In this document: piece after piece, positions 1-64,000 of the stretch
How positions within the stretch are numbered: position 1 is the stretch's first letter
Layout: each line of letters starts with the position of its first letter
Origin: Candidatus Magasanikbacteria bacterium GW2011_GWA2_56_11
GTDB taxonomy: Bacteria; Patescibacteriota; Patescibacteriia; Magasanikbacterales; UBA922
NCBI GenBank assembly: GCA_001004885.1
Contig: LCRX01000014.1
Span: 1,565-65,564, forward strand
Length of the DNA stretch: 64,000 nt
Direction of reading: 5' to 3'
Made by a program: the position numbers and the translations under genes
The notes under the pieces: generated by a model
The model's database searches: none
What the model saw: the letters and a program-made list of their open reading frames with translations, nothing else
Told to the model about the DNA's origin: nothing

Positions 1-74
1 CTTCATAGAATATAACTTATAATATATAAATCTTTCGCCAGTTGTTTTATATACTTCCTTTGACTTCTTCTTTA

Positions 75-393
75 TGCGGGACAGGCACTTAGCTAACGGA
101 TGGAAACATCTGAGGAAAGTCCGCCCTCCCCTCGAAAGAGGACAAAGCCACCCTTTGGGATCCGGCAACGGATGGCAACCGCACAGAAACGAGACCCCCT
201 CGGTCTAGGAGGAGGCACGCGAAGGTCCCGGCAACGGAACTCAGTTAACCTGCCGACGTTGTCCGAGGAATGGCTAAAACGGCGAGCCCTGGCTGGAGCA
301 AGTCATTCGACGCTTAGTTCAATGCTAAGGAGGCCATCGAAGCACTCGCTTGGTAACGGGCCTTACAGAAGGCGGCTTATCCCTGTCCTGCGC
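75..393 (+). ncRNA. rnpB: RNase P RNA, bacterial type A
   Basis: P4 hallmark GAGGAAAGTCCG at 113-124. CTGGAGCAAG at ~293-302. 3' ACAGAAGGCGGCTTATC at ~366-382. P1 pairing gcgggacagg (76-85) with cctgtcctgc (383-392). ORF 100..420 lies inside it and is spurious. Confidence 0.85.
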
Positions 394-438
394 CTTTCTT
401 TCAGAGGGTTTATAAGATAAAAAAGACTCCCGTCAGGC

Positions 439-1431
439 ATGCCTATTGAAGATGGAGGAGCGGCGGTAAGCTTCCGAAACGACAAGGACCTCTATAGCGC
501 ATATCAGAGTGGGCGGGCTCCTGCTGGCGTGACCGCGATGCGGCTGTTTTCCGCGATCCACAACAAGGGAAGCCCGGGGGAGGCCCTGGATTTCGCCTTT
601 CAGGCTGATGTCCTTCCTCTCTATCTTGCCATCTGGGAAGTGAGCGGCCTCAAGTTGGAGTTTGTCTCTGGGAACACAGTCTTTGTGCAATCGAGGGAGG
701 GGCAGACACGATTCGGACCTCCAGAGATTCTCCGGGAGCGCGTGCGATTACGGATGGAAGCGCTCGCCCAGACGCCGAAGGAGCATGGGCAGCTTGCGGA
801 CGCGTATGTGCGGACCGGCCTTGAGCAAGAAGCTATTCCACACTACGAACGCGCGTTCAGATTACAGGATTGCGCCACGCTCGCAAGAAGGAAAGGAGAT
901 CTGCCTCTTGCCGCTGCCTACGCAAGAGATCATGCCCAGAATACAAGGCAGGAAGCGGACTATCGCTGGGCTGGGGGATTGGAGGAGGAGGCGGGGAATT
1001 TCGACGGCGCCTGGGGACTGTACCATATGGGCATGGCACCGGTGGACGCGCTCCGCGCGAAAGCCAGAGCTCTCCATGCTTCGGGAAGGGCCGAGGATGC
1101 TGTCTCCGTCTATCGCGACGGCCTTAAGGCATTCGTGGCTGTCGGGATGGCCGAACATGATAAACAAACCAGGAACGTCCCTTGCAAGCTTAGGTCGTCA
1201 GTACCCGGCGCCGAGGTGCTCACCTTCCTCCTTTGGCTCAGCGGCAAAGAGCCAGAACCGAAAGTGGAGAGGAGGACATGCCCTGACCTGGCTGAAATCG
1301 TGTATCGTCTGATCTGGGGAGAGGCCGAGGTGGCGAGTAAGCATAGCCTTCCACAGGTATACGAGTTCCTTGCCGTGGAGTCACAGCGGTACCGGGAAGC
1401 GGCCAAGCGGACGAAGCGAAAACCAAACTAG
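439..1431 (+). CDS. hypothetical protein (possible TPR-like helical repeats)
   Basis: 330-aa ORF at host-like GC; no recognisable catalytic motifs. Confidence 0.4.
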   Translation: MPIEDGGAAVSFRNDKDLYSAYQSGRAPAGVTAMRLFSAIHNKGSPGEALDFAFQADVLPLYLAIWEVSGLKLEFVSGNTVFVQSREGQTRFGPPEILRERVRLRMEALAQTPKEHGQLADAYVRTGLEQEAIPHYERAFRLQDCATLARRKGDLPLAAAYARDHAQNTRQEADYRWAGGLEEEAGNFDGAWGLYHMGMAPVDALRAKARALHASGRAEDAVSVYRDGLKAFVAVGMAEHDKQTRNVPCKLRSSVPGAEVLTFLLWLSGKEPEPKVERRTCPDLAEIVYRLIWGEAEVASKHSLPQVYEFLAVESQRYREAAKRTKRKPN

Positions 1432-1439
1432 CCCAATAC

Positions 1440-2594
1440 TTGCGCACGGACCCGGATTCCGGAAACCTGACGACCGATTATGAACGACGCGCCATGGCGC
1501 TTATGTCTCTCGGGATAAACCCCTATTCCGGAACGGCAACCAATTATATTGATAAAATTACCGCCAGCTTCACAGACAGCCAGTTCGGCGACGCTGGCCT
1601 CGTGAATGATGACATTTTCGCCCTTTTTCCCCTGCTTCGGGCAGGCTATGCCCCGGGCGACGAAATCATCAAAAAAACAGTGCAATTTATCCTCTCCAAA
1701 CAAGATACCCAAGGCGGCTGGGGCAGCCCGGACATGACCGCGGCCGGCATCCAGGCCCTGACAGCAGTCACAGACCTGCCGGGCGTGGTCCCGGCGATCG
1801 AGCGGGCCAAACAGCACCTCAAGGCAGCGCAAACCAGCTCAGGCCGAATTGGCGACAACAGCTTTGCCACCAGCTGGGCCCTGCAGGCGATGGCGGCGCT
1901 CAATGAATCCGAGTCTGTCTGGACCACCAACGGAAAAACACCGGGCGACTACCTAGCGAGCGTACAAGAATCCGACGGCGGACTCGAGAGCGCTGCCACG
2001 CCCCTCAACGACCGTGTCTGGGCAACGGCGTACGCCATCACCGGCACGCTTAAAAAAACTTGGTACAACGTACTCGCTAATTTTTCGAAGCCGGAAATGC
2101 CAGCCACGGATCACGCTGCCAACTCAGAGGCGGACAGCGGCGCCGCGCCTCCGGCCGCGGCACCGTTTGTTTCGGGTCTGCCGCCGGTGGCAGTTTCAGA
2201 GCTGGCTCTGCCAGCTCTGAACGCCGACGCCCCGCCCACGACCGCGGTCGAAACCATTTTTCCGATCGCGGCACCGACGGAGAAAGATATGCCCAAGACA
2301 GAAGAGCCGGAACCGATCTCGCCGCCGGACCAAACCGCGGCTCAAACCGCGCCGGCGGTGGCGGTAAACCGGCTGCCGCGAACCGAAACCGCGGCCGCAT
2401 TCGCCGGAGTGCAAAATCAGCCTGAACCGGCGCCGGCGGCTCTGCCAGCCACCGATTCCAGCCAGGCTATAGAGGCCAATTCCGGCCTTACACCGCTCCA
2501 AAAAGCCGCCCCGGGCGTCTTCGGCGGGGCGATTACCCTCGCCTCCGGCCTCGGGGCCTACTTGGCTTGGCGCTTCCTGCTGGGTTTGATATAA
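1440..2594 (+). CDS. prenyltransferase/squalene-oxidase-repeat (terpene cyclase-like) surface protein with Pro/Ala-rich linker and C-terminal TM anchor
   Basis: QxxxGGW-type repeat (QDTQGGWG). PA-rich low-complexity linker. C-terminal hydrophobic segment. TTG start. Confidence 0.5.
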   Translation: MRTDPDSGNLTTDYERRAMALMSLGINPYSGTATNYIDKITASFTDSQFGDAGLVNDDIFALFPLLRAGYAPGDEIIKKTVQFILSKQDTQGGWGSPDMTAAGIQALTAVTDLPGVVPAIERAKQHLKAAQTSSGRIGDNSFATSWALQAMAALNESESVWTTNGKTPGDYLASVQESDGGLESAATPLNDRVWATAYAITGTLKKTWYNVLANFSKPEMPATDHAANSEADSGAAPPAAAPFVSGLPPVAVSELALPALNADAPPTTAVETIFPIAAPTEKDMPKTEEPEPISPPDQTAAQTAPAVAVNRLPRTETAAAFAGVQNQPEPAPAALPATDSSQAIEANSGLTPLQKAAPGVFGGAITLASGLGAYLAWRFLLGLI

Positions 2595-2604
2595 TCAATT
2601 GACT

Positions 2605-2991
2605 ATGAAACGGTATACCTACCTTCCGCTCGCTCTTGTCCTGCTCCTATCCGGAGCCGGCTGCGCTGCGCGCTCTGGCGAAACCGGGCAAATACTGCCG
2701 GCGACAAACTTCGTCCTGACGATAACCAAATCAGAAAATAACTCGCGAACGGTGTCCGTACCCGCGGATGGGCAAAAAAGTTTAGCCCAGACGCTGGCCG
2801 CCGCGTCTGTCTCCTACCGGACGGTCCCAGGGCCGGAGGGCGAGCGGATGGCGGAGCTCGACGGCGTACTGGCGACCGCCTCGAAAGCCTGGAACTTGTA
2901 CATTGATGCCAAAAAAGTCGACTGGACAAACCTGGAATCAGTAACCATAAAGCCCGCGCAGCGCATAGAATGGCGCTACGAAACCGAATAA
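2605..2991 (+). CDS. lipoprotein, DUF4430-like
   Basis: Signal peptide with lipobox LLSGAGC. Size and context (next to prenyltransferase-like protein and a membrane S-component) typical of DUF4430 B12-associated proteins. Confidence 0.4.
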   Translation: MKRYTYLPLALVLLLSGAGCAARSGETGQILPATNFVLTITKSENNSRTVSVPADGQKSLAQTLAAASVSYRTVPGPEGERMAELDGVLATASKAWNLYIDAKKVDWTNLESVTIKPAQRIEWRYETE

Positions 2992-2993
2992 AT

Positions 2994-3551
2994 ATGACCG
3001 TTCCGACCATCTCCGCCCTGACCAAAAAGACGACAGTGCCCTTGGTAGCCATCTTATTCCTTATCGGTTTTGCCTCGCGCCTCTTTCCCCATCCGGCCAA
3101 CTTCGCCCCGATTGGCGCCATCGCTCTTTTCGGCGCTCTGTACCTGCCCCGGCGCCTCGCGATCGTGTTGCCGCTTTTGGCGGTCTTTGTGAGCGATCTC
3201 GTGATTGGCTTCTACAGCCTTCCCCTAATGGCAGCGGTCTACGGCAGCTTTGTCCTGACCGCGCTTATCGGGCTTACGATTCGCCGCCGCCGTTCTTTCG
3301 GCGCTGTTGTCCTCGCGACCCTGGCCGGTTCGGCTCTCTTCTTCCTCGTCACCAACGCGGCAGTCTGGGGTTTTGGCACTCTTTATCCGCACACTGGCGC
3401 AGGACTTGGACAAAGTTATATCATGGCCTTGCCTTTCTTCCGCAACAGCCTTCTCGGAGATTTTTTCTACACCGGCATTCTCGTCGGCGGTCTTGAAGCG
3501 TTGCGCCTGGGCAAGAAAAGATTCTTATTCAAACCGGAACAGGCACTCTAA
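2994..3551 (+). CDS. integral membrane protein, ECF-transporter S-component-like
   Basis: Five to six predicted TM helices, about 185 aa, in a cluster with a DUF4430-like lipoprotein. Confidence 0.4.
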   Translation: MTVPTISALTKKTTVPLVAILFLIGFASRLFPHPANFAPIGAIALFGALYLPRRLAIVLPLLAVFVSDLVIGFYSLPLMAAVYGSFVLTALIGLTIRRRRSFGAVVLATLAGSALFFLVTNAAVWGFGTLYPHTGAGLGQSYIMALPFFRNSLLGDFFYTGILVGGLEALRLGKKRFLFKPEQAL

Positions 3552-3568
3552 TCCCAAAATTATAACAA

Positions 3569-3595
3569 AGATCCCTAAACAGGGATCTTTTTGTT
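3569..3595. terminator. rho-independent terminator (bidirectional)
   Basis: agatccct-aaac-agggatct followed by TTTTTGTT; lies between convergent genes. Confidence 0.6.
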
Positions 3596-3609
3596 CTGTC
3601 AGGCTGGTC

Positions 3610-3999
3610 TTACTGCGCCACCGGCGCCGCGTCTAGGCTCTTTGGATTAGGCCCGTACTGGTTGTCTCCGGGCTGGCTGTCGGCCGCCAGAAAAAAAATA
3701 AGTATAATGGACCCGATGACCGGTATAAAACCAATAAGCACCCACCAGCCGCTCCGATTGGTGTCGTGAAGCCGGCGGACGCCGACCGCGAGGCTCGGAA
3801 CTAAAGTGGCCAGGGCGTAAATCCCAACCAGGAAACTGGCGCCCAGTCTGCTCTCCATGATCGAATCCATAGTCGAGAGTATGATCGTTACGAGTACATG
3901 GAACAGAACAAATGTCCAGTATTCCCGACGATTCGACCGGCCGCTAAAAATGGCGTATTTTTTTAATACCGCGAGATATTGATTGAAATTTTCATTCAT
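3610..3999 (-). CDS. DUF805 family inner membrane protein
   Basis: RSNRREYW motif plus three TM helices, typical of DUF805/YhaH. Confidence 0.6.
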   Translation of the reverse strand: MNENFNQYLAVLKKYAIFSGRSNRREYWTFVLFHVLVTIILSTMDSIMESRLGASFLVGIYALATLVPSLAVGVRRLHDTNRSGWWVLIGFIPVIGSIILIFFLAADSQPGDNQYGPNPKSLDAAPVAQ

Positions 4000-4137
4000 A
4001 ATCCTAGATTAAGTCGCCTTTAATAAAGGCCGCGAGCCGCAATCGCCCCTGGCGCCAGGATTCGCCCCAGTCCCCACGGTTAGGTTGGCGCGAATGCCTC
4101 AGCCTGTTCTCGCGGCGGCTAACTTGCGCTGGAACGA

Positions 4138-5559
4138 TTAAAACAGATCGTCATACTCGATGACCTCACCGGAGTCGGTACTAAACCGTTTGTGTTTGCC
4201 GGCCTCGACAGTCGCGGCCGCGGCGGCCGCGTCCGCCTCTTCCGCGGACAATGCCGGCAGTAAGCGCTCAACCGGCAAACCGACCGGCGGCTCGGCCTGC
4301 TTCGAGGCCGCTTTTTGGACCAATGGCGTCTTGACGTGAGACATCGGGAAATGCCAGATAGTCGCCAGCTCTTCGATGTTGAGGACAAACGGCTTGCCCC
4401 CGGCGCCGATTTTGCGTTTTTTATAAGCTTTCATCAGCAATGACTTCTTCCGGGATGATTTTTTACTTGAACCCTTGCCGGCAAACGTGGGTACGATGGA
4501 ATTGGCGCTGGGGATGTTGTATTGCGTAAGGGCGCCCACCAGGGCATTGACCCCGCGCAAGGGATTGAAGACTTCCTTGCGGGCCCCGTACAGGCCGCGT
4601 ATCTTCGTTTTGAAACCGAGTTTGCCGATTTTAGCTTCCATAGCCTCGACCAATTTGCTCATGCCCGGAGTGAGGTACTGGAGCTGGTTCGGCGGACTGT
4701 GGTCCTCGTCATGCCCACTGACAGACTCCCGGCCAAAAACTTGGTCGCCGATACCTTCAAGCATCTTCTGCAGCCCGGATACCGTGTGGTCGATGAGGTT
4801 CAGGTGCGGATGGGATTTTTCACCGATAACTTCTTTGATTTTTTTGATCGCATCCTCTTTCCAATCGTTGCTGATGGGCTCAAGCAAAATTTGAAACCAC
4901 ATCTGTTCACCGGGTCCAATACGGGTGAAACTCTCAAGAAAAGTTCCCATCGGGTCTTTCAGGACCGTATCTTTGGAAATGGCATGCTCGAATTCGCGGT
5001 AGCTGCGGATAGGATAGGCGCTGTTCTCGGCCAGACCAAAATCGCTGATCCAGATGTCGTGGGTGGCGCTGGGATAGCTGTCAGGAATGCCGCCGGTGTA
5101 ATCTTCCACCTCGGTGATTTCCGCATCCGGGTACTGCGCGTAGACAGCCGCCTCGACCAAATCACGGAAGGCCTCCTCGGTCCAGACCAAAAACTGGATA
5201 TACCCCTCGATGCTGATGATCTCGAAGCTGAACCAGCGCTGTTTGTAACCGTCTTTAAGACGGTCTTTCAGGTCCGGCTTGGAAAAGGCGCCCGCGATGT
5301 GAGAAAACATTTGTTCCACCGCTTTGGGGGTCTGGACATTCAGGGGCGGGACGTCAACCGCGAGCAAAATGAACTTCCACTCATGAGTGTTCAGGTCCTG
5401 CTTCAGGTCTTCGTACAAGTGGAAACCGGCGAAAAACAGCAAGTAAGCCAAAACCAGCCAGCCGCCAACTGCCAGCACCTGGCCGATAATCGGCAGCGCC
5501 CCCTGGCCAAAAAAATCCGCCAGCCGGTTAAAATCGAGAAAAAAAATACCAATATCCAT
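4138..5559 (-). CDS. hypothetical membrane-anchored protein
   Basis: 473-aa ORF with N-terminal TM segment and Lys-rich segment; 4-bp gap to the upstream small membrane ORF suggests an operon. Confidence 0.5.
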   Translation of the reverse strand: MDIGIFFLDFNRLADFFGQGALPIIGQVLAVGGWLVLAYLLFFAGFHLYEDLKQDLNTHEWKFILLAVDVPPLNVQTPKAVEQMFSHIAGAFSKPDLKDRLKDGYKQRWFSFEIISIEGYIQFLVWTEEAFRDLVEAAVYAQYPDAEITEVEDYTGGIPDSYPSATHDIWISDFGLAENSAYPIRSYREFEHAISKDTVLKDPMGTFLESFTRIGPGEQMWFQILLEPISNDWKEDAIKKIKEVIGEKSHPHLNLIDHTVSGLQKMLEGIGDQVFGRESVSGHDEDHSPPNQLQYLTPGMSKLVEAMEAKIGKLGFKTKIRGLYGARKEVFNPLRGVNALVGALTQYNIPSANSIVPTFAGKGSSKKSSRKKSLLMKAYKKRKIGAGGKPFVLNIEELATIWHFPMSHVKTPLVQKAASKQAEPPVGLPVERLLPALSAEEADAAAAAATVEAGKHKRFSTDSGEVIEYDDLF

Positions 5560-5562
5560 ATT

Positions 5563-5733
5563 TTAGTGGTGTCCGCCGCCCAGGAGTTTGATGATAATGG
5601 CGTAGACGCCCAAAACCGCGATTACCGTCCACCACCAGCCAAGGGTGCCCGACACATACCCGGCCGTGTAGGCGAGGCCGGTAATAAGCGTCGCTGCCAG
5701 GGCGATAAGGTGCAAAAGCAATTTTTCGGACAT
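5563..5733 (-). CDS. small membrane protein (two TM helices)
   Basis: MSEKLLLHLIALAATL... hydrophobic; immediately upstream of the 473-aa ORF. Confidence 0.4.
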   Translation of the reverse strand: MSEKLLLHLIALAATLITGLAYTAGYVSGTLGWWWTVIAVLGVYAIIIKLLGGGHH

Positions 5734-5870
5734 AAAAAATGGTCTAAGTCTTTGGGGGTCCTCCCTGCAGCCCAAAGCCGGAGTTTAAAGCCTGAAAAAC
5801 CTGGCGTCAAGGTGAACGGGCGGCGACTCAGTCTCTGCCATAACCAGAGTATAACATAAAAAAGATAAAA

Positions 5871-5895
5871 AATCCCCAGTTTCGGGGATTTTTAA
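5871..5895. terminator. rho-independent terminator (bidirectional, downstream of secF)
   Basis: atcccc-agtttc-ggggat flanked by an A-run and a T-run. Confidence 0.55.
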
Positions 5896-5915
5896 GCTTG
5901 AGTCCTGGTTATTCC

Positions 5916-6821
5916 TTATCCGCGGCGCTGCCGCCCTTCCCAGACTACCAGAAGCGGGCTGGCAATAAAAATCGAAGAGTAAGTACCGAAGAAGATGCCG
6001 ATAATCAACGCGAGAGTAAAAAAATGAATTGTCTCCCCGCCGAAGAAGAACAGGGCCGACAGCACCAGAAGAACAGTTACCGAGGTGTTTACAGAGCGCC
6101 AGATAGTCTCGTTGACCGCGACGTTCGCCACTTCCGCGAAATTATTCGCGCTCCGGCGGATGAGATTCTCGCGAATACGGTCGAAAACCACGATGGTATC
6201 GTTGACGGAGTAGCCCAAAATGGTAAGCAGGGCGACGACAAACGGGATATCCACATGGACGTTGAAATAGCGACCTAGCACGGCAAAAACACCCATCGCG
6301 ATGCTGACATCATGGACCAGGGCGACAATAGCGGCTACGCCGTACTTCCAGGAGGCGATCGGCCGCGACACTTTGCGGAAAGCGTAGGCGATATAGGCGA
6401 CAATCGCCACGACTACAGTCAAGCCGGCGAGCCACGCCCGCTCCCGGATAACGGAGCTGACGGCTGGGCCGATGGTTTCCAGCCGCTCTTCCAAAACTTT
6501 GTTATTGTCTTTTTCGTAAGTCTCGCGCACGATTCCTAAAATCTTCTGGTGTTCGTCTTCGGAGATAAAGCGGAGCTTGAGGATGGCGCCTCTGTCCCCG
6601 GTCGGCTGGACGATAACATCTCCCAAACCCAGGGATTCCACTCTTGACTCGATCTCCGGCCCGGCCGGACGGGTCTGTGTAAAGGTAAACTCAAGCAAAG
6701 AGCCGCCGGTAAAGTCTATGCTCGGTTTGAGCCCCCAGACGGCAAGCGCCAACCAGCTCGCGAGCACCAGCAGAGAGGAAAAAATGAAGAAATTGTTCCG
6801 TTTGCCGATGATATTATGCAT
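5916..6821 (-). CDS. secF: protein translocase subunit SecF
   Basis: MHNIIGKRNNFFIF...IDFTGG N-terminus plus C-terminal TM bundle. Start chosen at the conserved Met rather than the longer ORF. Confidence 0.85.
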   Translation of the reverse strand: MHNIIGKRNNFFIFSSLLVLASWLALAVWGLKPSIDFTGGSLLEFTFTQTRPAGPEIESRVESLGLGDVIVQPTGDRGAILKLRFISEDEHQKILGIVRETYEKDNNKVLEERLETIGPAVSSVIRERAWLAGLTVVVAIVAYIAYAFRKVSRPIASWKYGVAAIVALVHDVSIAMGVFAVLGRYFNVHVDIPFVVALLTILGYSVNDTIVVFDRIRENLIRRSANNFAEVANVAVNETIWRSVNTSVTVLLVLSALFFFGGETIHFFTLALIIGIFFGTYSSIFIASPLLVVWEGRQRRG

Positions 6822-6837
6822 AAAACTCTTCTTTACC

Positions 6838-8742
6838 TTATGAACGGTCGCGCTTTCCGCCCAAAAACAGCCAGCCGCCGCTATAATCGGCAAACCAGGC
6901 GGAGACGAAACGCAGAATCACCCGCGTAACGGTAATGGCCGTAAAGAGGCTGACCAGTATGCCGATCGCGAGAGTGATGGCAAACCCCTTGACAAAACTC
7001 GTGCCGAACCAGATAAGAATGGCGCAGGTGATAAGCGTCGATGCGTTGCCGTCGCGGATCGACGTCCAGGCGCGCAAAAAGCCTTCTTCGATCGCGGTTC
7101 TTAAGCTCTTGCCGTGGCGCAATTCTTCCTTGAGCCGCTCGAATATGAGTACGTTGGCATCCACCGCCACTCCCAGGGACATGAGGAAACCGGCGATACC
7201 GGCCAGAGTAATCGTAACGCCGATTAATTTGAAAATAGCCAGCGTGAAGGCGATATAAAGACAAAGAGAAACCACCGAAATCAGGCCGGGCAGCCGGTAA
7301 ATCAAAATCATGAAAATCATGATAAGCAGAGCCCCGATAACGCCGGCTTTCAGGCTCGTAGCGAGAGACTCGGCGCCCAAAGTAGCTCCGATCGCCTGCT
7401 GGGAGATAAGCTCCACCGGTACCGGCAGCGCCCCGGCATTAAGCCTCTGGGCCAAAAGCCTGGCCTCGGTAATAGTGAAATTGCCGCTAATCACGGCGTT
7501 GCCGTCTGCTATGACGGTGTTGACCGTCGGGATGCTTATGGCCTCGCCATCGAGGAAGATGGCGATGGGAGCGCCAATATTGCGCTCGGTAAGATCTTTA
7601 AAGAGGTCGGCGCCTTCACCATTGAATTTGAGAGATACTTGGACGGCGCCTGTCTGCGGGTCGCTCACGACCTCCGCTCGCTCCAGCTGTTTGCCGGAGA
7701 GTCCGGTGGTCTTCCATTCCGAGGCGCTCGGGACGTAATCTTCCGCCGTTTTGGTGCGGACGAGTATGCGCGATACTTCGTATTCCCGGCTTATCCGCTC
7801 GTCTTCTTTAAAAATCACGTGCCAGCCGAATTCGGTCTCCACCGGCCCGATGATTTCGCCTTTTTTCGCGCTGAACAGGGCGTCGGCAAAAGCGCTCGAC
7901 AGCTGTCCGCGGCTTAGCCACCCCAGATCGCCGCCCTGCGATTTGCTGCCCGAGTCGGTGGAATTCTTTTCGGCCAGCTCGGCGAAATTGGCGGCATTAG
8001 CCTGATTGTATAGATCCGCCGCTTTTTGGCGGGCTTCTTCTTTGGTGTATTGCTGTTCGCCCGAGCAATTTCGGGATCCGAGATAGCAAATGAGGATATG
8101 CCTGGCCTTGGCTTGGGGCTCGCCGTCGCGCTCGCCGCCGCGCTTGAGAATATCATAGCCGCGGCTGGTCTCGACCAGGGACTTGGCTACCCCCTGAGGC
8201 GGCGTCTTGGCCGCGACGTCGTATAATTCCGGCTCCAAAGAAAGCGGGCCGACAAATCCGATATAGCCGCCATTGTTCTTACTCTCTTCATGGGCCGAAA
8301 ACTCGCGGGAAAGCGCTGCGAAGTCCTCGCCTTTCTTGGCCCGGGCCAAAATTTCTTCGGCCCTTTTTTTCGCTTCCTGGTTGAATTTATCCAAATCAGC
8401 TTTTTCCTCGGCCGTAAGGTCGCGCGGCGGCTCCCTGTTTTCTTCTTTGAATTCCAAAATCGGGGTCTCGCCGATCATCTTGATCGCCTGGCCAATGTCC
8501 GTTACTCCCGGAAGCTCGACATTAAGGCGGTAGGACTCGCCGACTTGCGACGTTTGCACCGTCGGCTCGCCTACGCCCATGCCGCTGACGCGGCGTTCCA
8601 CGACATCGCGCACGCCCTCCACCGACGCGGCCTGATCGGCCGCCGGTATATCTCTGACATCAGCCTCGTAGATCAGCTGCACTCCGCCCTGCAAATCCAG
8701 CGAGTATTCCGAAAATTCCCCAGCGGAGTTTTCCGCGCACAT
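6838..8742 (-). CDS. secD: protein translocase subunit SecD with two parvulin-type PPIase domains inserted in the periplasmic P1 head
   Basis: LDLQGG P1-base motif, then two PpiC/parvulin domains (signature HILI...GGDLGW...GWHVI), then P1 base and 6 TM helices. TM1 not found in frame, so the N-terminus is uncertain. Confidence 0.8.
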   Translation of the reverse strand: MCAENSAGEFSEYSLDLQGGVQLIYEADVRDIPAADQAASVEGVRDVVERRVSGMGVGEPTVQTSQVGESYRLNVELPGVTDIGQAIKMIGETPILEFKEENREPPRDLTAEEKADLDKFNQEAKKRAEEILARAKKGEDFAALSREFSAHEESKNNGGYIGFVGPLSLEPELYDVAAKTPPQGVAKSLVETSRGYDILKRGGERDGEPQAKARHILICYLGSRNCSGEQQYTKEEARQKAADLYNQANAANFAELAEKNSTDSGSKSQGGDLGWLSRGQLSSAFADALFSAKKGEIIGPVETEFGWHVIFKEDERISREYEVSRILVRTKTAEDYVPSASEWKTTGLSGKQLERAEVVSDPQTGAVQVSLKFNGEGADLFKDLTERNIGAPIAIFLDGEAISIPTVNTVIADGNAVISGNFTITEARLLAQRLNAGALPVPVELISQQAIGATLGAESLATSLKAGVIGALLIMIFMILIYRLPGLISVVSLCLYIAFTLAIFKLIGVTITLAGIAGFLMSLGVAVDANVLIFERLKEELRHGKSLRTAIEEGFLRAWTSIRDGNASTLITCAILIWFGTSFVKGFAITLAIGILVSLFTAITVTRVILRFVSAWFADYSGGWLFLGGKRDRS

Positions 8743-8922
8743 TGACTTTGGGAGTATTCACTGGCATATAAATCGCTCACTAGTGTAGCCGAGGCAGGCT
8801 CACTCGTCAATAGCGGGGTGTGGACGTGTCAGGCCGGCGATTCACGCTCCGTGACAGCGTTTATAATTACTAGCGAGGCCGCAGACGCAAGCTTGCTTGC
8901 ATCTGGGGCGAGCGACGGAATT

Positions 8923-11787
<2,865 letters not shown>

Positions 11788-11928
11788 ATTTGAAGGGCGC
11801 ATAGCCGCTATATAACGGAGATACTGTAGCATTGGCCGACCCATTTGTCCATGGTAAGGCCTACCCTGGGCCAAGCGCCGCCGCTCCCCTGACCGGGCCG
11901 AAAAATCCGCCGGCCGGCGGATTCCCCT

Positions 11929-12273
11929 TTATTCCTGGTAGCCTTTTTGCCCGCGCAGCTCTTTTCGGTCCTGATCGCGCATTTTGCCTTTCATTTTTTC
12001 GAGCTCCACCTTGAAATGGTCCTTCACCTTGTCGATAGCCTTGTACAAGTTCTCTTCCTGCTTGGCCACCCGCAAAATGCGCCCGGGGACGTGGAGATTG
12101 ACCTCGGCGTAATAAATCTGCCCCTTCTGATGGTGGTGGGTGGTAATGCCCACGTCGATTTCCGCTTTGGTAATATTATCGAAATACTTGGCGAGTCCGG
12201 CAATTTTGCTCTCGGCGTAAACTTTGATGGCATCCGTCAGGTCGATGCCGGTACCGTTTAGGGTGATAACCAT
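11929..12273 (-). CDS. hpf: ribosome hibernation promoting factor / RaiA
   Basis: 114 aa, YfiA/HPF fold sequence pattern (ITLNGTGIDLTDAIKVYAE...). Confidence 0.7.
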   Translation of the reverse strand: MVITLNGTGIDLTDAIKVYAESKIAGLAKYFDNITKAEIDVGITTHHHQKGQIYYAEVNLHVPGRILRVAKQEENLYKAIDKVKDHFKVELEKMKGKMRDQDRKELRGQKGYQE

Positions 12274-12309
12274 AGTCGGCAGGTAAAAATGCCCGTGGCG
12301 ATTAAAAAT

Positions 12310-13275
12310 TTAAATGATCTGTATCTCTTCTTCGATGGCAATTCCAAATTTAGTATATACCTTCTCTTTGGTTCGCTCAATCAGCGAGAGCACATCCGCG
12401 GCGGTCGCGGCCCCCAGATTCACGACAAAATTGCCGTGCCGCTCGCTCACCGCGGCCGCGCCGGCGCGCGCGCCTTTCATGCCGGAGGCTTCGATAAGCC
12501 AGCCGGCCGACAGCTTGCCTAGGGTAAAAAAACGCCGGATATCTGCATCCTCCGGGTACATGGTTTCAATTTTATTTTTTATCTCCGGCGAGAGCTGGCT
12601 GATCTCGACATTTTTAAAAATGCACCCGGTCGAAGCATACCCCTGGGGCTGCGTTTTAGTGCGATACTGCAAATTCTCCAGGGCTTTCCTCATCCCTTCT
12701 TTATTCTCGCTTTTTTCGAGGGCCAGCGTCGCCGAGAGAATCACGTCGTGATTGCGTTTGAAAACGCTCTCGCGGTAGCGAAACCCGCACTCGCTCCCGG
12801 GAACCGATACCACCTCGCCACTCCTGTACACCTCGACCGCGCTCACGCTCTCGCCAGTTTCTCCGCCCATGGCGCCGGCATTGCCGCGCACCGCGCCGCC
12901 AATGGTCCCGGGCACGCCGACGCCCCACTCGAAGCCGGTCAGCCCGGCCTGGATTGACTGCCGCGCCACTTCGACAGTGGCGCACCCCGCCCCGGCAGTT
13001 ACCAAGGCACCATTCACTTCGCACATCGCGTTTTTTAAGTTAATCACGACTCCGCGGTAGCCTTCATCCCGGACGAGCAGGTTGCTCCCGCCGCCCAAAA
13101 TGAAATACGCCGCGCCCTCGCCGTCTAACCAGCGCAAGAGCGCGACCAAATTATTCTTGTCCTCGGCAACAACAAAAAAATCCGCCGGGCCGCCGATCTT
13201 AAAAGTCGTGTGCTTGGCGAGCGGTTCGTTGGTCTTCACGCGCCCGAAGCGCTGCAGTTCTTGGTACATAAGCAA
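12310..13275 (-). CDS. murB: UDP-N-acetylenolpyruvoylglucosamine reductase
   Basis: FAD-binding GGGSN motif and MurB C-terminal domain. Confidence 0.85.
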   Translation of the reverse strand: MLMYQELQRFGRVKTNEPLAKHTTFKIGGPADFFVVAEDKNNLVALLRWLDGEGAAYFILGGGSNLLVRDEGYRGVVINLKNAMCEVNGALVTAGAGCATVEVARQSIQAGLTGFEWGVGVPGTIGGAVRGNAGAMGGETGESVSAVEVYRSGEVVSVPGSECGFRYRESVFKRNHDVILSATLALEKSENKEGMRKALENLQYRTKTQPQGYASTGCIFKNVEISQLSPEIKNKIETMYPEDADIRRFFTLGKLSAGWLIEASGMKGARAGAAAVSERHGNFVVNLGAATAADVLSLIERTKEKVYTKFGIAIEEEIQII

Positions 13276-13410
13276 TCAAGCGGTATCTCTATTCCCTACC
13301 GCGCCTCGAGGCTAACGATGCCGGCGGCCGGCGAACATCGGCAGGAAAGTGAGACAGATAAGGTAAACTGAGAGCGGAAAACACGCTACGGCAATTGGCG
13401 GCAAACCCTT

Positions 13411-13443
13411 TTGATTTGCAAAAGTCCCTTATTTTAGTATACT
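13411..13443 (+). promoter_or_regulatory. putative sigma70-like promoter giving a near-leaderless transcript for the ATP-grasp operon
   Basis: TTGCAA (13416-13421), 16-nt spacer, TATACT (13438-13443). Start codon at 13453, so TSS is ~1-3 nt upstream of the ATG. Confidence 0.25.
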
Positions 13444-13452
13444 TTTCCTGCT

Positions 13453-14733
13453 ATGCTGAAACTTGCGGAGGCCCTGGTTTCCCGGCCTGTTGTCTACGTC
13501 ACCCGCGATATCGAACGCGCGCTCGGCCTGCCGCTCAATACGGCCGGTTATCATATTATCTCAAATGAAACGCCCTTTGCCAAGCCAATCGCGGAAAAAT
13601 ACCCGTCCATACTTTTGGTGAAAAGCGAGCGGCTATTGGACACCCACGAACTCCTGGCCAGGCCAGAGGTGCAGAGCTACCTGGCCGAGCTCGCGACGCC
13701 GGCCGTCCTGGTCTTCAAGCCCACCCGCCTGATCGAGCGCCTGGCTGCCCGCTTTGGCTGGCGACTGCTCAACCCCGCGGCGGATTTGGCCGGGCGCGTC
13801 GAAGAAAAAATCTCGCAAGTCGAATGGCTGGGAGCGCTGCGGAAATATTTGCCCCCGCACGAAATTCTGCCGGCCCGCTTGCTCGCGTGGGAAAACAAAC
13901 CGTTCATCCTCCAGTTCAACCGCGCCCATACCGGCAGCGGTACGCTGCTCATCACTGCGGCCGGCGAACTCAGCACGATCCAATCCACCTATCCGGACCG
14001 GCCGGTGCGCCGGACAGAATATGTCCCGGGGCCGATGTTCACGAGCAACAATGTCGTGGCTGACAGCGCCATCCTCCACGGCAATATCAGCTACCAGATC
14101 ACTGGCTTGCCGCCATACACCGACCAGCCGTTTGCCACCGTGGGCAATGATTGGGGCTACGCGCGCGAATTTTTTGCCGCCGCCAAAAACGGCGAAGAAT
14201 TGCTGTCCAAATACCGGGAGATAGTTGACAAGGTCGGCGCAAAACTTCGCGCCGACGGCTGGAAAGGCTTATTCGGCATAGACGTCGCGGTACGGGAAGA
14301 CGGCCGCGATCTTTACCTCATTGAAATCAACGCCCGCCAGCCGGCCTCGACCACCTACGAATCCAAGCTGCAAGAGTGGGCATTTTCCGCCTCCGGCCAG
14401 GAGACCGACAGAAAATCCGCCGCCCGACCGATTACAACTTTTGCGGCCCATCTGGCCAGTCTGCTGGGACTCGACCTGACTGGGTACGAATTAATACCCG
14501 TTGCGAGCGGCGCCCAAATAATCCGGCGCCAGACCGCGGCGCGCAATCTGGACCAGGATGAAATCGCCGGGCGAGGCGAGAAGCTAAGAGCGGCCGGGTA
14601 CACGGTTGTCACCTACGCCAACAGCAAACCCGGAACAGACTTGATCCGGACGCAAAGCCGGGAACAGATCATCTCGGCCCACGGACAACTTAATGCCCGC
14701 GGCAAAGAGATCGCTAACCTGGTAAGTTTATGA
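13453..14733 (+). CDS. ATP-grasp domain protein (unknown ligase)
   Basis: C-terminal KGLFGIDVAV...DGRDLYLIEINARQ ATP-grasp signature. Confidence 0.6.
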   Translation: MLKLAEALVSRPVVYVTRDIERALGLPLNTAGYHIISNETPFAKPIAEKYPSILLVKSERLLDTHELLARPEVQSYLAELATPAVLVFKPTRLIERLAARFGWRLLNPAADLAGRVEEKISQVEWLGALRKYLPPHEILPARLLAWENKPFILQFNRAHTGSGTLLITAAGELSTIQSTYPDRPVRRTEYVPGPMFTSNNVVADSAILHGNISYQITGLPPYTDQPFATVGNDWGYAREFFAAAKNGEELLSKYREIVDKVGAKLRADGWKGLFGIDVAVREDGRDLYLIEINARQPASTTYESKLQEWAFSASGQETDRKSAARPITTFAAHLASLLGLDLTGYELIPVASGAQIIRRQTAARNLDQDEIAGRGEKLRAAGYTVVTYANSKPGTDLIRTQSREQIISAHGQLNARGKEIANLVSL

Positions 14734-15533
14734 ACTCTGGATTGTCGGCTAGCGCCCAAAAAGTAATACAGGACTATCTCCATCTCCCCTTTCCGGGCCG
14801 CGATTTCTCCTGCCCGTACTACAACAACCAGCGAACCAAGGTACGCGCCGCGCTCCGGGTGCTCGTCGGCAAGGGCTCGGCCGAGGATATTGTGGCGGAG
14901 GCGCAGATAATCTCCCTTAGGGACAAGATTAATTTGGATTCCCTGACCGACGAAGTGCTCAAGCGGTTTCTGGTGGAACAAAACATCGGCATTGACTGTT
15001 CGGCACTCGCCTATTACATCCTCGACGCCGAGTGCCGGGCGCGTGGTTTGGGGCCGCTTGGCAAACATCTAAAATTTCCCTACGCCAACAATCCGCTGCG
15101 CCGGCTCCTGATAAAGTTGCGTCCCGTGGAAAATGCCGGCGTGAACACGCTGGCGCATGAGACCAACAGCCTGGAGGTAGCTCTATCCGAACTCCGGCCC
15201 GGCGACATGATAATCATGCTCAATACCGGCTTCGAACACCGCCTTAACCACATCCTGGTCGTCCACGAGGTGGAATACGCCAACGGCGCTTTGTGTTTGA
15301 TCCGGTACACGCACTCTTTCAAGTGGCAAAAGGACGGCCAGTACGGCCATGGCGTGCGCCAGGGAGTGATCGAAGTTGTCGCTCCGACCCAAACCCTGGC
15401 CGAGCAACACTGGCAGGAAACCGGGGACAATGACGAGCGCAACGAAACGCTCGCCCAGCTTAGGCGGGCAAAGACAGTAACCCTGCGGCGATTACGCTGC
15501 CTTGAAACCGAGAATAAAAAGAATCCCGACTGA
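14730..15533 (+). CDS. putative papain-like cysteine peptidase/amidase (NlpC/P60-like Cys-His)
   Basis: IDCSALAYYIL candidate catalytic Cys and a later HRLNHILVVHE region. 4-bp ATGA overlap with the ATP-grasp gene. Confidence 0.35.
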   Translation: MNSGLSASAQKVIQDYLHLPFPGRDFSCPYYNNQRTKVRAALRVLVGKGSAEDIVAEAQIISLRDKINLDSLTDEVLKRFLVEQNIGIDCSALAYYILDAECRARGLGPLGKHLKFPYANNPLRRLLIKLRPVENAGVNTLAHETNSLEVALSELRPGDMIIMLNTGFEHRLNHILVVHEVEYANGALCLIRYTHSFKWQKDGQYGHGVRQGVIEVVAPTQTLAEQHWQETGDNDERNETLAQLRRAKTVTLRRLRCLETENKKNPD

Positions 15534-15550
15534 GTCGGGATTCTTTTTAT
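15522..15550 (+). terminator. rho-independent terminator
   Basis: aatcccgac-tgag-tcgggatt followed by CTTTTTATT. Confidence 0.65.
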
Positions 15551-15667
15551 TCTCGTAACCGCAAACAAATTGCGACCGCGAGATTTTCGGCCGAGGAGTT
15601 AGCGGCCGGGAGGGTCATGGGGACGCCTCACAGGAAGGAACGAAGACGAGAAGGGGCGAGGTGGTTC

Positions 15668-16591
15668 TCAGCCGAGCGTGAGCGGCTCGAAGTACCAGGC
15701 GGCCCCGTCCTCCTCCTGGACGAAGGTCATGTACGGCTGGTTGCCGTTGCCCCCGGCGGCCAGGCCGCGCAGGCGGAAGCCGGGGCGCACATCGGCCACC
15801 TTCCGCTCCGGCCCGTCCTCGGGGATCAGGTACACGCCGTCGGCCTTCTCGCCGACGAACGCGCCACCCAGCCAGCAGGAGAACAGGGACATGTAGCCGA
15901 GGTCCTCGCTGACGGGGTGGAACTCGTCGTCCTGCGGCACGTACATCCAGTACGCGCCGCTCGTCTGCCCGACGAGGAGCTTCCGCACTCCGGCGTGGAC
16001 CGCGATGAGGTCGATGGTCTGGGCGGGCGGCTCCAGGGCGTATTCGAGCTCGGACTCGAGCGTGTCCGCATCGACCACGACCAGGACCGGATCGCCGCTC
16101 GTCACGTCAGGACCGGCCACGAGCAGACACGCGCTCGTTCGGTCGATGTCCACGTCGGTCAGCTCCCTGAGGTTCAGGTGCTTGGCGAGGTCCAGAGGCT
16201 CCCCCTTGTGCAGGACGAGGAAGCCGATCTCGCCCGCCTTCCGCTTGCGGTCGGCGAAGAAGAAGCGTCGCGCCCCGCCCTGCTCCTTGAGCTCGGCCGT
16301 CAGTCCGCCGAGGTGGCGCTTGACGAGCTCAGCCACCTCCTCCGGGGACGGCATCGGGCCGTCGTCGACGGAGTACGTGATCGCGATCATGCCCCCCGCC
16401 ACGTATAGGAAGCGGACGTTGATACCGCCCGCGCCGGTCAGGGGCTCGGGGCAGTAGGCCACGCCGGGGACGATGTCCCCCTGGCTGCCCCACCCGTGGA
16501 GGCAGCCCTGGCTCATGACCAGCTTGGCCGCACCATGAAGACTGTTGAGCGTCGCCGGCAGCACGGCCGGAGCGCGGGAAACGGGATCCAT
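15668..16591 (-). CDS. hypothetical protein (high-GC island gene 1)
   Basis: 307-aa ORF at ~72% GC with GC3-rich codon usage; overlapping opposite-strand ORFs are artefacts of high GC. Confidence 0.5.
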   Translation of the reverse strand: MDPVSRAPAVLPATLNSLHGAAKLVMSQGCLHGWGSQGDIVPGVAYCPEPLTGAGGINVRFLYVAGGMIAITYSVDDGPMPSPEEVAELVKRHLGGLTAELKEQGGARRFFFADRKRKAGEIGFLVLHKGEPLDLAKHLNLRELTDVDIDRTSACLLVAGPDVTSGDPVLVVVDADTLESELEYALEPPAQTIDLIAVHAGVRKLLVGQTSGAYWMYVPQDDEFHPVSEDLGYMSLFSCWLGGAFVGEKADGVYLIPEDGPERKVADVRPGFRLRGLAAGGNGNQPYMTFVQEEDGAAWYFEPLTLG

Positions 16592-16770
16592 TGTTCACCT
16601 CGTTGTTGGCTGTAGACGTACACGCGGCGACTCGCCGGTGCTGAGGCAGACCCTAACACAAAAAGCCGCTTTTGTCCAGTCCAGACCGGCTCATGTGCCC
16701 GAAATCGCCTCCGGCCCACCGAGTTGACAGAGGATTTGTTAACTCTTGTTTACGTCATTTTAAACAAAAT

Positions 16771-16866
16771 ATCCCATAAAAATGGGATATTTTTCTTCTC
16801 CAAACAGCAAACAGTTTACAGTCTGAGGAAGTACGGTCGGGATGACTGTGAGAGTCATCCCGACCG
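16771..16866. terminator. two hairpins between island genes (bidirectional terminator plus a 13-bp perfect stem)
   Basis: atatcccat-aaaa-atgggatat followed by TTTTTC (16771-16800). ggtcgggatgact-gtgag-agtcatcccgacc (16836-16866). Confidence 0.5.
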
Positions 16867-16909
16867 GAGGCCGTCGCGGGAGTGACGGCAGGGGGAAAGG
16901 AACGAAGGT

Positions 16910-17713
16910 CTACTGCGGGCCGACGAAGTCCCAGCTCCGGCCGTCGTGGCTGGCGCGCACCAGCACCGTCGAGCCGTCCGGCGCGTAGGCCGGGCAGGCG
17001 AAGAGCTTGCCATCGAGCGCCGCGATGTCGCGGAACGACCCGCTGCCAGGGTCGAAGCTGACGATCACCTTGCGGGTGGTACCCACCACCTCGCCCCGCC
17101 GCACGCCGGTCAGCACCGCCGACCCGAGATCGCCGAAATCGATGGTCTGGGTTCGCTTCAGCGTTGTCGGGTTGACCTCCATGACGACGTTGTTGCGTCC
17201 CTGTCCGGGCCGGACCCCCTCCTCCTGGCCGATCGCCACCAGGCGGCCGGTCTCGGGGTTGAGATCCAACCCATGAAGCGCGACGAGGTCGAGCTCGGCT
17301 GCGAGGTCCACGGTCTGGCCCCGGATGAAGCACATCCGCCTCACGTCGCCAGGGCATCGCCACTCGTCCACGAAGCAGTGCTTTGCGGCCTGGCCGCTGG
17401 CCTCGATGACCAGGGCGAAGGCGGCGAAGTGCCCCAGAAGGGCGTCTTCGATCTGCTCCTCGGTCAGCCGGCTGTCGAAGCCGAGGGCGTACTCGAAGCA
17501 CAGGAACGGCCCGGCCGCGAGTACCGACCGGATCGAGACGCCGTTGATGGCATCCCGGTCCTCGATCTTGTAAGCCCGTCCGGCGCCGATGAGATCCGGC
17601 GTTCCCCAGCCAGTGAGTCTGATGGGGTCGCAGACCAGACGGGCCGTCCCAGCGAGGATCGTCGGGGTCACCTCGGGCAGGTTCTGCCCCGTAACAATGA
17701 TCTGATTGTTCAA
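16910..17713 (-). CDS. hypothetical protein, possible beta-propeller repeats (high-GC island gene 2)
   Basis: 267 aa; C-terminal PAYAPDGSTVLV-type TolB-like blade motif; ~72% GC. Confidence 0.5.
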   Translation of the reverse strand: MNNQIIVTGQNLPEVTPTILAGTARLVCDPIRLTGWGTPDLIGAGRAYKIEDRDAINGVSIRSVLAAGPFLCFEYALGFDSRLTEEQIEDALLGHFAAFALVIEASGQAAKHCFVDEWRCPGDVRRMCFIRGQTVDLAAELDLVALHGLDLNPETGRLVAIGQEEGVRPGQGRNNVVMEVNPTTLKRTQTIDFGDLGSAVLTGVRRGEVVGTTRKVIVSFDPGSGSFRDIAALDGKLFACPAYAPDGSTVLVRASHDGRSWDFVGPQ

Positions 17714-17862
17714 GTTCCCTCCCGTGTGTAGCCGGCTCCACTGCCAGGCTTTTGGCCGCGATTATAGCTTAAAATAACAAAAAAATCAAGGAGTGGCTGG
17801 GGACAAAACAGGCAAGTCGGCAGATTGTTTTTTTCCCTTACCTCTGCTATTATTCCTCCACT

Positions 17863-18993
17863 ATGGCTCTCCCCTCTTCGGCGCTTGAGCTTTTGCAGCT
17901 AGCCCTGGCTTTCGGACTAGGTTCTTCGGCGATTGCTTTCCTCTGGGCGCCACTGTTGACAAAAACGCTCTACAAATATCGCCTGGTACGAAGCTCCGAG
18001 TACGATGCCACCCTGGCGATGGGAGCGCGGCAATCCAAAGTCGGCGTGCCGATCATGGGCGGACTTCTGGTAATCGTAACCGTAGCCCTCGTTACTATCG
18101 GCTTCAACTGGGTTCGCCGTTTCACGTATGTCCCGGTAGGCGTCATGCTTTTGTCCGCTCTCCTCGGCGGCGTGGACGACGTGCTCAATATCTACGGCGA
18201 AAAGCGCCGCTCGCGCAAACTGGATCACGTGCTGCGCCTCATTCGCGTACACAAAAACTGGGGCTACAAACTCTGGCTGGTTCTCACGCTTCCCTGGGCC
18301 GTGTTCAAGCGCACCTCGCTCTGGCTCGGCTCGCACCCCGGCCGCGGCGTGCACGTGCACGAAAAACTGCTCCTGCAATTTAGCGCCGGCGCCATTACCG
18401 CCTGGTGGGTATACGTCAAGCTCGGCGAACACTGGCGCGAGATTCACGTGCCTTTCGACGGGTTTATCAACATCGGCTGGTGGATCATCCCGCTCATTAT
18501 TTTTTTCGTCATGTTCACGGCCAATGCCGTGAACGTGGCCGACGGGATGGACGGCCTGGCCGGCGGCGCGCTCATCACGACGTTCGCGGCCCTCACTATA
18601 CTCAGCTGGATCGGCGGATACAAAGAAATCATGCTCCTGAACGCCACGGTCGTCGGTGCCCTCCTTACCTATACCTATTTCAACATCAAACCGGCGCGCT
18701 TCCAGATGGGCGACGTCGGCTCGCTCGGGCTGGGAGCGCTCTTGGCCATCAACACGATCGTCATCAACCAGATGCTTCTCCTGCCTTTCCTGGCCTTTAT
18801 CTTCTATGTCGAGCTTGGAAGCGTCGTCATCCAGGTATTCGGGCGGCATCTGCTGGGCCGCCGTATTTTTAAAATGGCCCCGCTCCACCATCACTTTGAG
18901 CTCCGAGGTTGGAGCGAAGAAAAAACCGTGATGCGGTTCTGGATCATTCACGCCGGGGTGGTGCTACTCGGTCTGTGGGTCTCCCTGTTTTAG
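17863..18993 (+). CDS. mraY: phospho-N-acetylmuramoyl-pentapeptide transferase
   Basis: SKVGVPIMGG, NAVNVADGMDGLAGG and HHHFE motifs; 10 TM helices. Confidence 0.8.
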   Translation: MALPSSALELLQLALAFGLGSSAIAFLWAPLLTKTLYKYRLVRSSEYDATLAMGARQSKVGVPIMGGLLVIVTVALVTIGFNWVRRFTYVPVGVMLLSALLGGVDDVLNIYGEKRRSRKLDHVLRLIRVHKNWGYKLWLVLTLPWAVFKRTSLWLGSHPGRGVHVHEKLLLQFSAGAITAWWVYVKLGEHWREIHVPFDGFINIGWWIIPLIIFFVMFTANAVNVADGMDGLAGGALITTFAALTILSWIGGYKEIMLLNATVVGALLTYTYFNIKPARFQMGDVGSLGLGALLAINTIVINQMLLLPFLAFIFYVELGSVVIQVFGRHLLGRRIFKMAPLHHHFELRGWSEEKTVMRFWIIHAGVVLLGLWVSLF

Positions 18994-18999
18994 CCATGT

Positions 19000-19653
19000 A
19001 TGGGCGAATACCTGAAATGGGATGAATACGTGCTCCGCGACTTTTCCGCCCCGGCCGTGAGCGCGAAGTACGACGAAGGATACGTGTTTACCCGCATCGG
19101 CAAGGGAATAATGGACCAGACGCGCAGCCTCCGCGTCGAGCTCTCGAAGTTTGAACTATCGAGCGAAAACCGCCGTATCCTAAAAAAGACGACCGACCTC
19201 ACCGCTTCGCCTGTTCCGCTCCCCTATACCGCTTATGACTGGAAAATCGGCAAGCTGGCCAAAGACTTTTACGAACAAAAATTCGGGGCCGGTACTTTCA
19301 GCGCCAACAAAATCAAAGAACTCCTGACCGATCCCGACAAGAGCAATTTCAACCGCCTATTCGTCTATACCCTCCCCGCCGAGACGGTGGGCTACTGCAT
19401 CGCTTACGAAAACGAGGACCTGCTTCATTACTGCTATCCGTTTTATAATTTAGACGCCGGCCAGCCGAATCTGGGAATGGGAATGATGCTTCGGGCGGTC
19501 CTCTATGCCCAGGGGATCGGCAAAAAATATGTTTACCTGGGTTCGGCCCAGCGCGCGGGCGACACGTACAAGCTGCAATTCGCGGGCCTCGAGTGGTTTG
19601 ACCGCACCGCCTGGCGGACGGACTCCCAAGAGCTAAAAAAATTGCTGACCTAA
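19000..19653 (+). CDS. aminoacyl-tRNA--protein transferase, Ate1/Bpt family (N-end rule)
   Basis: N-terminal RSLRVELSKFELSSENRRILKK (ATE_N-like, lacks Cys cluster). C-terminal HYCYPFY...LGMGMMLRAVLYAQGIGKKYVYLG...YKLQFAGLEWFDRTAW (ATE_C-like). Confidence 0.45.
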   Translation: MGEYLKWDEYVLRDFSAPAVSAKYDEGYVFTRIGKGIMDQTRSLRVELSKFELSSENRRILKKTTDLTASPVPLPYTAYDWKIGKLAKDFYEQKFGAGTFSANKIKELLTDPDKSNFNRLFVYTLPAETVGYCIAYENEDLLHYCYPFYNLDAGQPNLGMGMMLRAVLYAQGIGKKYVYLGSAQRAGDTYKLQFAGLEWFDRTAWRTDSQELKKLLT

Positions 19654-19659
19654 AATTAT

Positions 19660-20127
19660 ATGGATGAAAGCCGATTGCGTTACGCCGACGAAATTGAGCG
19701 CGAACGCCTGGAGCCGGTGATCGCCACCATCGTCGGCCAGGCCGAAAGCGAAATTGACGACGAAAACGGGCGCGAACGCTACTGGCTGCGCTATGGCAGC
19801 CGGACGCTTGATCTATTGTTCGAATACGCGGAACCGGGCGTCGGGTGGATTAGCGACCGGCTGGAGCGAACCGGCAGCGAAGCCGACAGCCGGCCGCAAG
19901 AGGACACTCTCCTCTACGAAGCCGCCAAGCGCCTTATGGAGCAGGTAACGGCGCGCCGAAAACAGCCGCATGAGTTCCGTTATTCGGCGACCAGCGAGAA
20001 AATGATCAAATGGGCCCACAAAGACGGCCGGCATATTTTCCGCTGGGACAGTATCGAGCCCAACGACGACCCGCACCGTCCGCGCACAGATTTTGTCAAA
20101 ACTTTCAACCCGCCGACGCATGACTAA
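19660..20127 (+). CDS. hypothetical protein
   Basis: 155-aa ORF, acidic, between bpt-like gene and murC. Confidence 0.4.
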   Translation: MDESRLRYADEIERERLEPVIATIVGQAESEIDDENGRERYWLRYGSRTLDLLFEYAEPGVGWISDRLERTGSEADSRPQEDTLLYEAAKRLMEQVTARRKQPHEFRYSATSEKMIKWAHKDGRHIFRWDSIEPNDDPHRPRTDFVKTFNPPTHD

Positions 20128-21517
20128 GCACATCCACTTTATTGGCATCTGCGGCGTGGCCATGAGCGCGCTCGCGATTGCTTTCCAAAAACAGGGCTGG
20201 CGCGTCTCTGGCAGCGACGCCGGATTCTACCCGCCGATTTCGACCTTGCTTCGGGAGCACGGCATCTATTTTTATCCCGGCTGGCACCCGGAAAAGATGG
20301 GCGCGCCAAATCTGGCCGTGGTTGGCAACGTCGCGGCTTCGCATAACCCGGAGTGGCTGGCGGTGCAAAAAAATAATATTCCTTACCGCTCTTATCCGGA
20401 AGTGATTGCCGAGTATGTCGTCAAGGCCAACTCGATCGTCGCGGCCGGCACCTACGGCAAAACCACCACGAGCGCGCTCCTGTCCTGGGTGTTGGCCGCC
20501 AACGGCCGCGACCCGAGCTACATGTTCGGCGGGCTCGCGCTCAACGATTTCCCGGCCGCGCACATGGGCGGCTCCGGCTGGAGCGTACTAGAAGGCGACG
20601 AGTACAAAACCGCGCGCTGGGACAACCGGCCGAAATTCGCGCACTACCGGACAACTCACCTCCTTTTGACCGCGCTCTCCTGGGACCATGCCGACCTGTA
20701 CCCGACCGAGGAATCATACTTCGCGGCCTTCCGGAACTTGATCGCTCAAATTCCGCCATCGGGCCTTGTCGTGGCCGGCGTTAACAGCGGCCCGGTGCGC
20801 TCCCTCATCAAGCACGCTCAGGCCAGAACCGTAACCTATGGCCAGGCCGCGGCCGATTATGTCTACTCGAACGTGAGCCAGAGCGCCTCCGGCCTCGAGT
20901 TCACGGTTACGCGCGGCCAAGCGGCCGACCGGATTACGAGTCCGCTGCTCGGCGACTACCAGGCCGAAAATATTACCGGCGTTTTTGCCCTGGCTTCTGA
21001 GACCGGTCTCCCGCCCGCGAAAATAATCACCGCCATCGCCTCATTCCCAGGCCTAAAACGCCGTCTGGAGCGGCGTCTCGCCGGACCGGTCGCGGTGTTT
21101 GACGATATCGCGCACTCTCCGGCCAAGGCCAAGGCGGTATTCTCGACGTTGCGGCAGCTGTATCCGGGCAAAATCATCGCCGTCTTCGAGCCGAACACCG
21201 GCAACCGCCGGCCGGCGGCCGCGCCCGGCTACGAGGCTGCTTTCCAAGAAGCTGACGAGGTCATTGTTCCGAAGCTAACCGCCCTAAAACGCGATCCGAA
21301 CGAGGCGGAAGAAGCTTATGACGGCGGGGATATCGCGCGAATTATCGGCGAAACGCATCCGTCGGCGCGCTATATTCCAAACGACCCGGACGTGGTCGCC
21401 GCGCTTAGGAAAACCGCCAGCCCCGGCGACGTTATCGTCTTTGCCGGCTCGCACGGCTTCCGCGGCATGATCGAGGGCACGGTCCGGGCGCTCGCCGAGT
21501 TATATTCCAATCTCTAA
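20120..21517 (+). CDS. murC: UDP-N-acetylmuramate--L-alanine ligase family (MurC/Mpl)
   Basis: HIHFIGICGVAMSALA...SGSD N-terminus, GTYGKTTT P-loop, Mur ligase middle and C-terminal domains. Confidence 0.75.
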   Translation: MTKHIHFIGICGVAMSALAIAFQKQGWRVSGSDAGFYPPISTLLREHGIYFYPGWHPEKMGAPNLAVVGNVAASHNPEWLAVQKNNIPYRSYPEVIAEYVVKANSIVAAGTYGKTTTSALLSWVLAANGRDPSYMFGGLALNDFPAAHMGGSGWSVLEGDEYKTARWDNRPKFAHYRTTHLLLTALSWDHADLYPTEESYFAAFRNLIAQIPPSGLVVAGVNSGPVRSLIKHAQARTVTYGQAAADYVYSNVSQSASGLEFTVTRGQAADRITSPLLGDYQAENITGVFALASETGLPPAKIITAIASFPGLKRRLERRLAGPVAVFDDIAHSPAKAKAVFSTLRQLYPGKIIAVFEPNTGNRRPAAAPGYEAAFQEADEVIVPKLTALKRDPNEAEEAYDGGDIARIIGETHPSARYIPNDPDVVAALRKTASPGDVIVFAGSHGFRGMIEGTVRALAELYSNL

Positions 21518-21523
21518 AACAAT

Positions 21524-22084
21524 ATGAAAATCCCGCCCGAAGCCAAATGCGTGTTCAAAGGAATTATTTTCGACGTTTACCAGTGGGAACAAAAAATGTT
21601 CGACGGCTCCACAGCCACGTTCGAGATGTTGAAACGGCCGAATACGCTTCAGGTGATTGCCGCTGATGAAAACTATATCTACCTGGGCCAAGAAGAACAG
21701 CCCGGAAAGGGGCCATTTTTTTCGCTTTTTGGCGGTCGGCAAGAACCGGGCGAAGATCCGCTCGCCGGGGCCAAACGGGAACTGCTCGAGGAATCCGGTC
21801 TAGCCGCGGACGATTGGGAGCTTTTAAGCTCGTGCCAACCGTACACCAAACTGGACTGGACTATTTATACCTACGTCGCGCGTAACTGCCGCCAAGTGGC
21901 CGAGCCCACGCTCGATCCCGGAGAAAAGATATCCCGGCATAAAGTTACCTTCGACGAATTCATTGCCACTGCCGTCTCGGATGAATTTTACGGCCGGGAG
22001 CTGGCCTGCGATATCCTCAAAATGCTCCACAAAGACCCGGCCCTGCTTGAAACCTGGAGGAAAAAAATATTCGGCGCCGTATGA
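21524..22084 (+). CDS. NUDIX hydrolase
   Basis: Nudix box GGRQEPGEDPLAGAKRELLEESG. Confidence 0.65.
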   Translation: MKIPPEAKCVFKGIIFDVYQWEQKMFDGSTATFEMLKRPNTLQVIAADENYIYLGQEEQPGKGPFFSLFGGRQEPGEDPLAGAKRELLEESGLAADDWELLSSCQPYTKLDWTIYTYVARNCRQVAEPTLDPGEKISRHKVTFDEFIATAVSDEFYGRELACDILKMLHKDPALLETWRKKIFGAV

Positions 22085-22377
22085 TCTGGCAAGACATCGC
22101 CCTCACCGCGGCCAGCGTGATCTTCTCCATTTCCCTCCTCCCCCAGGTCTATCATGGATTTAAGGAAAAAACCGGGACGATAAAATTTCTCACCTCGGTT
22201 CCCACTTTCATCGGCCTGTACGCCGTTTCGGCCATCTACTGGACTCTGGGGCTGTACTTTTCCGCTGTCGTCTCTTTTATCACCGGCACGCTGTGGTTTT
22301 TGCTGGTTTGCCAGCGGCTGAGGTATAATCAGAAAAAATTAGTTGGCACTGCCGATAAGGCACCGGCTGGCGAGTAA
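22081..22377 (+). CDS. small membrane protein
   Basis: Three hydrophobic helices; overlaps the upstream gene by 4 bp. Confidence 0.4.
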   Translation: MIWQDIALTAASVIFSISLLPQVYHGFKEKTGTIKFLTSVPTFIGLYAVSAIYWTLGLYFSAVVSFITGTLWFLLVCQRLRYNQKKLVGTADKAPAGE

Positions 22378-22447
22378 GGAACTTTATTAGTTCTCCAAAA
22401 ACGATTTACACGGCCGTTATTGAAAAAGAAACCTGGTAAATAAATCT

Positions 22448-22648
22448 ATGACCACCTACGGCTTTGACGAACAAGCCCGGGCCGAAAATATCGCCGCCCG
22501 CGCCAAAATTGAAAAGGAAGAAATTGAAAAAATGAAAGAGAAGTTGTCTCTCTGGAAAAAATTTAAGGCCAAAATCGGGCGGATGCTTGGCCGAGGAGAG
22601 GACAAGAAAAAAATTTCCCAGCTTAGGGATTCAATTGATAAACTCTGA
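22448..22648 (+). CDS. small charged coiled-coil protein
   Basis: 66 aa, KE-rich; 5 bp upstream of the 690-aa ORF. Confidence 0.35.
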   Translation: MTTYGFDEQARAENIAARAKIEKEEIEKMKEKLSLWKKFKAKIGRMLGRGEDKKKISQLRDSIDKL

Positions 22649-22653
22649 TTCGT

Positions 22654-24726
22654 ATGCCAACGGACGAACAGAAAGCGCCCGGCCTTATCCGGGATATCCG
22701 CCAGACGGAAACGGAAAAAACCGAGGGAGCCCCCCGGAGCCTGGCGGAGATCAGACAGGAACTCGGCGAAATGAAAGTCGAACGGCGGGCGCTCCGCCTT
22801 AGGGTAACCGAAGAGGAGCGGGCCGCGGAAGAAGAAATCCGCGCTCGGTTGGAGGAAAAAATAACCGTTCTGGAGCAGGCGTTGGCTGACGACGGCCACG
22901 AAAATTTAGCCGACCTGGCAGACGATTTTGCCGCTTCCGCCGAATTAATCCACGAAGCGCGGCTGGCCGGACTATTTGAATTATTTGAATTGTCCGAGTT
23001 TGACGACCGGCTGGTCGCCTTGTACGATCGGCTGCGGGAAAAAAATCCGTCGCCGGCTGAAGAGACCGAAGGGCTAGCCAGATTCGAAGCCGAGATGAGC
23101 AAGGAATTTCTCCTGCGCGAACTGGAACAGCTTTATAACGATACCACGCAACAGGTGCGCGCTCTCTACGAGCAGATGCAGGCCATGGCTCCCAACGCCG
23201 TCCAAAATTGCGCCGAGGGATTGTGCCGGTGCGCCGACGACTTGTTCAACTTCGAAGTCGGCGGCGTCCTAAGAGTCGATGAATTCGTCGGCTACGTGAA
23301 TGTGCTGCGGGAAAACCATGCCGCCCTGATAAAAGTCGCTGCCGGCCGGGAGGAAGAATTGCCGGAACGTTTTACCACCCTCATGCAGGATGTGGAGAGA
23401 CTGATCGCCAAGCACGAATCCAATCTGGCCGACGTAAAGGCCCTGCTCGAGGGAAAAGAAAATGTCATGAGCTTCGAGCGTTACAACGAGCTCGCCGTGG
23501 AGCTGGCGGCCAACTACAAATATTATATCGAATGGCAGAGGCAAATGGTAAAGCAGTCCCACTCCGAGAGCATCTCGGCCCTGAAAGCCGGCGAAATCAG
23601 GAAAGACGAGGCTAACTGGTCCGGCATCGGCACTACCAAGGACGGCCGGCGTTTCCAAATCGGTCTGCGCGGCAAAAAAGGCTGCGAATACGGACGCTGC
23701 GCGAACTGTTGTCTCTTCCACGGTTCGGCCGACGCTTCGATCACGGCCGCCGATATCGCCACCCAGTTTGACCGGGCTCTCGACCAGGAGGGACTGACAC
23801 CCAGATCGGAGGCGGGCAAACCGGAATGGTCGGGCGAAGGGCAACAGGACATATACCGCATAGACTTCAACGGCAGCGGATCCTTTCTCAACGACGCGGA
23901 AATGCCCCGCGAAGCCAGGCTGGCGATTTTCGACAGACTGGCTAAGCTTCCTTTTACCACGATCCTCATTGAATCCCGGGTAGAGTATATTGACCAGGCC
24001 AAAATCAAAGAACTTCAGGACCGCCTACGGCCCGATCAAAAGCTCGAAATGGCGATCGGTTTGGAGAGCGCCAACAATCTGGTCCGGGAACTGTCGGTCG
24101 CCAAGGGCTACAGTCTGGAGGAATTCGAACGCAGCGTCGAGGTGCTGGCCGCGCAGGGAGTCGATGTGCTGGTATATTCCATTGTCAAGCCCGCGCTTCT
24201 CAAAGAGAAAGAAGCCCTGGAAGACAGTCTGTATACCGGCCGATACCTGGGTGATCTGGCGCAACGGATCAAAGATAAAACCAGCAACCCGGCCTTTTCC
24301 CTGACCATGAAGCTGGAACAGGCTTTCATCCAAAAAGGCGGCTACTTAGACTATCTCCACAACAAAAAGAGAAAGACGGCCGGTCCTGGCGCCGCGGGCA
24401 GCGGTTCGCCGGACAGCGACTCTCTCTACGAGACTCCCTGGTCATTTACCATCGCCAATATCGTGGAGCGGCTCTGCGACGAGGGTATAAATAAACAAAT
24501 TAACATCCAAATCGGCCGCAGCGACGATTTCCCCCCGCCGGTAGATATCACCCGAAACCGGACGCCGGATGGCGTACCTCATAATGAGAGCACGAAAGCC
24601 GTTGATGACGCTATGCAGCAATTCAATATCGATGGCGACGCCGAAAAACTGTCTGCCGCCCTGCTCGCGGTTCAAACCTCACATCCGGAAGTATTCGCGG
24701 CCTGGCAGGCGAAGCTGGAATCCTGA
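22654..24726 (+). CDS. large hypothetical protein: N-terminal coiled-coil region plus C-terminal CX4CX2C radical-SAM-like/TIM-barrel-like segment
   Basis: EEEIRARLEEK-type heptads in the N-terminal half. GCEYGRCANCC cysteine cluster followed ~60 aa later by IDFNGSGSF (GGE-like) and a beta/alpha-patterned region. Confidence 0.5.
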   Translation: MPTDEQKAPGLIRDIRQTETEKTEGAPRSLAEIRQELGEMKVERRALRLRVTEEERAAEEEIRARLEEKITVLEQALADDGHENLADLADDFAASAELIHEARLAGLFELFELSEFDDRLVALYDRLREKNPSPAEETEGLARFEAEMSKEFLLRELEQLYNDTTQQVRALYEQMQAMAPNAVQNCAEGLCRCADDLFNFEVGGVLRVDEFVGYVNVLRENHAALIKVAAGREEELPERFTTLMQDVERLIAKHESNLADVKALLEGKENVMSFERYNELAVELAANYKYYIEWQRQMVKQSHSESISALKAGEIRKDEANWSGIGTTKDGRRFQIGLRGKKGCEYGRCANCCLFHGSADASITAADIATQFDRALDQEGLTPRSEAGKPEWSGEGQQDIYRIDFNGSGSFLNDAEMPREARLAIFDRLAKLPFTTILIESRVEYIDQAKIKELQDRLRPDQKLEMAIGLESANNLVRELSVAKGYSLEEFERSVEVLAAQGVDVLVYSIVKPALLKEKEALEDSLYTGRYLGDLAQRIKDKTSNPAFSLTMKLEQAFIQKGGYLDYLHNKKRKTAGPGAAGSGSPDSDSLYETPWSFTIANIVERLCDEGINKQINIQIGRSDDFPPPVDITRNRTPDGVPHNESTKAVDDAMQQFNIDGDAEKLSAALLAVQTSHPEVFAAWQAKLES

Positions 24727-24829
24727 GAGACCGGGAGAGCGGGAGGTGTATGGACTTTTTCCCTATCGAGCCAAAGATATAAAGACAAAATTTTGCAATA
24801 TTTATTGTAGGGAATTATCAGTTATAAGT

Positions 24830-26119
24830 ATGTCTCACCGCCGCCTGACGATTGTTTCTCTCTTTAGCATTCCACTCCTGGCTTTCGTCTGGCACTTCGC
24901 CACTGAGGCCGTCTCCTGCCCGCTCAACACCGGCCTCCCGTACAAAAAAGCCGGCCAGCCGACAATCTACTATGTTACCCCGGAATGCAGCCGGCGCCCG
25001 TTTGCCAACCCCGCGCTTTTTTTCAGCTACTTTAAAAGCTGGAACGCGGTCGTAACCGCCGATGGCCCGGCGCTCGCGGCGGTGGCGCCGGACAAGCTGG
25101 GGTTTATGCCGTGGGGTCCGCTCTACGATCCAAAGTACGGGGCGCTGGTCAAGACGGTTGCCGACCCCAAGGTTTATCTGATCCTCAACGACAAGAAATT
25201 CTGGATCACGTCCGAAACCGTATTTAGCGCCCTCAATTATAACTGGGGCTGGATAGAGGACGTGGACGCGGCGCTCCTCGCCCAATACGCGGCCGGCGGC
25301 GAGATCGCTTATACCGACCACCATCCGAATTATACCCTGATCAAATACGCGGACAGTCCAAACGTCTACCGGCTGGAACCGGACGCGAGCGATCCCAACC
25401 TCCAGGTGAAATACCATATACCGGACGAGGAGACGTTTGCCAAACTGGGTTTCCGTTTTGATCGCATCGTGGAGATAAAAGATACCGAAGTCTATCCGGA
25501 CAAAAAACCGGCCGGCGCGCCGGGAACCGCCCCCACCAGTACCGTGAGCACGGAAACCGTGCCGGCCGCTCCCCCGGCGCCGGACAGCGAAGCGGACAAA
25601 CCGACAGCATCGCCGCCGGTTTCGACCTTGTCGGGCGTGAGCGCGGAATTTTTGACCTGCCCCACCCAGAGCGAACGCGCGGCTTTTGACGCCGATTTTG
25701 AACTGCGCTTCCTCAACTACCCCGCGACGCCGACCAGTTCCTACCCCAATACGCGCTGGAGCGAGTACCCGTACCAGTGCGACCTGACAGACAAAAATCC
25801 GACGCGGCTCACGACCTACAACACGCTGCGGTTTCTCAAACATCTGGAATTCGACCGACCGCTGCCCTTTACGGCCGGCCGGACGCTGTACGAGTACCTG
25901 ACGCTCAAAACCCTGCCGGCGGACGGCACGATTTACCCCAAACTCGTAATCGAGCCGGTCATAGACTGTAATGTCTATTCCACCGGCGGCCGGGGGGCGC
26001 GTGCCGGCGGCGCGGCGATTCTCAAGGTAACGATGAGCGGCAATTTCTCCCGCCTGTACCCGGTACTCTCCGGCTCAGCAACGGACATACCGGCGTGGCC
26101 GGGGGCGATGCGACCATAG
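24830..26119 (+). CDS. secreted hypothetical protein (signal peptide), probably continuing by frameshift into 26095..26322
   Basis: MSHRRLTIVSLFSIPLLAFVWHFA signal peptide. Pro/Thr-rich linker. Downstream ORF in another frame starts at a G5 homopolymer (~26100). Confidence 0.45.
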   Translation: MSHRRLTIVSLFSIPLLAFVWHFATEAVSCPLNTGLPYKKAGQPTIYYVTPECSRRPFANPALFFSYFKSWNAVVTADGPALAAVAPDKLGFMPWGPLYDPKYGALVKTVADPKVYLILNDKKFWITSETVFSALNYNWGWIEDVDAALLAQYAAGGEIAYTDHHPNYTLIKYADSPNVYRLEPDASDPNLQVKYHIPDEETFAKLGFRFDRIVEIKDTEVYPDKKPAGAPGTAPTSTVSTETVPAAPPAPDSEADKPTASPPVSTLSGVSAEFLTCPTQSERAAFDADFELRFLNYPATPTSSYPNTRWSEYPYQCDLTDKNPTRLTTYNTLRFLKHLEFDRPLPFTAGRTLYEYLTLKTLPADGTIYPKLVIEPVIDCNVYSTGGRGARAGGAAILKVTMSGNFSRLYPVLSGSATDIPAWPGAMRP

Positions 26120-26300
26120 AGGAAATGGGCGCCTGGGCCGCGCAGTTCTACTTCCACGCCTGGGTGGCGCTGTTCTCGGCCAATGCCGACGATCAGACCA
26201 AGCAGCTCGCCCGCACCAGCGCCGAGCAGATTATCGACACGCGCTTCAGCCAGAGCAAATGCCCGACCGATCCGGCGCTCAAAACTATAGTCAATGAAAT

Positions 26301-26319
26301 AAAAAAGGGGCTATGCCCC
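26301..26319 (-). terminator. rho-independent terminator for the minus-strand zinc-ribbon gene
   Basis: ggggc-tat-gcccc followed on the minus strand by TTTTTTATTT. Confidence 0.5.
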
Positions 26320-26343
26320 TAGTGTGCCGCCTTTTCGTCCGGC

Positions 26344-26508
26344 TTATTTTCCTTCGTCCACCACTTCGGCCGCCACTTCGCCGTCGGCGATATTTTCAAT
26401 GCCAAGCGTAATGCCGCACACGTCGCACTCGACGACATCGGCCGGGGCCAAATGCGGGTAACGGGAGACATCAACGTCGTTTTTGCACTCTGGACAAACG
26501 AGGTGCAT
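26344..26508 (-). CDS. zinc-ribbon protein, LysW-like (amino-group carrier protein-like)
   Basis: MHLVCPECKNDVDV...VVECDVCGITLGIE plus acidic C-terminal tail ...EVVDEGK. Confidence 0.35.
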   Translation of the reverse strand: MHLVCPECKNDVDVSRYPHLAPADVVECDVCGITLGIENIADGEVAAEVVDEGK

Positions 26509-26591
26509 AGCGGTAGTATTTAGAAATAAAATAACCGGCCAGATAATACTAGCGCAAACCCGCCAATAATTCAAGTTCTCAAAATTAAGCC

Positions 26592-27482
26592 ATGAAAACG
26601 CCGCAACAAGCCTACCCCGCGCTCGCCCGGGAGCTCGGAGTGAGCGAGGTTTACCTCAAACGGGAAGACCTCCACCACTACGGCTCGCACAAGGGCCGCT
26701 CCATCCCCTACATGGTAGATCAGTACTACCGCAAACAGGGCATCAAGAGCTTCGTTATTTCTTCCTCCGGCAACGCGGCGCTGGCGGCCGTGCGCGCGGC
26801 CGTAAGCCACAACACGAACAAGCCGGCCGACCCGATTACTCTCACGGTTTTTATCGGCCCAAAAATCACGGCCGAAAAACTAAAGCTTTTGGCCAAAGAG
26901 GCCGCTGACCCGCGGATAAAAATCGTCCAGGCAAAGAACCCGAAACAACAGGCCTTCCAAATGGATAAGGCCGGAGAAGCCAAAAATCTGCGCCAGTCCA
27001 CCGACGACCTGGCCCTGGCCGGTTATGCCGAGCTGGCGCGGGAACTGGACAAAATCCCCGGTTTAGCGGCTGTCTTTATTCCCACCTCGTCCGGTACAAC
27101 GGCTCAGGCCTTGGGAGAAGCTTTCGCCAATCTCACCCAAAAACCGCAGATCCACATAGTGCAAACCGCGGCTTGCCACCCGATCGCCGCCCTGCTCGGG
27201 GCAGCCGCCGACGCCACGACTAGCGCCACCAGCCTGGCCGGCGCTATTGTCGACCGGGTAGCTTTCCGCCAAGACAAAGTGGCGGACGCCGTCCGCCGCA
27301 GCCAGGGAGCGGCCTGGATCGTGAAAGACATTGAAATCCACCTGGCCATCGATCTGGTCAAGAGTACGGCCGACATCGCCATCTCGCCCAATAGCGCCCT
27401 CTCGGTCGCCGGCCTGGCCCAAGCCGCCAAAAACGGCGCCGTCTTTGCGGGCGCCGTGGTCTGCCTCATTACCGGCCGCTAA
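26592..27482 (+). CDS. PLP-dependent enzyme, fold type II (Trp-synthase beta / threonine synthase-like)
   Basis: YLKREDLHHYGSHKGRS lysine motif and glycine-rich loops. Confidence 0.55.
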   Translation: MKTPQQAYPALARELGVSEVYLKREDLHHYGSHKGRSIPYMVDQYYRKQGIKSFVISSSGNAALAAVRAAVSHNTNKPADPITLTVFIGPKITAEKLKLLAKEAADPRIKIVQAKNPKQQAFQMDKAGEAKNLRQSTDDLALAGYAELARELDKIPGLAAVFIPTSSGTTAQALGEAFANLTQKPQIHIVQTAACHPIAALLGAAADATTSATSLAGAIVDRVAFRQDKVADAVRRSQGAAWIVKDIEIHLAIDLVKSTADIAISPNSALSVAGLAQAAKNGAVFAGAVVCLITGR

Positions 27483-27483
27483 A

Positions 27484-28185
27484 TCAGGCGGAAAAAATGC
27501 TCACCATATTGGGGCCCTCTGCGGCCTCGGTTTTTTGTCCTTTCCGGCTGTAGTACTGCTCGATAACGGCGAGCCCGGCCTCGGCGGCGAGCGCGGCGAG
27601 TACGACAAAGGTAAAACCGTAGTAATACCGTTCGCCGAGTATCTCTCCCTGGCTGTTCTTCCAGGGAACAATAAAATCATTCTCCCCTATTTTCTGCCAC
27701 TCTCCCCGCCGTATTCTGGCCTGCGCGTCATCCGATTCCAGCAGATTCCAGTTGGTGACGACGAGCGGCGCGCCCGGCTTGGCCAGGCGCTTCATTTCCC
27801 TAAGCGCCTCGATTTGGTTCGCGCGCGTCGGCAGATGGTGGAGCGCGGCGACGCAATAGACGGCGTCAAACTCATGGTCCGGCAGGGGCACCAAGCGCAT
27901 ATCCGCGAGGATATACCGGCCCGAAGGATAAGCGGCACGCGCGAGGACCAAAAGCTCTTCGCTCTGGTCCACGCCGACATAATCCACAGAAACCCCGGCA
28001 AACAGCTGGTTTAGCCGGCCATTGCCGCAGCCCAGATCCAGCACGCGGTCGCCGTCCTTCGCGTAGCGGCCAAGCGGCTTCAGGTCCTCCCACAGCTCCG
28101 CGCGCGTATCCGAAAACAGCGGCGCAATACGATTGTACACCGCGCGATTCTGCTCGACGAATTTGTCGGCTTCGTCTTGGTCCAT
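27484..28185 (-). CDS. class I SAM-dependent methyltransferase
   Basis: VLDLGCGNGRL motif I, acidic motif II. Confidence 0.6.
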   Translation of the reverse strand: MDQDEADKFVEQNRAVYNRIAPLFSDTRAELWEDLKPLGRYAKDGDRVLDLGCGNGRLNQLFAGVSVDYVGVDQSEELLVLARAAYPSGRYILADMRLVPLPDHEFDAVYCVAALHHLPTRANQIEALREMKRLAKPGAPLVVTNWNLLESDDAQARIRRGEWQKIGENDFIVPWKNSQGEILGERYYYGFTFVVLAALAAEAGLAVIEQYYSRKGQKTEAAEGPNMVSIFSA

Positions 28186-28393
28186 ATGTCCACTGGCAAA
28201 TGAGCTGTTGATAAACAACGTACAAGATCAGAGTGTCCGCGTCAAACAGTCCCTGGTTGCTATTAGCCGGCCCGGCGCAAGTCTATTCCGCCCCGGGCCA
28301 GAACGGTGTATAATCATACTAAAATTGCCTCATTTGGTCAAAAAAAGGTCGAACCAAAATTAATTTATCTGGCTAAAGCCTGCTCCCATACAT

Positions 28394-28645
28394 ATGATCA
28401 ACACCAAACACCTCCTCAAAGTCGTCCCGGCATGGATGAGCATAGTTTATACCGTCTGTTACGCCGGAGTCGCCATCTATCCGCCGATTAGGGAAATGTT
28501 CATGAAATACTCCCTGCACGCGTCGGTGTCCTTGACCTCGGATTATTTCGGCCTCGCCTATTTTGTTTCCGGCCTCGTTATCTGGAATATCGCCGCCATC
28601 GCCGGCGCCTGGCTGTTCGCGTTCTTGTTCAACAAAATGAAATAA
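28394..28645 (+). CDS. small membrane protein
   Basis: 83 aa, 2-3 TM helices; lies at the GC transition into the AT-rich block. Confidence 0.3.
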   Translation: MINTKHLLKVVPAWMSIVYTVCYAGVAIYPPIREMFMKYSLHASVSLTSDYFGLAYFVSGLVIWNIAAIAGAWLFAFLFNKMK

Positions 28646-28754
28646 ACTAGGATTACCGCTAACCTCCGCGCCGCCATCCCGCCCCGGCATATGCGCTGCT
28701 GGCGCAGAAGACTGGTATAACACTTCTGGCAGATAAACGCGGTACGGCTGCCGT

Positions 28755-29039
28755 TCAAACGGAGCGGCAAGATTTTAATTTTCTGATTAACGAGCTGGCC
28801 AACCAACCGACTCCGTATAGCAGCGCAGCGTTTATTGCGATCGATAAAACATAGGAAACCGGATTGATGCCCGTGCCTACATTGAGAAAAAATATCCAGG
28901 GCGCGGCAGGTATAATAATCTCGATTCCGCACGACCAATCCCCCCGGGGGCAGTCCTCTAGTAAGCCATAGATACCAAGACCGATAGTTATCGTTAAATA
29001 CAATCCTACGAGGACTGGGCCGATTTTTGTTTTCTTCAT
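28755..29039 (-). CDS. small membrane protein (cassette ORF)
   Basis: 94 aa, hydrophobic. Confidence 0.35.
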   Translation of the reverse strand: MKKTKIGPVLVGLYLTITIGLGIYGLLEDCPRGDWSCGIEIIIPAAPWIFFLNVGTGINPVSYVLSIAINAALLYGVGWLASSLIRKLKSCRSV

Positions 29040-29115
29040 ATAACCGGATAAAAAACGCCAGACAAAAATCTTAACCTTTTTGTCCGCCTTAATTACCTAA
29101 AAAATATCAACCATT

Positions 29116-30249
29116 TTATTTTCGTTCAGGATATATCCGATATTCCAGGCAATGATACTCATTGCCGCCCAGACCTTTTTCGTCATACTCAGTTTCAATT
29201 TTTCCGCCTAGCGACTCAGGAATTTTTCGGCTGGAAATATTTTTATCAGCTACGGGATACAAAAGATAATCGTAATCCAAATTTTCGTCCGCCCACTTTT
29301 TAACTGCGACCATTGCTTCTTTGCCATAACCTTTCCCGTGCGCTGATTTTTTTATCCAAACGCCCATTTCTGGAGTTTTTCCATCAACATGGTGTAGGCC
29401 GGCACAGCCGAAAAATTCCTGAGAGTCTTTTGCGACAATTACAAGTTGAAGATTGCTACCTTCGTTCAAACCTTTTAGAGAATTTTCTATAAATACCTCA
29501 ATTCCCGAAATATCTTTGGCCGGAGCTTCATACATGAAAGTTGTTATTTCTGGTGAAAATTCTCTAAAAATTTCATCCCTATACCGCATTGATATTGGCA
29601 CGAGCAAAAGACGTTCGCTTTCTATGCGCTCTGCCAGTAATCCTTGTTCATTTTTCATAATTGGTTTTTCCATGATAAGAAAAACTCTGGACAATTTAAT
29701 TTCATCTTTGTCCGCTTTTTCTTTTAACAAGAGTATCGCCAACGCTGATCCCATGGCCACAATTTTATTTTTTAAAGCCATTTCAACAGCTCTATCGTAA
29801 TCCACTAAAATTACGTCAATGTCTTCTGGTACATAATCGCCGGAGTCATTTTTTTGATCGAGCTTGGATATGTCTTTGCTGAAAAATAAATGTATTTTAC
29901 GGTTAAGTTGACCGTATGTTTCATAAAAAACGCCGAGTTTTGTTAAAGAATTGCATGTATATCCTGTTTCCTCCTCAAATTCTCTCTTTGCGCCCTCCTC
30001 TATGGTCTCGGCGCTTTGATTATATCCTGAAGGAAATTCTATAACCTCATCATCAACCATATAACGGTACTGCTTGATCATGACAAGCTTTTTATCCTCA
30101 GTCATACCCACAACCATGGCTGAATCTGGACTATCCCAATAAGTCCATTCCCTTTTTTCGCCGTTGGGAAGCTCTACTATGTCCTGCCTTACTTTAAAGT
30201 ACTTAGAATCTAAGGCAAGTTTTGATTGTAGACATTTCCATTTTTTCAT
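29116..30249 (-). CDS. NUDIX hydrolase - GNAT N-acetyltransferase fusion protein
   Basis: N-terminal Nudix box GYNQSAETIEEGAKREFEEETGY. C-terminal RimJ/RimL-like GNAT (QLVIVAKDSQEFFGCAGLHHVD...GKGYGKEAM). Confidence 0.6.
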   Translation of the reverse strand: MKKWKCLQSKLALDSKYFKVRQDIVELPNGEKREWTYWDSPDSAMVVGMTEDKKLVMIKQYRYMVDDEVIEFPSGYNQSAETIEEGAKREFEEETGYTCNSLTKLGVFYETYGQLNRKIHLFFSKDISKLDQKNDSGDYVPEDIDVILVDYDRAVEMALKNKIVAMGSALAILLLKEKADKDEIKLSRVFLIMEKPIMKNEQGLLAERIESERLLLVPISMRYRDEIFREFSPEITTFMYEAPAKDISGIEVFIENSLKGLNEGSNLQLVIVAKDSQEFFGCAGLHHVDGKTPEMGVWIKKSAHGKGYGKEAMVAVKKWADENLDYDYLLYPVADKNISSRKIPESLGGKIETEYDEKGLGGNEYHCLEYRIYPERK

Positions 30250-30442
30250 AATTAATTTTATCGTTTTGGCGGGTCGCAAGAGGGGGGCGAAGGTGACGAA
30301 TCGCGGCCTGCCAAAACACCTACTTCAGTTTCCTTATTAGAGCAGTCGGTCGCGCGCATTTTTTTGTCTTCAGCAGGCATTTTCAACTGTTCCCAAAATG
30401 GGAACGGCTGTGATAACGCCGTGTCCCGTTCCTTCATTTTTG

Positions 30443-30589
30443 CCCAGTAAGTTTTTGGTTGTGGCTATCAGTTAAAACACCAACGATATCCAAAATTGAA
30501 AACCACCATTCTTTTTTATAAATGATTTTCCTTATTTCTTTGCCTTTAAACAAGGCAATATGGTGGTTTGGATTTTGAGTGTCTGACAT
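30443..30589 (-). pseudogene. Bro-N/KilA-N-like domain fragment (remnant cassette ORF, under 60 aa)
   Basis: MSDTQNPNHHIALFKGKEIRKIIYKKEWWFSILDIVGVL matches the Bro-N N-terminal pattern; then stop and frameshifted continuation. Confidence 0.3.
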
Positions 30590-30645
30590 AGTGTAATAAT
30601 TTATTAAATATCGGTTCGGCGGGCATTCTATTCGTATTTGGATTA

Positions 30646-31053
30646 CTAATTTTCTTCGTAAAAAACTTCCAATCTCAAACCATCGGGATCGTGAAAGAAA
30701 ACCGCGTAATACAATTCATCTCCGTAGTCCGGGTAATGTCTTGGTTTTCCGTCAGTATTGGCTTTCATTTTAGTGAGAAGTTTGTATAAATCATCCACAA
30801 TTTTCTTTTTCCCCACGGCCATACCAAGGTGATGAAAACCGACCCTATAATGGTCAAACTTGTCAGCAAAATACTCTTTGTGCCCTTGAAAAATAGCTAA
30901 AAAATACGGAAAGTTTTTTGATTGATAATAAACATGCTGTTTATTTGCGAACGCGATAGTAAAACCGAGGGAGCCAAGCACTTTATCATACCAAAGTTTA
31001 GACTTTCTCAAGTTTTTTACGGTAAGAACGAAATGACTTCTTTTTTCAATCAT
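30646..31053 (-). CDS. VOC family protein (glyoxalase/bleomycin-resistance fold)
   Basis: 135 aa; HHLGMAV...DPDGLRLEVF pattern. Confidence 0.55.
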   Translation of the reverse strand: MIEKRSHFVLTVKNLRKSKLWYDKVLGSLGFTIAFANKQHVYYQSKNFPYFLAIFQGHKEYFADKFDHYRVGFHHLGMAVGKKKIVDDLYKLLTKMKANTDGKPRHYPDYGDELYYAVFFHDPDGLRLEVFYEEN

Positions 31054-31084
31054 ATGTTTTATTCATAATTGTCTGTATTTTATT

Positions 31085-31143
31085 GCGCCTAACGTCCGTG
31101 CATATGCGCGATGTTTCAATATCGTATATACGCTGTTAGGCGC
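31085..31143 (-). repeat. attC-like recombination site (59 bp)
   Basis: GCGCCTAAC ... GTTAGGCGC perfect inverse cores; begins 12 bp after the cupin stop codon. Confidence 0.6.
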
Positions 31144-31154
31144 GGTTTCGCCGA

Positions 31155-31514
31155 TCACAGCACCTCCTCGTCCTCCTTGTGCCACGCCGGATCGACAATA
31201 CAGAGGAACACAAGATCGGTCTTTCCTGAGTTGCGAATATACTGTTGTGTGTTTGGCGGGATATACACGGCCTGGCCCGGACAAACTTTTTTCGACTCCT
31301 CGCCGATCTGCATGACCCCTTCGCCTTCGAGAATGTAATAGACTTCTGACGTCTTCAACTTATGCGGATAAGAGGTTTTTCCCGGCTTGACTACTGCGTG
31401 CGCCAGACTGTAGCGGAGTTCAAGATCGTCTTTCTCCGGATGCAAGAGTTCGCGCAGGATTGTATTGTCTCCGGCGATGAACTCTTCACAATCTTTTAGA
31501 TCTTTGATAAACAT
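31155..31514 (-). CDS. cupin domain protein
   Basis: 119 aa, conserved cupin Gly/His pattern. Confidence 0.55.
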   Translation of the reverse strand: MFIKDLKDCEEFIAGDNTILRELLHPEKDDLELRYSLAHAVVKPGKTSYPHKLKTSEVYYILEGEGVMQIGEESKKVCPGQAVYIPPNTQQYIRNSGKTDLVFLCIVDPAWHKEDEEVL

Positions 31515-31528
31515 AGGCGAAACAATTT

Positions 31529-31601
31529 CAGCTAATGTTTGCGCGATATGACGTGCGGAGCATATGGGCGGGTGGCGCGAACCGTGTACACGCTTAGGAC
31601 G
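31529..31601 (-). repeat. attC-like site (degenerate cores)
   Basis: cagctaatgtttgcgcg ... gtgtacacgcttaggacg inverted ends; followed by GNRA hairpin gggcGAAAgccc. Confidence 0.45.
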
Positions 31602-31642
31602 TGATAAGGGCGAAAGCCCCGCAGCGATATCGCCGTACCCGT

Positions 31643-32773
31643 TTATTTCATGAAAATATCAATATATTTTCGATAGACAAATGCGCGGTCGTAGGTTTCT
31701 TTGGCGTCTTTCAATTCAAGAATATCAAGGTTCATAAATCTGTCGATAAGTTTTTGGGATCCAACGCGAGAAAATTTGGTCCACTCCATTATTGTTTTAC
31801 TTGAGACAATCGGCTGAGCATACAATTTTCGTAATACCAAAACACCGCTTGCCGACTCTCTCTTCGCCAGGGATTGAATTTTTGCCATGTCGTTTTCTCG
31901 AAGTTTGGTAATTTGTTTTGATACGGATATTGAATCGTTGGCTGTTTCAATGACGCCATCAAGAAAAAAATCAATCCACGATTCAACCTCGCCAAAATGA
32001 TAATCATGCAGTTTTTGGTAGTAAATTTTTTGATGTTTTTTAAAATATGACGATAAAAATAATACCGGCCGCTCAAGCATGTTGCGGTGGCAAAGAAGCA
32101 TGGTTATCAATAAGCGGCCGGCTCTTCCGTTGCCATCAAGAAACGGGTGTATCGTTTCAAATTGGGCGTGAGTAAGGGCGGCGTGGATTAAGGGAAGAGC
32201 TAATTTTTCGTTGTGTAAGAATTTTTCCAGATCATTCAAAGCCCTGTTCATCTCACTCACTGTCGGCGGGACAAATGAAGCATTATTCGGCGTCGTTCCG
32301 CCAATCCAGTTCTGTGATTTGCGGAATTCGCCCGGATCGGCAAAATGAGTGGCGCGGGCATCAGTCATCAATTGCGCGTGTATTTCGCGGATCAATCGCA
32401 AAGAGAGCGGAAAATCTTTTAGTCGTTCAACACCGTAGTTGAGTGCTTTGATGTAGAACAAAATATCGTCAGCATCAGTTTTTTTAACCGTTACGCCGGC
32501 ATTCATTTCTATCGCATCGGCCATACTGGCCTTAGTGCCCTCAATTTGAGAAGAGGAAGCCGCGTCTTTAGCGACGAACATGGAAAGAAAAAAGTCCACA
32601 TCAGGCAGGGTGTGGGTTATACCGTCCAGTTTACCGATTAAGCGGTCCGCTTCTGCCGCTTTAATCAGTATGGCCTGTGATAATTCGAGCAATCCTTTAG
32701 GGGGGAACGGACGTGGCACAAAGGCGGTAAAACCCTCTGTTTGTTTGACATTTTGACCGATTTCAATTTTCAT
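31643..32773 (-). CDS. Fic family protein (AMPylator) with winged-helix domains
   Basis: Fic motif HPFLDGNGRAGR. Confidence 0.8.
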   Translation of the reverse strand: MKIEIGQNVKQTEGFTAFVPRPFPPKGLLELSQAILIKAAEADRLIGKLDGITHTLPDVDFFLSMFVAKDAASSSQIEGTKASMADAIEMNAGVTVKKTDADDILFYIKALNYGVERLKDFPLSLRLIREIHAQLMTDARATHFADPGEFRKSQNWIGGTTPNNASFVPPTVSEMNRALNDLEKFLHNEKLALPLIHAALTHAQFETIHPFLDGNGRAGRLLITMLLCHRNMLERPVLFLSSYFKKHQKIYYQKLHDYHFGEVESWIDFFLDGVIETANDSISVSKQITKLRENDMAKIQSLAKRESASGVLVLRKLYAQPIVSSKTIMEWTKFSRVGSQKLIDRFMNLDILELKDAKETYDRAFVYRKYIDIFMK

Positions 32774-32805
32774 AGATAGTTTACTAGTTTTTTATGATAT
32801 AAACT

Positions 32806-32834
32806 ATCTTATACCTTAGTTTATATGTTGTCAA
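32806..32834 (-). promoter_or_regulatory. sigma70-like promoter for fic with overlapping 10-bp inverted repeat (possible operator)
   Basis: Minus strand TTGACA, 17 nt, TAAGAT. Inverted repeat agatagttta/taaactatct (32775-32809) overlaps the -10 and TSS. Confidence 0.35.
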
Positions 32835-33045
32835 GAGATGAAAACTAAGTATTTTTTTATTCGCTTAGAAGAGCGAATAATGGCCCTCCGGTTCTTTCTT
32901 TTTTGGCCCAAATGTCAACGCATTCATCTTAACCATTAGCGGCCATTATGCGATAAGGAAATTTTCTTACCTTTTTTAAATGTTCTTCCAGAGTATATCC
33001 AATTAATGAATTGGCGCCGAATGCGTATAGGCTGTGAGCAAAATA

Positions 33046-33660
33046 TCACAAGCAGTAATTAATCAAAAAAATATCCATCTCTTGATTTTTGGCGATATTG
33101 TTTAAAAAATAAGCCAGTTTGAATCTTAAATTGCCATCCCATATAATATTTTCGATTCTGCACTGGCCGAACTCCGACAAGGTTTCAAATGTAAAACTTT
33201 TTGGAATTTTAATAACTACATTAGGCGTAATGTATCGTTTAGTTAGATTAAACATTTCTCGCGTGCTTGGTTGCGTATCATCAATGTTGTTTGCGTGAGT
33301 AGGAGGATTTACCCCTTGCATATTCCATTCGGGGTCAAGTATTGCCACATCAGCTGGCAAGCTTTTTAATAAATCAGGATCGAGCGCATCGCCAACGATG
33401 AAGTTAGTCCTCTCTTCTACCCCATATAATACAGCGTTCTTTTTGGCGTCCTCTATCCTTGATGGAATTATATCAACGCCACATGCGCTTTTTAAATGTT
33501 TTGCTAATTGCACGACAATCATGCCGGTGGCGCAACATAGTTCAACTGCGGTTTTAAATTGCGCTAGACTTTTGGCTATGTGTTCACCCACAAATTCAGG
33601 GCAGCTCATATCATAAGCATCCCGATCGGAGAATATATTTTTTGTGAATTTTTTCTTCAT
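33046..33660 (-). CDS. SAM-dependent methyltransferase, Tgs1/RNA-cap guanine-N2 MTase-like
   Basis: VELCCATGMIVVQLA...GVDI...DAKKNAVLYGV...FIVGDALD pattern. Confidence 0.5.
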   Translation of the reverse strand: MKKKFTKNIFSDRDAYDMSCPEFVGEHIAKSLAQFKTAVELCCATGMIVVQLAKHLKSACGVDIIPSRIEDAKKNAVLYGVEERTNFIVGDALDPDLLKSLPADVAILDPEWNMQGVNPPTHANNIDDTQPSTREMFNLTKRYITPNVVIKIPKSFTFETLSEFGQCRIENIIWDGNLRFKLAYFLNNIAKNQEMDIFLINYCL

Positions 33661-33716
33661 AATTCAAGTACGCGCTTTTTCCTGGACCCCACACACGCTG
33701 TTATACTATGTATCGC

Positions 33717-34337
33717 TCAAACCGTCATCTCTACGGCAAAAAGTTCTTTTCTGCATGTGGTCATAATACCGACATGGCAAGCAGCGACCTTGGTGGCCGT
33801 AAATTTTAACGGCAAGATTTCCTGCCCCGCTGCTTCTTTGGTTCGGATTGTAATGTGCGGATCAAAAGCCTCGAAACTGTGAGACGCTGCGAATTTATTT
33901 ATCCAGTCTGGTTCAGCCACTTCCTCGCCCGTTCTTGAGAAAAGCGATCCTTTCGTGCAGTCATATGAAAAGTATTGTCGAAGCCCGTTCATAAGATTCT
34001 CATGAAGCCGCTGTAATTCAGAGGATTTTCTTGCGCGGACGGCATAGATTTTAGATCCATCGGATTTTTCTGCGTAATATAACTCCGCTAGCTCAACGAG
34101 AATCGGACTAAAGTTTTTTACTATACCTTCGACAATACTTTTCACGGTTTCGAGGCTGTCGTCTTCAATGCCACCCATAGCCAATGACATGTGCGGCAGG
34201 AAATCATCTTTCGCCAGCGGACCCCAAGCCGCATTTCTAGTTGCTGCTTGCTGGTTAATATCAATTATCTTTTCCATTACATCTAGGGGCGGAAGAATGG
34301 CCACATCTATTGCTAACTTTTTAGAGATTGTGTTCAT
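33717..34337 (-). CDS. 2H phosphoesterase superfamily protein (LigT / 2'-5' RNA ligase-like)
   Basis: Two H-x-T/S-x motifs (PHMSLA and PHITIR). Confidence 0.5.
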   Translation of the reverse strand: MNTISKKLAIDVAILPPLDVMEKIIDINQQAATRNAAWGPLAKDDFLPHMSLAMGGIEDDSLETVKSIVEGIVKNFSPILVELAELYYAEKSDGSKIYAVRARKSSELQRLHENLMNGLRQYFSYDCTKGSLFSRTGEEVAEPDWINKFAASHSFEAFDPHITIRTKEAAGQEILPLKFTATKVAACHVGIMTTCRKELFAVEMTV

Positions 34338-34370
34338 AGGATTACGCAGAGAGAGATACTTCGCCTAACG

Positions 34371-34489
34371 TTCGCGCCGATGCAAAGTTGCTGCGCGGTA
34401 CAATTTAACGCGGGGCGCTCTAGCGCGCAACAATTTGGATGAGCACGCCCACAAGGAGCGAACTGCGCATGCGCTGTTGTACGATGACC
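34371..34489 (-). repeat. attC-like site
   Basis: + strand cgcctaacgttcgcg ... cgctgttgtacgatgac. Cassette orientation: TACAAC...cgcgaacGTTAGGCG. Confidence 0.5.
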
Positions 34490-34496
34490 ACTTTTT

Positions 34497-34670
34497 CTAT
34501 TTCTTTTTTAAACCGTTCTTTTGCGCGTAAGCTCGTGCTGCTGCAGCGCTCGAACCGCCAGTATATTTCGGTTTAGTTTTTATACTGGCAGAAACAGTTA
34601 CGCCGTCTGTATCTGTTTCTATAGTTATTGAATTGCCTTTGTTGTCGGAATAAGTTTCGATTTTACCCAT
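34497..34670 (-). CDS. small cassette ORF (57 aa, below ORF-track cutoff)
   Basis: MGKIETYSDNKGNSITIETDTDGVTVSASIKTKPKYTGGSSAAAARAYAQKNGLKKK between two attC-like sites. Confidence 0.25.
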   Translation of the reverse strand: MGKIETYSDNKGNSITIETDTDGVTVSASIKTKPKYTGGSSAAAARAYAQKNGLKKK

Positions 34671-34717
34671 ATTGTCTAGATTAAAAGTGATTTAAGTGAT
34701 ATAGAAAAAGTGGCTTT

Positions 34718-34915
34718 CGCGCAACGTTCGTGTGTATGTGAAGTTTTCATCCCGTTTTAACGGAATTACTTTAATTATCAAACACACCTTTTTTAATAAA
34801 CTCCACCCAAATCCTCATCCCTTAAACAGAGAGGATTTAGGTGGAGGAAAATTGGCGCTCTTTAAGGATTTAATTAACGCCAATTTTCCGTGGCCAGATA
34901 TGCGTTGTTATGTCC
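34718..34915 (-). repeat. attC-like site (long, ~200 bp, with 16-bp internal hairpin)
   Basis: cgcgcaacgttcgtgtgtatg ... gatatgcgttgttatgtcc ends. Internal stem ctccacccaaatcctc/gaggatttaggtggag. Confidence 0.45.
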
Positions 34916-34945
34916 TGTAAAAAAAATTTTGCCAAGCTTTTTCTG

Positions 34946-35197
34946 TTATTCTTCAGTGTTTACTCCTACTCCATCATAATATGGCTCATCATCGGCATTG
35001 CAAGATACAAAATTAAGTTCTATACCTCCTTCAAATTTAATAGTAACACCCCCTGAATTATCGAGTTCAAATCCCACTACTACTTTCCCCATTAAAGTCC
35101 CGAGCCGCTTTTCTAATCTCCTCGCGGGTGTATCTTTCTCAACTACCTCCTCAACTACCTCGACTTTTGATATTTCCCTAGGATTTCCTTCAGACAT
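34946..35197 (-). CDS. small acidic hypothetical protein (cassette ORF)
   Basis: 83 aa. Confidence 0.35.
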   Translation of the reverse strand: MSEGNPREISKVEVVEEVVEKDTPARRLEKRLGTLMGKVVVGFELDNSGGVTIKFEGGIELNFVSCNADDEPYYDGVGVNTEE

Positions 35198-35233
35198 ACA
35201 TTAATTATTTAATGATTAAAAATTTTTATTATG

Positions 35234-35340
35234 GCGTATAACGTCGTGTGCATGCGATATGGCACAATGATATATTTTACTCATCATTGTGCCATATGGG
35301 CGAGGCTTCAGCCGAGTCGCATGCACGCTATTATGTGATG
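35234..35340 (-). repeat. attC-like site
   Basis: gcgtataacgtcgtgtgcatgcg ... gcatgcacgctattatgtg ends; central 11-bp hairpin tggcacaatga/tcattgtgcca. Confidence 0.5.
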
Positions 35341-35345
35341 TCGCG

Positions 35346-36041
35346 CTAATTTTTCTGCTCTTTAAAAGAGATATCCTTCATTAAAGTATCAAGTCCATCG
35401 GCCTTGCTGTAACTTACAACCGCTTGGAGGTGATAATCGCCAAATGCATTCGGTACAAAATATTCCAGTCGACTGATTTGCCCCTGGTCAAACATTTTCT
35501 CGAAATAGTCTGTTTTTACACGCAATGCATTTTTGCCATTCACGCTTACTTTTTGCGCGGTGGCATTTTTATTTTCGTAACCAAGCGCCTTTATTATTTC
35601 AGATTCTGACTGGTTAAAGTTAATGCATTCAAAACAAGTAGTGCTGTAATCTGCTGCTGCCGGAGCAAAATCTTTCGTTTCCCACCAAAGTTGCGGCGTT
35701 GATGGAGCATTATCAACGCTTGTATATTTTTCATTTGCAAAGCCAATTTTAAATAGCTTTCCTATGCCGTCTTTGTGTGTCTCATCTGTAAATTTTGGTG
35801 TGCCCCACGAATTGTTATAACAGAAAGAAAGATTTTGCGATTCATACATTGTCCAGTTTTGGGGACATTCTACTTTTGTTTCTGTGCGCTCGACTGTCTT
35901 TTCACTTACAACTCGTGTTGAGGTAATGTCGGGTGCTGTCTCAGCATTTCTATTTTGCCAAAGAAAAATGCCACCGCCTACAACGACGACTGTAACTATA
36001 ACAGCAAGGCCGATTGTCCATGGATTAGTTTTGTACTCCAT
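35346..36041 (-). CDS. membrane-anchored/secreted hypothetical protein (cassette ORF)
   Basis: 231 aa, N-terminal TM, Cys-containing extracytoplasmic domain. Confidence 0.45.
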   Translation of the reverse strand: MEYKTNPWTIGLAVIVTVVVVGGGIFLWQNRNAETAPDITSTRVVSEKTVERTETKVECPQNWTMYESQNLSFCYNNSWGTPKFTDETHKDGIGKLFKIGFANEKYTSVDNAPSTPQLWWETKDFAPAAADYSTTCFECINFNQSESEIIKALGYENKNATAQKVSVNGKNALRVKTDYFEKMFDQGQISRLEYFVPNAFGDYHLQAVVSYSKADGLDTLMKDISFKEQKN

Positions 36042-36100
36042 AATGTTTTGGTTAAGAATTAAACCTACTTTAATGTAAAAGAAAAATTAGCGCAATTTCG

Positions 36101-36163
36101 CATAACCTTCGCGTCTCATCTACTGTAGAGCGCTTGCGGAATGGCGGGTAGACGCTGTTATGT
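36101..36163 (-). repeat. attC-like site (~63 bp)
   Basis: Cassette orientation: (stop)TAACagcgtc ... gagacgcgaagGTTATGCG. The Nudix stop codon lies inside the R''-like core. Confidence 0.5.
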
Positions 36164-36682
36164 GATGTGCATCCCGGAGCCAACATTATTTGAAAAATAG
36201 TCAACACATTCTTTGGTAGATTTTAGAAAAATATCAGGAAAATCAGCTAATTTCTTAAGTAACTCCTCTCTAGAGAACCATTTTATTTGTTCGACTTCTT
36301 CCTTTTGGATTGTAAACTCATGAATATCTTTATCTAACAAGGCAAAATACCACTGTACAAAATGTTTATGTTTACCGTCATTCATTTTATAAAACGCCTT
36401 TTCGAAGTGACAGTTATTTAAACCAATTTCTTCCTCGGCCTCCTTAATGATATTTGATTCATAGGTTTCTCCCTGGTCAATGGTCCCTGCAACGGCAGGC
36501 CCCCATTTTCCGGGGTCATGCTTTTTGTTGAATGATCGTTGGGCTAGGAGGGTGTCACCTTTAGAATTCTGAATCCATAAGGCCGAGACGCGATAGATGT
36601 CTTCTGGTTTCAAAGTTCCTCGCTCTTTCAATCCAATGACGCTATCCTTTTCATCGACAATTATAATTTTTGCCTTACTCAT
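36158..36682 (-). CDS. NUDIX hydrolase
   Basis: Nudix box GTIDQGETYESNIIKEAEEEIGL. Confidence 0.6.
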   Translation of the reverse strand: MSKAKIIIVDEKDSVIGLKERGTLKPEDIYRVSALWIQNSKGDTLLAQRSFNKKHDPGKWGPAVAGTIDQGETYESNIIKEAEEEIGLNNCHFEKAFYKMNDGKHKHFVQWYFALLDKDIHEFTIQKEEVEQIKWFSREELLKKLADFPDIFLKSTKECVDYFSNNVGSGMHIT

Positions 36683-36731
36683 ATTCGTTTACAATTCAAT
36701 GCTTTCTTGCGAAAAGCTCCGGGCAGCATAT

Positions 36732-36861
36732 CACATAACGTTCGCGCGTATCGATGTTCACTGGCTGTATAATATCGCGAAGCGGTACAGCCAGCAAATA
36801 TGGGCGGAGGCTTGCGGAGGAACGGAGCAAGCCGTAGCCGCATACACGCTGTTAGCTGATG
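36732..36861 (-). repeat. attC-like site
   Basis: Cassette orientation: catcAGCTAACagcgtgtatg ... catcgatacgcgcgaacGTTATGTG; central 8-bp hairpin. Confidence 0.5.
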
Positions 36862-36904
36862 TAAATAAATTCAATGAGCGAAGCGAATATTATTCAGACA
36901 AATT

Positions 36905-37513
36905 TTAAAAAAATCCCAAGAGATTGAAAAACAATCTAACAGAAAAAATGATAATCACTAACGATGCCAGGAAATTGAAACTAGCGATTATTTTTTTGTT
37001 GCCGGTTTTATTGATCGCTGAACCTAGATAGACGACTACAACGAAACAAAGAAATGATCCGATTGACAAAGATAGTGAGTTAGCTATGATTGTTTGAAAG
37101 ATATGCTCTTTTATGTTTAGAAAGGAAGTTGCGACTCCAATAAAATAAACATAAGTAAGAGGAGATAGCGCACAGAGAACCATTCCATTTAGAAAGGATT
37201 GTTTTTCAATCGGGTTGTCACTATTACTTAACTTTCCAAGACTTTTTAGAAAACCTGTTATTCCAACGAATAACATATAGCCGACGCCGACCATTCCGAT
37301 ACCATAATACAGCCAAGGAATTTTTATAAATTGACTGATTCCAAAGTAGCTCAATACAAGAATAATAAAGTTCATTGTCGCTACACCAGATGCCAAAACA
37401 ATCCCTTGGCGTTTTTTACCAAGAAGCGAAGTTTGTAATACTGTTGTTTGAATCACACCTGGGGAGGCGGCGGCGCTAAAACCGATTATAAAGCTTGAAA
37501 GTAATAGTGACAT
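36905..37513 (-). CDS. LysE/RhtB family amino-acid exporter
   Basis: 202 aa, 6 TM helices, LysE-type N-terminal pattern. Confidence 0.6.
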   Translation of the reverse strand: MSLLLSSFIIGFSAAASPGVIQTTVLQTSLLGKKRQGIVLASGVATMNFIILVLSYFGISQFIKIPWLYYGIGMVGVGYMLFVGITGFLKSLGKLSNSDNPIEKQSFLNGMVLCALSPLTYVYFIGVATSFLNIKEHIFQTIIANSLSLSIGSFLCFVVVVYLGSAINKTGNKKIIASFNFLASLVIIIFSVRLFFNLLGFF

Positions 37514-37570
37514 TTTTTAAAATTTGTCTGAATAATTTTTCGGCCACAGCCGAAAAGAATTTATTTATTT

Positions 37571-37673
37571 CAGCTAACGTTTCGGCATATCTGATGTTTG
37601 CCGTAGCGTAGCGGAGGCAAATATGGGTGGAGGCTTTTGTAAAAAGCCGTAACCAGATATGCCGAACATCTCA
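37571..37673 (-). repeat. attC-like site
   Basis: cagctaacgtttcggcatatctg ... cagatatgccgaacatc inverted arms; the HNH stop codon abuts the site. Confidence 0.5.
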
Positions 37674-38264
37674 ATCAATACCTTCAGTTTTTAACAGTGC
37701 TTTAACGCATAACGAGTATTCTTTGTCTTCTTCTGCCTCTGGTTTTATGCTTTCTAATACTGCTTCTTTTGCACTATCTTCTAGCTTTGCACATGCTCCA
37801 ATAACTTTTTTGAGCAAATTGATTCTATCTTGTCGTCTTTCAATTAAAGCTGGGCGGTTTAGGTGCACGCCGCTTTGCTCTTCAATGGTAATTTTTCCTT
37901 TTGTTGAATTATCCTTATGTGCAAAGAAAGCTCCCAATACGACTATATGTGTTTCGGGGTCTTCATCGTATGGATTAAGGATTGGATTTGCTTCATCATA
38001 TTTGTCAGATTTATAGCCGTTGCAACGTGCACAGACGTATCCTAAATTTCCCCAATCAAATTCTAAGCCTGGGAATTTTGACTTTGGCTTTATGTGTTCA
38101 ATGTCACCGTAGTAAGTATGGGATACTTTGCTTTCGCAATACATGCATTTATCATGACTGGCCAAGATGAGAACCGCCTTGTTGTCAGGGTGTTTATAAT
38201 TTGTTCTCAATGCCTCTTGATTTGGGCATTGTGGTCTACTTAGTTTGATCATTTGAATTTTCAA
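37671..38264 (-). CDS. HNH endonuclease (PtuB-like)
   Basis: CMYCESK...GDIEHIKPKS...CARCNGYK HNH/zinc motif; overlaps the ATPase gene by 29 bp. Confidence 0.6.
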   Translation of the reverse strand: MKIQMIKLSRPQCPNQEALRTNYKHPDNKAVLILASHDKCMYCESKVSHTYYGDIEHIKPKSKFPGLEFDWGNLGYVCARCNGYKSDKYDEANPILNPYDEDPETHIVVLGAFFAHKDNSTKGKITIEEQSGVHLNRPALIERRQDRINLLKKVIGACAKLEDSAKEAVLESIKPEAEEDKEYSLCVKALLKTEGID

Positions 38265-39480
38265 TTAAGCTGTAAACGGCTTCGGGCATGATTTTCTCTA
38301 GTCCCATTTCCTTTAACTCATTGCGCATTTGAGTAAATTTTTCTTTGGTAATGCTTTCTTTCGAGTATTTTGCGACTATCTCATTCAACTTATCTTCTAC
38401 CCATATTGGCATTGTAAAGGCCACGCCCAAAACTTCATCCAATATTTCCGCCGCTGTCTTTGCTTTATTTATGAAGTCTAGTCGTTCACTGACAATTTTA
38501 TTGTTTTCGTTATATCTCAAGGCGTATACATTTGATTCTTTAACTGAACCAACAATGAGCGGATTATGAGTAGAGACGATAAAGCGTGTATTTGGAAACG
38601 CCCCAAGGAAGTCTGGCAATATTTGCCGTTGCATTGTCGGATGAAGATGATTTTCAACTTCATCTATTAAAACAGTAAAATTGGGATTATCTTTTTCCTC
38701 TGTGGCATAAAAATAAATTTGCCAAGCAAGGTCTATTATTGCGCTTATTCCACCAGATGAAGCATCAATAACAAACTCACCTGATGTACAAATCAGTAGA
38801 ACCTCTGAGTTTCGTATAGCAAATTTTTGAAAACCTAAAGTTTTGGGCAGTACTTTTTTAAGTACCTCTTGAAAACCATTGTAATATTCGAGAAGGGTTT
38901 CATTCGCATCCATATCTTTGTTGCCTTGGCCAAAAATACTCCAGCAAATGAGAGCTTCTTTTATATGAAAACTACTTGGAACGTCATTTCCGCCACCATA
39001 TCTACTTTTGTTACTATTCCAAACTTTATCGAAAGCCTGTTTTTTGTTGATTGTATTTGCGGTTGGAATTTGAGTTACTTTTTGGTATCTGAATATTGAT
39101 CTATGTGAGGGGATGAAAAAGCACTTTACTCCTTGTTGCCCCTCGATTTGCATGTTGTATTGTGCCTCGTTTTGTTCTTTTGGCACCTTCAATATAGCTT
39201 TTTGTCCATCACTATAATTTAATTCACCTTTAGTATCTTTTGGCTCCTCATCTTCCACCCAAAAGGAAGAGAACCATTTCCAAACCTTGGTTTTTATGTC
39301 CTTTTTTGGAGTTGCTAAGGATTTTGCATCCCAACCGCAATGTCTTGCTAAAAGATGCAACAGAGTTGTTTTACCACTTGCATTTGCGCCTGTTAAAATA
39401 GTCAACCGATCATGGAAATCTATTTCGATATTTTCAAATTGTTGCCACTCCGCTGTAATTTTTAATTTTTTGAAATCCAT
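38236..39480 (-). CDS. AAA_21/ABC-type ATPase (PtuA/OLD-like)
   Basis: Walker A GANASGKTT. Walker B VLIDEVENHLHP. STHNP motif. Confidence 0.65.
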   Translation of the reverse strand: MDFKKLKITAEWQQFENIEIDFHDRLTILTGANASGKTTLLHLLARHCGWDAKSLATPKKDIKTKVWKWFSSFWVEDEEPKDTKGELNYSDGQKAILKVPKEQNEAQYNMQIEGQQGVKCFFIPSHRSIFRYQKVTQIPTANTINKKQAFDKVWNSNKSRYGGGNDVPSSFHIKEALICWSIFGQGNKDMDANETLLEYYNGFQEVLKKVLPKTLGFQKFAIRNSEVLLICTSGEFVIDASSGGISAIIDLAWQIYFYATEEKDNPNFTVLIDEVENHLHPTMQRQILPDFLGAFPNTRFIVSTHNPLIVGSVKESNVYALRYNENNKIVSERLDFINKAKTAAEILDEVLGVAFTMPIWVEDKLNEIVAKYSKESITKEKFTQMRNELKEMGLEKIMPEAVYSLIENSNDQTK

Positions 39481-39501
39481 AGATTGATCCTACTGCAAAA
39501 C

Positions 39502-40440
39502 CTATTTTTTAAATTCTCTGAAGTACTTGCCGAATACTTTCTGGAACAAAACTGTTTTTTCATAAAGCCAAGCAAAATATTTTTCTGCTTCGGCTTGGTC
39601 AAATACGCCTGAAACTTCCTTTTTAATTTTTATACGGGAGGCGACGGCCGCATCCACCCATTCGATAGACTCGCCAATTTCTTTTTCAATTTCTGCTTTT
39701 CGTTCGCGTAAAAAAATAAATAAGTCTTTATTTCTGCTGATATAAATCTCACAGCCAATCAAGTTTTCACGAGAGTTAATAGTTAGTGCTACATGGCCGT
39801 CTGAACTGCCCATGCTAACATCGTACCAATGTTGAGGGCGAGGAGTTTGTAGTCGGATTTGGGTGTCGTTTTCTCGTACATAATTTTTGAATTTGTTCCA
39901 AAATTCAAGCTGTTGCAATTTTGTATCAGTTAGCTCGCCATTTGATGGACTTGTCTTAATTGCCTTTGCCCATTCATTTGGACTAACCATAATCTCAAAT
40001 TTTGGCGCAGGATTCGAGCCTTCTATTTGCCAAAGTTCAATTTTTATCAAAAAGAAACCGATATTTTCATCTGTATGTTCGTTAAGCCAATCGATCGCTT
40101 TTTGATGTTCATCGCGTACATCTTTAACAATCCAAATAATTATTTCCGCATCGTATCCCGACGCATAAGTAATAATTTTTCCTAAATGATCGTGGTTGGT
40201 ATCTTCGAGCTGATTTTCGATTATAATCTTTCTCCCTGACGCTTCTTCTTCGGCGAGGATATCAACGCTAAATTTTCCCACGCTCGCTTCGGTTTTGATA
40301 AGTTTTATATCAACGCCTATTTCTTCACTCAAGGCATCAAGATTTTCTTGCTGTGCGAGCCAGTTAGTAAAATCAATGGCTTCGTGACTCCAGACATCGC
40401 GTAGTTCAACTTTATTTAGTTTAGATAGTGATTTTTTCAT
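39502..40440 (-). CDS. DUF4268-like protein with possible PD-(D/E)xK nuclease core
   Basis: 312 aa; VDILAEEE...IIIENQL motif; 21 bp upstream of the ATPase gene with no attC between them. Confidence 0.45.
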   Translation of the reverse strand: MKKSLSKLNKVELRDVWSHEAIDFTNWLAQQENLDALSEEIGVDIKLIKTEASVGKFSVDILAEEEASGRKIIIENQLEDTNHDHLGKIITYASGYDAEIIIWIVKDVRDEHQKAIDWLNEHTDENIGFFLIKIELWQIEGSNPAPKFEIMVSPNEWAKAIKTSPSNGELTDTKLQQLEFWNKFKNYVRENDTQIRLQTPRPQHWYDVSMGSSDGHVALTINSRENLIGCEIYISRNKDLFIFLRERKAEIEKEIGESIEWVDAAVASRIKIKKEVSGVFDQAEAEKYFAWLYEKTVLFQKVFGKYFREFKK

Positions 40441-40607
40441 AGTGTAAATTTACTTACTGTTATTGTATTCGTTTTCCCCTTATAAATAAATCGTTTTCGG
40501 AGCAAAGCGGAGAAAACACCTTATATCCCCTTTAAAAATAAAGAAAAAGAAATTTGAAAATTTTTTAAAACAATTGGGCGATAGCCCAAAAAAGAAAAGG
40601 AATATTT

Positions 40608-40750
40608 CAGCTAATGTTCGCGTGTATGAGAAGTTTCGCCGACTTCCTTACTCTTAATTATAGAGGAGGCGAAATTTGGGTGAAAGAAAAAGTGCAGCCG
40701 CTGAAAAATATTAACGCACTTTTTCTTAAACCTCATACACCCTGTTAGGC
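40608..40750 (-). repeat. attC-like site (~143 bp) after the first cassette
   Basis: Cassette orientation: (stop TAA inside) GCCTAACagggtgtatgag ... ctcatacacgcgaacATTAGCTG. Confidence 0.55.
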
Positions 40751-41080
40751 GATGTATTCTTTTTCTTTGTTATCATCTTTATTTTTATTTTTTTCATCAT
40801 AGTACTCATAATTTTTCTTATTGCCCCAAACTCTAAATTTGGCAACCATAAAACCACTGATGATAAGTGCCACTCCTATTTTCCAGTTTATAAAGAGAAA
40901 AATTAATCCTGCGATTACTAATTCTCCAGTAATCACGCTTAATAGAGGATTTGGTCCCAAAGGAAAAACGTGCAATAGCGTGCCAATGATGAAAAGCACT
41001 ATTGATACTTGCCAGTTGAAAAAAATAAAAACGATTGCGGCGATTGCCATCAGATACTTTATTGCGTTTAGAATTTTCAT
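40745..41080 (-). CDS. small membrane protein (first cassette after attI-like site)
   Basis: 111 aa, 3 TM helices, Lys/Asp-rich tail; stop codon inside GCCTAAC. Confidence 0.4.
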   Translation of the reverse strand: MKILNAIKYLMAIAAIVFIFFNWQVSIVLFIIGTLLHVFPLGPNPLLSVITGELVIAGLIFLFINWKIGVALIISGFMVAKFRVWGNKKNYEYYDEKNKNKDDNKEKEYIA

Positions 41081-41104
41081 AATTTTATCTTAAAAGAAAA
41101 AGAA

Positions 41105-41131
41105 TATTTCACCTAACTGGCCGTTATAACC
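41105..41131 (-). other. attI-like site (GTTAGGT core) between cassette 1 and the recombinase gene
   Basis: Minus strand GTTATAACggccaGTTAGGTgaaatatt. The gaaat(a/t) motif after the core is shared with the R' ends of attC sites at 40608 and 37571. Confidence 0.4.
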
Positions 41132-41206
41132 AATGTTTTTTAATTAACAGCCAAAATTTGTATGATAAACGAATAGATGCTAGGCTTAGGTTACTTTTCA
41201 AAAAAC

Positions 41207-42019
41207 ATGGCAAACCTAATCGAAATTCTAACACGAGAGATAAAATTGCGCAATTACAGCCCAAAAACGCTGGCGGCCTATGTTTTTGTTGTCAGGGACA
41301 TCTATGCCTTTCACCAGCGGCCGCCAAAGGAACTCACAACTGAAGATATAAAGGACTACCTCCTGGCCAAGCAAAAAAAAGGCCTGTCAAGCCAGACCGT
41401 CGCCCTTTATGCCAACGCGCTCAACTTTCTCTATGGCGAGGTGTACAAACGCCCCAACTTTGTCCGGATTAAACACCCCAAACGGTCCTCACGGCTCCCG
41501 GTGGTGCTGCGCCGGGACGAAATCGAGCGATTGTTGGCTGTCATCAAAAATATTAAGCACCGAACGCTGGTGGCGCTGGCCTATGGCGCCGGACTCCGAG
41601 TGGGCGAGGCGGTGCGTCTCAGGGTCGCGGACATTGACCTTGACGAGCTCACGATAACCGTGCGCCAAGGAAAGGGTAAAAAAGACAGGCTGACCGTTCT
41701 ATCCGCAAGTCTGACGCCGGACTTGCGTGAATTTATGACTGGCAAAACTGGCCAAGCGTATATTTTCGGCAGCGAACGGGGCGGCCGTTTAACCGAAGCC
41801 ACCGCGCAAAAAGTATTCGTCCGCGCGCTCCAAAAAGCCGGCGTTGTAAAGCCGGCCACCTTCCATTCGCTGCGCCACTCCTTCGCCACTCACCTCTTGG
41901 AAAACGGCGTGGACGTGCGCTATGTGCAAGAGCTATTGGGACACGCCAATATCCGCACCACGCAAATTTATACCAAAGTAACGAATCCAAGGCTCAAAAA
42001 TATCAAAAGCCCCCTATGA
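41207..42019 (+). CDS. tyrosine site-specific recombinase, XerC/XerD-like (candidate cassette integrase; lacks IntI additional domain)
   Basis: R...K...HSLRHSFATHLL...LLGHANIRTTQIYTKV catalytic motifs. ~42 aa between K-box and HxxR (XerD length, not IntI). 4-bp ATGA overlap with elp3. Confidence 0.8.
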   Translation: MANLIEILTREIKLRNYSPKTLAAYVFVVRDIYAFHQRPPKELTTEDIKDYLLAKQKKGLSSQTVALYANALNFLYGEVYKRPNFVRIKHPKRSSRLPVVLRRDEIERLLAVIKNIKHRTLVALAYGAGLRVGEAVRLRVADIDLDELTITVRQGKGKKDRLTVLSASLTPDLREFMTGKTGQAYIFGSERGGRLTEATAQKVFVRALQKAGVVKPATFHSLRHSFATHLLENGVDVRYVQELLGHANIRTTQIYTKVTNPRLKNIKSPL

Positions 42020-43680
42020 CCCCGGCCGAACAAATCTTGACGGCCGTCATGGCCACGCGTCCGACCACCAAAACCCAATTTGACCAAGCCCGGGCGGGTA
42101 TTTGCGGCCAGCTCAAAATTCAGCAGATGCCGAATCGCGAACTTTTGGAAGCCTACCGGCGCCTGGTCAAAAAGAAAAAGATTGTCGCGGACAAAATCAT
42201 AGAAAATTTTTTGCGTAAAGCCGAAATCCGCAGCCTCTCGGGCATCGCGGTCGTTACCTCGCTCCTCAAGCCCTACGCCTGCCCGGGAGAATGCGTCTAC
42301 TGCCCGACCGAGAAGAGAATGCCCAAGAGCTATATCGCCACCGAGCCGGCCGCGGCGCGAGCGCTCGCCCTCAAATTCAGCCCCTACGAGCAGATGCGCC
42401 AGCGCGTTCTCATGCTCGAAAAAAACGGACACCGGACGGACAAGATTGAGTATATAGTCAAGGGCGGAACGTGGAATGCCTATACCCTCGGTTACCAGTA
42501 CTGGTTTATCCTCGAGTCTTTCCGGGCGGCCAACGAGATACGCCGGCGCAATCCGCCGGCGGCGCAGTACTCCGAGCATACCCCGGTCAGCGAGCTGCAA
42601 GAGGCCTTGGAGCGCGAGCAAAGGCGCAACGAAACCGCCAAGCACCGGATTATCGGGCTCACCCTTGAAACTCGGCCCGACGCCATTTCTCCCCGAACTA
42701 TAGGCCATCTGCGCCGGCAGGGCTGCACGCGGGTAGAGCTCGGACTCCAGGCGCCGGACGACCGGATACTCGCGCTCATTAAACGTGGGCACACCGTGGA
42801 GCAGTTTCGCGCGGCTATGCTTCTTTTGCGCCAGGCCGGATTCAAGGTGGATCTGCATTTCATGCCGGATCTGCCCGGCACTACGCCCGCGCATGATGTC
42901 GAGATGTACGCGTCTCTCTTTAGCGATCCGGGCCTCAAGCCGGACATGGTGAAGATTTATCCGAGCATGGTCGTCAAATCGGCCGAACTTTACCAGTGGT
43001 TCCTCGACGGCCGGTACAAACCGTATGGCGACACGCCGGAGCTGGCCGAGGCGCTGATCAAAATGAAGCTCGCGACCCCGCGCTACTGCCGCCTCTCGCG
43101 GCTCATCCGCGATATCCCGGCCAACGAAATCTCCGGCGGCAACGCGGTAACCAATCTGCGCGAACTTTTGGCCGCGCGCCTCAAAAAAGATAATAAACGC
43201 TGCGTCTGCCTGCGCTGCCGCGAGATCGGCCGGCAGCAGCCCTTATCCCCTCCTGACTCCGCGCCGGAACTCTTTATTGACAAATACAAAACTACCGGCG
43301 GCACCGAATATTTTTTAAGTTTTGAAGACCAAAAACGCACCGCTGTCTTCGGCTTTTTGCGCTTGCGCCTGCCGGACTTGGGCCAAACGGCAGCCGTACC
43401 GGCGCTAAAAAAACTTTATGAGTCGTTGCCGGAGATAAGGCAGGCCGCCTTTATCCGCGAGCTGCACGTCTACGGGCAGCTGGTCGGCATCGGCCAACGC
43501 GACCATAAGTCCAGCCAGCACAAAGGAGTGGGGAAAAAACTCATGGCCGCGGCCGAAAGAATTGCCCGCCGGGGCGGGTACCGGAAAATTGCCGTCATCT
43601 CGGGCGTGGGAGTCCGCGATTATTATCGCCGCCTGGGCTACCGCAAAAGTGGCAGCTACCTGGCAAAAAAACTGGCTTGA
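42016..43680 (+). CDS. elp3: Elp3-like tRNA modification enzyme (radical SAM + GNAT)
   Basis: CPGECVYCP radical SAM cluster. IEYIVKGGTWNAY. C-terminal QHKGVGKKLMAAAERIARRGGYRKIAVISGVGVRDYYRRLGY GNAT domain. Confidence 0.8.
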   Translation: MTPAEQILTAVMATRPTTKTQFDQARAGICGQLKIQQMPNRELLEAYRRLVKKKKIVADKIIENFLRKAEIRSLSGIAVVTSLLKPYACPGECVYCPTEKRMPKSYIATEPAAARALALKFSPYEQMRQRVLMLEKNGHRTDKIEYIVKGGTWNAYTLGYQYWFILESFRAANEIRRRNPPAAQYSEHTPVSELQEALEREQRRNETAKHRIIGLTLETRPDAISPRTIGHLRRQGCTRVELGLQAPDDRILALIKRGHTVEQFRAAMLLLRQAGFKVDLHFMPDLPGTTPAHDVEMYASLFSDPGLKPDMVKIYPSMVVKSAELYQWFLDGRYKPYGDTPELAEALIKMKLATPRYCRLSRLIRDIPANEISGGNAVTNLRELLAARLKKDNKRCVCLRCREIGRQQPLSPPDSAPELFIDKYKTTGGTEYFLSFEDQKRTAVFGFLRLRLPDLGQTAAVPALKKLYESLPEIRQAAFIRELHVYGQLVGIGQRDHKSSQHKGVGKKLMAAAERIARRGGYRKIAVISGVGVRDYYRRLGYRKSGSYLAKKLA

Positions 43681-43798
43681 AAGCGCGCCGATAACCGATT
43701 ACTTCTCCGGTTTCCGTACCGCCCAGTTTATCATTTTTTATTGACAAAAAGCCCCGAACGTGGTTAGCTAGCGCTGTCATGCTAAAGGAGCAAGAAGA

Positions 43799-44104
43799 AT
43801 GGAAGCTGCCGATGTGCTGTCCAAGGTGGTCATCTGGCTCTTCGCGGGGATGTACTTCGCCGGGATGGCCGGCCTCGCGATTTACAGCCTGTGGTTCGTC
43901 TTCTCCAGGCTGAAGCGCCGGTGGTCGCAACTCCCGGATCTCCCCCTGGCGCGAAAGCCGGGAAACCTTGACCCGGGCCGGCTCCACGGTCGCCAAAGCT
44001 GGCCCTGCCCCTACTGCCGCCTTCCCGCGGGTTTCGAGCCGGATCTAGGCATGTTCCGGTGCGACCCCTGTCGCGTCTCCTTCCGCCGTTACGACGCGGC
44101 CTGA
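43799..44104 (+). CDS. small membrane protein with C-terminal CxxC...CxxC zinc ribbon
   Basis: Strong SD AAGGAG 8 nt upstream; 2 TM helices; CPYC...CDPC. Confidence 0.45.
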   Translation: MEAADVLSKVVIWLFAGMYFAGMAGLAIYSLWFVFSRLKRRWSQLPDLPLARKPGNLDPGRLHGRQSWPCPYCRLPAGFEPDLGMFRCDPCRVSFRRYDAA

Positions 44105-44185
44105 CATGGGCGGCTCCCGTCTTCCTTGGACCGGAGCCGCCACAACTCATCCGGCCACGGCTGCCTATATAGGCAGTTTTTATTT

Positions 44186-45082
44186 TTAAGCGAAAGCCAA
44201 AACGATCACCCCCGCCGCCACGCAGGCGGTCGCCGCCAGCTTAAGCAGCAAATTCCGGCGGTCGGTCTCCTCCCGGAGAGCCTCGGGGCGGTAGCGGGAA
44301 ATGAGCGCCGAAACGGCAAAAACGAACAGGGCTTGGAAACCCTCGAGCGAGAGCACCAGCGCGGCCGGACCGAGCGACAGCGCCCACTGATTGAGGAGAA
44401 TGCCGGCGTAGTCAATAAAAGTGGCGGCGGCCACCATGCCAAACAGAGGCGCCGACATTGACTTTACTGTCGCGGTAAAATCCCGCCGAAACGGACGCCA
44501 GGCAAAGAACACCAGAGAGACCAAAAGCTTAATCACGCTTATCAGCACAAACAGCGAACTGAAAGAAACGTATTGCGTAATGTAGCGCACCATCACCACG
44601 TACCCGGCCGACTCCAGACAGGCGAGCACCATCCAGAACAGGGCCCGAGAGAAAACGACCTGCCGCCCGCCAAAATGCAACGAGGCCAGGATTGCCCCGC
44701 CCAGAAGGAGAGTCAGGGCCAGGAGCTGGCCGCTGTTCAATTTTTCCCCGATCGTCACCCAGGCCAGCCCCAAAGTAAAAAGCGGAATCAGATTCCACCA
44801 GATGTTGATCCGGCTCACCTCCTCGATTTCCAGCGCCTTGAAATAACAAATAATGCCGAGCGTGTAGCCCACGCCTGCGAGTATGACCCACCTCATCACG
44901 GCCCATTCCGGCCACGCAAAATCAATAAACGGCAGGAGGGCGAGACTAAAAAGTCCGATAATGTCGGTGAGGACAAAATAGACAAAAATATTTTTGATAC
45001 GATTGCCGACAATAAATTTGTCGCCGATGCAGGCCAATCCCCACAGGGCATGCGCCCCGAGAGCGAGCGGTATCCAGAGCAT
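44186..45082 (-). CDS. EamA/DMT family transporter
   Basis: 10 TM helices, duplicated EamA pattern. Confidence 0.6.
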   Translation of the reverse strand: MLWIPLALGAHALWGLACIGDKFIVGNRIKNIFVYFVLTDIIGLFSLALLPFIDFAWPEWAVMRWVILAGVGYTLGIICYFKALEIEEVSRINIWWNLIPLFTLGLAWVTIGEKLNSGQLLALTLLLGGAILASLHFGGRQVVFSRALFWMVLACLESAGYVVMVRYITQYVSFSSLFVLISVIKLLVSLVFFAWRPFRRDFTATVKSMSAPLFGMVAAATFIDYAGILLNQWALSLGPAALVLSLEGFQALFVFAVSALISRYRPEALREETDRRNLLLKLAATACVAAGVIVLAFA

Positions 45083-45088
45083 AGACGG

Positions 45089-46321
45089 TCAGCGGGTTAA
45101 ATAATCTCGCCCCTTAAGTTCGGGCGGCAGATATTCCTGCTCCACCGGCTCATCGTAATCCGGATTGTATTTGTAATCCCGTCCGTAGCCGATATCTTTC
45201 ATGAACTTCGTCGGCGCGTTGCGCAGGTGCAGAGGCACTCCTAGATGCGACGTCTCGCGCGCGTCGCGCGCCGCCTTCTCGTAGGCCGCATAGAGCAGAT
45301 TGGATTTTTTCGACCGGGCGCAGTATGCGACTGCCTGGGCCAGATGAACCGCGCACTCCGGCAGTCCGATCTTATGGCAGGCGTCATAGGCGGCGTTCGC
45401 CTGGATAAGCGCCTCGCCGTTGGCGAGGCCGATATCCTCGCTCGCGAACCGCAGCACCCGGCGGGCGACATAGAGCGGATCGGCTCCGCCCTCAAGCATC
45501 CGGGCCAGCCAGTAAAGAGCGGCGCTGGCATCGGAACCGCGCATGGATTTGTGCAAAGCCGAGATAAGATTGTAAAATTCCTCGCCGTTTTTATCAAATA
45601 CCAAGTGCACCCGCTGCATTGCTTCCTTGAAATCATCGGCGGTCAGTTTCACCTTTCCTTTGACCGCTTGCGGCTTGGATTTAACGGCGAGCTCGAGTCC
45701 GTTCAACGCCCGGCGCGCGTCGCCGCCCGCGAGCGCGGCGAGAAACCGGAGCGCCTCGCGATCCGCCGCCGCGCCGCTCTCCCCGAGGCCGCGCTCTTTG
45801 TCGCCGAGCGCCCGCTCAAGCAGTTTCAAAATATCATCTTCGCTCAGGCGCTCCAAGACGAAAACCTGCGAGCGGGACAAGAGCGCCCCGATGATTTCAA
45901 ACGACGGATTTTCGGTCGTCGCGCCAATGAGGGTAATAATCCCCTTTTCCACGTATGGTAAAAGCGCGTCCTGCTGCGCCTTGTTCCAACGATGGATTTC
46001 GTCCACGAATAAAACCGTACGCTGGCCAAAAGCCTGGCGGTTTTCCTCGGCCTGCCTCACGGCCTTGCCCAGATCGGCTTTCCCGCTCTCGACGGCGGAC
46101 AAACTAACGAAGGCCGACTGGGTCTGGCGCGCGATAATATGCGCGAGCGTAGTCTTGCCTACACCCGGGGGTCCCCAAAGTATGAGCGAAGACAACTCGT
46201 CATTCTCGACCAGCGTGCGCAAAAGTTTCCCCGGGCCGACAATATGTTCCTGGCCCGCAAACTCGTCGAACGCGCGCGGGCGCATGCGATCAGCCAGCGG
46301 GGGTGAGGGCGGTGTTTTCAT
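45089..46321 (-). CDS. rarA: replication-associated recombination protein A (AAA ATPase)
   Basis: LWGPPGVGKTT Walker A, VLFVDEIHR Walker B, MgsA C-terminal domain. Confidence 0.8.
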   Translation of the reverse strand: MKTPPSPPLADRMRPRAFDEFAGQEHIVGPGKLLRTLVENDELSSLILWGPPGVGKTTLAHIIARQTQSAFVSLSAVESGKADLGKAVRQAEENRQAFGQRTVLFVDEIHRWNKAQQDALLPYVEKGIITLIGATTENPSFEIIGALLSRSQVFVLERLSEDDILKLLERALGDKERGLGESGAAADREALRFLAALAGGDARRALNGLELAVKSKPQAVKGKVKLTADDFKEAMQRVHLVFDKNGEEFYNLISALHKSMRGSDASAALYWLARMLEGGADPLYVARRVLRFASEDIGLANGEALIQANAAYDACHKIGLPECAVHLAQAVAYCARSKKSNLLYAAYEKAARDARETSHLGVPLHLRNAPTKFMKDIGYGRDYKYNPDYDEPVEQEYLPPELKGRDYLTR

Positions 46322-47438
46322 ACGCAGTTCTAAAAAAATCCCGGGCGCGGCCGATTACAGCCACGTTTTTGGCGCCGGCGTCTTTTACCAAATGAATATT
46401 CTCCGGTGCAATGCCGCCGATCGCTACCAGGGGGATAGTCACAGCCGGTACAGCCTCTAGGACCGCCTCCAGTCCGACCGGTTCGCGCTCGGCCTTGGCC
46501 GCTGTCCTGAATACCGGGCCGAGACTGGCATAGTCCGCCCCGTCTCTTTGGGAAGCAAGCAGCTGGTCGAGCGACTGATTCGATCGCCCGATAATTTTTG
46601 CACTTCCCACCAGGCGCCGCGCCGCGGCCACATTCATGTCCTGGCCGATGTGCACGCCCGCAACCGGGAGCCGGGCCGCGATATCCGGGTAGTCGTTCAG
46701 TATGAACACGGGCGGTTCGTGAACCCTGGGCGCACGAGCGCTTTGCTCCTGAATATACGCGCAGAGTTTGCGGGCTTTATCAAACACCTCTGCCGGAGAG
46801 CTGGTTTTGTCCCTCAATTGTACCACCCGGGCGCCCTGCTCGATAAACCAGATAAGGTCGGCGACATTTGCGGACAAAGGATAAACTATGCCCCGTTCAA
46901 AATACTTGCGCAGCCAGTAGTGCGGCGTGCGCGCCAGGAGCTGGTACTCCAAAGTATATACCCGATACCGGATATCTTCCAGACGAAAAACTGCGCCCGG
47001 AGCGTACAATTTTCCGAACTCTTCCAATACCCGCAGCGCCTCGGCCACGCGGCGGCTGTTGGCCCGGATGATAGACCACAAAGACGGGCGCTCGAGAGCA
47101 GGTCCGGTCATCCGGCCGGAGCCGACATCTACTCCCCGGCGGGCGCGCACCATCCCGGCCGGCCCGAAATCTGCCTCCAGCTCCGGCAGGCGATGGCGCA
47201 GTTCTTTGGCGACCGAGCTCAAAGTGCTGTCCCGGAGCCCAAACCGGGCGCTATCTTCGAGCACGCGCAAACCTTCGTACACCCGGGCAAAATTTGCGTC
47301 TATTAGCGAAAAATCACGGTTCATAGCCGGCTTGATTAACCAGTGCGCCCATGTTACCATACCCTTGTAAGGCGTGTAAACGTAATTTTGCTCTATGAAA
47401 CTCCCCCCGAATTCCCTCATTGCCTCGGGTCCGGTCAT
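46290..47438 (-). CDS. thiE: thiamine-phosphate synthase (ThiE) with ~200-aa N-terminal uncharacterised domain
   Basis: C-terminal VVQLRDK...VAGVHIGQDM...IGRS...VAIGGI ThiE TIM-barrel motifs. Start codon uncertain (ORF extends to 47651 but overlaps divergent nudix gene). Confidence 0.55.
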   Translation of the reverse strand: MTGPEAMREFGGSFIEQNYVYTPYKGMVTWAHWLIKPAMNRDFSLIDANFARVYEGLRVLEDSARFGLRDSTLSSVAKELRHRLPELEADFGPAGMVRARRGVDVGSGRMTGPALERPSLWSIIRANSRRVAEALRVLEEFGKLYAPGAVFRLEDIRYRVYTLEYQLLARTPHYWLRKYFERGIVYPLSANVADLIWFIEQGARVVQLRDKTSSPAEVFDKARKLCAYIQEQSARAPRVHEPPVFILNDYPDIAARLPVAGVHIGQDMNVAAARRLVGSAKIIGRSNQSLDQLLASQRDGADYASLGPVFRTAAKAEREPVGLEAVLEAVPAVTIPLVAIGGIAPENIHLVKDAGAKNVAVIGRARDFFRTAYENTALTPAG

Positions 47439-47784
47439 TATCGAAGACGGCCGGGTGCTTCTGAACCGCGAACAAAAGGACACCGGCGTTACCCCCTGGA
47501 TGTTTCCGGGCGGCGAAGTGGAAGATTTTGACATTTCCCTCGAAGAGGCCTGCCGGCGCGAAGTGAAAGAAGAAATGAATCTCGAGGTGGAAATCATCCG
47601 GCCGCTCCGGCCGGTAATGCTCCACGAGAACGGCCGCGTTATTATTCTCATCCATTACCTGGCCAAACGCCGCGGCGAAGTTACGCCCGGAGCCAATATC
47701 GTTGAGTGGGCCTGGCACGACATCAATCAATTGCCGGCTAACTGCGCGCCCAATGTATACGAGGTAGTCAAAAGCCTTGACTGA
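47395..47784 (+). CDS. NUDIX hydrolase
   Basis: GGEVEDFDISLEEACRREVKEEMNL Nudix box. Confidence 0.55.
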   Translation: MKLPPNSLIASGPVIIEDGRVLLNREQKDTGVTPWMFPGGEVEDFDISLEEACRREVKEEMNLEVEIIRPLRPVMLHENGRVIILIHYLAKRRGEVTPGANIVEWAWHDINQLPANCAPNVYEVVKSLD

Positions 47785-47900
47785 GAAAAACGGCCAAACT
47801 ATGATTTTCGAATCCCTCGAATTCAAATAAACACGACCGGAACTCGCCCGATGTACTGCCGTCGGTGAGCCTGATTCGTGTTTATTTTTTTTACCGCGTT

Positions 47901-49151
47901 ATGAACAAAATTCCGCTCCAAAATTTTGATCCGGAGGTCGCCGGGGCGATACGGCACGAACTGGCGCGCCAGGAATCCGGCCTCGAAATGATCCCGTCGG
48001 AAAACTTCGTTTCCCTGGCGGTTCTCGAGGCTCTGGGTTCGGTAACTACCAACAAATATTCGGAAGGTTATCCGGGCAACCGCTATTACGGCGGCTGCGA
48101 GTACATCGACATTATTGAGCAGCTGGCCATCGACCGGGCCAAGCAGCTTTTCGGCGCCGAGCACGTGAACGTGCAGCCGCTATCGGGCGCGCCGGCTAAT
48201 ATCGCGGTTTATCTCGGACTCATGGAGCCGGGAGATACTATTCTCGGCATGGACCTGTCGCACGGCGGGCACCTCACCCACGGCCATCCGGTAACCTACA
48301 TGGCCAAGATCTTCAACTTTATCCGGTACAAAACCGACGCCGAGGGCAAGATAGACCTGGATCACTTGCGCCAGATGGCGCTCGAGCACCGGCCAAAAGT
48401 AATCCTCGTGGGCTACAGCGCCTATTCCCGGGACATTGACTATGCCGCCGTCAAGCAAATCGCCGAGGAGGTCGGCGCCATTACCATCGCGGATATCGCC
48501 CACATCGCCGGCATCATTGCCGCCGGCCACATGAATAATCCGGTGCCGCTGTTCGACGTGGTTTTGACCACGACGCACAAGACTCTGCGCGGACCGCGCG
48601 GCGGCATGATAATGTGCCGGGAAAAATTCGCCAAAATCCTCGACAAGGCTGTCTTCCCCGGCTTCCAGGGCGGACCGCACGAAAACGTGATCGCGGCCAA
48701 AGCCGTGGCTTTCAAAGAAGCGCTGCAGCCGGACTTCAAAACCTACGCCAAGCAAATACTGCTCAACGCCAAAACGCTGGAGCGCAAATTTCGGGAGTAC
48801 GGCTACCGGATTATGTTCGGCGGCACCGACAACCACTTGCTCCTGGTGGACGTTACGCCCCAAGGATTGACCGGCAAGGAAGCCCAGCTGGCCTTCGACA
48901 AGGCCGGCATTACGCTCAACAAAAACATGATTCCCGACGATCCGCGCTCGCCGATGAACCCCTCCGGCATCCGCTTCGGCACGCCGGCCCTGACCACGCG
49001 CGGCATGAAAGAGCCAGAAATGGAGCTGATTGCCGGCATGATGAACGAGGTGGTGGAACACCGCGCCGATGACGCTTATCTCCTGGGCGTCAAAGAACGC
49101 GTCGGCGAGCTGACCCGCCGCTTCCCCCTTTATCCGGAACTGGCGCGCTAA
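47901..49151 (+). CDS. glyA: serine hydroxymethyltransferase
   Basis: MIPSENF, PLP-lysine region TTTHKTLRGPRGG; full-length SHMT. Confidence 0.9.
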   Translation: MNKIPLQNFDPEVAGAIRHELARQESGLEMIPSENFVSLAVLEALGSVTTNKYSEGYPGNRYYGGCEYIDIIEQLAIDRAKQLFGAEHVNVQPLSGAPANIAVYLGLMEPGDTILGMDLSHGGHLTHGHPVTYMAKIFNFIRYKTDAEGKIDLDHLRQMALEHRPKVILVGYSAYSRDIDYAAVKQIAEEVGAITIADIAHIAGIIAAGHMNNPVPLFDVVLTTTHKTLRGPRGGMIMCREKFAKILDKAVFPGFQGGPHENVIAAKAVAFKEALQPDFKTYAKQILLNAKTLERKFREYGYRIMFGGTDNHLLLVDVTPQGLTGKEAQLAFDKAGITLNKNMIPDDPRSPMNPSGIRFGTPALTTRGMKEPEMELIAGMMNEVVEHRADDAYLLGVKERVGELTRRFPLYPELAR

Positions 49152-49153
49152 CT

Positions 49154-49606
49154 ATGGAGTACGTCTCCCGCTCTCCCGAGGAAACCCGGCAAATAGCGGC
49201 CCGGCTCGCCGCCGCGCTTCGGGGCGGCGATGTTGTCGCCTTGTCCGGCGACCTCGGCGCCGGCAAGACCACTTTCGTCCAAGGTCTGGCTCGGGCGCTC
49301 GGCGTCGCGGCCGAAATAACCAGCCCGACGTTTACGCTCATGAATGTTTATAGCCTTGTTGGACCCGACCCCACCCTCAAATATCTGGTACACATAGATA
49401 CCTACCGGCTGAAAAACGAAGACGAGCTCTTGGCTGTCGGCGCCGAAGACTACATCGGGGACCCGGCGAGCCTGTGCCTCATCGAATGGCCGGAAAAAAT
49501 ACCGGGGCTGCTTCGGGGCAAAAACCTGGCCACCGTTTCTTTGGCGCATACAGATCCGGCGACACGCACTATTTGTATAACAAAAAAACACCTGTCCGGT
49601 GTCTAG
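49154..49606 (+). CDS. tsaE: tRNA threonylcarbamoyladenosine biosynthesis protein TsaE
   Basis: LSGDLGAGKTTF P-loop, SPTFTL motif, 150 aa. Confidence 0.7.
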   Translation: MEYVSRSPEETRQIAARLAAALRGGDVVALSGDLGAGKTTFVQGLARALGVAAEITSPTFTLMNVYSLVGPDPTLKYLVHIDTYRLKNEDELLAVGAEDYIGDPASLCLIEWPEKIPGLLRGKNLATVSLAHTDPATRTICITKKHLSGV

Positions 49607-50181
49607 CTTGGTTGAGGGTGCGGGGGATGGACGCAGCGACTCGCGAAGCCAGCTGTTGCCGGCAATCGGCGTGAACGCTGTGTCCAATCCCCCAAACCCC
49701 TCCTTTGTTCCGGGCTCCGGTACTCGCCAGCCTTTGGTCGGCCGGTGAGCCTTTGGTCCTATGCGCTTTTCGCGCCTGGTTCTCCCGCGCCGCAGCGCGG
49801 GTTATGTCTCTCTTGTAGGCGGGCGACTAAAATTGTCGCCGCCCCCCTACACATTCAAGGTGGACCCCCTCTCACCTTTGGCCCCGAGAGGCCACGTGGT
49901 TGCCGCTTGGAACTAACGACCGCCGTCCGCGAGGGACGAGCGGCGCAGGTCGCAGAGCATGGCCAGATATTAGCAGCTAATGCTAGCTTATTCAAGGACC
50001 TTTATTCCGGGGTTATCCACAACGAGGCAGAGCGCTCTTTCGCCGGCAAAGACAAGGCAGTCTTATCATATAATGCCGTCCGAAAAAGCGGATACAAAAA
50101 AACCGCCTCTAGCGGAATTTCGATTACGCATCCACCTCTGCGACCCAAACTAATTCCCGCCCGCAAACAACACCTCTGGCG

Positions 50182-51489
50182 CTAGACCCTAGTCAAAGAA
50201 TCAAACTCGCGAGCCATTAATAACCCCCGCGCCAAGACCACCTCGCGGAGCGTTTTTCCCTCCGCCTGCGCCTGTTTCACCGCGGCGCTAACAGCGTCAT
50301 AACCCAGCCGCGGCGTCAGGAGCGTGGCGAGCGCGTTTGCGGCCTCGAGCCACCGGTGACAAGTCTGGGTGTTTGCCCGAAGAGTTTTAACGCATTTATC
50401 AGTAAACTGCCGCACCACCTCGGCAGTCGCCGTTAACGACTCCAACAGGCGATCGGCGATAATCGGGCCCATCACTCCCAACTCCAGCTGGGCGGCCTGC
50501 GCCGCCTGTTGAATGGTTTCATTGTTGCCGCTCAGCATAAAATACAGCTGATTTACGGCTTCGGGCAGCACCGGATTCACTTTGCCCGGCATAATGCTCG
50601 ACCCGGACTGCAGCGGCGAAAGCTCGATTTCGCCGAGCCCCCCGCGCGGGCCGCTGGCCAAAAGACGCAAATCATTCGCTATCCTGGACAGATCAATGCC
50701 GAGAGCTGTCAGACTTTGAGAAAGCATGACAAAATCCGTCTGGCTGCTGGTCTGGGCCATTAAATTCGGCGCCGGCTTGACTCTAAGCCCGGTGAGAGAA
50801 CGCAAATGTTTGTAAACTTCCCGGATATAACGCGGCGAGGCGTTCAGGGAATTACCGATCGCGGTTCCCCCCAGGTTCAATTCCAACAAAAAAGGCCGCA
50901 CCTCCTCGAGCCGCCGGATATCGCGCTCCACAGAAGCGGCATAGGCGGCGAATTCCGCGCCCAATGTTGTCGGCACCGCGTCCTGCAAATGCGTGCGGCC
51001 AAGTTTGCGCAAGTCCTTGTACTCCTTGGCCTTGTCCGCCAAAGCGGCGGCCAAGCCTCGCGACTCGAGCAGCACCGTGCCGAGCAAATTCAGGCCAGCT
51101 ATCCGCAGGGCCGAAGGATTAACGTCGTTGGTGGATTGGGATAAGTTGACGTGGTCGTTGGGATGCACCGCCGCTTTCCGCTTCAATATCTGCGTCGCCC
51201 GCCCGGCTATCACCTCGTTCACGTTCATGTTTATGGAAGTGCCGGCTCCGCCCTGGAGCGCGGGCAGAGAAAATTCATGGTCCAGCCGGCCGGAAATTAT
51301 TTCGTCCGCGGCTCGCGCTATAGAGCGCGCTACCAAAGACGGCAGCTTCCCCCCGGCCGCGTTCGCCAAAGCGGCGGCTTTTTTTATGACGGCCAAACTG
51401 GATATAAATTCCCGGTGTACGCTCCGCGTAGTAAAAGGAAAATTCCTTTTGGCGGCGGCCGTTTCCGGACCGCTGTACTTTGCCCTCAT
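50182..51489 (-). CDS. class II fumarase / aspartate ammonia-lyase family
   Basis: GSSIMPGKVNP signature. Confidence 0.8.
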   Translation of the reverse strand: MRAKYSGPETAAAKRNFPFTTRSVHREFISSLAVIKKAAALANAAGGKLPSLVARSIARAADEIISGRLDHEFSLPALQGGAGTSINMNVNEVIAGRATQILKRKAAVHPNDHVNLSQSTNDVNPSALRIAGLNLLGTVLLESRGLAAALADKAKEYKDLRKLGRTHLQDAVPTTLGAEFAAYAASVERDIRRLEEVRPFLLELNLGGTAIGNSLNASPRYIREVYKHLRSLTGLRVKPAPNLMAQTSSQTDFVMLSQSLTALGIDLSRIANDLRLLASGPRGGLGEIELSPLQSGSSIMPGKVNPVLPEAVNQLYFMLSGNNETIQQAAQAAQLELGVMGPIIADRLLESLTATAEVVRQFTDKCVKTLRANTQTCHRWLEAANALATLLTPRLGYDAVSAAVKQAQAEGKTLREVVLARGLLMAREFDSLTRV

Positions 51490-51495
51490 ACGACC

Positions 51496-52614
51496 CTATT
51501 TAATGTTAAACCATATCCGGTAAAGCCGAAGCGCGCACCACTCCTTGCACCGCTGCCAGCGGCCGCGCCGGCCCCACTTTTCCTCGTCCAGGGTGAGCGA
51601 ATCTTTCTGCCAGCCGGCGACAATGCGCTGCAGTTGGCGGACGAACCGCTTGTCCCTAACCTGCAGATTGGCTTCGTGATTGTAGTGAAAACTGGGGTAA
51701 TCGATGTTGCTGCTGCCGATCATAGCCCAGTCGTCGTCCATGATCACGCCCTTGCCGTGCATCATTTTCCGCAGCATATGCACATGCACGCCGTAGCGGC
51801 GCATGATAGCGAACCAGGCATAAGCGACGTAGGTCGCCAGGCGCAAATCGCTGCGCAGAGGTATGAGCAGATCCACCCGAATGCCGCGTTTTTTGGCGGC
51901 CCACAGCGCCCGCAGGAAAGACCGGTCCGGAAAATAATAGGGCGAAAATAATATTACGCGTTCGCGCGCCTTGCTCAGCGCTTCAATATATTTTTGTTTC
52001 ACGGTCGAGACCGCCAAATCCGGCCGGTCGCAGATCACGTCCGAGTACCGCTGCCGCACGCGAAAACTGTAACGCAAAAGATGTTTCACCGTTTCTTTGT
52101 CGCCGCCGCACAAAATGTAAGAGCGGGCAAAGGCGCGCAGCAGCGAACGCACCACCTGCCCCCGCACCTCCACTTGAATGTCAAGCCAGTCGCGCATGTA
52201 GTGGCCGACATTCACGCCGCCGATGTAGCCGGTGCGCTCGTCCACGATAAGCAGCTTGCGGTGCGTGCGCGAGGCGAACATACCCCACCAGACCAGCGAC
52301 CAGCGTTTGCGATCCTGGAAAAACCGGATATCCACGCCGCGGGAACGCAGTTCCTCCACGCGCCGCCGCGACAGTCCCAGGCTCCCCCAATAGTCCACGA
52401 TTAGCCGCACGCTCACCCCGGCCTGGGCTTTTTTTTCGAATAATTCAAAAAAACGCTTCCCGGCCAGATCGTCGAGAAGCATGTACACTTCCCAATAAAT
52501 CGAATGCTGCGCCCCGGCAATGGCGCGGTACATGGCCTCCCAGGCCTCGCTGGTGGTCGCGTAGATTTTGTAGGCGGAAACAGACATAAACAAACAACAA
52601 GCGGCCGATAACAA
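51496..52614 (-). CDS. cls: phospholipase D family / cardiolipin synthase
   Basis: Two HKD motifs (HRKLLIVD..., HGKGVIMDD...). Confidence 0.7.
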   Translation of the reverse strand: MLSAACCLFMSVSAYKIYATTSEAWEAMYRAIAGAQHSIYWEVYMLLDDLAGKRFFELFEKKAQAGVSVRLIVDYWGSLGLSRRRVEELRSRGVDIRFFQDRKRWSLVWWGMFASRTHRKLLIVDERTGYIGGVNVGHYMRDWLDIQVEVRGQVVRSLLRAFARSYILCGGDKETVKHLLRYSFRVRQRYSDVICDRPDLAVSTVKQKYIEALSKARERVILFSPYYFPDRSFLRALWAAKKRGIRVDLLIPLRSDLRLATYVAYAWFAIMRRYGVHVHMLRKMMHGKGVIMDDDWAMIGSSNIDYPSFHYNHEANLQVRDKRFVRQLQRIVAGWQKDSLTLDEEKWGRRGRWQRCKEWCALRLYRIWFNIK

Positions 52615-52700
52615 GGACCCGGTTATCTGCCGCCGGAAACTGACCCTATTTCACTCTATCCGGCCTTCTTGCTGGCGTCAAGCTGCCGGGCTACGCCCGA

Positions 52701-54332
52701 CTAAGCCAGACAGGCTCCGATAAAATCGCGGAATAACGGGTGCGGACGGAACGGCCGGGACTGAAATTCGGGGTGAAACTGCGTGCCGACGAAAAAAGGA
52801 TGTTCGGCGAGTTCGACTATCTCCACCAAATCAGATTCAGGGTTGATGCCCACCACCCGCAAACCGGCCGCATCTATCGCCTCGCGATATTCATTATTGA
52901 ATTCATAGCGGTGGCGGTGGCGCTCGGAAACCAAGTCCGCCCCGTAAGCCGCGTGCGTTTTGGTACCGCGGCGCAGGGCGCAGTCGTAAGCGCCCAGGCG
53001 CATAGTGCCGCCGTAACGATTGTTCCGGACGTTCGCCGCCTGGTTGGGGTTGATATGAATGACCGGTTCGGCGGTGTCGGGGCTGACCTCCACGGTATGG
53101 GCCGTTTTTTTGCCCAAAACGTGGCGCACGAACTCGATCGAAGCCAGCTGCATGCCATAGCACAAACCCAGGTAAGGCTTTTTCTCCTCGCGCGCGAACT
53201 TTATCGCCCGGATAATACCTTCAATGCCCCGGCTGCCGAAACCGCCCGGCACGATAAGGCCGTCATACCCGGCCAGTTCTTTAACCTTGGCCGGGTTAGC
53301 CTCATACCGCTCGGAGTCGATCCACTCGAGCACCGGCTTGGCCCGATGGTGCCAGGAAGCGTGTTTAATAGCCTCAATCACCGAATGATAGGAGTCGGCC
53401 AGGGTAAAATCGCCGGTGCCGAAGTATTTGCCGACGACCGCGATTTTAACTTCGCGCTCCGGCTGCAGGATACGGTGGACAAAGTCGTGCCACTTTTTCA
53501 TGTCCGTCTGCCGCCTCTTCATGCCGAGCACCTTGAGCAGCTTATTGCCCACGTCCTGCTCCTCGAGCTTCACCGGTATCTGGTATATAGACGGCACGTC
53601 CGGGGCGGAGATGCAATTCTCCCTGGATACCCCGCAAAAAACCGCCAGCTTTTCCAGCCGCGGCTTGTCGAGCTCCAGCCGGCCGCGCGCCACGATCATA
53701 TCCGCGTTGATGCCCACGCTGTTAAGCGCGCGCGAAGCGTGCTGCGTCGGCTTAGTCTTCATTTCGCCGATATGCGCCGGCACCGGCAAATAACTCACGA
53801 GTACAAAAGCCACGTCAGCCGGACTCTGCAGCTTCATCATGCGGGCCGCCTCCAAAAACAGCAGGTTCTCATACTCGCCGACCGTACCGCCGATCTCGAC
53901 AATGGTGATGTGCGCGTCGTGCCGCTTGGCCGCCTCGCGGATACGACGGATAATCTCCTCTGGAATATGCGGCACCACCTGCACGCACCGTCCTTTGTAC
54001 TTCATTTGCCGTTCGTTCTCGATCACTTTCAGGTATACCCGTCCGGTCGTCATGTAATTATTGGAGTCCAAGTCCGTGTCCAGAAACCGTTCGTAGTTGC
54101 CCATGTCCTGGTCGGTTTCGTCGCCGTCGTTGGTCACGAACACCTCGCCATGCTCGATCGGATTCATCGTGCCGGCGTCGACATTCACGTAAGGATCAGC
54201 CTTGAGCGCGGTAACCCGCAGTCCCTTGGCCTTGTAGATGGCGCCGAGCGAGGCCGAGGTTACTCCCTTGCCGACGCCCGAGAGGACGCCGCCGACGACG
54301 AAAATGAACTTACGCTGAATCGAGGCGGGCAT
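52701..54332 (-). CDS. pyrG: CTP synthase
   Basis: N-terminal synthetase GGVLSGVGKG, C-terminal GATase with GLCYGMQ catalytic Cys. Confidence 0.9.
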   Translation of the reverse strand: MPASIQRKFIFVVGGVLSGVGKGVTSASLGAIYKAKGLRVTALKADPYVNVDAGTMNPIEHGEVFVTNDGDETDQDMGNYERFLDTDLDSNNYMTTGRVYLKVIENERQMKYKGRCVQVVPHIPEEIIRRIREAAKRHDAHITIVEIGGTVGEYENLLFLEAARMMKLQSPADVAFVLVSYLPVPAHIGEMKTKPTQHASRALNSVGINADMIVARGRLELDKPRLEKLAVFCGVSRENCISAPDVPSIYQIPVKLEEQDVGNKLLKVLGMKRRQTDMKKWHDFVHRILQPEREVKIAVVGKYFGTGDFTLADSYHSVIEAIKHASWHHRAKPVLEWIDSERYEANPAKVKELAGYDGLIVPGGFGSRGIEGIIRAIKFAREEKKPYLGLCYGMQLASIEFVRHVLGKKTAHTVEVSPDTAEPVIHINPNQAANVRNNRYGGTMRLGAYDCALRRGTKTHAAYGADLVSERHRHRYEFNNEYREAIDAAGLRVVGINPESDLVEIVELAEHPFFVGTQFHPEFQSRPFRPHPLFRDFIGACLA

Positions 54333-54395
54333 AGATGGAAAGCGCTATTTAATTATCGCCGTTTTGTTAAAGACACTTTTGAACTGATACTAAGT

Positions 54396-54482
54396 TATTA
54401 GCAATTCTATTCTCTAAGTCGAGCCGAAACATAGACTGATTTTTACGGCCCCAATGTCTGAGCCTGCAAGAGCGAGTTGACT
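54396..54482 (-). repeat. palindromic repeat element, copy A (inverted relative to copies B and C)
   Basis: Reverse complement near-identical to 55049-55137. Confidence 0.8.
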
Positions 54483-54487
54483 TTGGA

Positions 54488-54934
54488 TTAGACTTCGGAG
54501 ACGATGACCGTAATTTCGGCCTCCAGTCCGTGGCCGAAGCGGATAGTTACCCGGTGCTCGCCCAGCGATTTGATCGGCTCGGACGAAGCAATCTGCCGCG
54601 GCGAAACCTGAATGCCGGCTTCGCGCTTGATAGCTTGGGCGATTTTGGCGCCGCTTAGGGCGGCATAAAGGGTACCTTCATGGTTGACCTTTTCTACCAG
54701 GTCAATTTCGACTCCATCAAGCCGGGCCGCGTCGCGCTGCAGATGCCGGAGTTCGGTCTCCATTCCCCGGCGCCGCCGATCCTCTTCGGCCTGGACATGG
54801 GCGACTGCCTGGTCCGTGGCCGCCGTCGCTAATTTACGGCTTAACAAAAAATTGCGGGCGAAACCGTCCGCCACTTCTTTCACTTCGCCTTTTTTCCCTG
54901 TCCCGGGCACGTCCTTGAGCAGGAGTACTTTCAT
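54488..54934 (-). CDS. rplI: 50S ribosomal protein L9
   Basis: MKVLLLKDV...[10 protein letters not shown]-terminal domain and L9 C-terminal domain. Confidence 0.8.
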
Positions 54935-55014
54935 ACCTCGAAAGTATAACCAGGGGTTGAATTTTTGGCAAGGGACTGCTAGTATAGGGTCATCTAAAGA
55001 ACTCATGGCGAGCC

Positions 55015-55137
55015 CCCCTTCGCCTCAAACAGAGACTGGTTTTCACGGCTCCAAAACTCGCTCTTGCAGGCTCAGACATTGGGGCCGTAAAAATCAGTCT
55101 ATGTTTCGGCTCGACTTAGAGAATAGAATTGCTAATA
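55015..55137 (+). repeat. palindromic repeat element, copy B (~120 bp)
   Basis: Internal hairpin arms aaacagagactggttttcacggcccc / ggggccgtaaaaatcagtctctgttt; abuts era start. Confidence 0.8.
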
Positions 55138-55152
55138 ACTTAGTATCAGCAG

Positions 55153-55896
55153 ATGACGCGGGACATTATCCACGGAGTGATCAACACGCCCGAAGGCCAG
55201 GCCGTTATCATTGATACGCCGGGAATTTTCAAAGACCGAAAAAGTTCGTTGACCGCCAAGCTCATAAACAAGGCCAAGGAGGCCATCGCTGGCGTGGACG
55301 TGATAATTTATGTTGTCGACCCTACGCGGGAAATCGGCGCCGAGGAGCGCTACACATACGGGCTTATCCGGCACCTTGGCGTGCCAAAAATACTGGTCAT
55401 CAATAAAAGCGATTTGCCGAAAAATGAACGGCCGTTCCAGGCGGATTACGAAGCCTGGAGCGATAACTTTGACGCGGTTTTTTCCCTGTCGGCTCTGCGC
55501 GCGAGCCACATCAAGCCGCTTATTGATAAGCTCATCTCTCTTATGGCAGAGGGCGAGCCGCTCTACCCGCCCGAACAGCTGACCAACGTGAACAACTACT
55601 TCTGGGTAGCGGAAATCATCCGGGAAAAAGTCTTCTCCGTCTTCGACAAAGAAGTCCCCTACTCGATGACCGTTGAGACCGACAATATAGAAGACAAGTC
55701 GGATGTGATCGTTATTTCCGCGCGCATCCTCACCGACGAAGCGCGCTACAAAAAAATTATCATCGGCGCCCGCGGCGCCAAAATAAAAGAGATCGGCCAA
55801 CTGGCTCGACGCGAGTTGGAGCAGGCCCTGAACAAGAAGGTCTATCTGGAACTCGAGGTGGAGGTAGACAAGCACTGGGTGGAGCGGATGGAGTAG
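55153..55896 (+). CDS. era: GTPase Era, N-terminally truncated (G1 P-loop missing)
   Basis: Starts at G2/G3 region (IIDTPGIF), has NKSD G4 and C-terminal KH domain, but no GxxxxGKS. Upstream sequence is the repeat element with stops in all frames. Confidence 0.6.
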   Translation: MTRDIIHGVINTPEGQAVIIDTPGIFKDRKSSLTAKLINKAKEAIAGVDVIIYVVDPTREIGAEERYTYGLIRHLGVPKILVINKSDLPKNERPFQADYEAWSDNFDAVFSLSALRASHIKPLIDKLISLMAEGEPLYPPEQLTNVNNYFWVAEIIREKVFSVFDKEVPYSMTVETDNIEDKSDVIVISARILTDEARYKKIIIGARGAKIKEIGQLARRELEQALNKKVYLELEVEVDKHWVERME

Positions 55897-55971
55897 TCAA
55901 ATTGACAAAGGCAGACGGAGACTTTACACTACCTATACCTAATGAACTCATGCGCGAGTTTCCCCCCTTTC

Positions 55972-56092
55972 GCCTCAAACAGAGACTGGTTTTCACGGCC
56001 CCAAAACTCGCTCTTGCAGGCTCAGACATTGGGGCCGTAAAAATCAGTCTCTGTTTCGGCTCGACTTAGAGAAGAGAATTGCTAATAACGCA
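55972..56092 (+). repeat. palindromic repeat element, copy C
   Basis: ~95% identical to copy B over ~120 bp. Confidence 0.8.
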
Positions 56093-56122
56093 CTATCAGT
56101 TCAATTTTTAAAGGAGGGAAAT

Positions 56123-56374
56123 ATGAATGAAGATTTATTAATCCAGGAAGTGGTCAAGCTGCGGGAAAACGTAGACCAGATAAAAGAGAACATGCTAACC
56201 AAAACGGATAAGCCTGAAATCATGTCGGCCCTGGACGCGGTGATGAAGTCAAATCAAGATATTAAACAAGAATTGGTCTTTATCGGTTCGCATCTGGATC
56301 GACACGAAAAACGGCTGGACGACCACGAAGTCCCGATCGCCAAACTTCAACTGGACATCAATCCTGCGTGCTAA
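56123..56374 (+). CDS. small coiled-coil hypothetical protein
   Basis: SD AGGAGGG 7 nt upstream; 83 aa. Confidence 0.4.
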   Translation: MNEDLLIQEVVKLRENVDQIKENMLTKTDKPEIMSALDAVMKSNQDIKQELVFIGSHLDRHEKRLDDHEVPIAKLQLDINPAC

Positions 56375-56393
56375 TCCGCTCTGGCGTTGCCTT

Positions 56394-57095
56394 ATGGAGT
56401 TACCAAACCCGAACAGCGGCAAACGGCTCGAGATCACGGTCGAAGGCGCCACTTATGCCCGCTATCCGGTAAAGACTCATGTCGTCAAAACCGGCGACGA
56501 CCTGGCCGGAATTATAGAGCAGTACGCCGGCCCCCACCTCCGACCGGACGACCTGGTTTTTTTGAGTGAAAAAATCGTCGCCATATCCCAGGGGCGCTCT
56601 TACCCGATCAAGGACATCCACCCCACGAAACTGGCTACCTGGCTCTCGAAAAAAGTCCACCGCTCCCCTTACGGCATCGGCCTCGGCAGCCCCTGGACAA
56701 TGCAGCTGGCCTTGAAGGAAGTCGGCCATTTGCGCATCTTCCTGGCTATCCTCGCCTACCTGCTTACGCGCCCTTTTGGCCTCCGCGGAGCTTTTTACGT
56801 CGTCGCCGGCCGCACCGTGGCCGCTATCGACGGCCCCTGCGACTATACGCTGCCGCCGTACAATGAATACGCCAAACTGGGCCCGGCCAAGCCCCACGAA
56901 GTCGCGCGCGCTCTCAAGGAAAAAACCGGCCACGAGGTGGTGATTATAGATGCCAACGACCTGGGCGTGAACATCCTGGGAAAATCCGACAAAAACCTCG
57001 CCGACCGGGTGCTGGCGGCAATATTCCGGGATAATCCGCTCGGACAGACCAGCGAACAGACGCCGGTTTGCATCGTCCGAAAGTTAGCCGGTTAA
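56394..57095 (+). CDS. CofE-like F420-0:gamma-glutamyl ligase family protein
   Basis: GDDLAGII...DDLVFLSEKIVAISQGR and VVIIDANDLG motifs. Confidence 0.55.
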   Translation: MELPNPNSGKRLEITVEGATYARYPVKTHVVKTGDDLAGIIEQYAGPHLRPDDLVFLSEKIVAISQGRSYPIKDIHPTKLATWLSKKVHRSPYGIGLGSPWTMQLALKEVGHLRIFLAILAYLLTRPFGLRGAFYVVAGRTVAAIDGPCDYTLPPYNEYAKLGPAKPHEVARALKEKTGHEVVIIDANDLGVNILGKSDKNLADRVLAAIFRDNPLGQTSEQTPVCIVRKLAG

Positions 57096-57103
57096 TTTGT
57101 CTT

Positions 57104-57505
57104 ATGGATGATCAGCTGGCGAAACAGATAGAGGATTTGGAACTTTCTCTGCTCCGGCCCGAGGTACGCCGCTCGGCGAAAAAAATAAAAGAATTGCTCG
57201 CCGATGACTTTGTCGAATTCGGAATGTTCGGAAAGCAATATACCAAGCTGGATTTTGTGGAAACGTTGCCGAATTCCGAGGAAGAAAAATTTGAAAAATA
57301 CGACGCCTCCGACTTTGCCGCCCGCGAAATTGCGCCCGACACGGTACTTCTGACGTACGCGGCCACGATAGAATTTTTGAAAACAAACGAAAAAATTTTT
57401 ACTCTCCGCAGCTCAATTTGGCAAAAAAGGTCCGGCAAGTGGCAGATGATTTTCCATCAAGGAACGGTGATCCTAAAAGGCCAGGGCCGTCTTTACGCCC
57501 AATAG
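57104..57505 (+). CDS. DUF4440/SnoaL-like (NTF2 fold) protein
   Basis: ~134 aa, NTF2-like pattern. Confidence 0.4.
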   Translation: MDDQLAKQIEDLELSLLRPEVRRSAKKIKELLADDFVEFGMFGKQYTKLDFVETLPNSEEEKFEKYDASDFAAREIAPDTVLLTYAATIEFLKTNEKIFTLRSSIWQKRSGKWQMIFHQGTVILKGQGRLYAQ

Positions 57506-57522
57506 GAATTCAATCTTTTCTT

Positions 57523-57873
57523 ATGGTTACCAAACGTTTCCACACCATTTTCGACATGGAGTACTGCAATGAAAATATCAACAACCGCGCCAAAGTGCGG
57601 GAATTTGTCGAAAGGCTGGCCGCGGCCGTGGACATGAGCATCCTGGAAGGGCCGATCATCGCGGAGGGTATCGAGAAAAACCCCGGCCTGAGCGCACTCG
57701 TGATCGTGGACTTTTCCCACATCTCCATCCATACCTTTACCAAATACCAAGAAGCGCTGATAGACGTATTTTCCTGCAAGGAATACGACCGGGACAGCGT
57801 CCGGCACGTAGCCGAGGAATTTTTCTCTACCCCTCAGACCAGTATCCGGCAAAAAGAGGTTTGGTGGGGCTGA
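57523..57873 (+). CDS. speH: pyruvoyl-dependent S-adenosylmethionine decarboxylase proenzyme (SpeH-type)
   Basis: VIVDFSHISIHTF self-cleavage site region and IDVFSCKE pattern. Confidence 0.55.
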   Translation: MVTKRFHTIFDMEYCNENINNRAKVREFVERLAAAVDMSILEGPIIAEGIEKNPGLSALVIVDFSHISIHTFTKYQEALIDVFSCKEYDRDSVRHVAEEFFSTPQTSIRQKEVWWG

Positions 57874-57886
57874 CAAACCCATACCT

Positions 57887-58822
57887 ATGCGCGCCAAAAA
57901 TATCGTCGAGGTTACGGACTTTACTCCTGCCGAGTGGAAGCGGCTGATCGGCGAAACCGTTAAGTTCAAAAAAAACCGGCACCGCCAGCCAAAAGCGTTA
58001 AAAAATAAGCGCATCGGACTCATGTTCGACAGCAATTCGCTGCGCACCAAAATTTCTTTTGAAACTGCTTGTTATCTCCTGGGCGGCGACAGCTACTTCA
58101 TAGACATCCACAATGTCACGCACGAAAAAGACGGCGTCAAGCGGGAGACATTCGAGGATATTATAGACACCCTCGATCGGATGGTTGACGCTTACGTAGT
58201 GCGCGATTATTCCCGACAGATGCTCGACGTCCTCAAACGAAAGACCAATCCGCCTTTCATCAATGGTTTTTGTGAGATCGGCCACCCCAGCCAGGCGCTG
58301 GCGGACATGGCGGTAATCAAGTGGAAGAAGGGCACGGTCCAAGGCTTGAACTATGCCGGCGTCTGCCCCGAAGCCGGCAGCGGCGTGCTGGAATCATTTA
58401 TTTACGCCGTTCTTCTGTTGGGAGAACGGATAACCATTATTACTCCAAGCGGAAAATTGAAAGGTAAAAACAAAGATTTTGGCGCCACCGCCGCCCGGCT
58501 GTCCGAGAAGTACGGCGGATCGCTCCGGGTGACAAACGAAATCAAGGAAACGGTCATCGGGGCGGACGTGCTCTATGCGGACGAATGGTGGGAAAACACC
58601 AAAAATTTTCTCCGAAAAAAAATGGGGCGCTACCGCGTGGATGATCACTTTCTCGCCGGCAGTAAGCCAAATCTTTCGATCCTCCACTGCCTGCCGGCGC
58701 ACCCGGGACGCGAGATCACCGAGGCGGTAATGCGCGGACCGCAATCACTTATCTTTGACGAGGCGGAATTCCGCGTCTACTCGGCCATGAGCCTGCTCTC
58801 TTACCTGGCCGCCGGCCGCTAA
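57887..58822 (+). CDS. ornithine/putrescine carbamoyltransferase family protein
   Basis: SLRTK (STRTR-like), HPSQALAD, HCLPAH motifs. Confidence 0.7.
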   Translation: MRAKNIVEVTDFTPAEWKRLIGETVKFKKNRHRQPKALKNKRIGLMFDSNSLRTKISFETACYLLGGDSYFIDIHNVTHEKDGVKRETFEDIIDTLDRMVDAYVVRDYSRQMLDVLKRKTNPPFINGFCEIGHPSQALADMAVIKWKKGTVQGLNYAGVCPEAGSGVLESFIYAVLLLGERITIITPSGKLKGKNKDFGATAARLSEKYGGSLRVTNEIKETVIGADVLYADEWWENTKNFLRKKMGRYRVDDHFLAGSKPNLSILHCLPAHPGREITEAVMRGPQSLIFDEAEFRVYSAMSLLSYLAAGR

Positions 58823-58841
58823 ACCCAACCTTGAACCGACA

Positions 58842-58868
58842 TAAAAAGAGCCGTTCGGCTCTTTTTAT
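58842..58868. terminator. bidirectional rho-independent terminator
   Basis: AAAAAG-agagcc-gttc-ggctct-TTTTAT. Confidence 0.6.
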
Positions 58869-58878
58869 GTCCTTGTGT

Positions 58879-59370
58879 TCAAGAACTGCGGCGCCCCGGC
58901 CGCCGGCCGGACTTCTTCAAGATTGCCATCTCCACCGCCGACATACCCCAGCCATAGCCGTGATTCTGGTGATTATTGCCGGCGCGCGCCAGGGCTTGCT
59001 TTTCATTGAGGCAAGTAAGAACGCCGAACATAACCGGCACGCCAGTGTCCACGTTAAGCCGGGCGATGCCCTGCGTTACCGCCTCGGCAATGTACTCGAA
59101 ATGCATTGTCTCGCCCTTGATCAAACACCCCAGACAAATCACGACGTCCACCCGACCGTGTTTGATAATGTGGTAAGCCGCGTAGGTCAATTCGTACGCG
59201 CCCGGCACCTCGACGACGGTGATATTTTGCTCTTTCACTCCGCAGCTGTAAAGCGCCTCGCGGCAGCGGGCCAAAAGCGACGCGGTTATCTCTCCGTTCC
59301 AGCGGCTGACCGCGATGCCAATTCTCAATTTTTTTCCGTCAAGCGAAGAAAAACTAACGCCCTTGGCCAT
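58879..59370 (-). CDS. ribH: 6,7-dimethyl-8-ribityllumazine synthase
   Basis: Full-length lumazine synthase pattern (RIGIAVSRWN...VPVMFGVLT). Confidence 0.85.
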   Translation of the reverse strand: MAKGVSFSSLDGKKLRIGIAVSRWNGEITASLLARCREALYSCGVKEQNITVVEVPGAYELTYAAYHIIKHGRVDVVICLGCLIKGETMHFEYIAEAVTQGIARLNVDTGVPVMFGVLTCLNEKQALARAGNNHQNHGYGWGMSAVEMAILKKSGRRPGRRSS

Positions 59371-59402
59371 AAAAATATCGTTATTAACAAAAAACGACCT
59401 GT

Positions 59403-59993
59403 TTATACCTTGGCGGCCAACCTCTCCGCGTACTTGGCAATCATGTCCGCTTCCAAATTTACCCGGTCGCCGGGAACCAGGCGCCCCAAGGTAGTGCGCT
59501 CGATCGTATCCTGAACTAACGCCACGGTGAACAAGTCATCCGCGACCCGGGCCACGGTAAGACTAACGCCGTCCACCGCCACCGAACCTTGCGCGACCAG
59601 GTAGCGATCCAACCCGGCCGGCGGCTTTATAGCCACCAGATAACCCAAAGAGGCATCCACGGATACGACCGTGCCTGTTCCGTCAACATGTCCGTAAACA
59701 AAATGCCCGCCCAGCCGCTGCCCGAGGCTGAGCGACCTTTCCAGGTTGACCGCGTCCCCGGTCGTTTTTTGCCCCAGTGTGGTTTTATTCAGCGTCTCTG
59801 GCATAACCTCAAACTCGATCTTGCCGTCCGGCAGCGACCGACGCACAGACAAACAAACCCCGGCGACGGCGATGCTTTCACCCGGCACTATGTCTCTTAG
59901 CCCGCCCGGGGCCTCCAGAGTCAAAAACCGGGGTGCGGCCGGGGGATGAAAAGCGCAAACGCGTCCAACCGCTTCGATAATTCCGGTAAACAT
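59403..59993 (-). CDS. ribE: riboflavin synthase alpha subunit
   Basis: MFTGII start and duplicated lumazine-binding domains. Confidence 0.8.
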   Translation of the reverse strand: MFTGIIEAVGRVCAFHPPAAPRFLTLEAPGGLRDIVPGESIAVAGVCLSVRRSLPDGKIEFEVMPETLNKTTLGQKTTGDAVNLERSLSLGQRLGGHFVYGHVDGTGTVVSVDASLGYLVAIKPPAGLDRYLVAQGSVAVDGVSLTVARVADDLFTVALVQDTIERTTLGRLVPGDRVNLEADMIAKYAERLAAKV

Positions 59994-60002
59994 AGGCTGA
60001 TG

Positions 60003-60359
60003 CTACTTTCCGCGCTCGGCAAACAAATCCCGGATCAATACCAAATCGCTTTCGATTTTGTCGTGGAGCTCGCCGGGGGAATCATAGCTCTCGATTTCGC
60101 TGATTTTCTGAATCGGCTCCACCGCTACGCGGCTGCCGTAAAAATCCGCCCCGGAGTAGTTCATGAAGAACACTTCCACCTTCCACGGCTCGCTGTGAAT
60201 TACCAGCGCTGCCTGGTAAGTAGCGCGATTAAGCGTCGCCCAGGCAGCGTAAACCCCGGGGGGCAGAGGCACCTCCGACCGGCGCACATTCAGATTGGCC
60301 GTGGGAAACCCGGTGAGCTTGGCGGCGCCGTCGCCGCGGATAACAATGCTCGTGATCAT
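60003..60359 (-). CDS. riboflavin kinase domain protein
   Basis: GFPTANL motif; 118 aa, kinase domain only. Confidence 0.55.
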   Translation of the reverse strand: MITSIVIRGDGAAKLTGFPTANLNVRRSEVPLPPGVYAAWATLNRATYQAALVIHSEPWKVEVFFMNYSGADFYGSRVAVEPIQKISEIESYDSPGELHDKIESDLVLIRDLFAERGK

Positions 60360-61624
60360 AACTTTTTTTGCAGAATTTCCATTGCCTTCTCCACTCCTTT
60401 ATCCGTGTAATCTTCGCGGTCCGTGCCGGTTTCACCCGGCTTTTGTTCGAACATCTCGTCCACCGTAATGTCGGGATCGATCCCGATGCCGTCAATCTCG
60501 CGATTTTTGGGCGTAAGCCACTTGGCAATGGTCAGCTTCAACGCCGAACCGTCGGGCAGCGGCTCGAAGTCCTGGACCGAACCTTTGCCGAATGTTTTGG
60601 CGCCTACTATATCGGCCACGCCATGATCCTGCAGGGCGCCGGCCACAATCTCGGCTCCCGAGGCTGTGCCTTCGTCTACGAGCACGACCGTGGGCACCCC
60701 GGCAAACCGGTGCAGGCCGCTGGTTTTATACTCGTTAATTTCATTGTTAACGAATCGTTCACGCACGATAACCCCCTCCTCCACCCACTCGCTCGCCACC
60801 AAGATAGAACGGTCCAAAAAGCCGCCGGGGTTGCTCCGCAAATCCAGGATAATGCCGCGCGGTTTAAAGGCCGCGATTTCGCCCGCGATCTTATTAAACT
60901 CCTGGCTGGTGGTCTCGTTGAAGTAGCTGACGCGCAAATAGGCGATTCCATCGGCCTTTTTCTCCCATGTTACCGACGGTACGTTAATTTTTTCCCGGGT
61001 TATCTCCACCTCTCGCGTTTCGCTCTCGCCTCCCCGGAGGATCAGCAGCTTAACGGCCGTGCCCCTCGGGCCGCGAATTTTGCCGACAGCCTCGTCGAGA
61101 GACAAACCGAAAGTCTCTTGGCCGTTGATCGTGAAGATTTTATCCTTGGCCCTGAGGCCGGCTTTTTCCGCCGGCGAACCGGGCAGGGGCGCGATGACGA
61201 TAAGTTGTTCTTCCTTGAGGCCGATCTCGGCTCCGATTCCTTCAAACTCTCCGGACAGGTCTTTGGCAAACTCCTCGGCCTTCTGCGGCGGAAAGTAGGC
61301 CGAATAGGGGTCATGAAGAGACCGGACCATGCCCTCGACTGAACCGTAAAACAAATCCACGTCTCCGACCGGTTGGTTGACGTATTTAGCCTTGATCTTG
61401 TCCCAGACTTCCCAGTATTGCGTGAAACTGACGGCAGACGATCGCGACTGGCCGTATAGATCGAGCACCTGGGTAATCTCCACATCCCGCGAATCGGCGA
61501 AAAGAGTCTCCCGCAAATTCACGCCAAATCCGGCCGCGGCGCCCAAAGCAAAAAATAATGCCGCGAGCGCGGGACGGCCCAGGGAGCGGTTCGCCGAACT
61601 GGAAGTCTCATGATGTTCAGACAT
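60356..61624 (-). CDS. ctpA: carboxyl-terminal processing protease (S41) with PDZ domain
   Basis: PDZ segment, S41 core TASGAEIVAGALQDH...GKGSVQ. Confidence 0.8.
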   Translation of the reverse strand: MSEHHETSSSANRSLGRPALAALFFALGAAAGFGVNLRETLFADSRDVEITQVLDLYGQSRSSAVSFTQYWEVWDKIKAKYVNQPVGDVDLFYGSVEGMVRSLHDPYSAYFPPQKAEEFAKDLSGEFEGIGAEIGLKEEQLIVIAPLPGSPAEKAGLRAKDKIFTINGQETFGLSLDEAVGKIRGPRGTAVKLLILRGGESETREVEITREKINVPSVTWEKKADGIAYLRVSYFNETTSQEFNKIAGEIAAFKPRGIILDLRSNPGGFLDRSILVASEWVEEGVIVRERFVNNEINEYKTSGLHRFAGVPTVVLVDEGTASGAEIVAGALQDHGVADIVGAKTFGKGSVQDFEPLPDGSALKLTIAKWLTPKNREIDGIGIDPDITVDEMFEQKPGETGTDREDYTDKGVEKAMEILQKKL

Positions 61625-61643
61625 AATAATTGTGGCCTATAAT

Positions 61644-62927
61644 TTATTCACTGCGGGTAATTTGGGCGCCCAGTTTTTGGAGTGTTGACTCGAGATGGGG
61701 ATAACCGCGGTCAATATGTTCCACGCTTTCCACGGTTGTCCTCCCGGCAGCCGCCAGGCCGGCGGCGACATAAGCCATGCCGGCTCTGAGATCCGGAGCC
61801 TGGAGCGGACGGCCCTCGAGCGGCGTCCGCCCGTTCACCACCACGCGGTGCGGGTCGGCTATGATAATGTTGGCGCCCATGCCGTTGAGGTAGTCCGCGA
61901 AAAACATGCGGCCGGGGTACATTTTCTCAAAAAACAGCGTTGCCCCTTTGGCCTGAGTGGCAAGCACGATCGCCAGACTCATCATATCGGTGGGAAAACA
62001 GGGCCACGGCTGCGAATAAATGCCCTTGGTGCGCGCCCACGCCTGGTTCTCCACCGTTAGCCGCTGCCGCTTGGGCACTACCAGATCGGCGCCGTCAGCC
62101 TGAGTGCGTATGCCCAGCTGGCGAAAAAAGTACAGAATGGATTTTAGATCCTCGTGCCTCACGTCTTTCACCGTCAGTTCGCCGCCGGTTACCGCCGACA
62201 GCACTATCATCGTTCCGACATAGACGTAATCCGGCGGCACCGGCACTGTCGCCCCTCGGAGTTCGGCCACGCCGCGTATCTCCAGCCGGTTGGTGCCGAC
62301 GCCTTTTATATCGGCGCCCATGACCGAGAGCATCTCGCACAAAGCCTGGACATGCGGCTCGGAAGCCGCATTCGTTATGGTCGTGCGGCCGGGCGCCAAT
62401 ACGGCGGCGAGGAGTACGTTTTCAGTGGCCGTAACGCTAGGCTCGTACAAGAACACCTCGGCCCCGCGCAACTTTCCCGACAAAGAAAAAGACTCGAAAG
62501 ACAGCCAGCGGAACTTGGCTCCCAGCTGGCGCAGCCCGTCGAAATGGGCGGTCATTTCCCGCGGTCCGATTTTGTCCCCGCCGGGTAAAAAACTAGTCAC
62601 CTGTCCCTGGCGTGCGAGAAGCGGACCCAAAAACATATTCGACGCTCGCATTTTTTGCGCCGCCTCCCGCTCGATGCCAGCGGCGGAAACGGCGGGGGTG
62701 TGCACGGTCAACCGTCCTGTCTCGGGCCGATAGTCCACTTTGGCGCCCAGCTCTTTCATGATCCCCAGCATCACGGTTACATCGCTGATAGCCGGCACGT
62801 TTTCGAACGTAACCGGTTCGGCGGTCAGCAAAGTCGCCGGGATCATTTTCAGAATCGCGTTCTTGTTCCCGATAGGTTTGACAACGCCGCCCAACGGACG
62901 CCCGCCCTCAATGATGAACTTGGACAT
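61644..62927 (-). CDS. murA: UDP-N-acetylglucosamine 1-carboxyvinyltransferase
   Basis: MSKFIIEGGRPLGG start and EPSP-synthase fold repeats. Confidence 0.9.
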   Translation of the reverse strand: MSKFIIEGGRPLGGVVKPIGNKNAILKMIPATLLTAEPVTFENVPAISDVTVMLGIMKELGAKVDYRPETGRLTVHTPAVSAAGIEREAAQKMRASNMFLGPLLARQGQVTSFLPGGDKIGPREMTAHFDGLRQLGAKFRWLSFESFSLSGKLRGAEVFLYEPSVTATENVLLAAVLAPGRTTITNAASEPHVQALCEMLSVMGADIKGVGTNRLEIRGVAELRGATVPVPPDYVYVGTMIVLSAVTGGELTVKDVRHEDLKSILYFFRQLGIRTQADGADLVVPKRQRLTVENQAWARTKGIYSQPWPCFPTDMMSLAIVLATQAKGATLFFEKMYPGRMFFADYLNGMGANIIIADPHRVVVNGRTPLEGRPLQAPDLRAGMAYVAAGLAAAGRTTVESVEHIDRGYPHLESTLQKLGAQITRSE

Positions 62928-63110
62928 ACCGGCATTGAATAATGGCTGAATATTCAGTATAATTATACTCAGTGCTTACGAAAAAAGCAACTCTTATCCC
63001 CCGGCAAGTTTTTTATGGCACTGCGCTTATTTCCGCGCCGGCAGCCGCACTCGAGGCCGCGGCGCGACGGCATTGATTTCCGCATTACCCGGCCTATCCG
63101 CATTTCCATA

Positions 63111-64000
63111 ATGCTCGGTTTATTTTTAGTTTTTTTCACGTTTTCCCCAGCCGTTATTCTTTATACTGCCGGCTATCGCTTCAGCTGGCAGGACAAAGCT
63201 ATTAAAAAAACCGGCGTCATCAGCCTCGACGCCGAACCAACTGACGCCGAGGTGCTAATAAACGGCATCGCCGTCAAAGGAAAAATGCCGCTGAGACTGG
63301 CCAACCGCGCCCCTGGATCTTACCGCCTGGTTATCCGTCGAGAGGGCTATATTCCCTGGAGCACGGACATAGTCGTCGCGAGCAACCAGACAACCTTTAT
63401 CAAAGACGTACGCCTGTTTAAACAGTCCAAGCCAGAGCGTTTTTCCCTTCTTTCCGATCCGGTAGAGGCCGTATATGCCGCTCCCGACGCCGACTCGCTT
63501 CTGGCCCTAACCTACACGACAAGCACCTGGCGAATCATGCATGTCAAACCAAGCGCGCAAAAAACAACGTCCCTGGCGGAAGTCCCCCGCACGGCTCTGC
63601 CGCCGACCGTCTCGCTCTCGCCGGATCGCACCGCCGCTCTGATTATCTCCGGCGATGACGCCGGCCGGCCGGAACTTACCCTTATAGACATGGAAAGGCC
63701 GGAGACCAAAAAAACAGTGGCCTTTGGGGGAAACCAGTCGCCCCGGTACCAATGGTCGCAAACCGGGCCGGCAGGAAGGTTATTTATCGAGGCCAACGGC
63801 ACGCTCGAAATAGTGAGTCCCGGAGAGCCGCAGAAAATAGTCGGATCAGTTTCCTCCCCTGTCTGGTTTGCCGAAAGCCAATCTAAAATCTGGACTCTTC
63901 AAGGCACCACCCTCACTAGCCTTGTGAACGGCCGGGACGAAGCGGCCTACACGATTGCCCGGCCGGCGGAAAGCATCATAGACGCCAATCAACACCGCAT
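63111..64000 (+). CDS. PEGA domain-containing membrane protein (partial, runs off window end)
   Basis: N-terminal TM, PEGA module (VLINGIAVKGKMPLRLANRAPGSYRLVIRREGYIPW); no stop before 64000. Confidence 0.5.
   Translation, partial: MLGLFLVFFTFSPAVILYTAGYRFSWQDKAIKKTGVISLDAEPTDAEVLINGIAVKGKMPLRLANRAPGSYRLVIRREGYIPWSTDIVVASNQTTFIKDVRLFKQSKPERFSLLSDPVEAVYAAPDADSLLALTYTTSTWRIMHVKPSAQKTTSLAEVPRTALPPTVSLSPDRTAALIISGDDAGRPELTLIDMERPETKKTVAFGGNQSPRYQWSQTGPAGRLFIEANGTLEIVSPGEPQKIVGSVSSPVWFAESQSKIWTLQGTTLTSLVNGRDEAAYTIARPAESIIDANQHR

Follow-up and report, generated by a model that had tools for sequence, protein, structure and literature searches.

The defense locus and its features

According to the open reading frame (ORF) list of the window, by which we mean the whole 64,000-nucleotide stretch of DNA that was analyzed, three co-oriented minus-strand ORFs span positions 37671 to 40440. 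As first called, these ORFs run from 37671 to 38264 (197 amino acids [aa] from a TTG), from 38236 to 39480 (414 aa), and from 39502 to 40440 (312 aa), and a 21-nt gap (39481-39501) lies between the DUF4268 gene and ptuA. The host, Candidatus Magasanikbacteria GW2011_GWA2_56_11, is an uncultured groundwater CPR bacterium, and the locus is chromosomal, set in a low-GC island inside a high-GC genome. The features of the locus are listed below.

37572..37664, minus strand: downstream attC-like site, 5'-truncated, with L'' CGGCATATCTG, L' CAGATATGCCG, and R' GTTAGCT kept
37578..40614, minus strand: defense cassette from crossover to crossover, 3,037 bp (3,166 bp in the intact population variant)
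37671..38252, minus strand: PtuB, Septu HNH nuclease, 193 aa from ATG 38252 (PADLOC PDLC00337, 1e-65)
38236..39480, minus strand: PtuA, Septu ABC-type ATPase, 414 aa (PADLOC PDLC00290, 7e-173)
39502..40440, minus strand: DUF4268 protein, 312 aa, predicted PDC-S11/"Madara"/MdgA type (PADLOC PDC-S11, 7e-121)
40441..40614, minus strand: cassette leader, with a GC hairpin and T-run (40589-40574), an A/T tract, a core (40518-40483), and a -10-like TACAAT (40467-40462)
40609..40750, minus strand: upstream attC-like site, with R'' GCCTAAC, L'' GTGTATGAG, L' CTCATACAC, and R' ATTAGCT
41081..41176, minus strand: attI-like region, with the first-cassette junction G|TTAGGTG (41117/41116)
41177..42019, plus strand: IntI-like tyrosine recombinase, 280 aa, divergent from the array (Pfam Phage_integrase, 1e-45)

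The ATPase and HNH genes form a Septu pair

An earlier note on this DNA had described the 414-aa product as an AAA_21/ABC-type ATPase, and the motifs that it quoted were all found in the translation: GANASGKTT (Walker A), VLIDEVENHLHP (Walker B), and STHNP. The corresponding residues, G31-K37-T38 of Walker A, D273-E274 of Walker B, and H305 of the H-loop, were invariant in 30 homologues (alignment A2); Septu defense needs all three elements intact (PMC13096335). The PADLOC PtuA profile was matched over positions 1 to 410 of 414, Pfam returned AAA_21 and AAA_15, and sequence matches in the PDB were exclusively to PtuA. A structural model of the protein (pLDDT 82) gave the same answer in Foldseek, in which all of the top 50 PDB entries were PtuA (best E value, 1e-15).

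The smaller protein had a Pfam HNH match and contained the motifs CMYCESK, GDIEHIKPKS, and CARCNGYK, which in TTG numbering supply a CxxC pair (C40/C43), the catalytic E56-H57, N73, and a CxxCN element (C78/C81/N82). Among PtuB homologues, C40, C43, H57, N73, C78, C81, and N82 were invariant (alignment A3). The PtuB structure 22bv was matched at 1e-7, with H57 (H53 when counted from the ATG) aligned to the His mutated in 22bu. The protein is thus a TIGR02646-type HNH protein with catalytic His and Asn, and the catalytic residues, whose lack the earlier note had named as grounds for doubt, are present and invariant. Because all four PtuB orthologues begin M-I-K, the true ptuB start is ATG 38252; the first gene call was therefore right in its ORF and motifs but wrong in its 197 aa and 29-bp overlap, the protein being 193 aa long and the ptuA/ptuB overlap 17 nt.

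An overlapping HNH partner of ~193 aa was kept in all four contexts of PtuA homologues (95 to 55% identity). Profile, fold, and conserved gene pairing all identify the two proteins as stand-alone Septu, and the PtuA/PtuB architecture proposed from the sequence is borne out by PADLOC, PDB, Foldseek, and pairing alike; the PADLOC profiles recovered PtuA, PtuB, and PDC-S11 at the values listed above. It is exceedingly improbable that the two genes are instead a DNA repair or housekeeping RecF/OLD-like pair with no role in defense. The public record does annotate the ATPase as "OLD family-like," and weak matches to RecF, SMC_N, and ABC_tran were seen, but these matches span the P-loop region alone and lie far below cutoffs; full-length profile and fold matches are to PtuA throughout, and the neighborhoods of PtuA homologues are defense islands and mobile elements. 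The cassette, whose sole ORFs are the three described, contained no reverse transcriptase, and the retron-type NCBIfam models NF041760 and NF041761 scored below cutoff (114 and 45 bits versus 500 and 150). Searched against Rfam, the cassette and leader gave just a subthreshold U7 match, which is noise.

In Escherichia coli, Septu combines tRNA-Tyr cleavage with ATP-inhibited DNA nicking and halts phage replication (PMC13096335, PMC12819146). In the present pair, the ABC-type ATPase PtuA would oligomerize and hold the HNH nuclease PtuB, and infection would release or activate the Septu complex, leading PtuB to cut nucleic acid.

The DUF4268 protein

The third gene had been described as encoding a DUF4268-like 312-aa protein with a possible nuclease core, a description that agrees with the C-terminal Pfam DUF4268 match (PF14088; residues 177 to 306, 1e-28) and with an N-terminal PD-(D/E)xK motif, D60...E75-N-Q77. 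The motif was invariant in alignment A1, a shallow alignment in which the homologues are all at least 81% identical. The PADLOC PDC-S11 profile, PDLC04911, was matched over positions 1 to 308 of 318. In the AlphaFold model, residues 1 to 107 had pLDDT values of <50, reflecting the shallow alignment, and Foldseek gave no nuclease fold matches there and only weak YbjN-like matches for the C-terminal domain (E value, ~8e-3), an outcome read as neither for nor against the nuclease fold. Judged by profile and motif, the protein is classed as a PDC-S11 protein, a predicted modification-dependent nuclease of the "Madara"/MdgA type; the function of the PDC-S11 family has been established experimentally (bioRxiv 10.64898/2026.09.05.749240; 10.1101/2025.02.28.640651). 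The C-terminal DUF4268 domain may recognize hypermodified phage DNA, and the predicted NucS-like PD-(D/E)xK domain at the N terminus may cut that DNA, which would amount to type IV restriction activity.

Two predicted defense systems in one cassette

The three genes lie on one strand with 21-nt spacing, share one common leader, and have no recombination site inside, and extra sensor genes are often recruited by defense systems. These points would suit a Septu variant made of three parts, in which the DUF4268 protein serves as sensor or accessory subunit. That single-system reading was rejected on gene-context evidence and is very unlikely. PtuAB pairs elsewhere had no adjacent DUF4268 gene in four of four contexts, one of these pairs being 95% identical, and the DUF4268 gene occurred without PtuAB in six of six other contexts. 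Published Septu and Madara/MdgA systems, moreover, each protect alone (PMC13096335; bioRxiv 10.64898/2026.09.05.749240; 10.1101/2025.02.28.640651). Homologues of the DUF4268 gene were found either alone or directly 5' of a Tsp45I restriction-modification (R-M) system, a type IIG R-M system, or a Ymh-methylase-GmrSD system.

The break in nucleotide homology also falls within the 21-nt spacer: homology to contig L091 extends from 39489 to 37665, and homology of the DUF4268 gene extends from 40443 to 39503, with the leader included at some loci. What the DUF4268 gene encodes is a defense system in its own right, the second of the cassette, and no accessory to Septu. In its makeup the cassette resembles a mosaic of a leader-plus-DUF4268 module and a ptuAB module whose homology boundaries meet in the spacer, and the tightness of the 21-nt spacing is compatible with some functional coupling of Septu and DUF4268.

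Cassette boundaries and population variants

The cassette is bounded by attC-like sites whose R' boxes lie at 40615-40609 (upstream) and 37578-37572 (downstream), the upstream site being part of the preceding cassette, which encodes 111 aa. On the bottom strand, the upstream site folded at -24.3 kcal/mol (z = -4.3 versus shuffles), and the downstream site had a z score of -5.6 versus shuffles. At least nine attC-like sites lie between 31087 and 40750, separate mostly single ORFs on one strand, and share the organization R''/L''/L'/R' with RYYYAAC...GTTRRRY ends; the best of them had fold z scores of -4.3 to -6.1. At sites A, B, and E the L boxes form perfect 9- to 11-bp stems with an asymmetric central spacer, and no clear extrahelical bases appeared in the minimum free energy folds of the best-defined sites. 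The sites were delineated manually and by folding, in place of a strict regular-expression search with ungapped L-box pairing, which found only 4 of the ~9 sites together with false positives.

No recombination site was found between the three cassette genes, as the earlier note had held, and the 5' cassette edge is backed by an independent junction. Its further claim of a single cassette between attC-like sites at 40608 and 37571 stands for the cassette and for the reality of both sites but needs amending for the downstream site, which is truncated in this record. Nine other assemblies of the locus have 129 bp more at 37664/37665, including the R'' box CACATAAC, and in the intact version (contig L001) the R-box pairing is back in the fold. 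With the R'' box of the downstream attC gone, the cassette in GW2011_GWA2_56_11 can probably no longer excise by itself.

It is conceivable, though we consider it the weaker reading, that the unit is a fossil, either locked in place or joined to the LysE cassette that follows, or that the 129-bp difference is an artifact of MAG assembly or curation: the window is without the R'' box, its fold loses the R-box pairing, and the deletion is confined to just 1 of 10 contigs, the window's own record. On the other hand, R', L', and L'' are all intact in the truncated site, and the complete site is present in the majority of the population; a fossil state would in any case bear on present mobility only and not on the identity of the element.

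Other variants differed by exchange at the crossover. Contig L006 parts from the window exactly at 40614, where a different integrase is joined (GGTAG|TTAGCTG), contig L002 begins at 40611, and L002 and L004 have three additional cassettes. Misassembly of the low-GC island into the high-GC genome was excluded, both island borders being spanned by L001 at 100% identity; a chimera is also countered by seven further assemblies that cover the integrase-side junction.

The integrase and the integron-like platform

The last 4 nt of the integrase gene, at its stop, are also the first 4 nt of an Elp3-like gene. The protein passed the NCBIfam XerA_Arch/integron integrase model (224 bits; cutoff, 220) and scored 224 against a cutoff of 265 with the integron integrase model TIGR02249, which it matched in two stretches. 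Its best PDB match was VchIntIA (2a3v, 9e-49), in an alignment that skips VchIntIA residues 182 to 240, so that query residues 188 to 203 (16 residues) stand where VchIntIA has 59. By the 2a3v alignment and TIGR02249, the IntI-specific domain around patch III is absent from the 280-aa integrase. Canonical attC recombination requires this domain, and archaeal and bacterial IntIs have been reported with it. Because the adjacent integrase is without the IntI-specific insertion, the platform is not a canonical integron. The earlier description of the genes as integron cargo accordingly holds for the array, the attI-type junction, and the exchange of cassettes but not for the integrase, which lacks that domain.

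The motif TTAGSTGAAAT is common to the attI-like region and other cassette starts (families D4 and D10). In 80 related integrase loci, 60 upstream occurrences of an R''-side motif lay on the expected strand, versus 7 occurrences elsewhere, and the motif was polarized upstream of the integrase in 23 of 27 CPR loci. Related short integrases are present in many CPR genomes with the same array type.

These observations bear on the proposal that the region is not integron-like at all, the recombinase being a housekeeping Xer protein and the hairpins being REP-like repeats or terminators that separate imported genes. The missing IntI insertion, a pass with the XerA/integron-integrase model only, and the overlap with the host Elp3-like gene would fit such a proposal; it is nevertheless improbable, given sites with R''/L''/L'/R' boxes and RYYYAAC...GTTRRRY ends, variation by entire cassettes at the crossover, a repeat motif polarized upstream of this recombinase family in CPR loci, and an integron integrase as the closest solved relative. 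On the integron-like reading, the short IntI-like tyrosine recombinase would act on folded attC-like hairpins, which would account for mobility.

A conserved cassette leader

The leader occupies ~170 nt at the start of the cassette, with the core sequence TGTTTTCTCCGC...GAAAACGATTTATTTA. In a collection scan that demanded the stem sequences exactly, the module was found 5' of unrelated defense genes, including R-M operons, in at least 119 metagenome contigs; a scan of viral contigs for the leader gave zero matches and thus no sign of a phage-borne leader. Its elements may be read in the order of a terminator-like hairpin, repeat motifs, and a -10-like TAYAAT. A sigma-70 promoter scan was at chance (11 promoter-like sites versus 12.5 expected), as was a terminator scan (3 terminator-like sites versus 3.6 expected), and since neither exceeded chance, the role proposed for the leader is drawn from its conservation. 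The conserved leader, and not an integron Pc promoter, would drive expression of the cassette.

Interpretation

Taken together, the locus is likely to be one integron-type cassette (40614-37578, minus strand) with two mutually independent, probably cotranscribed anti-phage systems. The cargo, Septu plus PDC-S11/Madara, is already catalogued and is the ordinary part of the locus; the unusual part is the integron-like platform, an integron variant, with its conserved leader. Reports of integron cassettes with defense genes date back to 2024, and the cargo alone adds little. At the locus, multigene, already-known, large defense systems move as cassettes in ultrasmall CPR bacteria, a group whose phage defense is a poorly known field. 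The platform breaks a defining integron rule: its integrase is without the IntI-specific domain, but whole cassettes are exchanged in natural populations, and because the array exchanges cassettes without that domain, the role of the extra IntI domain is directly testable. The leader, common to dozens of unrelated defense operons, is a candidate regulatory or expression module that bears on the expression of non-first cassettes and on cassette assembly.

A more tentative proposal, which we hold as possible, is that these loci form a separate CPR/Patescibacteria integron lineage with a short IntI/Xer-like recombinase that lacks the IntI-specific insertion, attC-like hairpins without extrahelical bases, and R-M and other defense operons that sit behind a common, self-contained leader of ~170 nt. 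Put forward jointly with the lineage, and equally tentatively, the leader might comprise an insulating hairpin, operator-like GAAAACGA plus TATAAGG repeats, and a -10-like TAYAAT. If true, toxic multigene defense cassettes would be exchanged across CPR lineages and expressed or coregulated irrespective of array position, and the Septu and Madara cassette would be one member of a CPR defense-cassette pool.

Comparison with known systems

Compared with E. coli Septu (PDB 8ee4, 8eea, and 8sux) and Septu Ec-B88, the pair has the same ABC-type ATPase and overlapping TIGR02646-like HNH gene. The locus and solved Septu have in common intact Walker A/B and H-loop elements, the H-N-N/CxxC residues, and a matching fold; the C-terminal helices of PtuA and the helical C-terminal half of PtuB are likewise Septu-like. 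Identity to the solved Septu proteins is only ~15 to 18%, and PtuA is compact, with 414 aa here versus 465 aa in solved Septu PtuA and ~550 aa in retron PtuA. Unlike E. coli Septu and Ec-B88, PtuAB here sits in an attC-bounded cassette of a CPR bacterium.

The likeness of the DUF4268 protein to Madara (E. coli ECOR34) and MdgA/MdgB is drawn from the PDC-S11 profile and published residue positions, not from direct alignment; the published catalytic residues D63 of Madara and E77 of MdgA correspond in position to D60 and E75. The Madara/MdgA gene lies beside BREX, whereas the DUF4268 gene here is in one cassette with Septu, and conservation within the CPR DUF4268 subfamily is unusually high, >120 clusters having identities of at least 81%.

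As in a canonical integron (IntI, attI, and an attC array; archaeal integrons, Ghaly et al. 2022), the recombinase gene points away from the array, imperfect hairpins with RYYYAAC/GTTRRRY ends lie between single-ORF cassettes, and content is variable; unlike it, the integrase has 16 residues versus the 59 of VchIntIA, and the L boxes of the best-defined sites pair perfectly, with no extrahelical bases evident. Published defense cassettes in integrons are likewise attC bounded and beside a tyrosine recombinase, and two-gene cassettes are known. The present cassette differs from them in having three genes and two catalogued systems in 3 kb, in its CPR host, in an integrase without the IntI-specific domain, and in a leader shared with other defense cassettes.

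Gene content of the defence cassette

The earlier note had described three ORFs, and these were present on the minus strand together with all of the motifs quoted for them:

37671-38264, minus strand, ptuB ORF (HNH), 197 aa if a TTG start is used
38236-39480, minus strand, ptuA ORF (ATPase), 414 aa
39502-40440, minus strand, DUF4268 ORF, 312 aa, with a 21-nt gap to the ATPase gene

Four PtuB orthologues open with M-I-K, and a length of 193 aa comes from independent gene calls, so the ptuB start was placed at ATG 38252, which shortens the ptuA/ptuB overlap from the 29 nt described before to 17 nt. Public records label the proteins of the window merely "OLD family-like," "hypothetical," and "phage integrase." The defence genes are held in an island of about 12 kb with 37 to 44% GC (37.1% for the defence cassette itself), against 57 to 60% GC in the surrounding genome, a difference that implies that the cassettes were probably drawn from a lower-GC gene pool. 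The entire cassette array (28800-41100) constitutes this island, and its cargo also included NUDIX, LysE, a 2'-5' RNA ligase-like protein, a methyltransferase, a cupin, a glyoxalase, and a NUDIX-GNAT fusion.

The assignment of the ATPase and HNH proteins to Septu (PtuA/PtuB) held up in every comparison made. PtuA was matched along its entire length by PADLOC profile PDLC00290 (7e-173) and had Pfam AAA_21/AAA_15 matches, and a sequence search of the PDB returned PtuA chains only (retron Ec78/Eco7, 1e-17; Septu 8ee4, 2e-13). With its AlphaFold model (30 homologues; pLDDT 82, pTM 0.81), all of the best 50 Foldseek matches were PtuA structures, with E. coli Septu 8eea, 8ee4, and 8sux among them; the full-length profile match and these 50 structures place the ATPase with PtuA and not with a housekeeping family. 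Walker A G31/K37/T38, Walker B D273/E274, and the H-loop His305 were invariant in the 30-homologue alignment. PtuB matched PADLOC PDLC00337 (1e-65) and Pfam HNH and aligned with the solved PtuB 22bv, with its His57 at the position where the catalytic-dead entry 22bu carries Ala. C40, C43, E56, H57, N73, C78, C81, and N82 were invariant among orthologues, and the catalytic residues (H57 and N73) are thus retained. An overlapping HNH gene of about 193 aa followed each of the PtuA homologues at 95, 75, 63, and 55% identity, and the contexts of these four pairs were unrelated (a GmrSD defence island, a resolvase-flanked element, a Shewanella prophage region). No reverse transcriptase was found in the cassette, and the Septu pair scored far under the cut-offs of the retron-specific NCBIfam models. 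The pair is therefore Septu of the stand-alone type. In published work on stand-alone Septu (PMC13096335, PMC12819146), defence needs the Walker and HNH residues, and infection leads to cutting of tRNA-Tyr in its variable loop. PtuAB is also an ATP-inhibited nickase of supercoiled DNA, and PtuA assembles into a hexamer that resembles an inflammasome and keeps hold of PtuB by means of C-terminal helices. By analogy, this compact 414-aa CPR Septu may share the published trigger and substrate.

The upstream gene had been called DUF4268-like, and its product, which carried Pfam DUF4268 in its C-terminal half, was matched along its whole length by the PADLOC profile PDC-S11 (7e-121). Until recently, PDC-S11 counted as a candidate system. 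In a 2026 preprint it was renamed Madara, a system that restricts glucosyl-hmC T4 and not unmodified T4 and that combines a NucS-like PD-(D/E)xK domain, inactivated by D63A, with a C-terminal reader-like domain (bioRxiv 10.64898/2026.09.05.749240). Functional metagenomics in 2025 yielded two DUF4268 nucleases, MdgA and MdgB, whose activity depends on modification, and MdgA was inactivated by E77A (10.1101/2025.02.28.640651). In the window protein, D60 and E75-N-Q77 occupy positions equivalent to the published catalytic residues and are invariant in 27 homologues; the nuclease half of its predicted structure was too poor to confirm the fold.

Membership of the DUF4268 protein in Septu was considered, and genomic contexts argued against it, each being found without the other: in the homologue contexts examined, no DUF4268 gene lay beside other PtuAB pairs, and DUF4268 homologues at 87 to 96% identity stood alone in three loci (L096, L100, and L104). 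Because these contexts separate the two, the DUF4268 protein appears to be a second, independent defence system. Other homologues lay 4 to 21 nt upstream of differing defence operons, namely, Ymh, an EcoRI-type methylase, GmrSD, and an SLFN ATPase (L097), a Tsp45I R-M system (L103), and a type IIG R-M system (L105). This position 5' of varied defence modules suggests that the 3' flank of the DUF4268 gene may be an insertion hotspot. The family (P0121 to P0240) comprised >120 clusters at ≥81% aa identity and 80 to 86% nt identity, and it was unusually conserved and widespread over CPR lineages, repeatedly lying directly upstream of different defence modules.

By nucleotide homology, the DUF4268 module spans 40443-39503, plus about 90 nt of the leader in some loci, and the ptuAB module spans 39489-37665 (89% identical in L091). 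Since the two blocks meet inside the 21-nt spacer, the cassette looks like a leader-DUF4268 unit that received ptuAB. BREX with Madara is a known complement of a modification-dependent nuclease and a system against unmodified phage (bioRxiv 10.64898/2026.09.05.749240), and Septu and DUF4268 may have been combined for the same complementary rationale.

Cassette boundaries and natural variants

The minus-strand island is an array, mostly of single ORFs between imperfect hairpins whose ends are R'' (RYYYAAC, usually then AGC-G) and R' (GAAC-GTTAKSY). The defence cassette is flanked by attC-like sites on its 5' side (40750-40609; fold z = -4.3) and its 3' side (37670-37572; z = -5.6), and no attC-like site fits between DUF4268, ptuA, and ptuB. 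These hairpins, together with an independent junction at 40614, bear out the reading of the three genes as a single cassette. The same locus was found in 10 or more metagenome contigs, from groundwater samples of the Rifle type. One of them, L006, agrees with the window at 99.97% identity over the cassette and the 9 kb of array that follow it, and its sequence differs upstream of 40614, which is exactly the crossover expected of a cassette boundary; another, L002, begins at window position 40611. The upstream part of L006 (L006:1-780) encodes another recombinase from this family (37% aa identity, 41.7% GC), joined at GGTAG|TTAGCTG, and L006 is a second organism or integron with a shared array or else a chimeric contig. 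Between their Fic and cupin cassettes (window 31594-31613; L002:9128-10675), contigs L002 and L004 carried three extra cassettes, encoding 117 aa, a 147-aa GNAT, and 154 aa.

Both bounding sites proposed earlier were real, and the downstream one is 5'-truncated in this MAG, because 129 bp present in nine contigs (L001:7728-7856) and missing from the window at 37664/37665 hold its R'' box (ACATC-ACATAAC-A-CGGCATATCTG). With the 129 bp restored, the fold of the site regains R-box pairing; the gap also takes the ptuB 3' UTR. The window record represents either a real variant, in which the defence cassette is now fused with the LysE cassette, or an assembly defect of the MAG.

Among neighbouring cassettes, the LysE ORF is bracketed exactly by a 27-nt inverted repeat, 96% complementary (AATATTATTCAGACAAATTTTAAAAAA; 36886-36912 and 37513-37539), and L002 has a similar motif ahead of another cassette ORF, around 10130-10160. 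In the Fic/DOC cassette (31643-32773), the upstream region is long (272 nt) and includes a good promoter-like TTGACA...TATAAG; the attC-like site downstream of this cassette (31530-31642) showed no recognisable R'' box and folded no better than shuffles (z +0.9). A distal 366-nt stretch (30280-30645) contained only small ORFs and no attC-like site.

The associated recombinase

One recombinase gene adjoins the array:

41177-42019, plus strand, 280-aa recombinase, divergent from the array

Its best solved relative was the integron integrase VchIntIA (9e-49), and the alignment passes directly from residue 181 of VchIntIA to residue 241 as the query moves only 16 residues; the IntI-specific insertion, a domain reported in bacterial and archaeal IntIs (Ghaly et al. 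2022), is therefore absent. The protein scored under the TIGR02249 cut-off (224 versus 265 bits) and just passed the XerA/integron-integrase model. The platform is integron-like and not a canonical integron; no description of CPR integrons was found in the literature searched. The integrase gene has 52.6% GC, intermediate between host (about 59%) and cassettes (about 37%), and its stop shares 4 nt (42016-42019) with the start of an Elp3-like radical-SAM/GNAT gene.

The R''-side motif TGTTNNNNGATGT was counted in 80 related-integrase loci, mostly from Patescibacteria MAGs. Upstream of the integrase (404 kb), 60 matches lay on the expected strand and 2 on the opposite strand, and downstream (619 kb) there were 5 over the two strands combined. 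The motif was present in 23 of the 27 CPR-type loci that had 4 kb or more of sequence upstream and three times in the window (0.23 expected). The tie between this recombinase family and such arrays is thus general. The best-defined sites had perfect L-box stems, an asymmetric central spacer, and no obvious extrahelical bases, and such sites would suit an integrase without the domain that reads those bases.

A leader shared among defence cassettes

The cassette opens with a conserved leader consisting of the following elements, in order:

40614-40441, minus strand, leader of about 170 nt, between the crossover and the start codon of the DUF4268 gene
Element 1, TTAGCTGAAATATTCC
Element 2, 40589-40574, GC hairpin and T-run
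Element 3, A/T tract
Element 4, GGGGATATAAGG
Element 5, 40518-40483, core, TGTTTTCTCCGC-N-CGAAAACGATTTATTTA
Element 6, TAAGGGGAAAACGAA
Element 7, 40467-40462, TACAAT

In the window's array, the full leader was found only at the defence cassette. Elsewhere, in arrays adjoining related integrases, it also fronted other cargo: a helicase/REase with Shedu SduA and, separately, PDC-M16A (TOTE) with a TPR protein (both in L015), a type III R-M system (L040), a Dam methylase with an unknown ORF and a CD-NTase cyclase (L046), and PDC-S14 with RadC-Dam and Dam (L070). Cores of the form TGTTTTC...GAAAACGATTTATTTA lay at L015:4374-4408 and 8960-8994 and also in L016, L040, L046, L070, and L108 to L187. 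The core was detected in at least 119 contigs in a metagenome scan and in none in a viral contig scan, and the leader matched no Rfam family. An R'-type crossover motif lay 93 to 98 nt upstream of the core in 40 of 67 leaders from the 80 fetched loci, versus 2.7% of background windows, and leader similarity ended at the crossover on one side and past a conserved TAYAAT on the other. The 59 first proteins downstream of leaders fell into 34 unrelated clusters, chiefly DNA methyltransferases, type I/IIG/III enzymes, restriction nucleases, RadC-Dam fusions, and helicases. We read the leader, from its conservation, as a candidate portable expression and regulation module of defence cassettes. Its hairpin would insulate the cassette from upstream transcription, GAAAACGA and the TATAAGG repeats would form a putative protein-binding site, and TAYAAT would be a putative -10 element; a generic promoter scan gave results at chance level.

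Comparison with known defence cassettes

Septu and PDC-S11/Madara were both catalogued beforehand, and defence systems as integron cargo, which the earlier note had called topical, are established as BRiCs in mobile integrons and biobanks in sedentary integrons, two-gene cassettes included; here such cargo lies in an integron-like array. Unlike those cassettes, this one combines three genes and two systems, and its host is a CPR bacterium. Its integrase falls short in a defining IntI test, yet the array shows natural cassette exchange, and its leader is common to many other defence operons.

Follow-up and report, generated by a model that had tools for sequence, protein, structure and literature searches.

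A short 5' UTR repeat and inversion of the rplI segment between two of its copies in a groundwater Magasanikbacteria lineage

Organisms of the CPR are uncultivated, and their genome dynamics have been little studied. In other bacteria, REPINs consist of two inverted arms of ~25-28 nt around a short spacer that together form one long hairpin, and they are non-autonomous. In the CREE (Correia elements) of Neisseria, the pairing is provided by 26-bp terminal repeats, accompanied by a TA duplication and an IHF site. Integron attC sites have an R''-L''...L'-R' architecture with a GTTRRRY core and form cassette boundaries near an integrase. According to PMC2649163, PMC10969869, and PMC9778887, CREEs are non-coding elements of ~100-160 bp that form a long stem when transcribed; they are located mostly just upstream of genes and are co-transcribed with them, their stems are substrates of RNase III, and they have been implicated in inversions and rearrangements. 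ERIC sequences, or IRUs, are described in PMC10969869 as 127-bp imperfect palindromes in transcribed intergenic regions, with a lineage-dependent copy number and with no transposase known for them in that account, and the same source gives ~10-50 bp for the terminal inverted repeats of MITEs (PMC10969869).

Here, we describe a repeat unit of ~160 nt in the NCBI assembly of Candidatus Magasanikbacteria bacterium GW2011_GWA2_56_11, a member of the groundwater Magasanikbacteria (CPR). The stretch of this assembly that was analyzed, referred to below as the window, is 64 kb long. We consider it reasonably probable that the unit is a lineage-specific, low-copy repeat of the MITE/ERIC/Correia-like kind, that a segment of the genome is inverted by homologous recombination between two copies, and that the truncations seen in the window are errors of the deposit.

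The copies in the window surround two genes. The gene for ribosomal protein bL9, rplI (54488-54934, minus strand; 148 aa, with Pfam matches to Ribosomal_L9_N and Ribosomal_L9_C), lies between pyrG (CTP synthase; 52701-54332, minus strand) and a remnant of era (55153-55896, plus strand). The era remnant is followed by an 83-aa ORF of unassigned function (ORF83; 56123-56374, plus strand) and then by genes for an F420-ligase-like protein, a DUF4440 protein, AdoMet decarboxylase, and OTCase. Copy A (54379-54478, minus strand), identified from inverted-repeat pairs and an nhmmer match to model positions 63-160, is upstream of pyrG and in the same orientation; it is partial in the window, comprising the loop, right arm, and 3' tail (the 3' two-thirds of the unit) without a hairpin of its own. 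Copy B (54997-55149, plus strand) is in the 5' UTR of era and has the full unit minus the last 4-5 nt (covariance-model match, 167 bits), and copy C (55942-56103, plus strand) is a full unit in the 5' UTR of ORF83 (191.9 bits). The long hairpin spans 55027-55106 in copy B (arms 55027-55054 and 55079-55106, with a 24-nt loop) and 55977-56056 in copy C (arms 55977-56004 and 56029-56056, 93% complementary). Copies B and C are direct repeats with 95% identity over 137 nt (55013-55149 and 55963-56099), and their homology, counting indels, extends over 54997-55149 and 55942-56103. Read as its reverse complement, copy A is 100% identical to copy B over 95 nt (54384-54478 and 55055-55149) and 95% identical to copy C (54379-54478 and 56005-56104). 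With up to three mismatches allowed, the 28-nt arm matched the window five times and had no match in 100 shuffles, so the repeats are not due to chance. A covariance model of the unit, run over the whole 64 kb, recovered copies A, B, and C and no others.

These results agree in part with a first-pass annotation of this DNA, which had recognized B and C as direct repeats of ~95% identity and A as their inverted complement. The unit is longer than the ~120 bp given there, and the description of every unit as a hairpin applies to copies B and C, with a 28-bp stem each, and not to what is left of copy A. Copies B and C do bracket era as annotated, in a form that is 5'-truncated in the window. The annotation had also set this family apart from attC-like repeats; the covariance model found nothing in the low-GC cassette island, and attC core motifs are absent from the unit. 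We rejected attC identity because the stem ends read CTCAAAC...GTTTCGG rather than RYYYAAC/GTTRRRY and because the copies lie 13 kb from the cassette island, with none inside it.

The unit begins with a ~35-nt 5' leader that contains a small hairpin; a C-rich tract, the hairpin with its 28-bp stem and 24-nt loop, and a ~48-nt 3' tail with another small hairpin follow. The hairpins of copies B and C have a fold z-score of -7.3 as RNA and -5.9 as DNA, and the z-scores across copies range from -7.3 to -8.6. In an alignment of nine full copies (164 columns; mean identity, 93%), no variation is seen in the non-palindromic leader, in the tail, or in the 5' half of the loop (CCAAAACTCGCTCTT). Three variable pairs in the 3' hairpin keep pairing on the plus strand via G-U/A-U changes, and the leader sequence AGCGAGUU reads as complementary to AACUCGCU in the loop. 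The copies resemble one another too closely for covariation to be significant, with 48 of 500 shuffles reaching the observed score, and a strand-asymmetry test of the long stem found equally good pairing on both strands. The termini share just GAACT(C)...(C)AGTTC, or 5-6 bp, which is degraded in one copy (L014). The 28-bp inverted repeat lies inside the unit, set in by ~35 nt on the 5' side and by ~48 nt on the 3' side. A peptide encoded from the unit's own ATG was considered and rejected: copy B has no ATG, and the sole reading frame through the unit contains stop codons in two copies (L013 and L015). A protein-database search with the unit translation, aimed at spurious ORFs over diverged copies, returned the copy C locus only. 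Scanned against Rfam at gathering thresholds, the window yielded RNase P as its sole match and no family for the repeat unit, and a permissive scan of 54300-56200 yielded just sub-threshold hairpin-shaped miRNA and snoRNA matches.

Two deletions relative to all other assemblies account for the truncated features of the window. At 54478/54479, 120 nt are missing, comprising the left arm and leader of copy A, the pyrG promoter (TGGTATAAT), and the rplI terminator; at 55149/55150, 122 nt are missing, comprising the end of copy B, 5' UTR sequence, and era codons 1-35. The junctions read GAGCGAGTT/GACTTTGG and TATCAG/CAGATGACG, with AGAGCGAGTTGACTTTGGATTAG and TTAGTATCAGCAGATGACGCGG as the junction-spanning strings, and each deletion begins at the plus-strand end of an exact-repeat core. 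Aside from these deletions, 3 SNPs in 17.6 kb separate the window from contig L001. Three full copies, including a full-length copy A (L001 8016-8176), and a full era of 283 aa are present in independent assemblies of the strain; the 283-aa form is on at least eight other contigs, and the 247-aa Era is found on the NCBI contig only. The Pfam MMR_HSR1 match of the 247-aa protein starts at profile position 33, so that the G1 P-loop is missing, and the 5' end of era occurs nowhere in the window. Other scaffolds have N-gaps or contig breaks within the same elements, and we could construct no single inversion or slippage event that yields both deletions. Given the comparison between assemblies and the essentiality of Era, the truncated copy A and truncated era are probably errors of assembly or curation. 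The probable error concerns a public reference MAG, whose Era protein KKW41737.1 lacks the P-loop in that deposit alone.

The unit is present at a minimum of six loci. In addition to those upstream of pyrG, era, and ORF83, a 21-mer scan located copies 5' of an mgtE-like gene (L013) and of the gene for a 482-aa membrane protein (L014, L012), as well as one between pyk and ppsA (L015), all with unique flanks. These copies are from the same organism or population as the window; the MgtE protein of L013 is 100% identical to that of GW2011_GWA2_56_11. The first-pass annotation had allowed for the possibility that only three copies exist, as a collapsed assembly artifact, which the three or more further loci contradict. 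No exact 21-mer match occurred in 185,579 species genomes, and two scans of viral contigs were likewise negative. For comparison, we used thirteen loci of related Magasanikbacteria with Era proteins 68-83% identical to that of this lineage, most of which keep the gene order PLD-pyrG-rplI / era-F420 ligase. Neither nhmmer nor the covariance model detected a further or diverged copy in these thirteen loci or anywhere in the window. The intergenic regions of the relatives, where measured, are typically ~40-100 nt, with some longer, compared to 227-276 nt here. Judging from these genomes, the unit appears to be confined to one species-level lineage, and the 89-95% identity between copies suggests that it spread recently. 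The mgtE site contained the unit in all five assemblies checked, with no presence/absence polymorphism that would catch recent movement, and a search for close PpsA relatives that might supply a fourth empty site returned just distant or partial proteins.

These observations bear out in part the earlier proposal of a MITE- or REP-type mobile palindrome. Like a MITE, the unit is small, non-coding, and non-autonomous, and it is dispersed over six loci, with the orthologous sites of the 13 relatives empty. The 28-bp inverted repeat, however, is internal rather than terminal, and no transposase or RAYT was found among the ORFs scanned in the 64-kb window and genome fragments. In four copies the unit is flanked by AA at both ends and in two by A, which in AT-rich UTRs could arise by chance, and the empty sites of the relatives are too diverged to decide whether a target site was duplicated. 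A total of ~6 copies is low for a mobile family. The copies also differ from REP/REPIN sequences in that all are in 5' UTRs and none lies between convergent genes.

The placement of the unit is nearly uniform. All six copies are in a 5' UTR and co-oriented with the gene, whose start codon follows after 14-70 nt. In five copies, the -10 box ends 11-13 nt before the GAACTC core, and four of these five have an extended -10 box, TGnTAnnnT. At this distance, the unit would be transcribed as the very start of the mRNA, and transcription must read into the gene because no terminator lies 3' of the unit. Promoter Pb (TTGAAT-17-TAGTAT, preceded by TGc; 54957-54985, plus strand), which was read from the sequence and is below the threshold of the promoter scan, ends 13 nt 5' of the GAACTC core of copy B, in the position of the era promoter in relatives (L016, L019, L020, L023-L026). 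Promoter Pc (TTGACA-17-TACACT; 55902-55930, plus strand), identified by the promoter scan and comparison with relatives, likewise ends 13 nt 5' of the core of copy C, in the position of the promoter of ORF83 homologues. Together, the -35 and -10 boxes of era, ORF83, and pyrG in relatives align with Pb, Pc, and the pyrG promoter, Pa. At sites A, B, and C, relatives without the unit have the -35 box, spacer, and -10 box in the same positions, for which reason we rejected the idea that the unit brings its own promoter there. The promoter scan also detected a promoter-like site for rplI (TTGCCA-17-TATACT; 54943-54971, minus strand). Copy B and the copy in L013 both carry TGCTAGTAT. Three of the promoters ahead of the unit are demonstrably ancestral.

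The first-pass annotation had pointed out that copies A and B flank rplI in inverted orientation as a potential invertible segment, and both orientations are indeed seen in independent metagenome assemblies, with breakpoints inside the two copies. The segment between the exact inverted cores (54384-54478 and 55055-55149) is 54479-55054, with a length of 576 nt in the window and of 696 nt in contigs that are intact. Copies A and B share a 101-nt identical core. The segment contains rplI, the rplI promoter, promoter Pb, and the left half of copy B. The left halves (leader and left arm) move with the segment, and the right halves remain with pyrG or era. In L001 (MEGAHIT k141) and L008 (k127), rplI is co-oriented with pyrG; in L002 (k141), it is on the opposite strand, co-oriented with era, and the A- and B-site copies differ in sequence. 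Because the k-mer length exceeds the shared core, each junction is spanned by real reads. A further contig, L011, matches L001 at 100% over 2921 nt once L001 is inverted in silico between the cores, and the conclusion that copies A and B have flipped rplI between them in natural populations holds. Flipping within one strain, which involves L011, a contig of unstated assembler and k-mer size, is less secure than the difference between strains. We suggest that homologous recombination between A and B, probably of the RecA type, would flip the ~0.7-kb segment, reversing rplI and letting pyrG and era exchange the promoter and leader halves by which they are driven. Such a flip would silence no gene, since each breakpoint is downstream of a promoter.

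Random transposition does not explain the constant spacing from the -10 box or the orientation of every copy toward a gene, and these two features fit a selected cis-acting RNA at least as well as a MITE-like repeat. The unit could be a cis-regulatory 5' leader RNA, a shared post-transcriptional module duplicated onto a set of genes, whose distance from the transcription start site is fixed because the 5' hairpin or the long stem must be at the 5' end of the mRNA; possible roles are RNase III processing, 5'-end stabilization, and regulator binding, and the inversion would be a side effect. The invariance of the leader, loop 5' half, and tail, the pairing retained on the plus strand in the 3' hairpin, the complementarity of leader and loop, and the read-through into the gene all point in this direction. 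Nevertheless, we regard this explanation as unlikely, although worth keeping in view, given that thirteen relatives have the same genes and promoter positions without the unit, that the similarity of the copies indicates recent spread, and that the downstream genes have no evident common function. The covariation score attained by shuffles, the equal pairing of the long stem on both strands, and the lack of an Rfam match also weigh against it.

It is improbable that the rplI segment is a programmed inverton, a regulated switch in which a site-specific recombinase acts inside the unit, for example at the invariant loop. Both orientations exist, and in L002 the A- and B-site copies agree over a short stretch and diverge to either side of it; had the exchange happened in that background, it would have been confined to a few tens of nucleotides at the invariant loop 5' half. 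A tyrosine recombinase of the XerA/integron-integrase type, the nearest gene of a recombinase kind observed, is encoded ~13 kb from the segment (41177-42019). However, this recombinase adjoins its own cassette array, and no recombinase gene adjoins the segment or is among the genes within 10 kb of it. The repeats, at 100-160 bp with a 101-bp perfect core, greatly exceed the usual length of invertase sites and offer RecA ample homology, no gene is turned off in either orientation, and haplotype L032, unless it is chimeric, requires a crossover elsewhere in the repeat. We consider it far less credible still that the extra copies and the inversion are assembly artifacts of one repeat, a reading that is contradicted in large part. 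The two deletions at repeat edges in the window, the breaks or N-gaps within units in several assemblies, and the chance that L032 is a strain chimera would be compatible with it, but three full copies with identical flanks are found again and again, across at least eight samples and three assembly pipelines. In addition, the k141 and k127 contigs run through the 101-nt core into unique sequence at either end, the L002 cores differ and so cannot be confused, and the copies at unrelated loci have flanks of their own.

We return to the lineage-specific repeat inverted by homologous recombination as the preferred explanation. The rplI segment provides a documented natural case, in a CPR bacterium, of an inversion polymorphism that encloses a gene for a ribosomal protein and is driven by a short interspersed repeat. 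The ~160-nt non-coding element would have been copied into the 5' UTRs of six or more transcription units, always pointing to the gene, and may have a role at the RNA level, for instance by offering the long stem to RNase III or by shielding the 5' end of the mRNA. If its strict placement just after promoters applies genome-wide, this would be an unusual rule of targeting or selection. We speculate, as a rather doubtful extension, that the unit is a portable 5'-UTR cassette that is installed, or retained only, a few nucleotides past transcription start sites, bringing unrelated genes under shared RNA-level control. If this is true, pyrG, era, mgtE, ppsA, and others would be under one RNA-level control in a minimal CPR genome, and pairs of cassettes would additionally permit reversible promoter swapping by inversion. 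The unit would then represent either a new insertion specificity, directed at the open complex or the initially transcribed region, or a regulatory leader of a new class that has spread recently.

Among known systems, classical invertons such as fimS and hin resemble the rplI segment in that a promoter-carrying segment bounded by inverted repeats is present in both orientations in the population. Those systems have 9-30 bp repeats, an adjacent dedicated recombinase, and an ON/OFF outcome, whereas the rplI segment has repeats of 100-160 bp, no adjacent recombinase, and promoters for every gene either way. REPINs share with the unit the two inverted arms and short spacer that form a long hairpin. 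They number in the tens to hundreds, contain little beyond the hairpin, need a RAYT, and are mostly in gaps between convergent genes or at 3' ends, a location opposite to that of the unit. ERIC sequences are similar in size and are likewise imperfect palindromes in transcribed intergenic regions, with no known transposase; they are old, widespread across families, and found in either orientation at 5', internal, and 3' operon positions, in contrast to a unit that is in one species-level lineage, always 5', co-oriented, and at a near-constant distance from the -10 box. The likeness to CREEs extends to size, lack of coding capacity, a long transcribed stem, and a position directly 5' of genes, although there is no sequence relation between the two. 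The 28-bp arms of the unit are internal; the conserved sequence beyond them, ~35 and ~48 nt, is non-palindromic, and no clear duplication is seen. CREEs number in the hundreds, compared to ~6 copies of the unit, and they create promoters, whereas the unit lies downstream of promoters that are ancestral. With these differences, the unit is closest in kind to MITE-like intergenic repeats, namely ERIC and Correia elements.

Copy A (54379-54478, inverted) of a hairpin-containing repeat lies between pyrG (52701-54332, minus strand) and rplI (54488-54934, minus strand). A divergent promoter region separates rplI from copy B (54997-55149), followed by era (55153-55896), a TTGACA-17-TACACT promoter (55902-55930), copy C (55942-56103) and an 83-aa ORF (ORF83, 56123-56374), then F420-ligase-like, DUF4440, AdoMet-decarboxylase and OTCase genes. 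An ungapped alignment of copies B and C gives 95% identity across 137 nt, and copy A is the reverse complement of copy B (100% over 95 nt) and of copy C (95% over 100 nt). Allowing up to 3 mismatches, the window contains five instances of the 28-nt arm, compared to none in 100 shuffles, and the 64 kb contain no further copy. The repeats reported in the first-pass annotation are real, but its unit of ~120 bp required correction to ~160 nt (leader, left arm, loop, right arm and tail), and copy A, which it counted among the hairpin units, consists in the window of loop, right arm and tail only. About 35 codons, the G1 P-loop among them, are missing from the start of era in the window, and a search of the rest of the window did not find this 5' end.

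Comparison with other assemblies indicates that the truncated copy A and the truncated era are probably assembly or curation errors. Exact-protein look-ups retrieved contigs from groundwater metagenomes in ENA, JGI and Logan. Two of these contigs, L001 and L008, differ from the window by only 3 SNPs over 17.6 kb and by two clean gaps. At 54478/54479, the window is missing 120 nt directly after core A, the exact inverted-repeat stretch of copy A, with the left arm and leader of copy A, the pyrG promoter TGGTATAAT and the rplI terminator. At 55149/55150, 122 nt are missing directly after core B, the matching stretch of copy B, with the last bases of copy B, the 5' UTR and era codons 1-35. The second gap is the cause of the 247-aa, P-loop-less Era (NCBI protein KKW41737.1, Candidatus Magasanikbacteria bacterium GW2011_GWA2_56_11), which is encoded by one 89,953-nt contig only, compared to at least eight contigs for the 283-aa Era. 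No other assembly of the strain has either gap, and every other contig with gapless sequence across these sites bears three complete units and encodes the 283-aa Era. We read the gaps as errors because each starts where an exact repeat ends on the + strand, an essential motif is lost, and no single natural event producing both could be constructed. Other scaffolds also carry 10-N gaps within or beside units, and contigs L005-L007, L029 and L044 terminate inside copy B. The N gaps in the ANAN16 scaffolds (L003 779-788, concealing ~210 nt of the era 3' end, and L010 around 640) show that the repeats break assemblies repeatedly.

The potential for inversion of the rplI segment, raised in the first-pass annotation, is realized in natural populations. 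Orientation O1, with rplI co-oriented with pyrG, is found in the window, ERZ27254745, ERZ978281, ERZ28563808, JGI 3300025088 and JGI 3300025309, and is the order of all relatives; orientation O2, with rplI co-oriented with era, is found in ERZ27254750 and JGI 3300025308. The JGI 3300025308 contig matches L001 inverted in silico between the two cores at 100% over 2921 nt. The identical core in the L001 strain is 101 nt, shorter than k in the MEGAHIT contigs concerned (k141 for L001 in O1 and L002 in O2, k127 for L008 in O1), and the two cores of L002 differ at ~8 positions, so mis-pairing by the assembler cannot account for either O1 or O2. Inversion is further marked by diagnostic positions: the leader and left arm move with the rplI segment, and the loop, right arm and tail remain with pyrG or era, as predicted for reciprocal exchange inside the units. 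L032, possibly a strain chimera, was given no weight here. The genes within 10 kb of the segment do not include a recombinase; the nearest one, a tyrosine recombinase of the XerA/integron-integrase type, is 13 kb away and adjoins its own cassette array. The simplest mechanism would be homologous recombination between the 100-160-bp repeats. As read from sequence, in O1 the TGGTATAAT promoter behind the rplI terminator would drive pyrG and TTGAAT-17-TAGTAT would drive era, and in O2 these promoters are swapped and rplI reads toward era, so that the flip would leave no gene without a promoter.

A check for copies beyond the window with a 21-mer from the unit tail recovered four more JGI loci. 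They fall into three sites: one precedes an mgtE-like gene that diverges from holA (L013), one lies in the pyk-ppsA interval (L015), and one precedes a gene for a 482-aa membrane protein (L014, equivalent to L012). The L013 MgtE is 100% identical to a GW2011_GWA2_56_11 protein, and L013 and L015 have one common IMG genome identifier, indicating that these copies reside in the same organism or population. Each of the six copies is oriented toward a gene, with the start codon 14-70 nt downstream, and none lies between convergent genes. In five, the -10 box ends 11-13 nt ahead of a GAACTC core; the promoter elements are TGGTATAAT (copy A), TGCTAGTAT (copy B and L013), TGCTATACT (L015) and TTGACA-17-TACACT (copy C), of which only the last passed the promoter scan threshold, the others being identified by eye. 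The L014 copy has a weaker and more distant -10 candidate.

The unit had no match in 13 related Magasanikbacteria loci (Era identity 68-83%), most of which retain the order PLD-pyrG-rplI / era-(ORF83)-F420 ligase. The measured pyrG-rplI, rplI-era and era-to-next-gene spacers of these relatives mostly fall at ~40-100 nt, with a few longer, compared to 276, 233 and 227 nt, respectively, in the unit-bearing organism. The relatives' era promoter (a TTGAAA-like -35, a 17-nt spacer with GGCAAG, then the -10) lines up with that ahead of copy B, their ORF83 promoter (TTGACA-17-TAnnnT) with that ahead of copy C, and a TGGTATACT box behind the rplI terminator of L025 with that ahead of copy A. These alignments show that the promoters are ancestral and that the unit is an insertion at the start of each 5' UTR. 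Minus the unit, the era and ORF83 UTR lengths match those of relatives. The same extended -10 box, TGCTAGTAT, stands just upstream of copy B (54977-54985) and the mgtE copy (L013 3193-3201); it could be a piece of upstream sequence copied along with the unit, although the copy B promoter otherwise looks ancestral. One relative, L026 (Era 73% identical), has an unrelated hairpin with 50-nt arms in its era 5' UTR (2126-2235), a few nt past the -10 box, where copy B landed.

Nine full copies align with a mean identity of 93%, and the unit is predicted to run from a 5' hairpin through a C-rich tract and the long hairpin to a 3' hairpin. The long hairpin of copies B and C is predicted to have a 28-bp stem and a 24-nt loop (z-scores -7.3 as RNA and -5.9 as DNA); the long stem pairs equally well on both strands, and the L014 copy has arms of perfect complementarity. 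Covariation among the aligned copies was not significant, and the unit matched no Rfam family. Each unit has three instances of the motif AACTC(A/G)C, in the leader, loop and tail (alignment A1 columns 4-19, 64-70 and 147-153; in copy C, about 55945-55960, 56005-56011 and 56087-56093), and one of its complement, GCGAGTT, in the leader. Because of this complementarity, the leader could form local pairs, a pseudoknot with the loop, or pairs with the tail; the positions involved are invariant among copies. A leader tract of copy C (UUUCCCCCCUUU, 55959-55970) complements the Shine-Dalgarno region of the 83-aa ORF (AAAGGAGGGAAA, 56109-56120) at 11 of 12 positions. No other copy has such a partner, so this match may be chance.

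Elsewhere in the window, the best Rfam score for an RNase P RNA (77-390, +) comes from the archaeal model RF00373 (125.8 bits, full length) and not from a bacterial model, though the genome is bacterial (CPR). A low-GC island (~28000-42100; GC 37-45% compared to about 57%) contains a series of small, unrelated genes that all run in one direction (GNAT+NUDIX, Fic, methyltransferase, 2'-5' RNA ligase, NUDIX, LysE, AbiEii-like AAA protein and DUF4268) and adjoins a divergent tyrosine recombinase (41177-42019) that reaches the NCBIfam cutoff for the XerA/integron-integrase type. This layout is integron-like, and the island is probably the region of the attC-like repeats named in the first-pass annotation.

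The unit is not an attC site, in agreement with its earlier separation from those repeats, and was also rejected as a classical inverton. Its earlier labeling as a MITE/REP-type mobile element is plausible but unproven: the unit lacks the terminal inverted repeats of a MITE, the A or AA that flanks its copies may be a target-site duplication or chance, and it differs from REPIN in copy number and position. Promoter-proximal placement is the sole feature of the unit that no explanation so far covers. In its transcription, its location close to genes, its long stem and its promotion of rearrangement, the unit resembles ERIC and Correia elements (PMC10969869, PMC2649163, PMC9778887). We regard it as a known kind of repeat but a new family within that kind.
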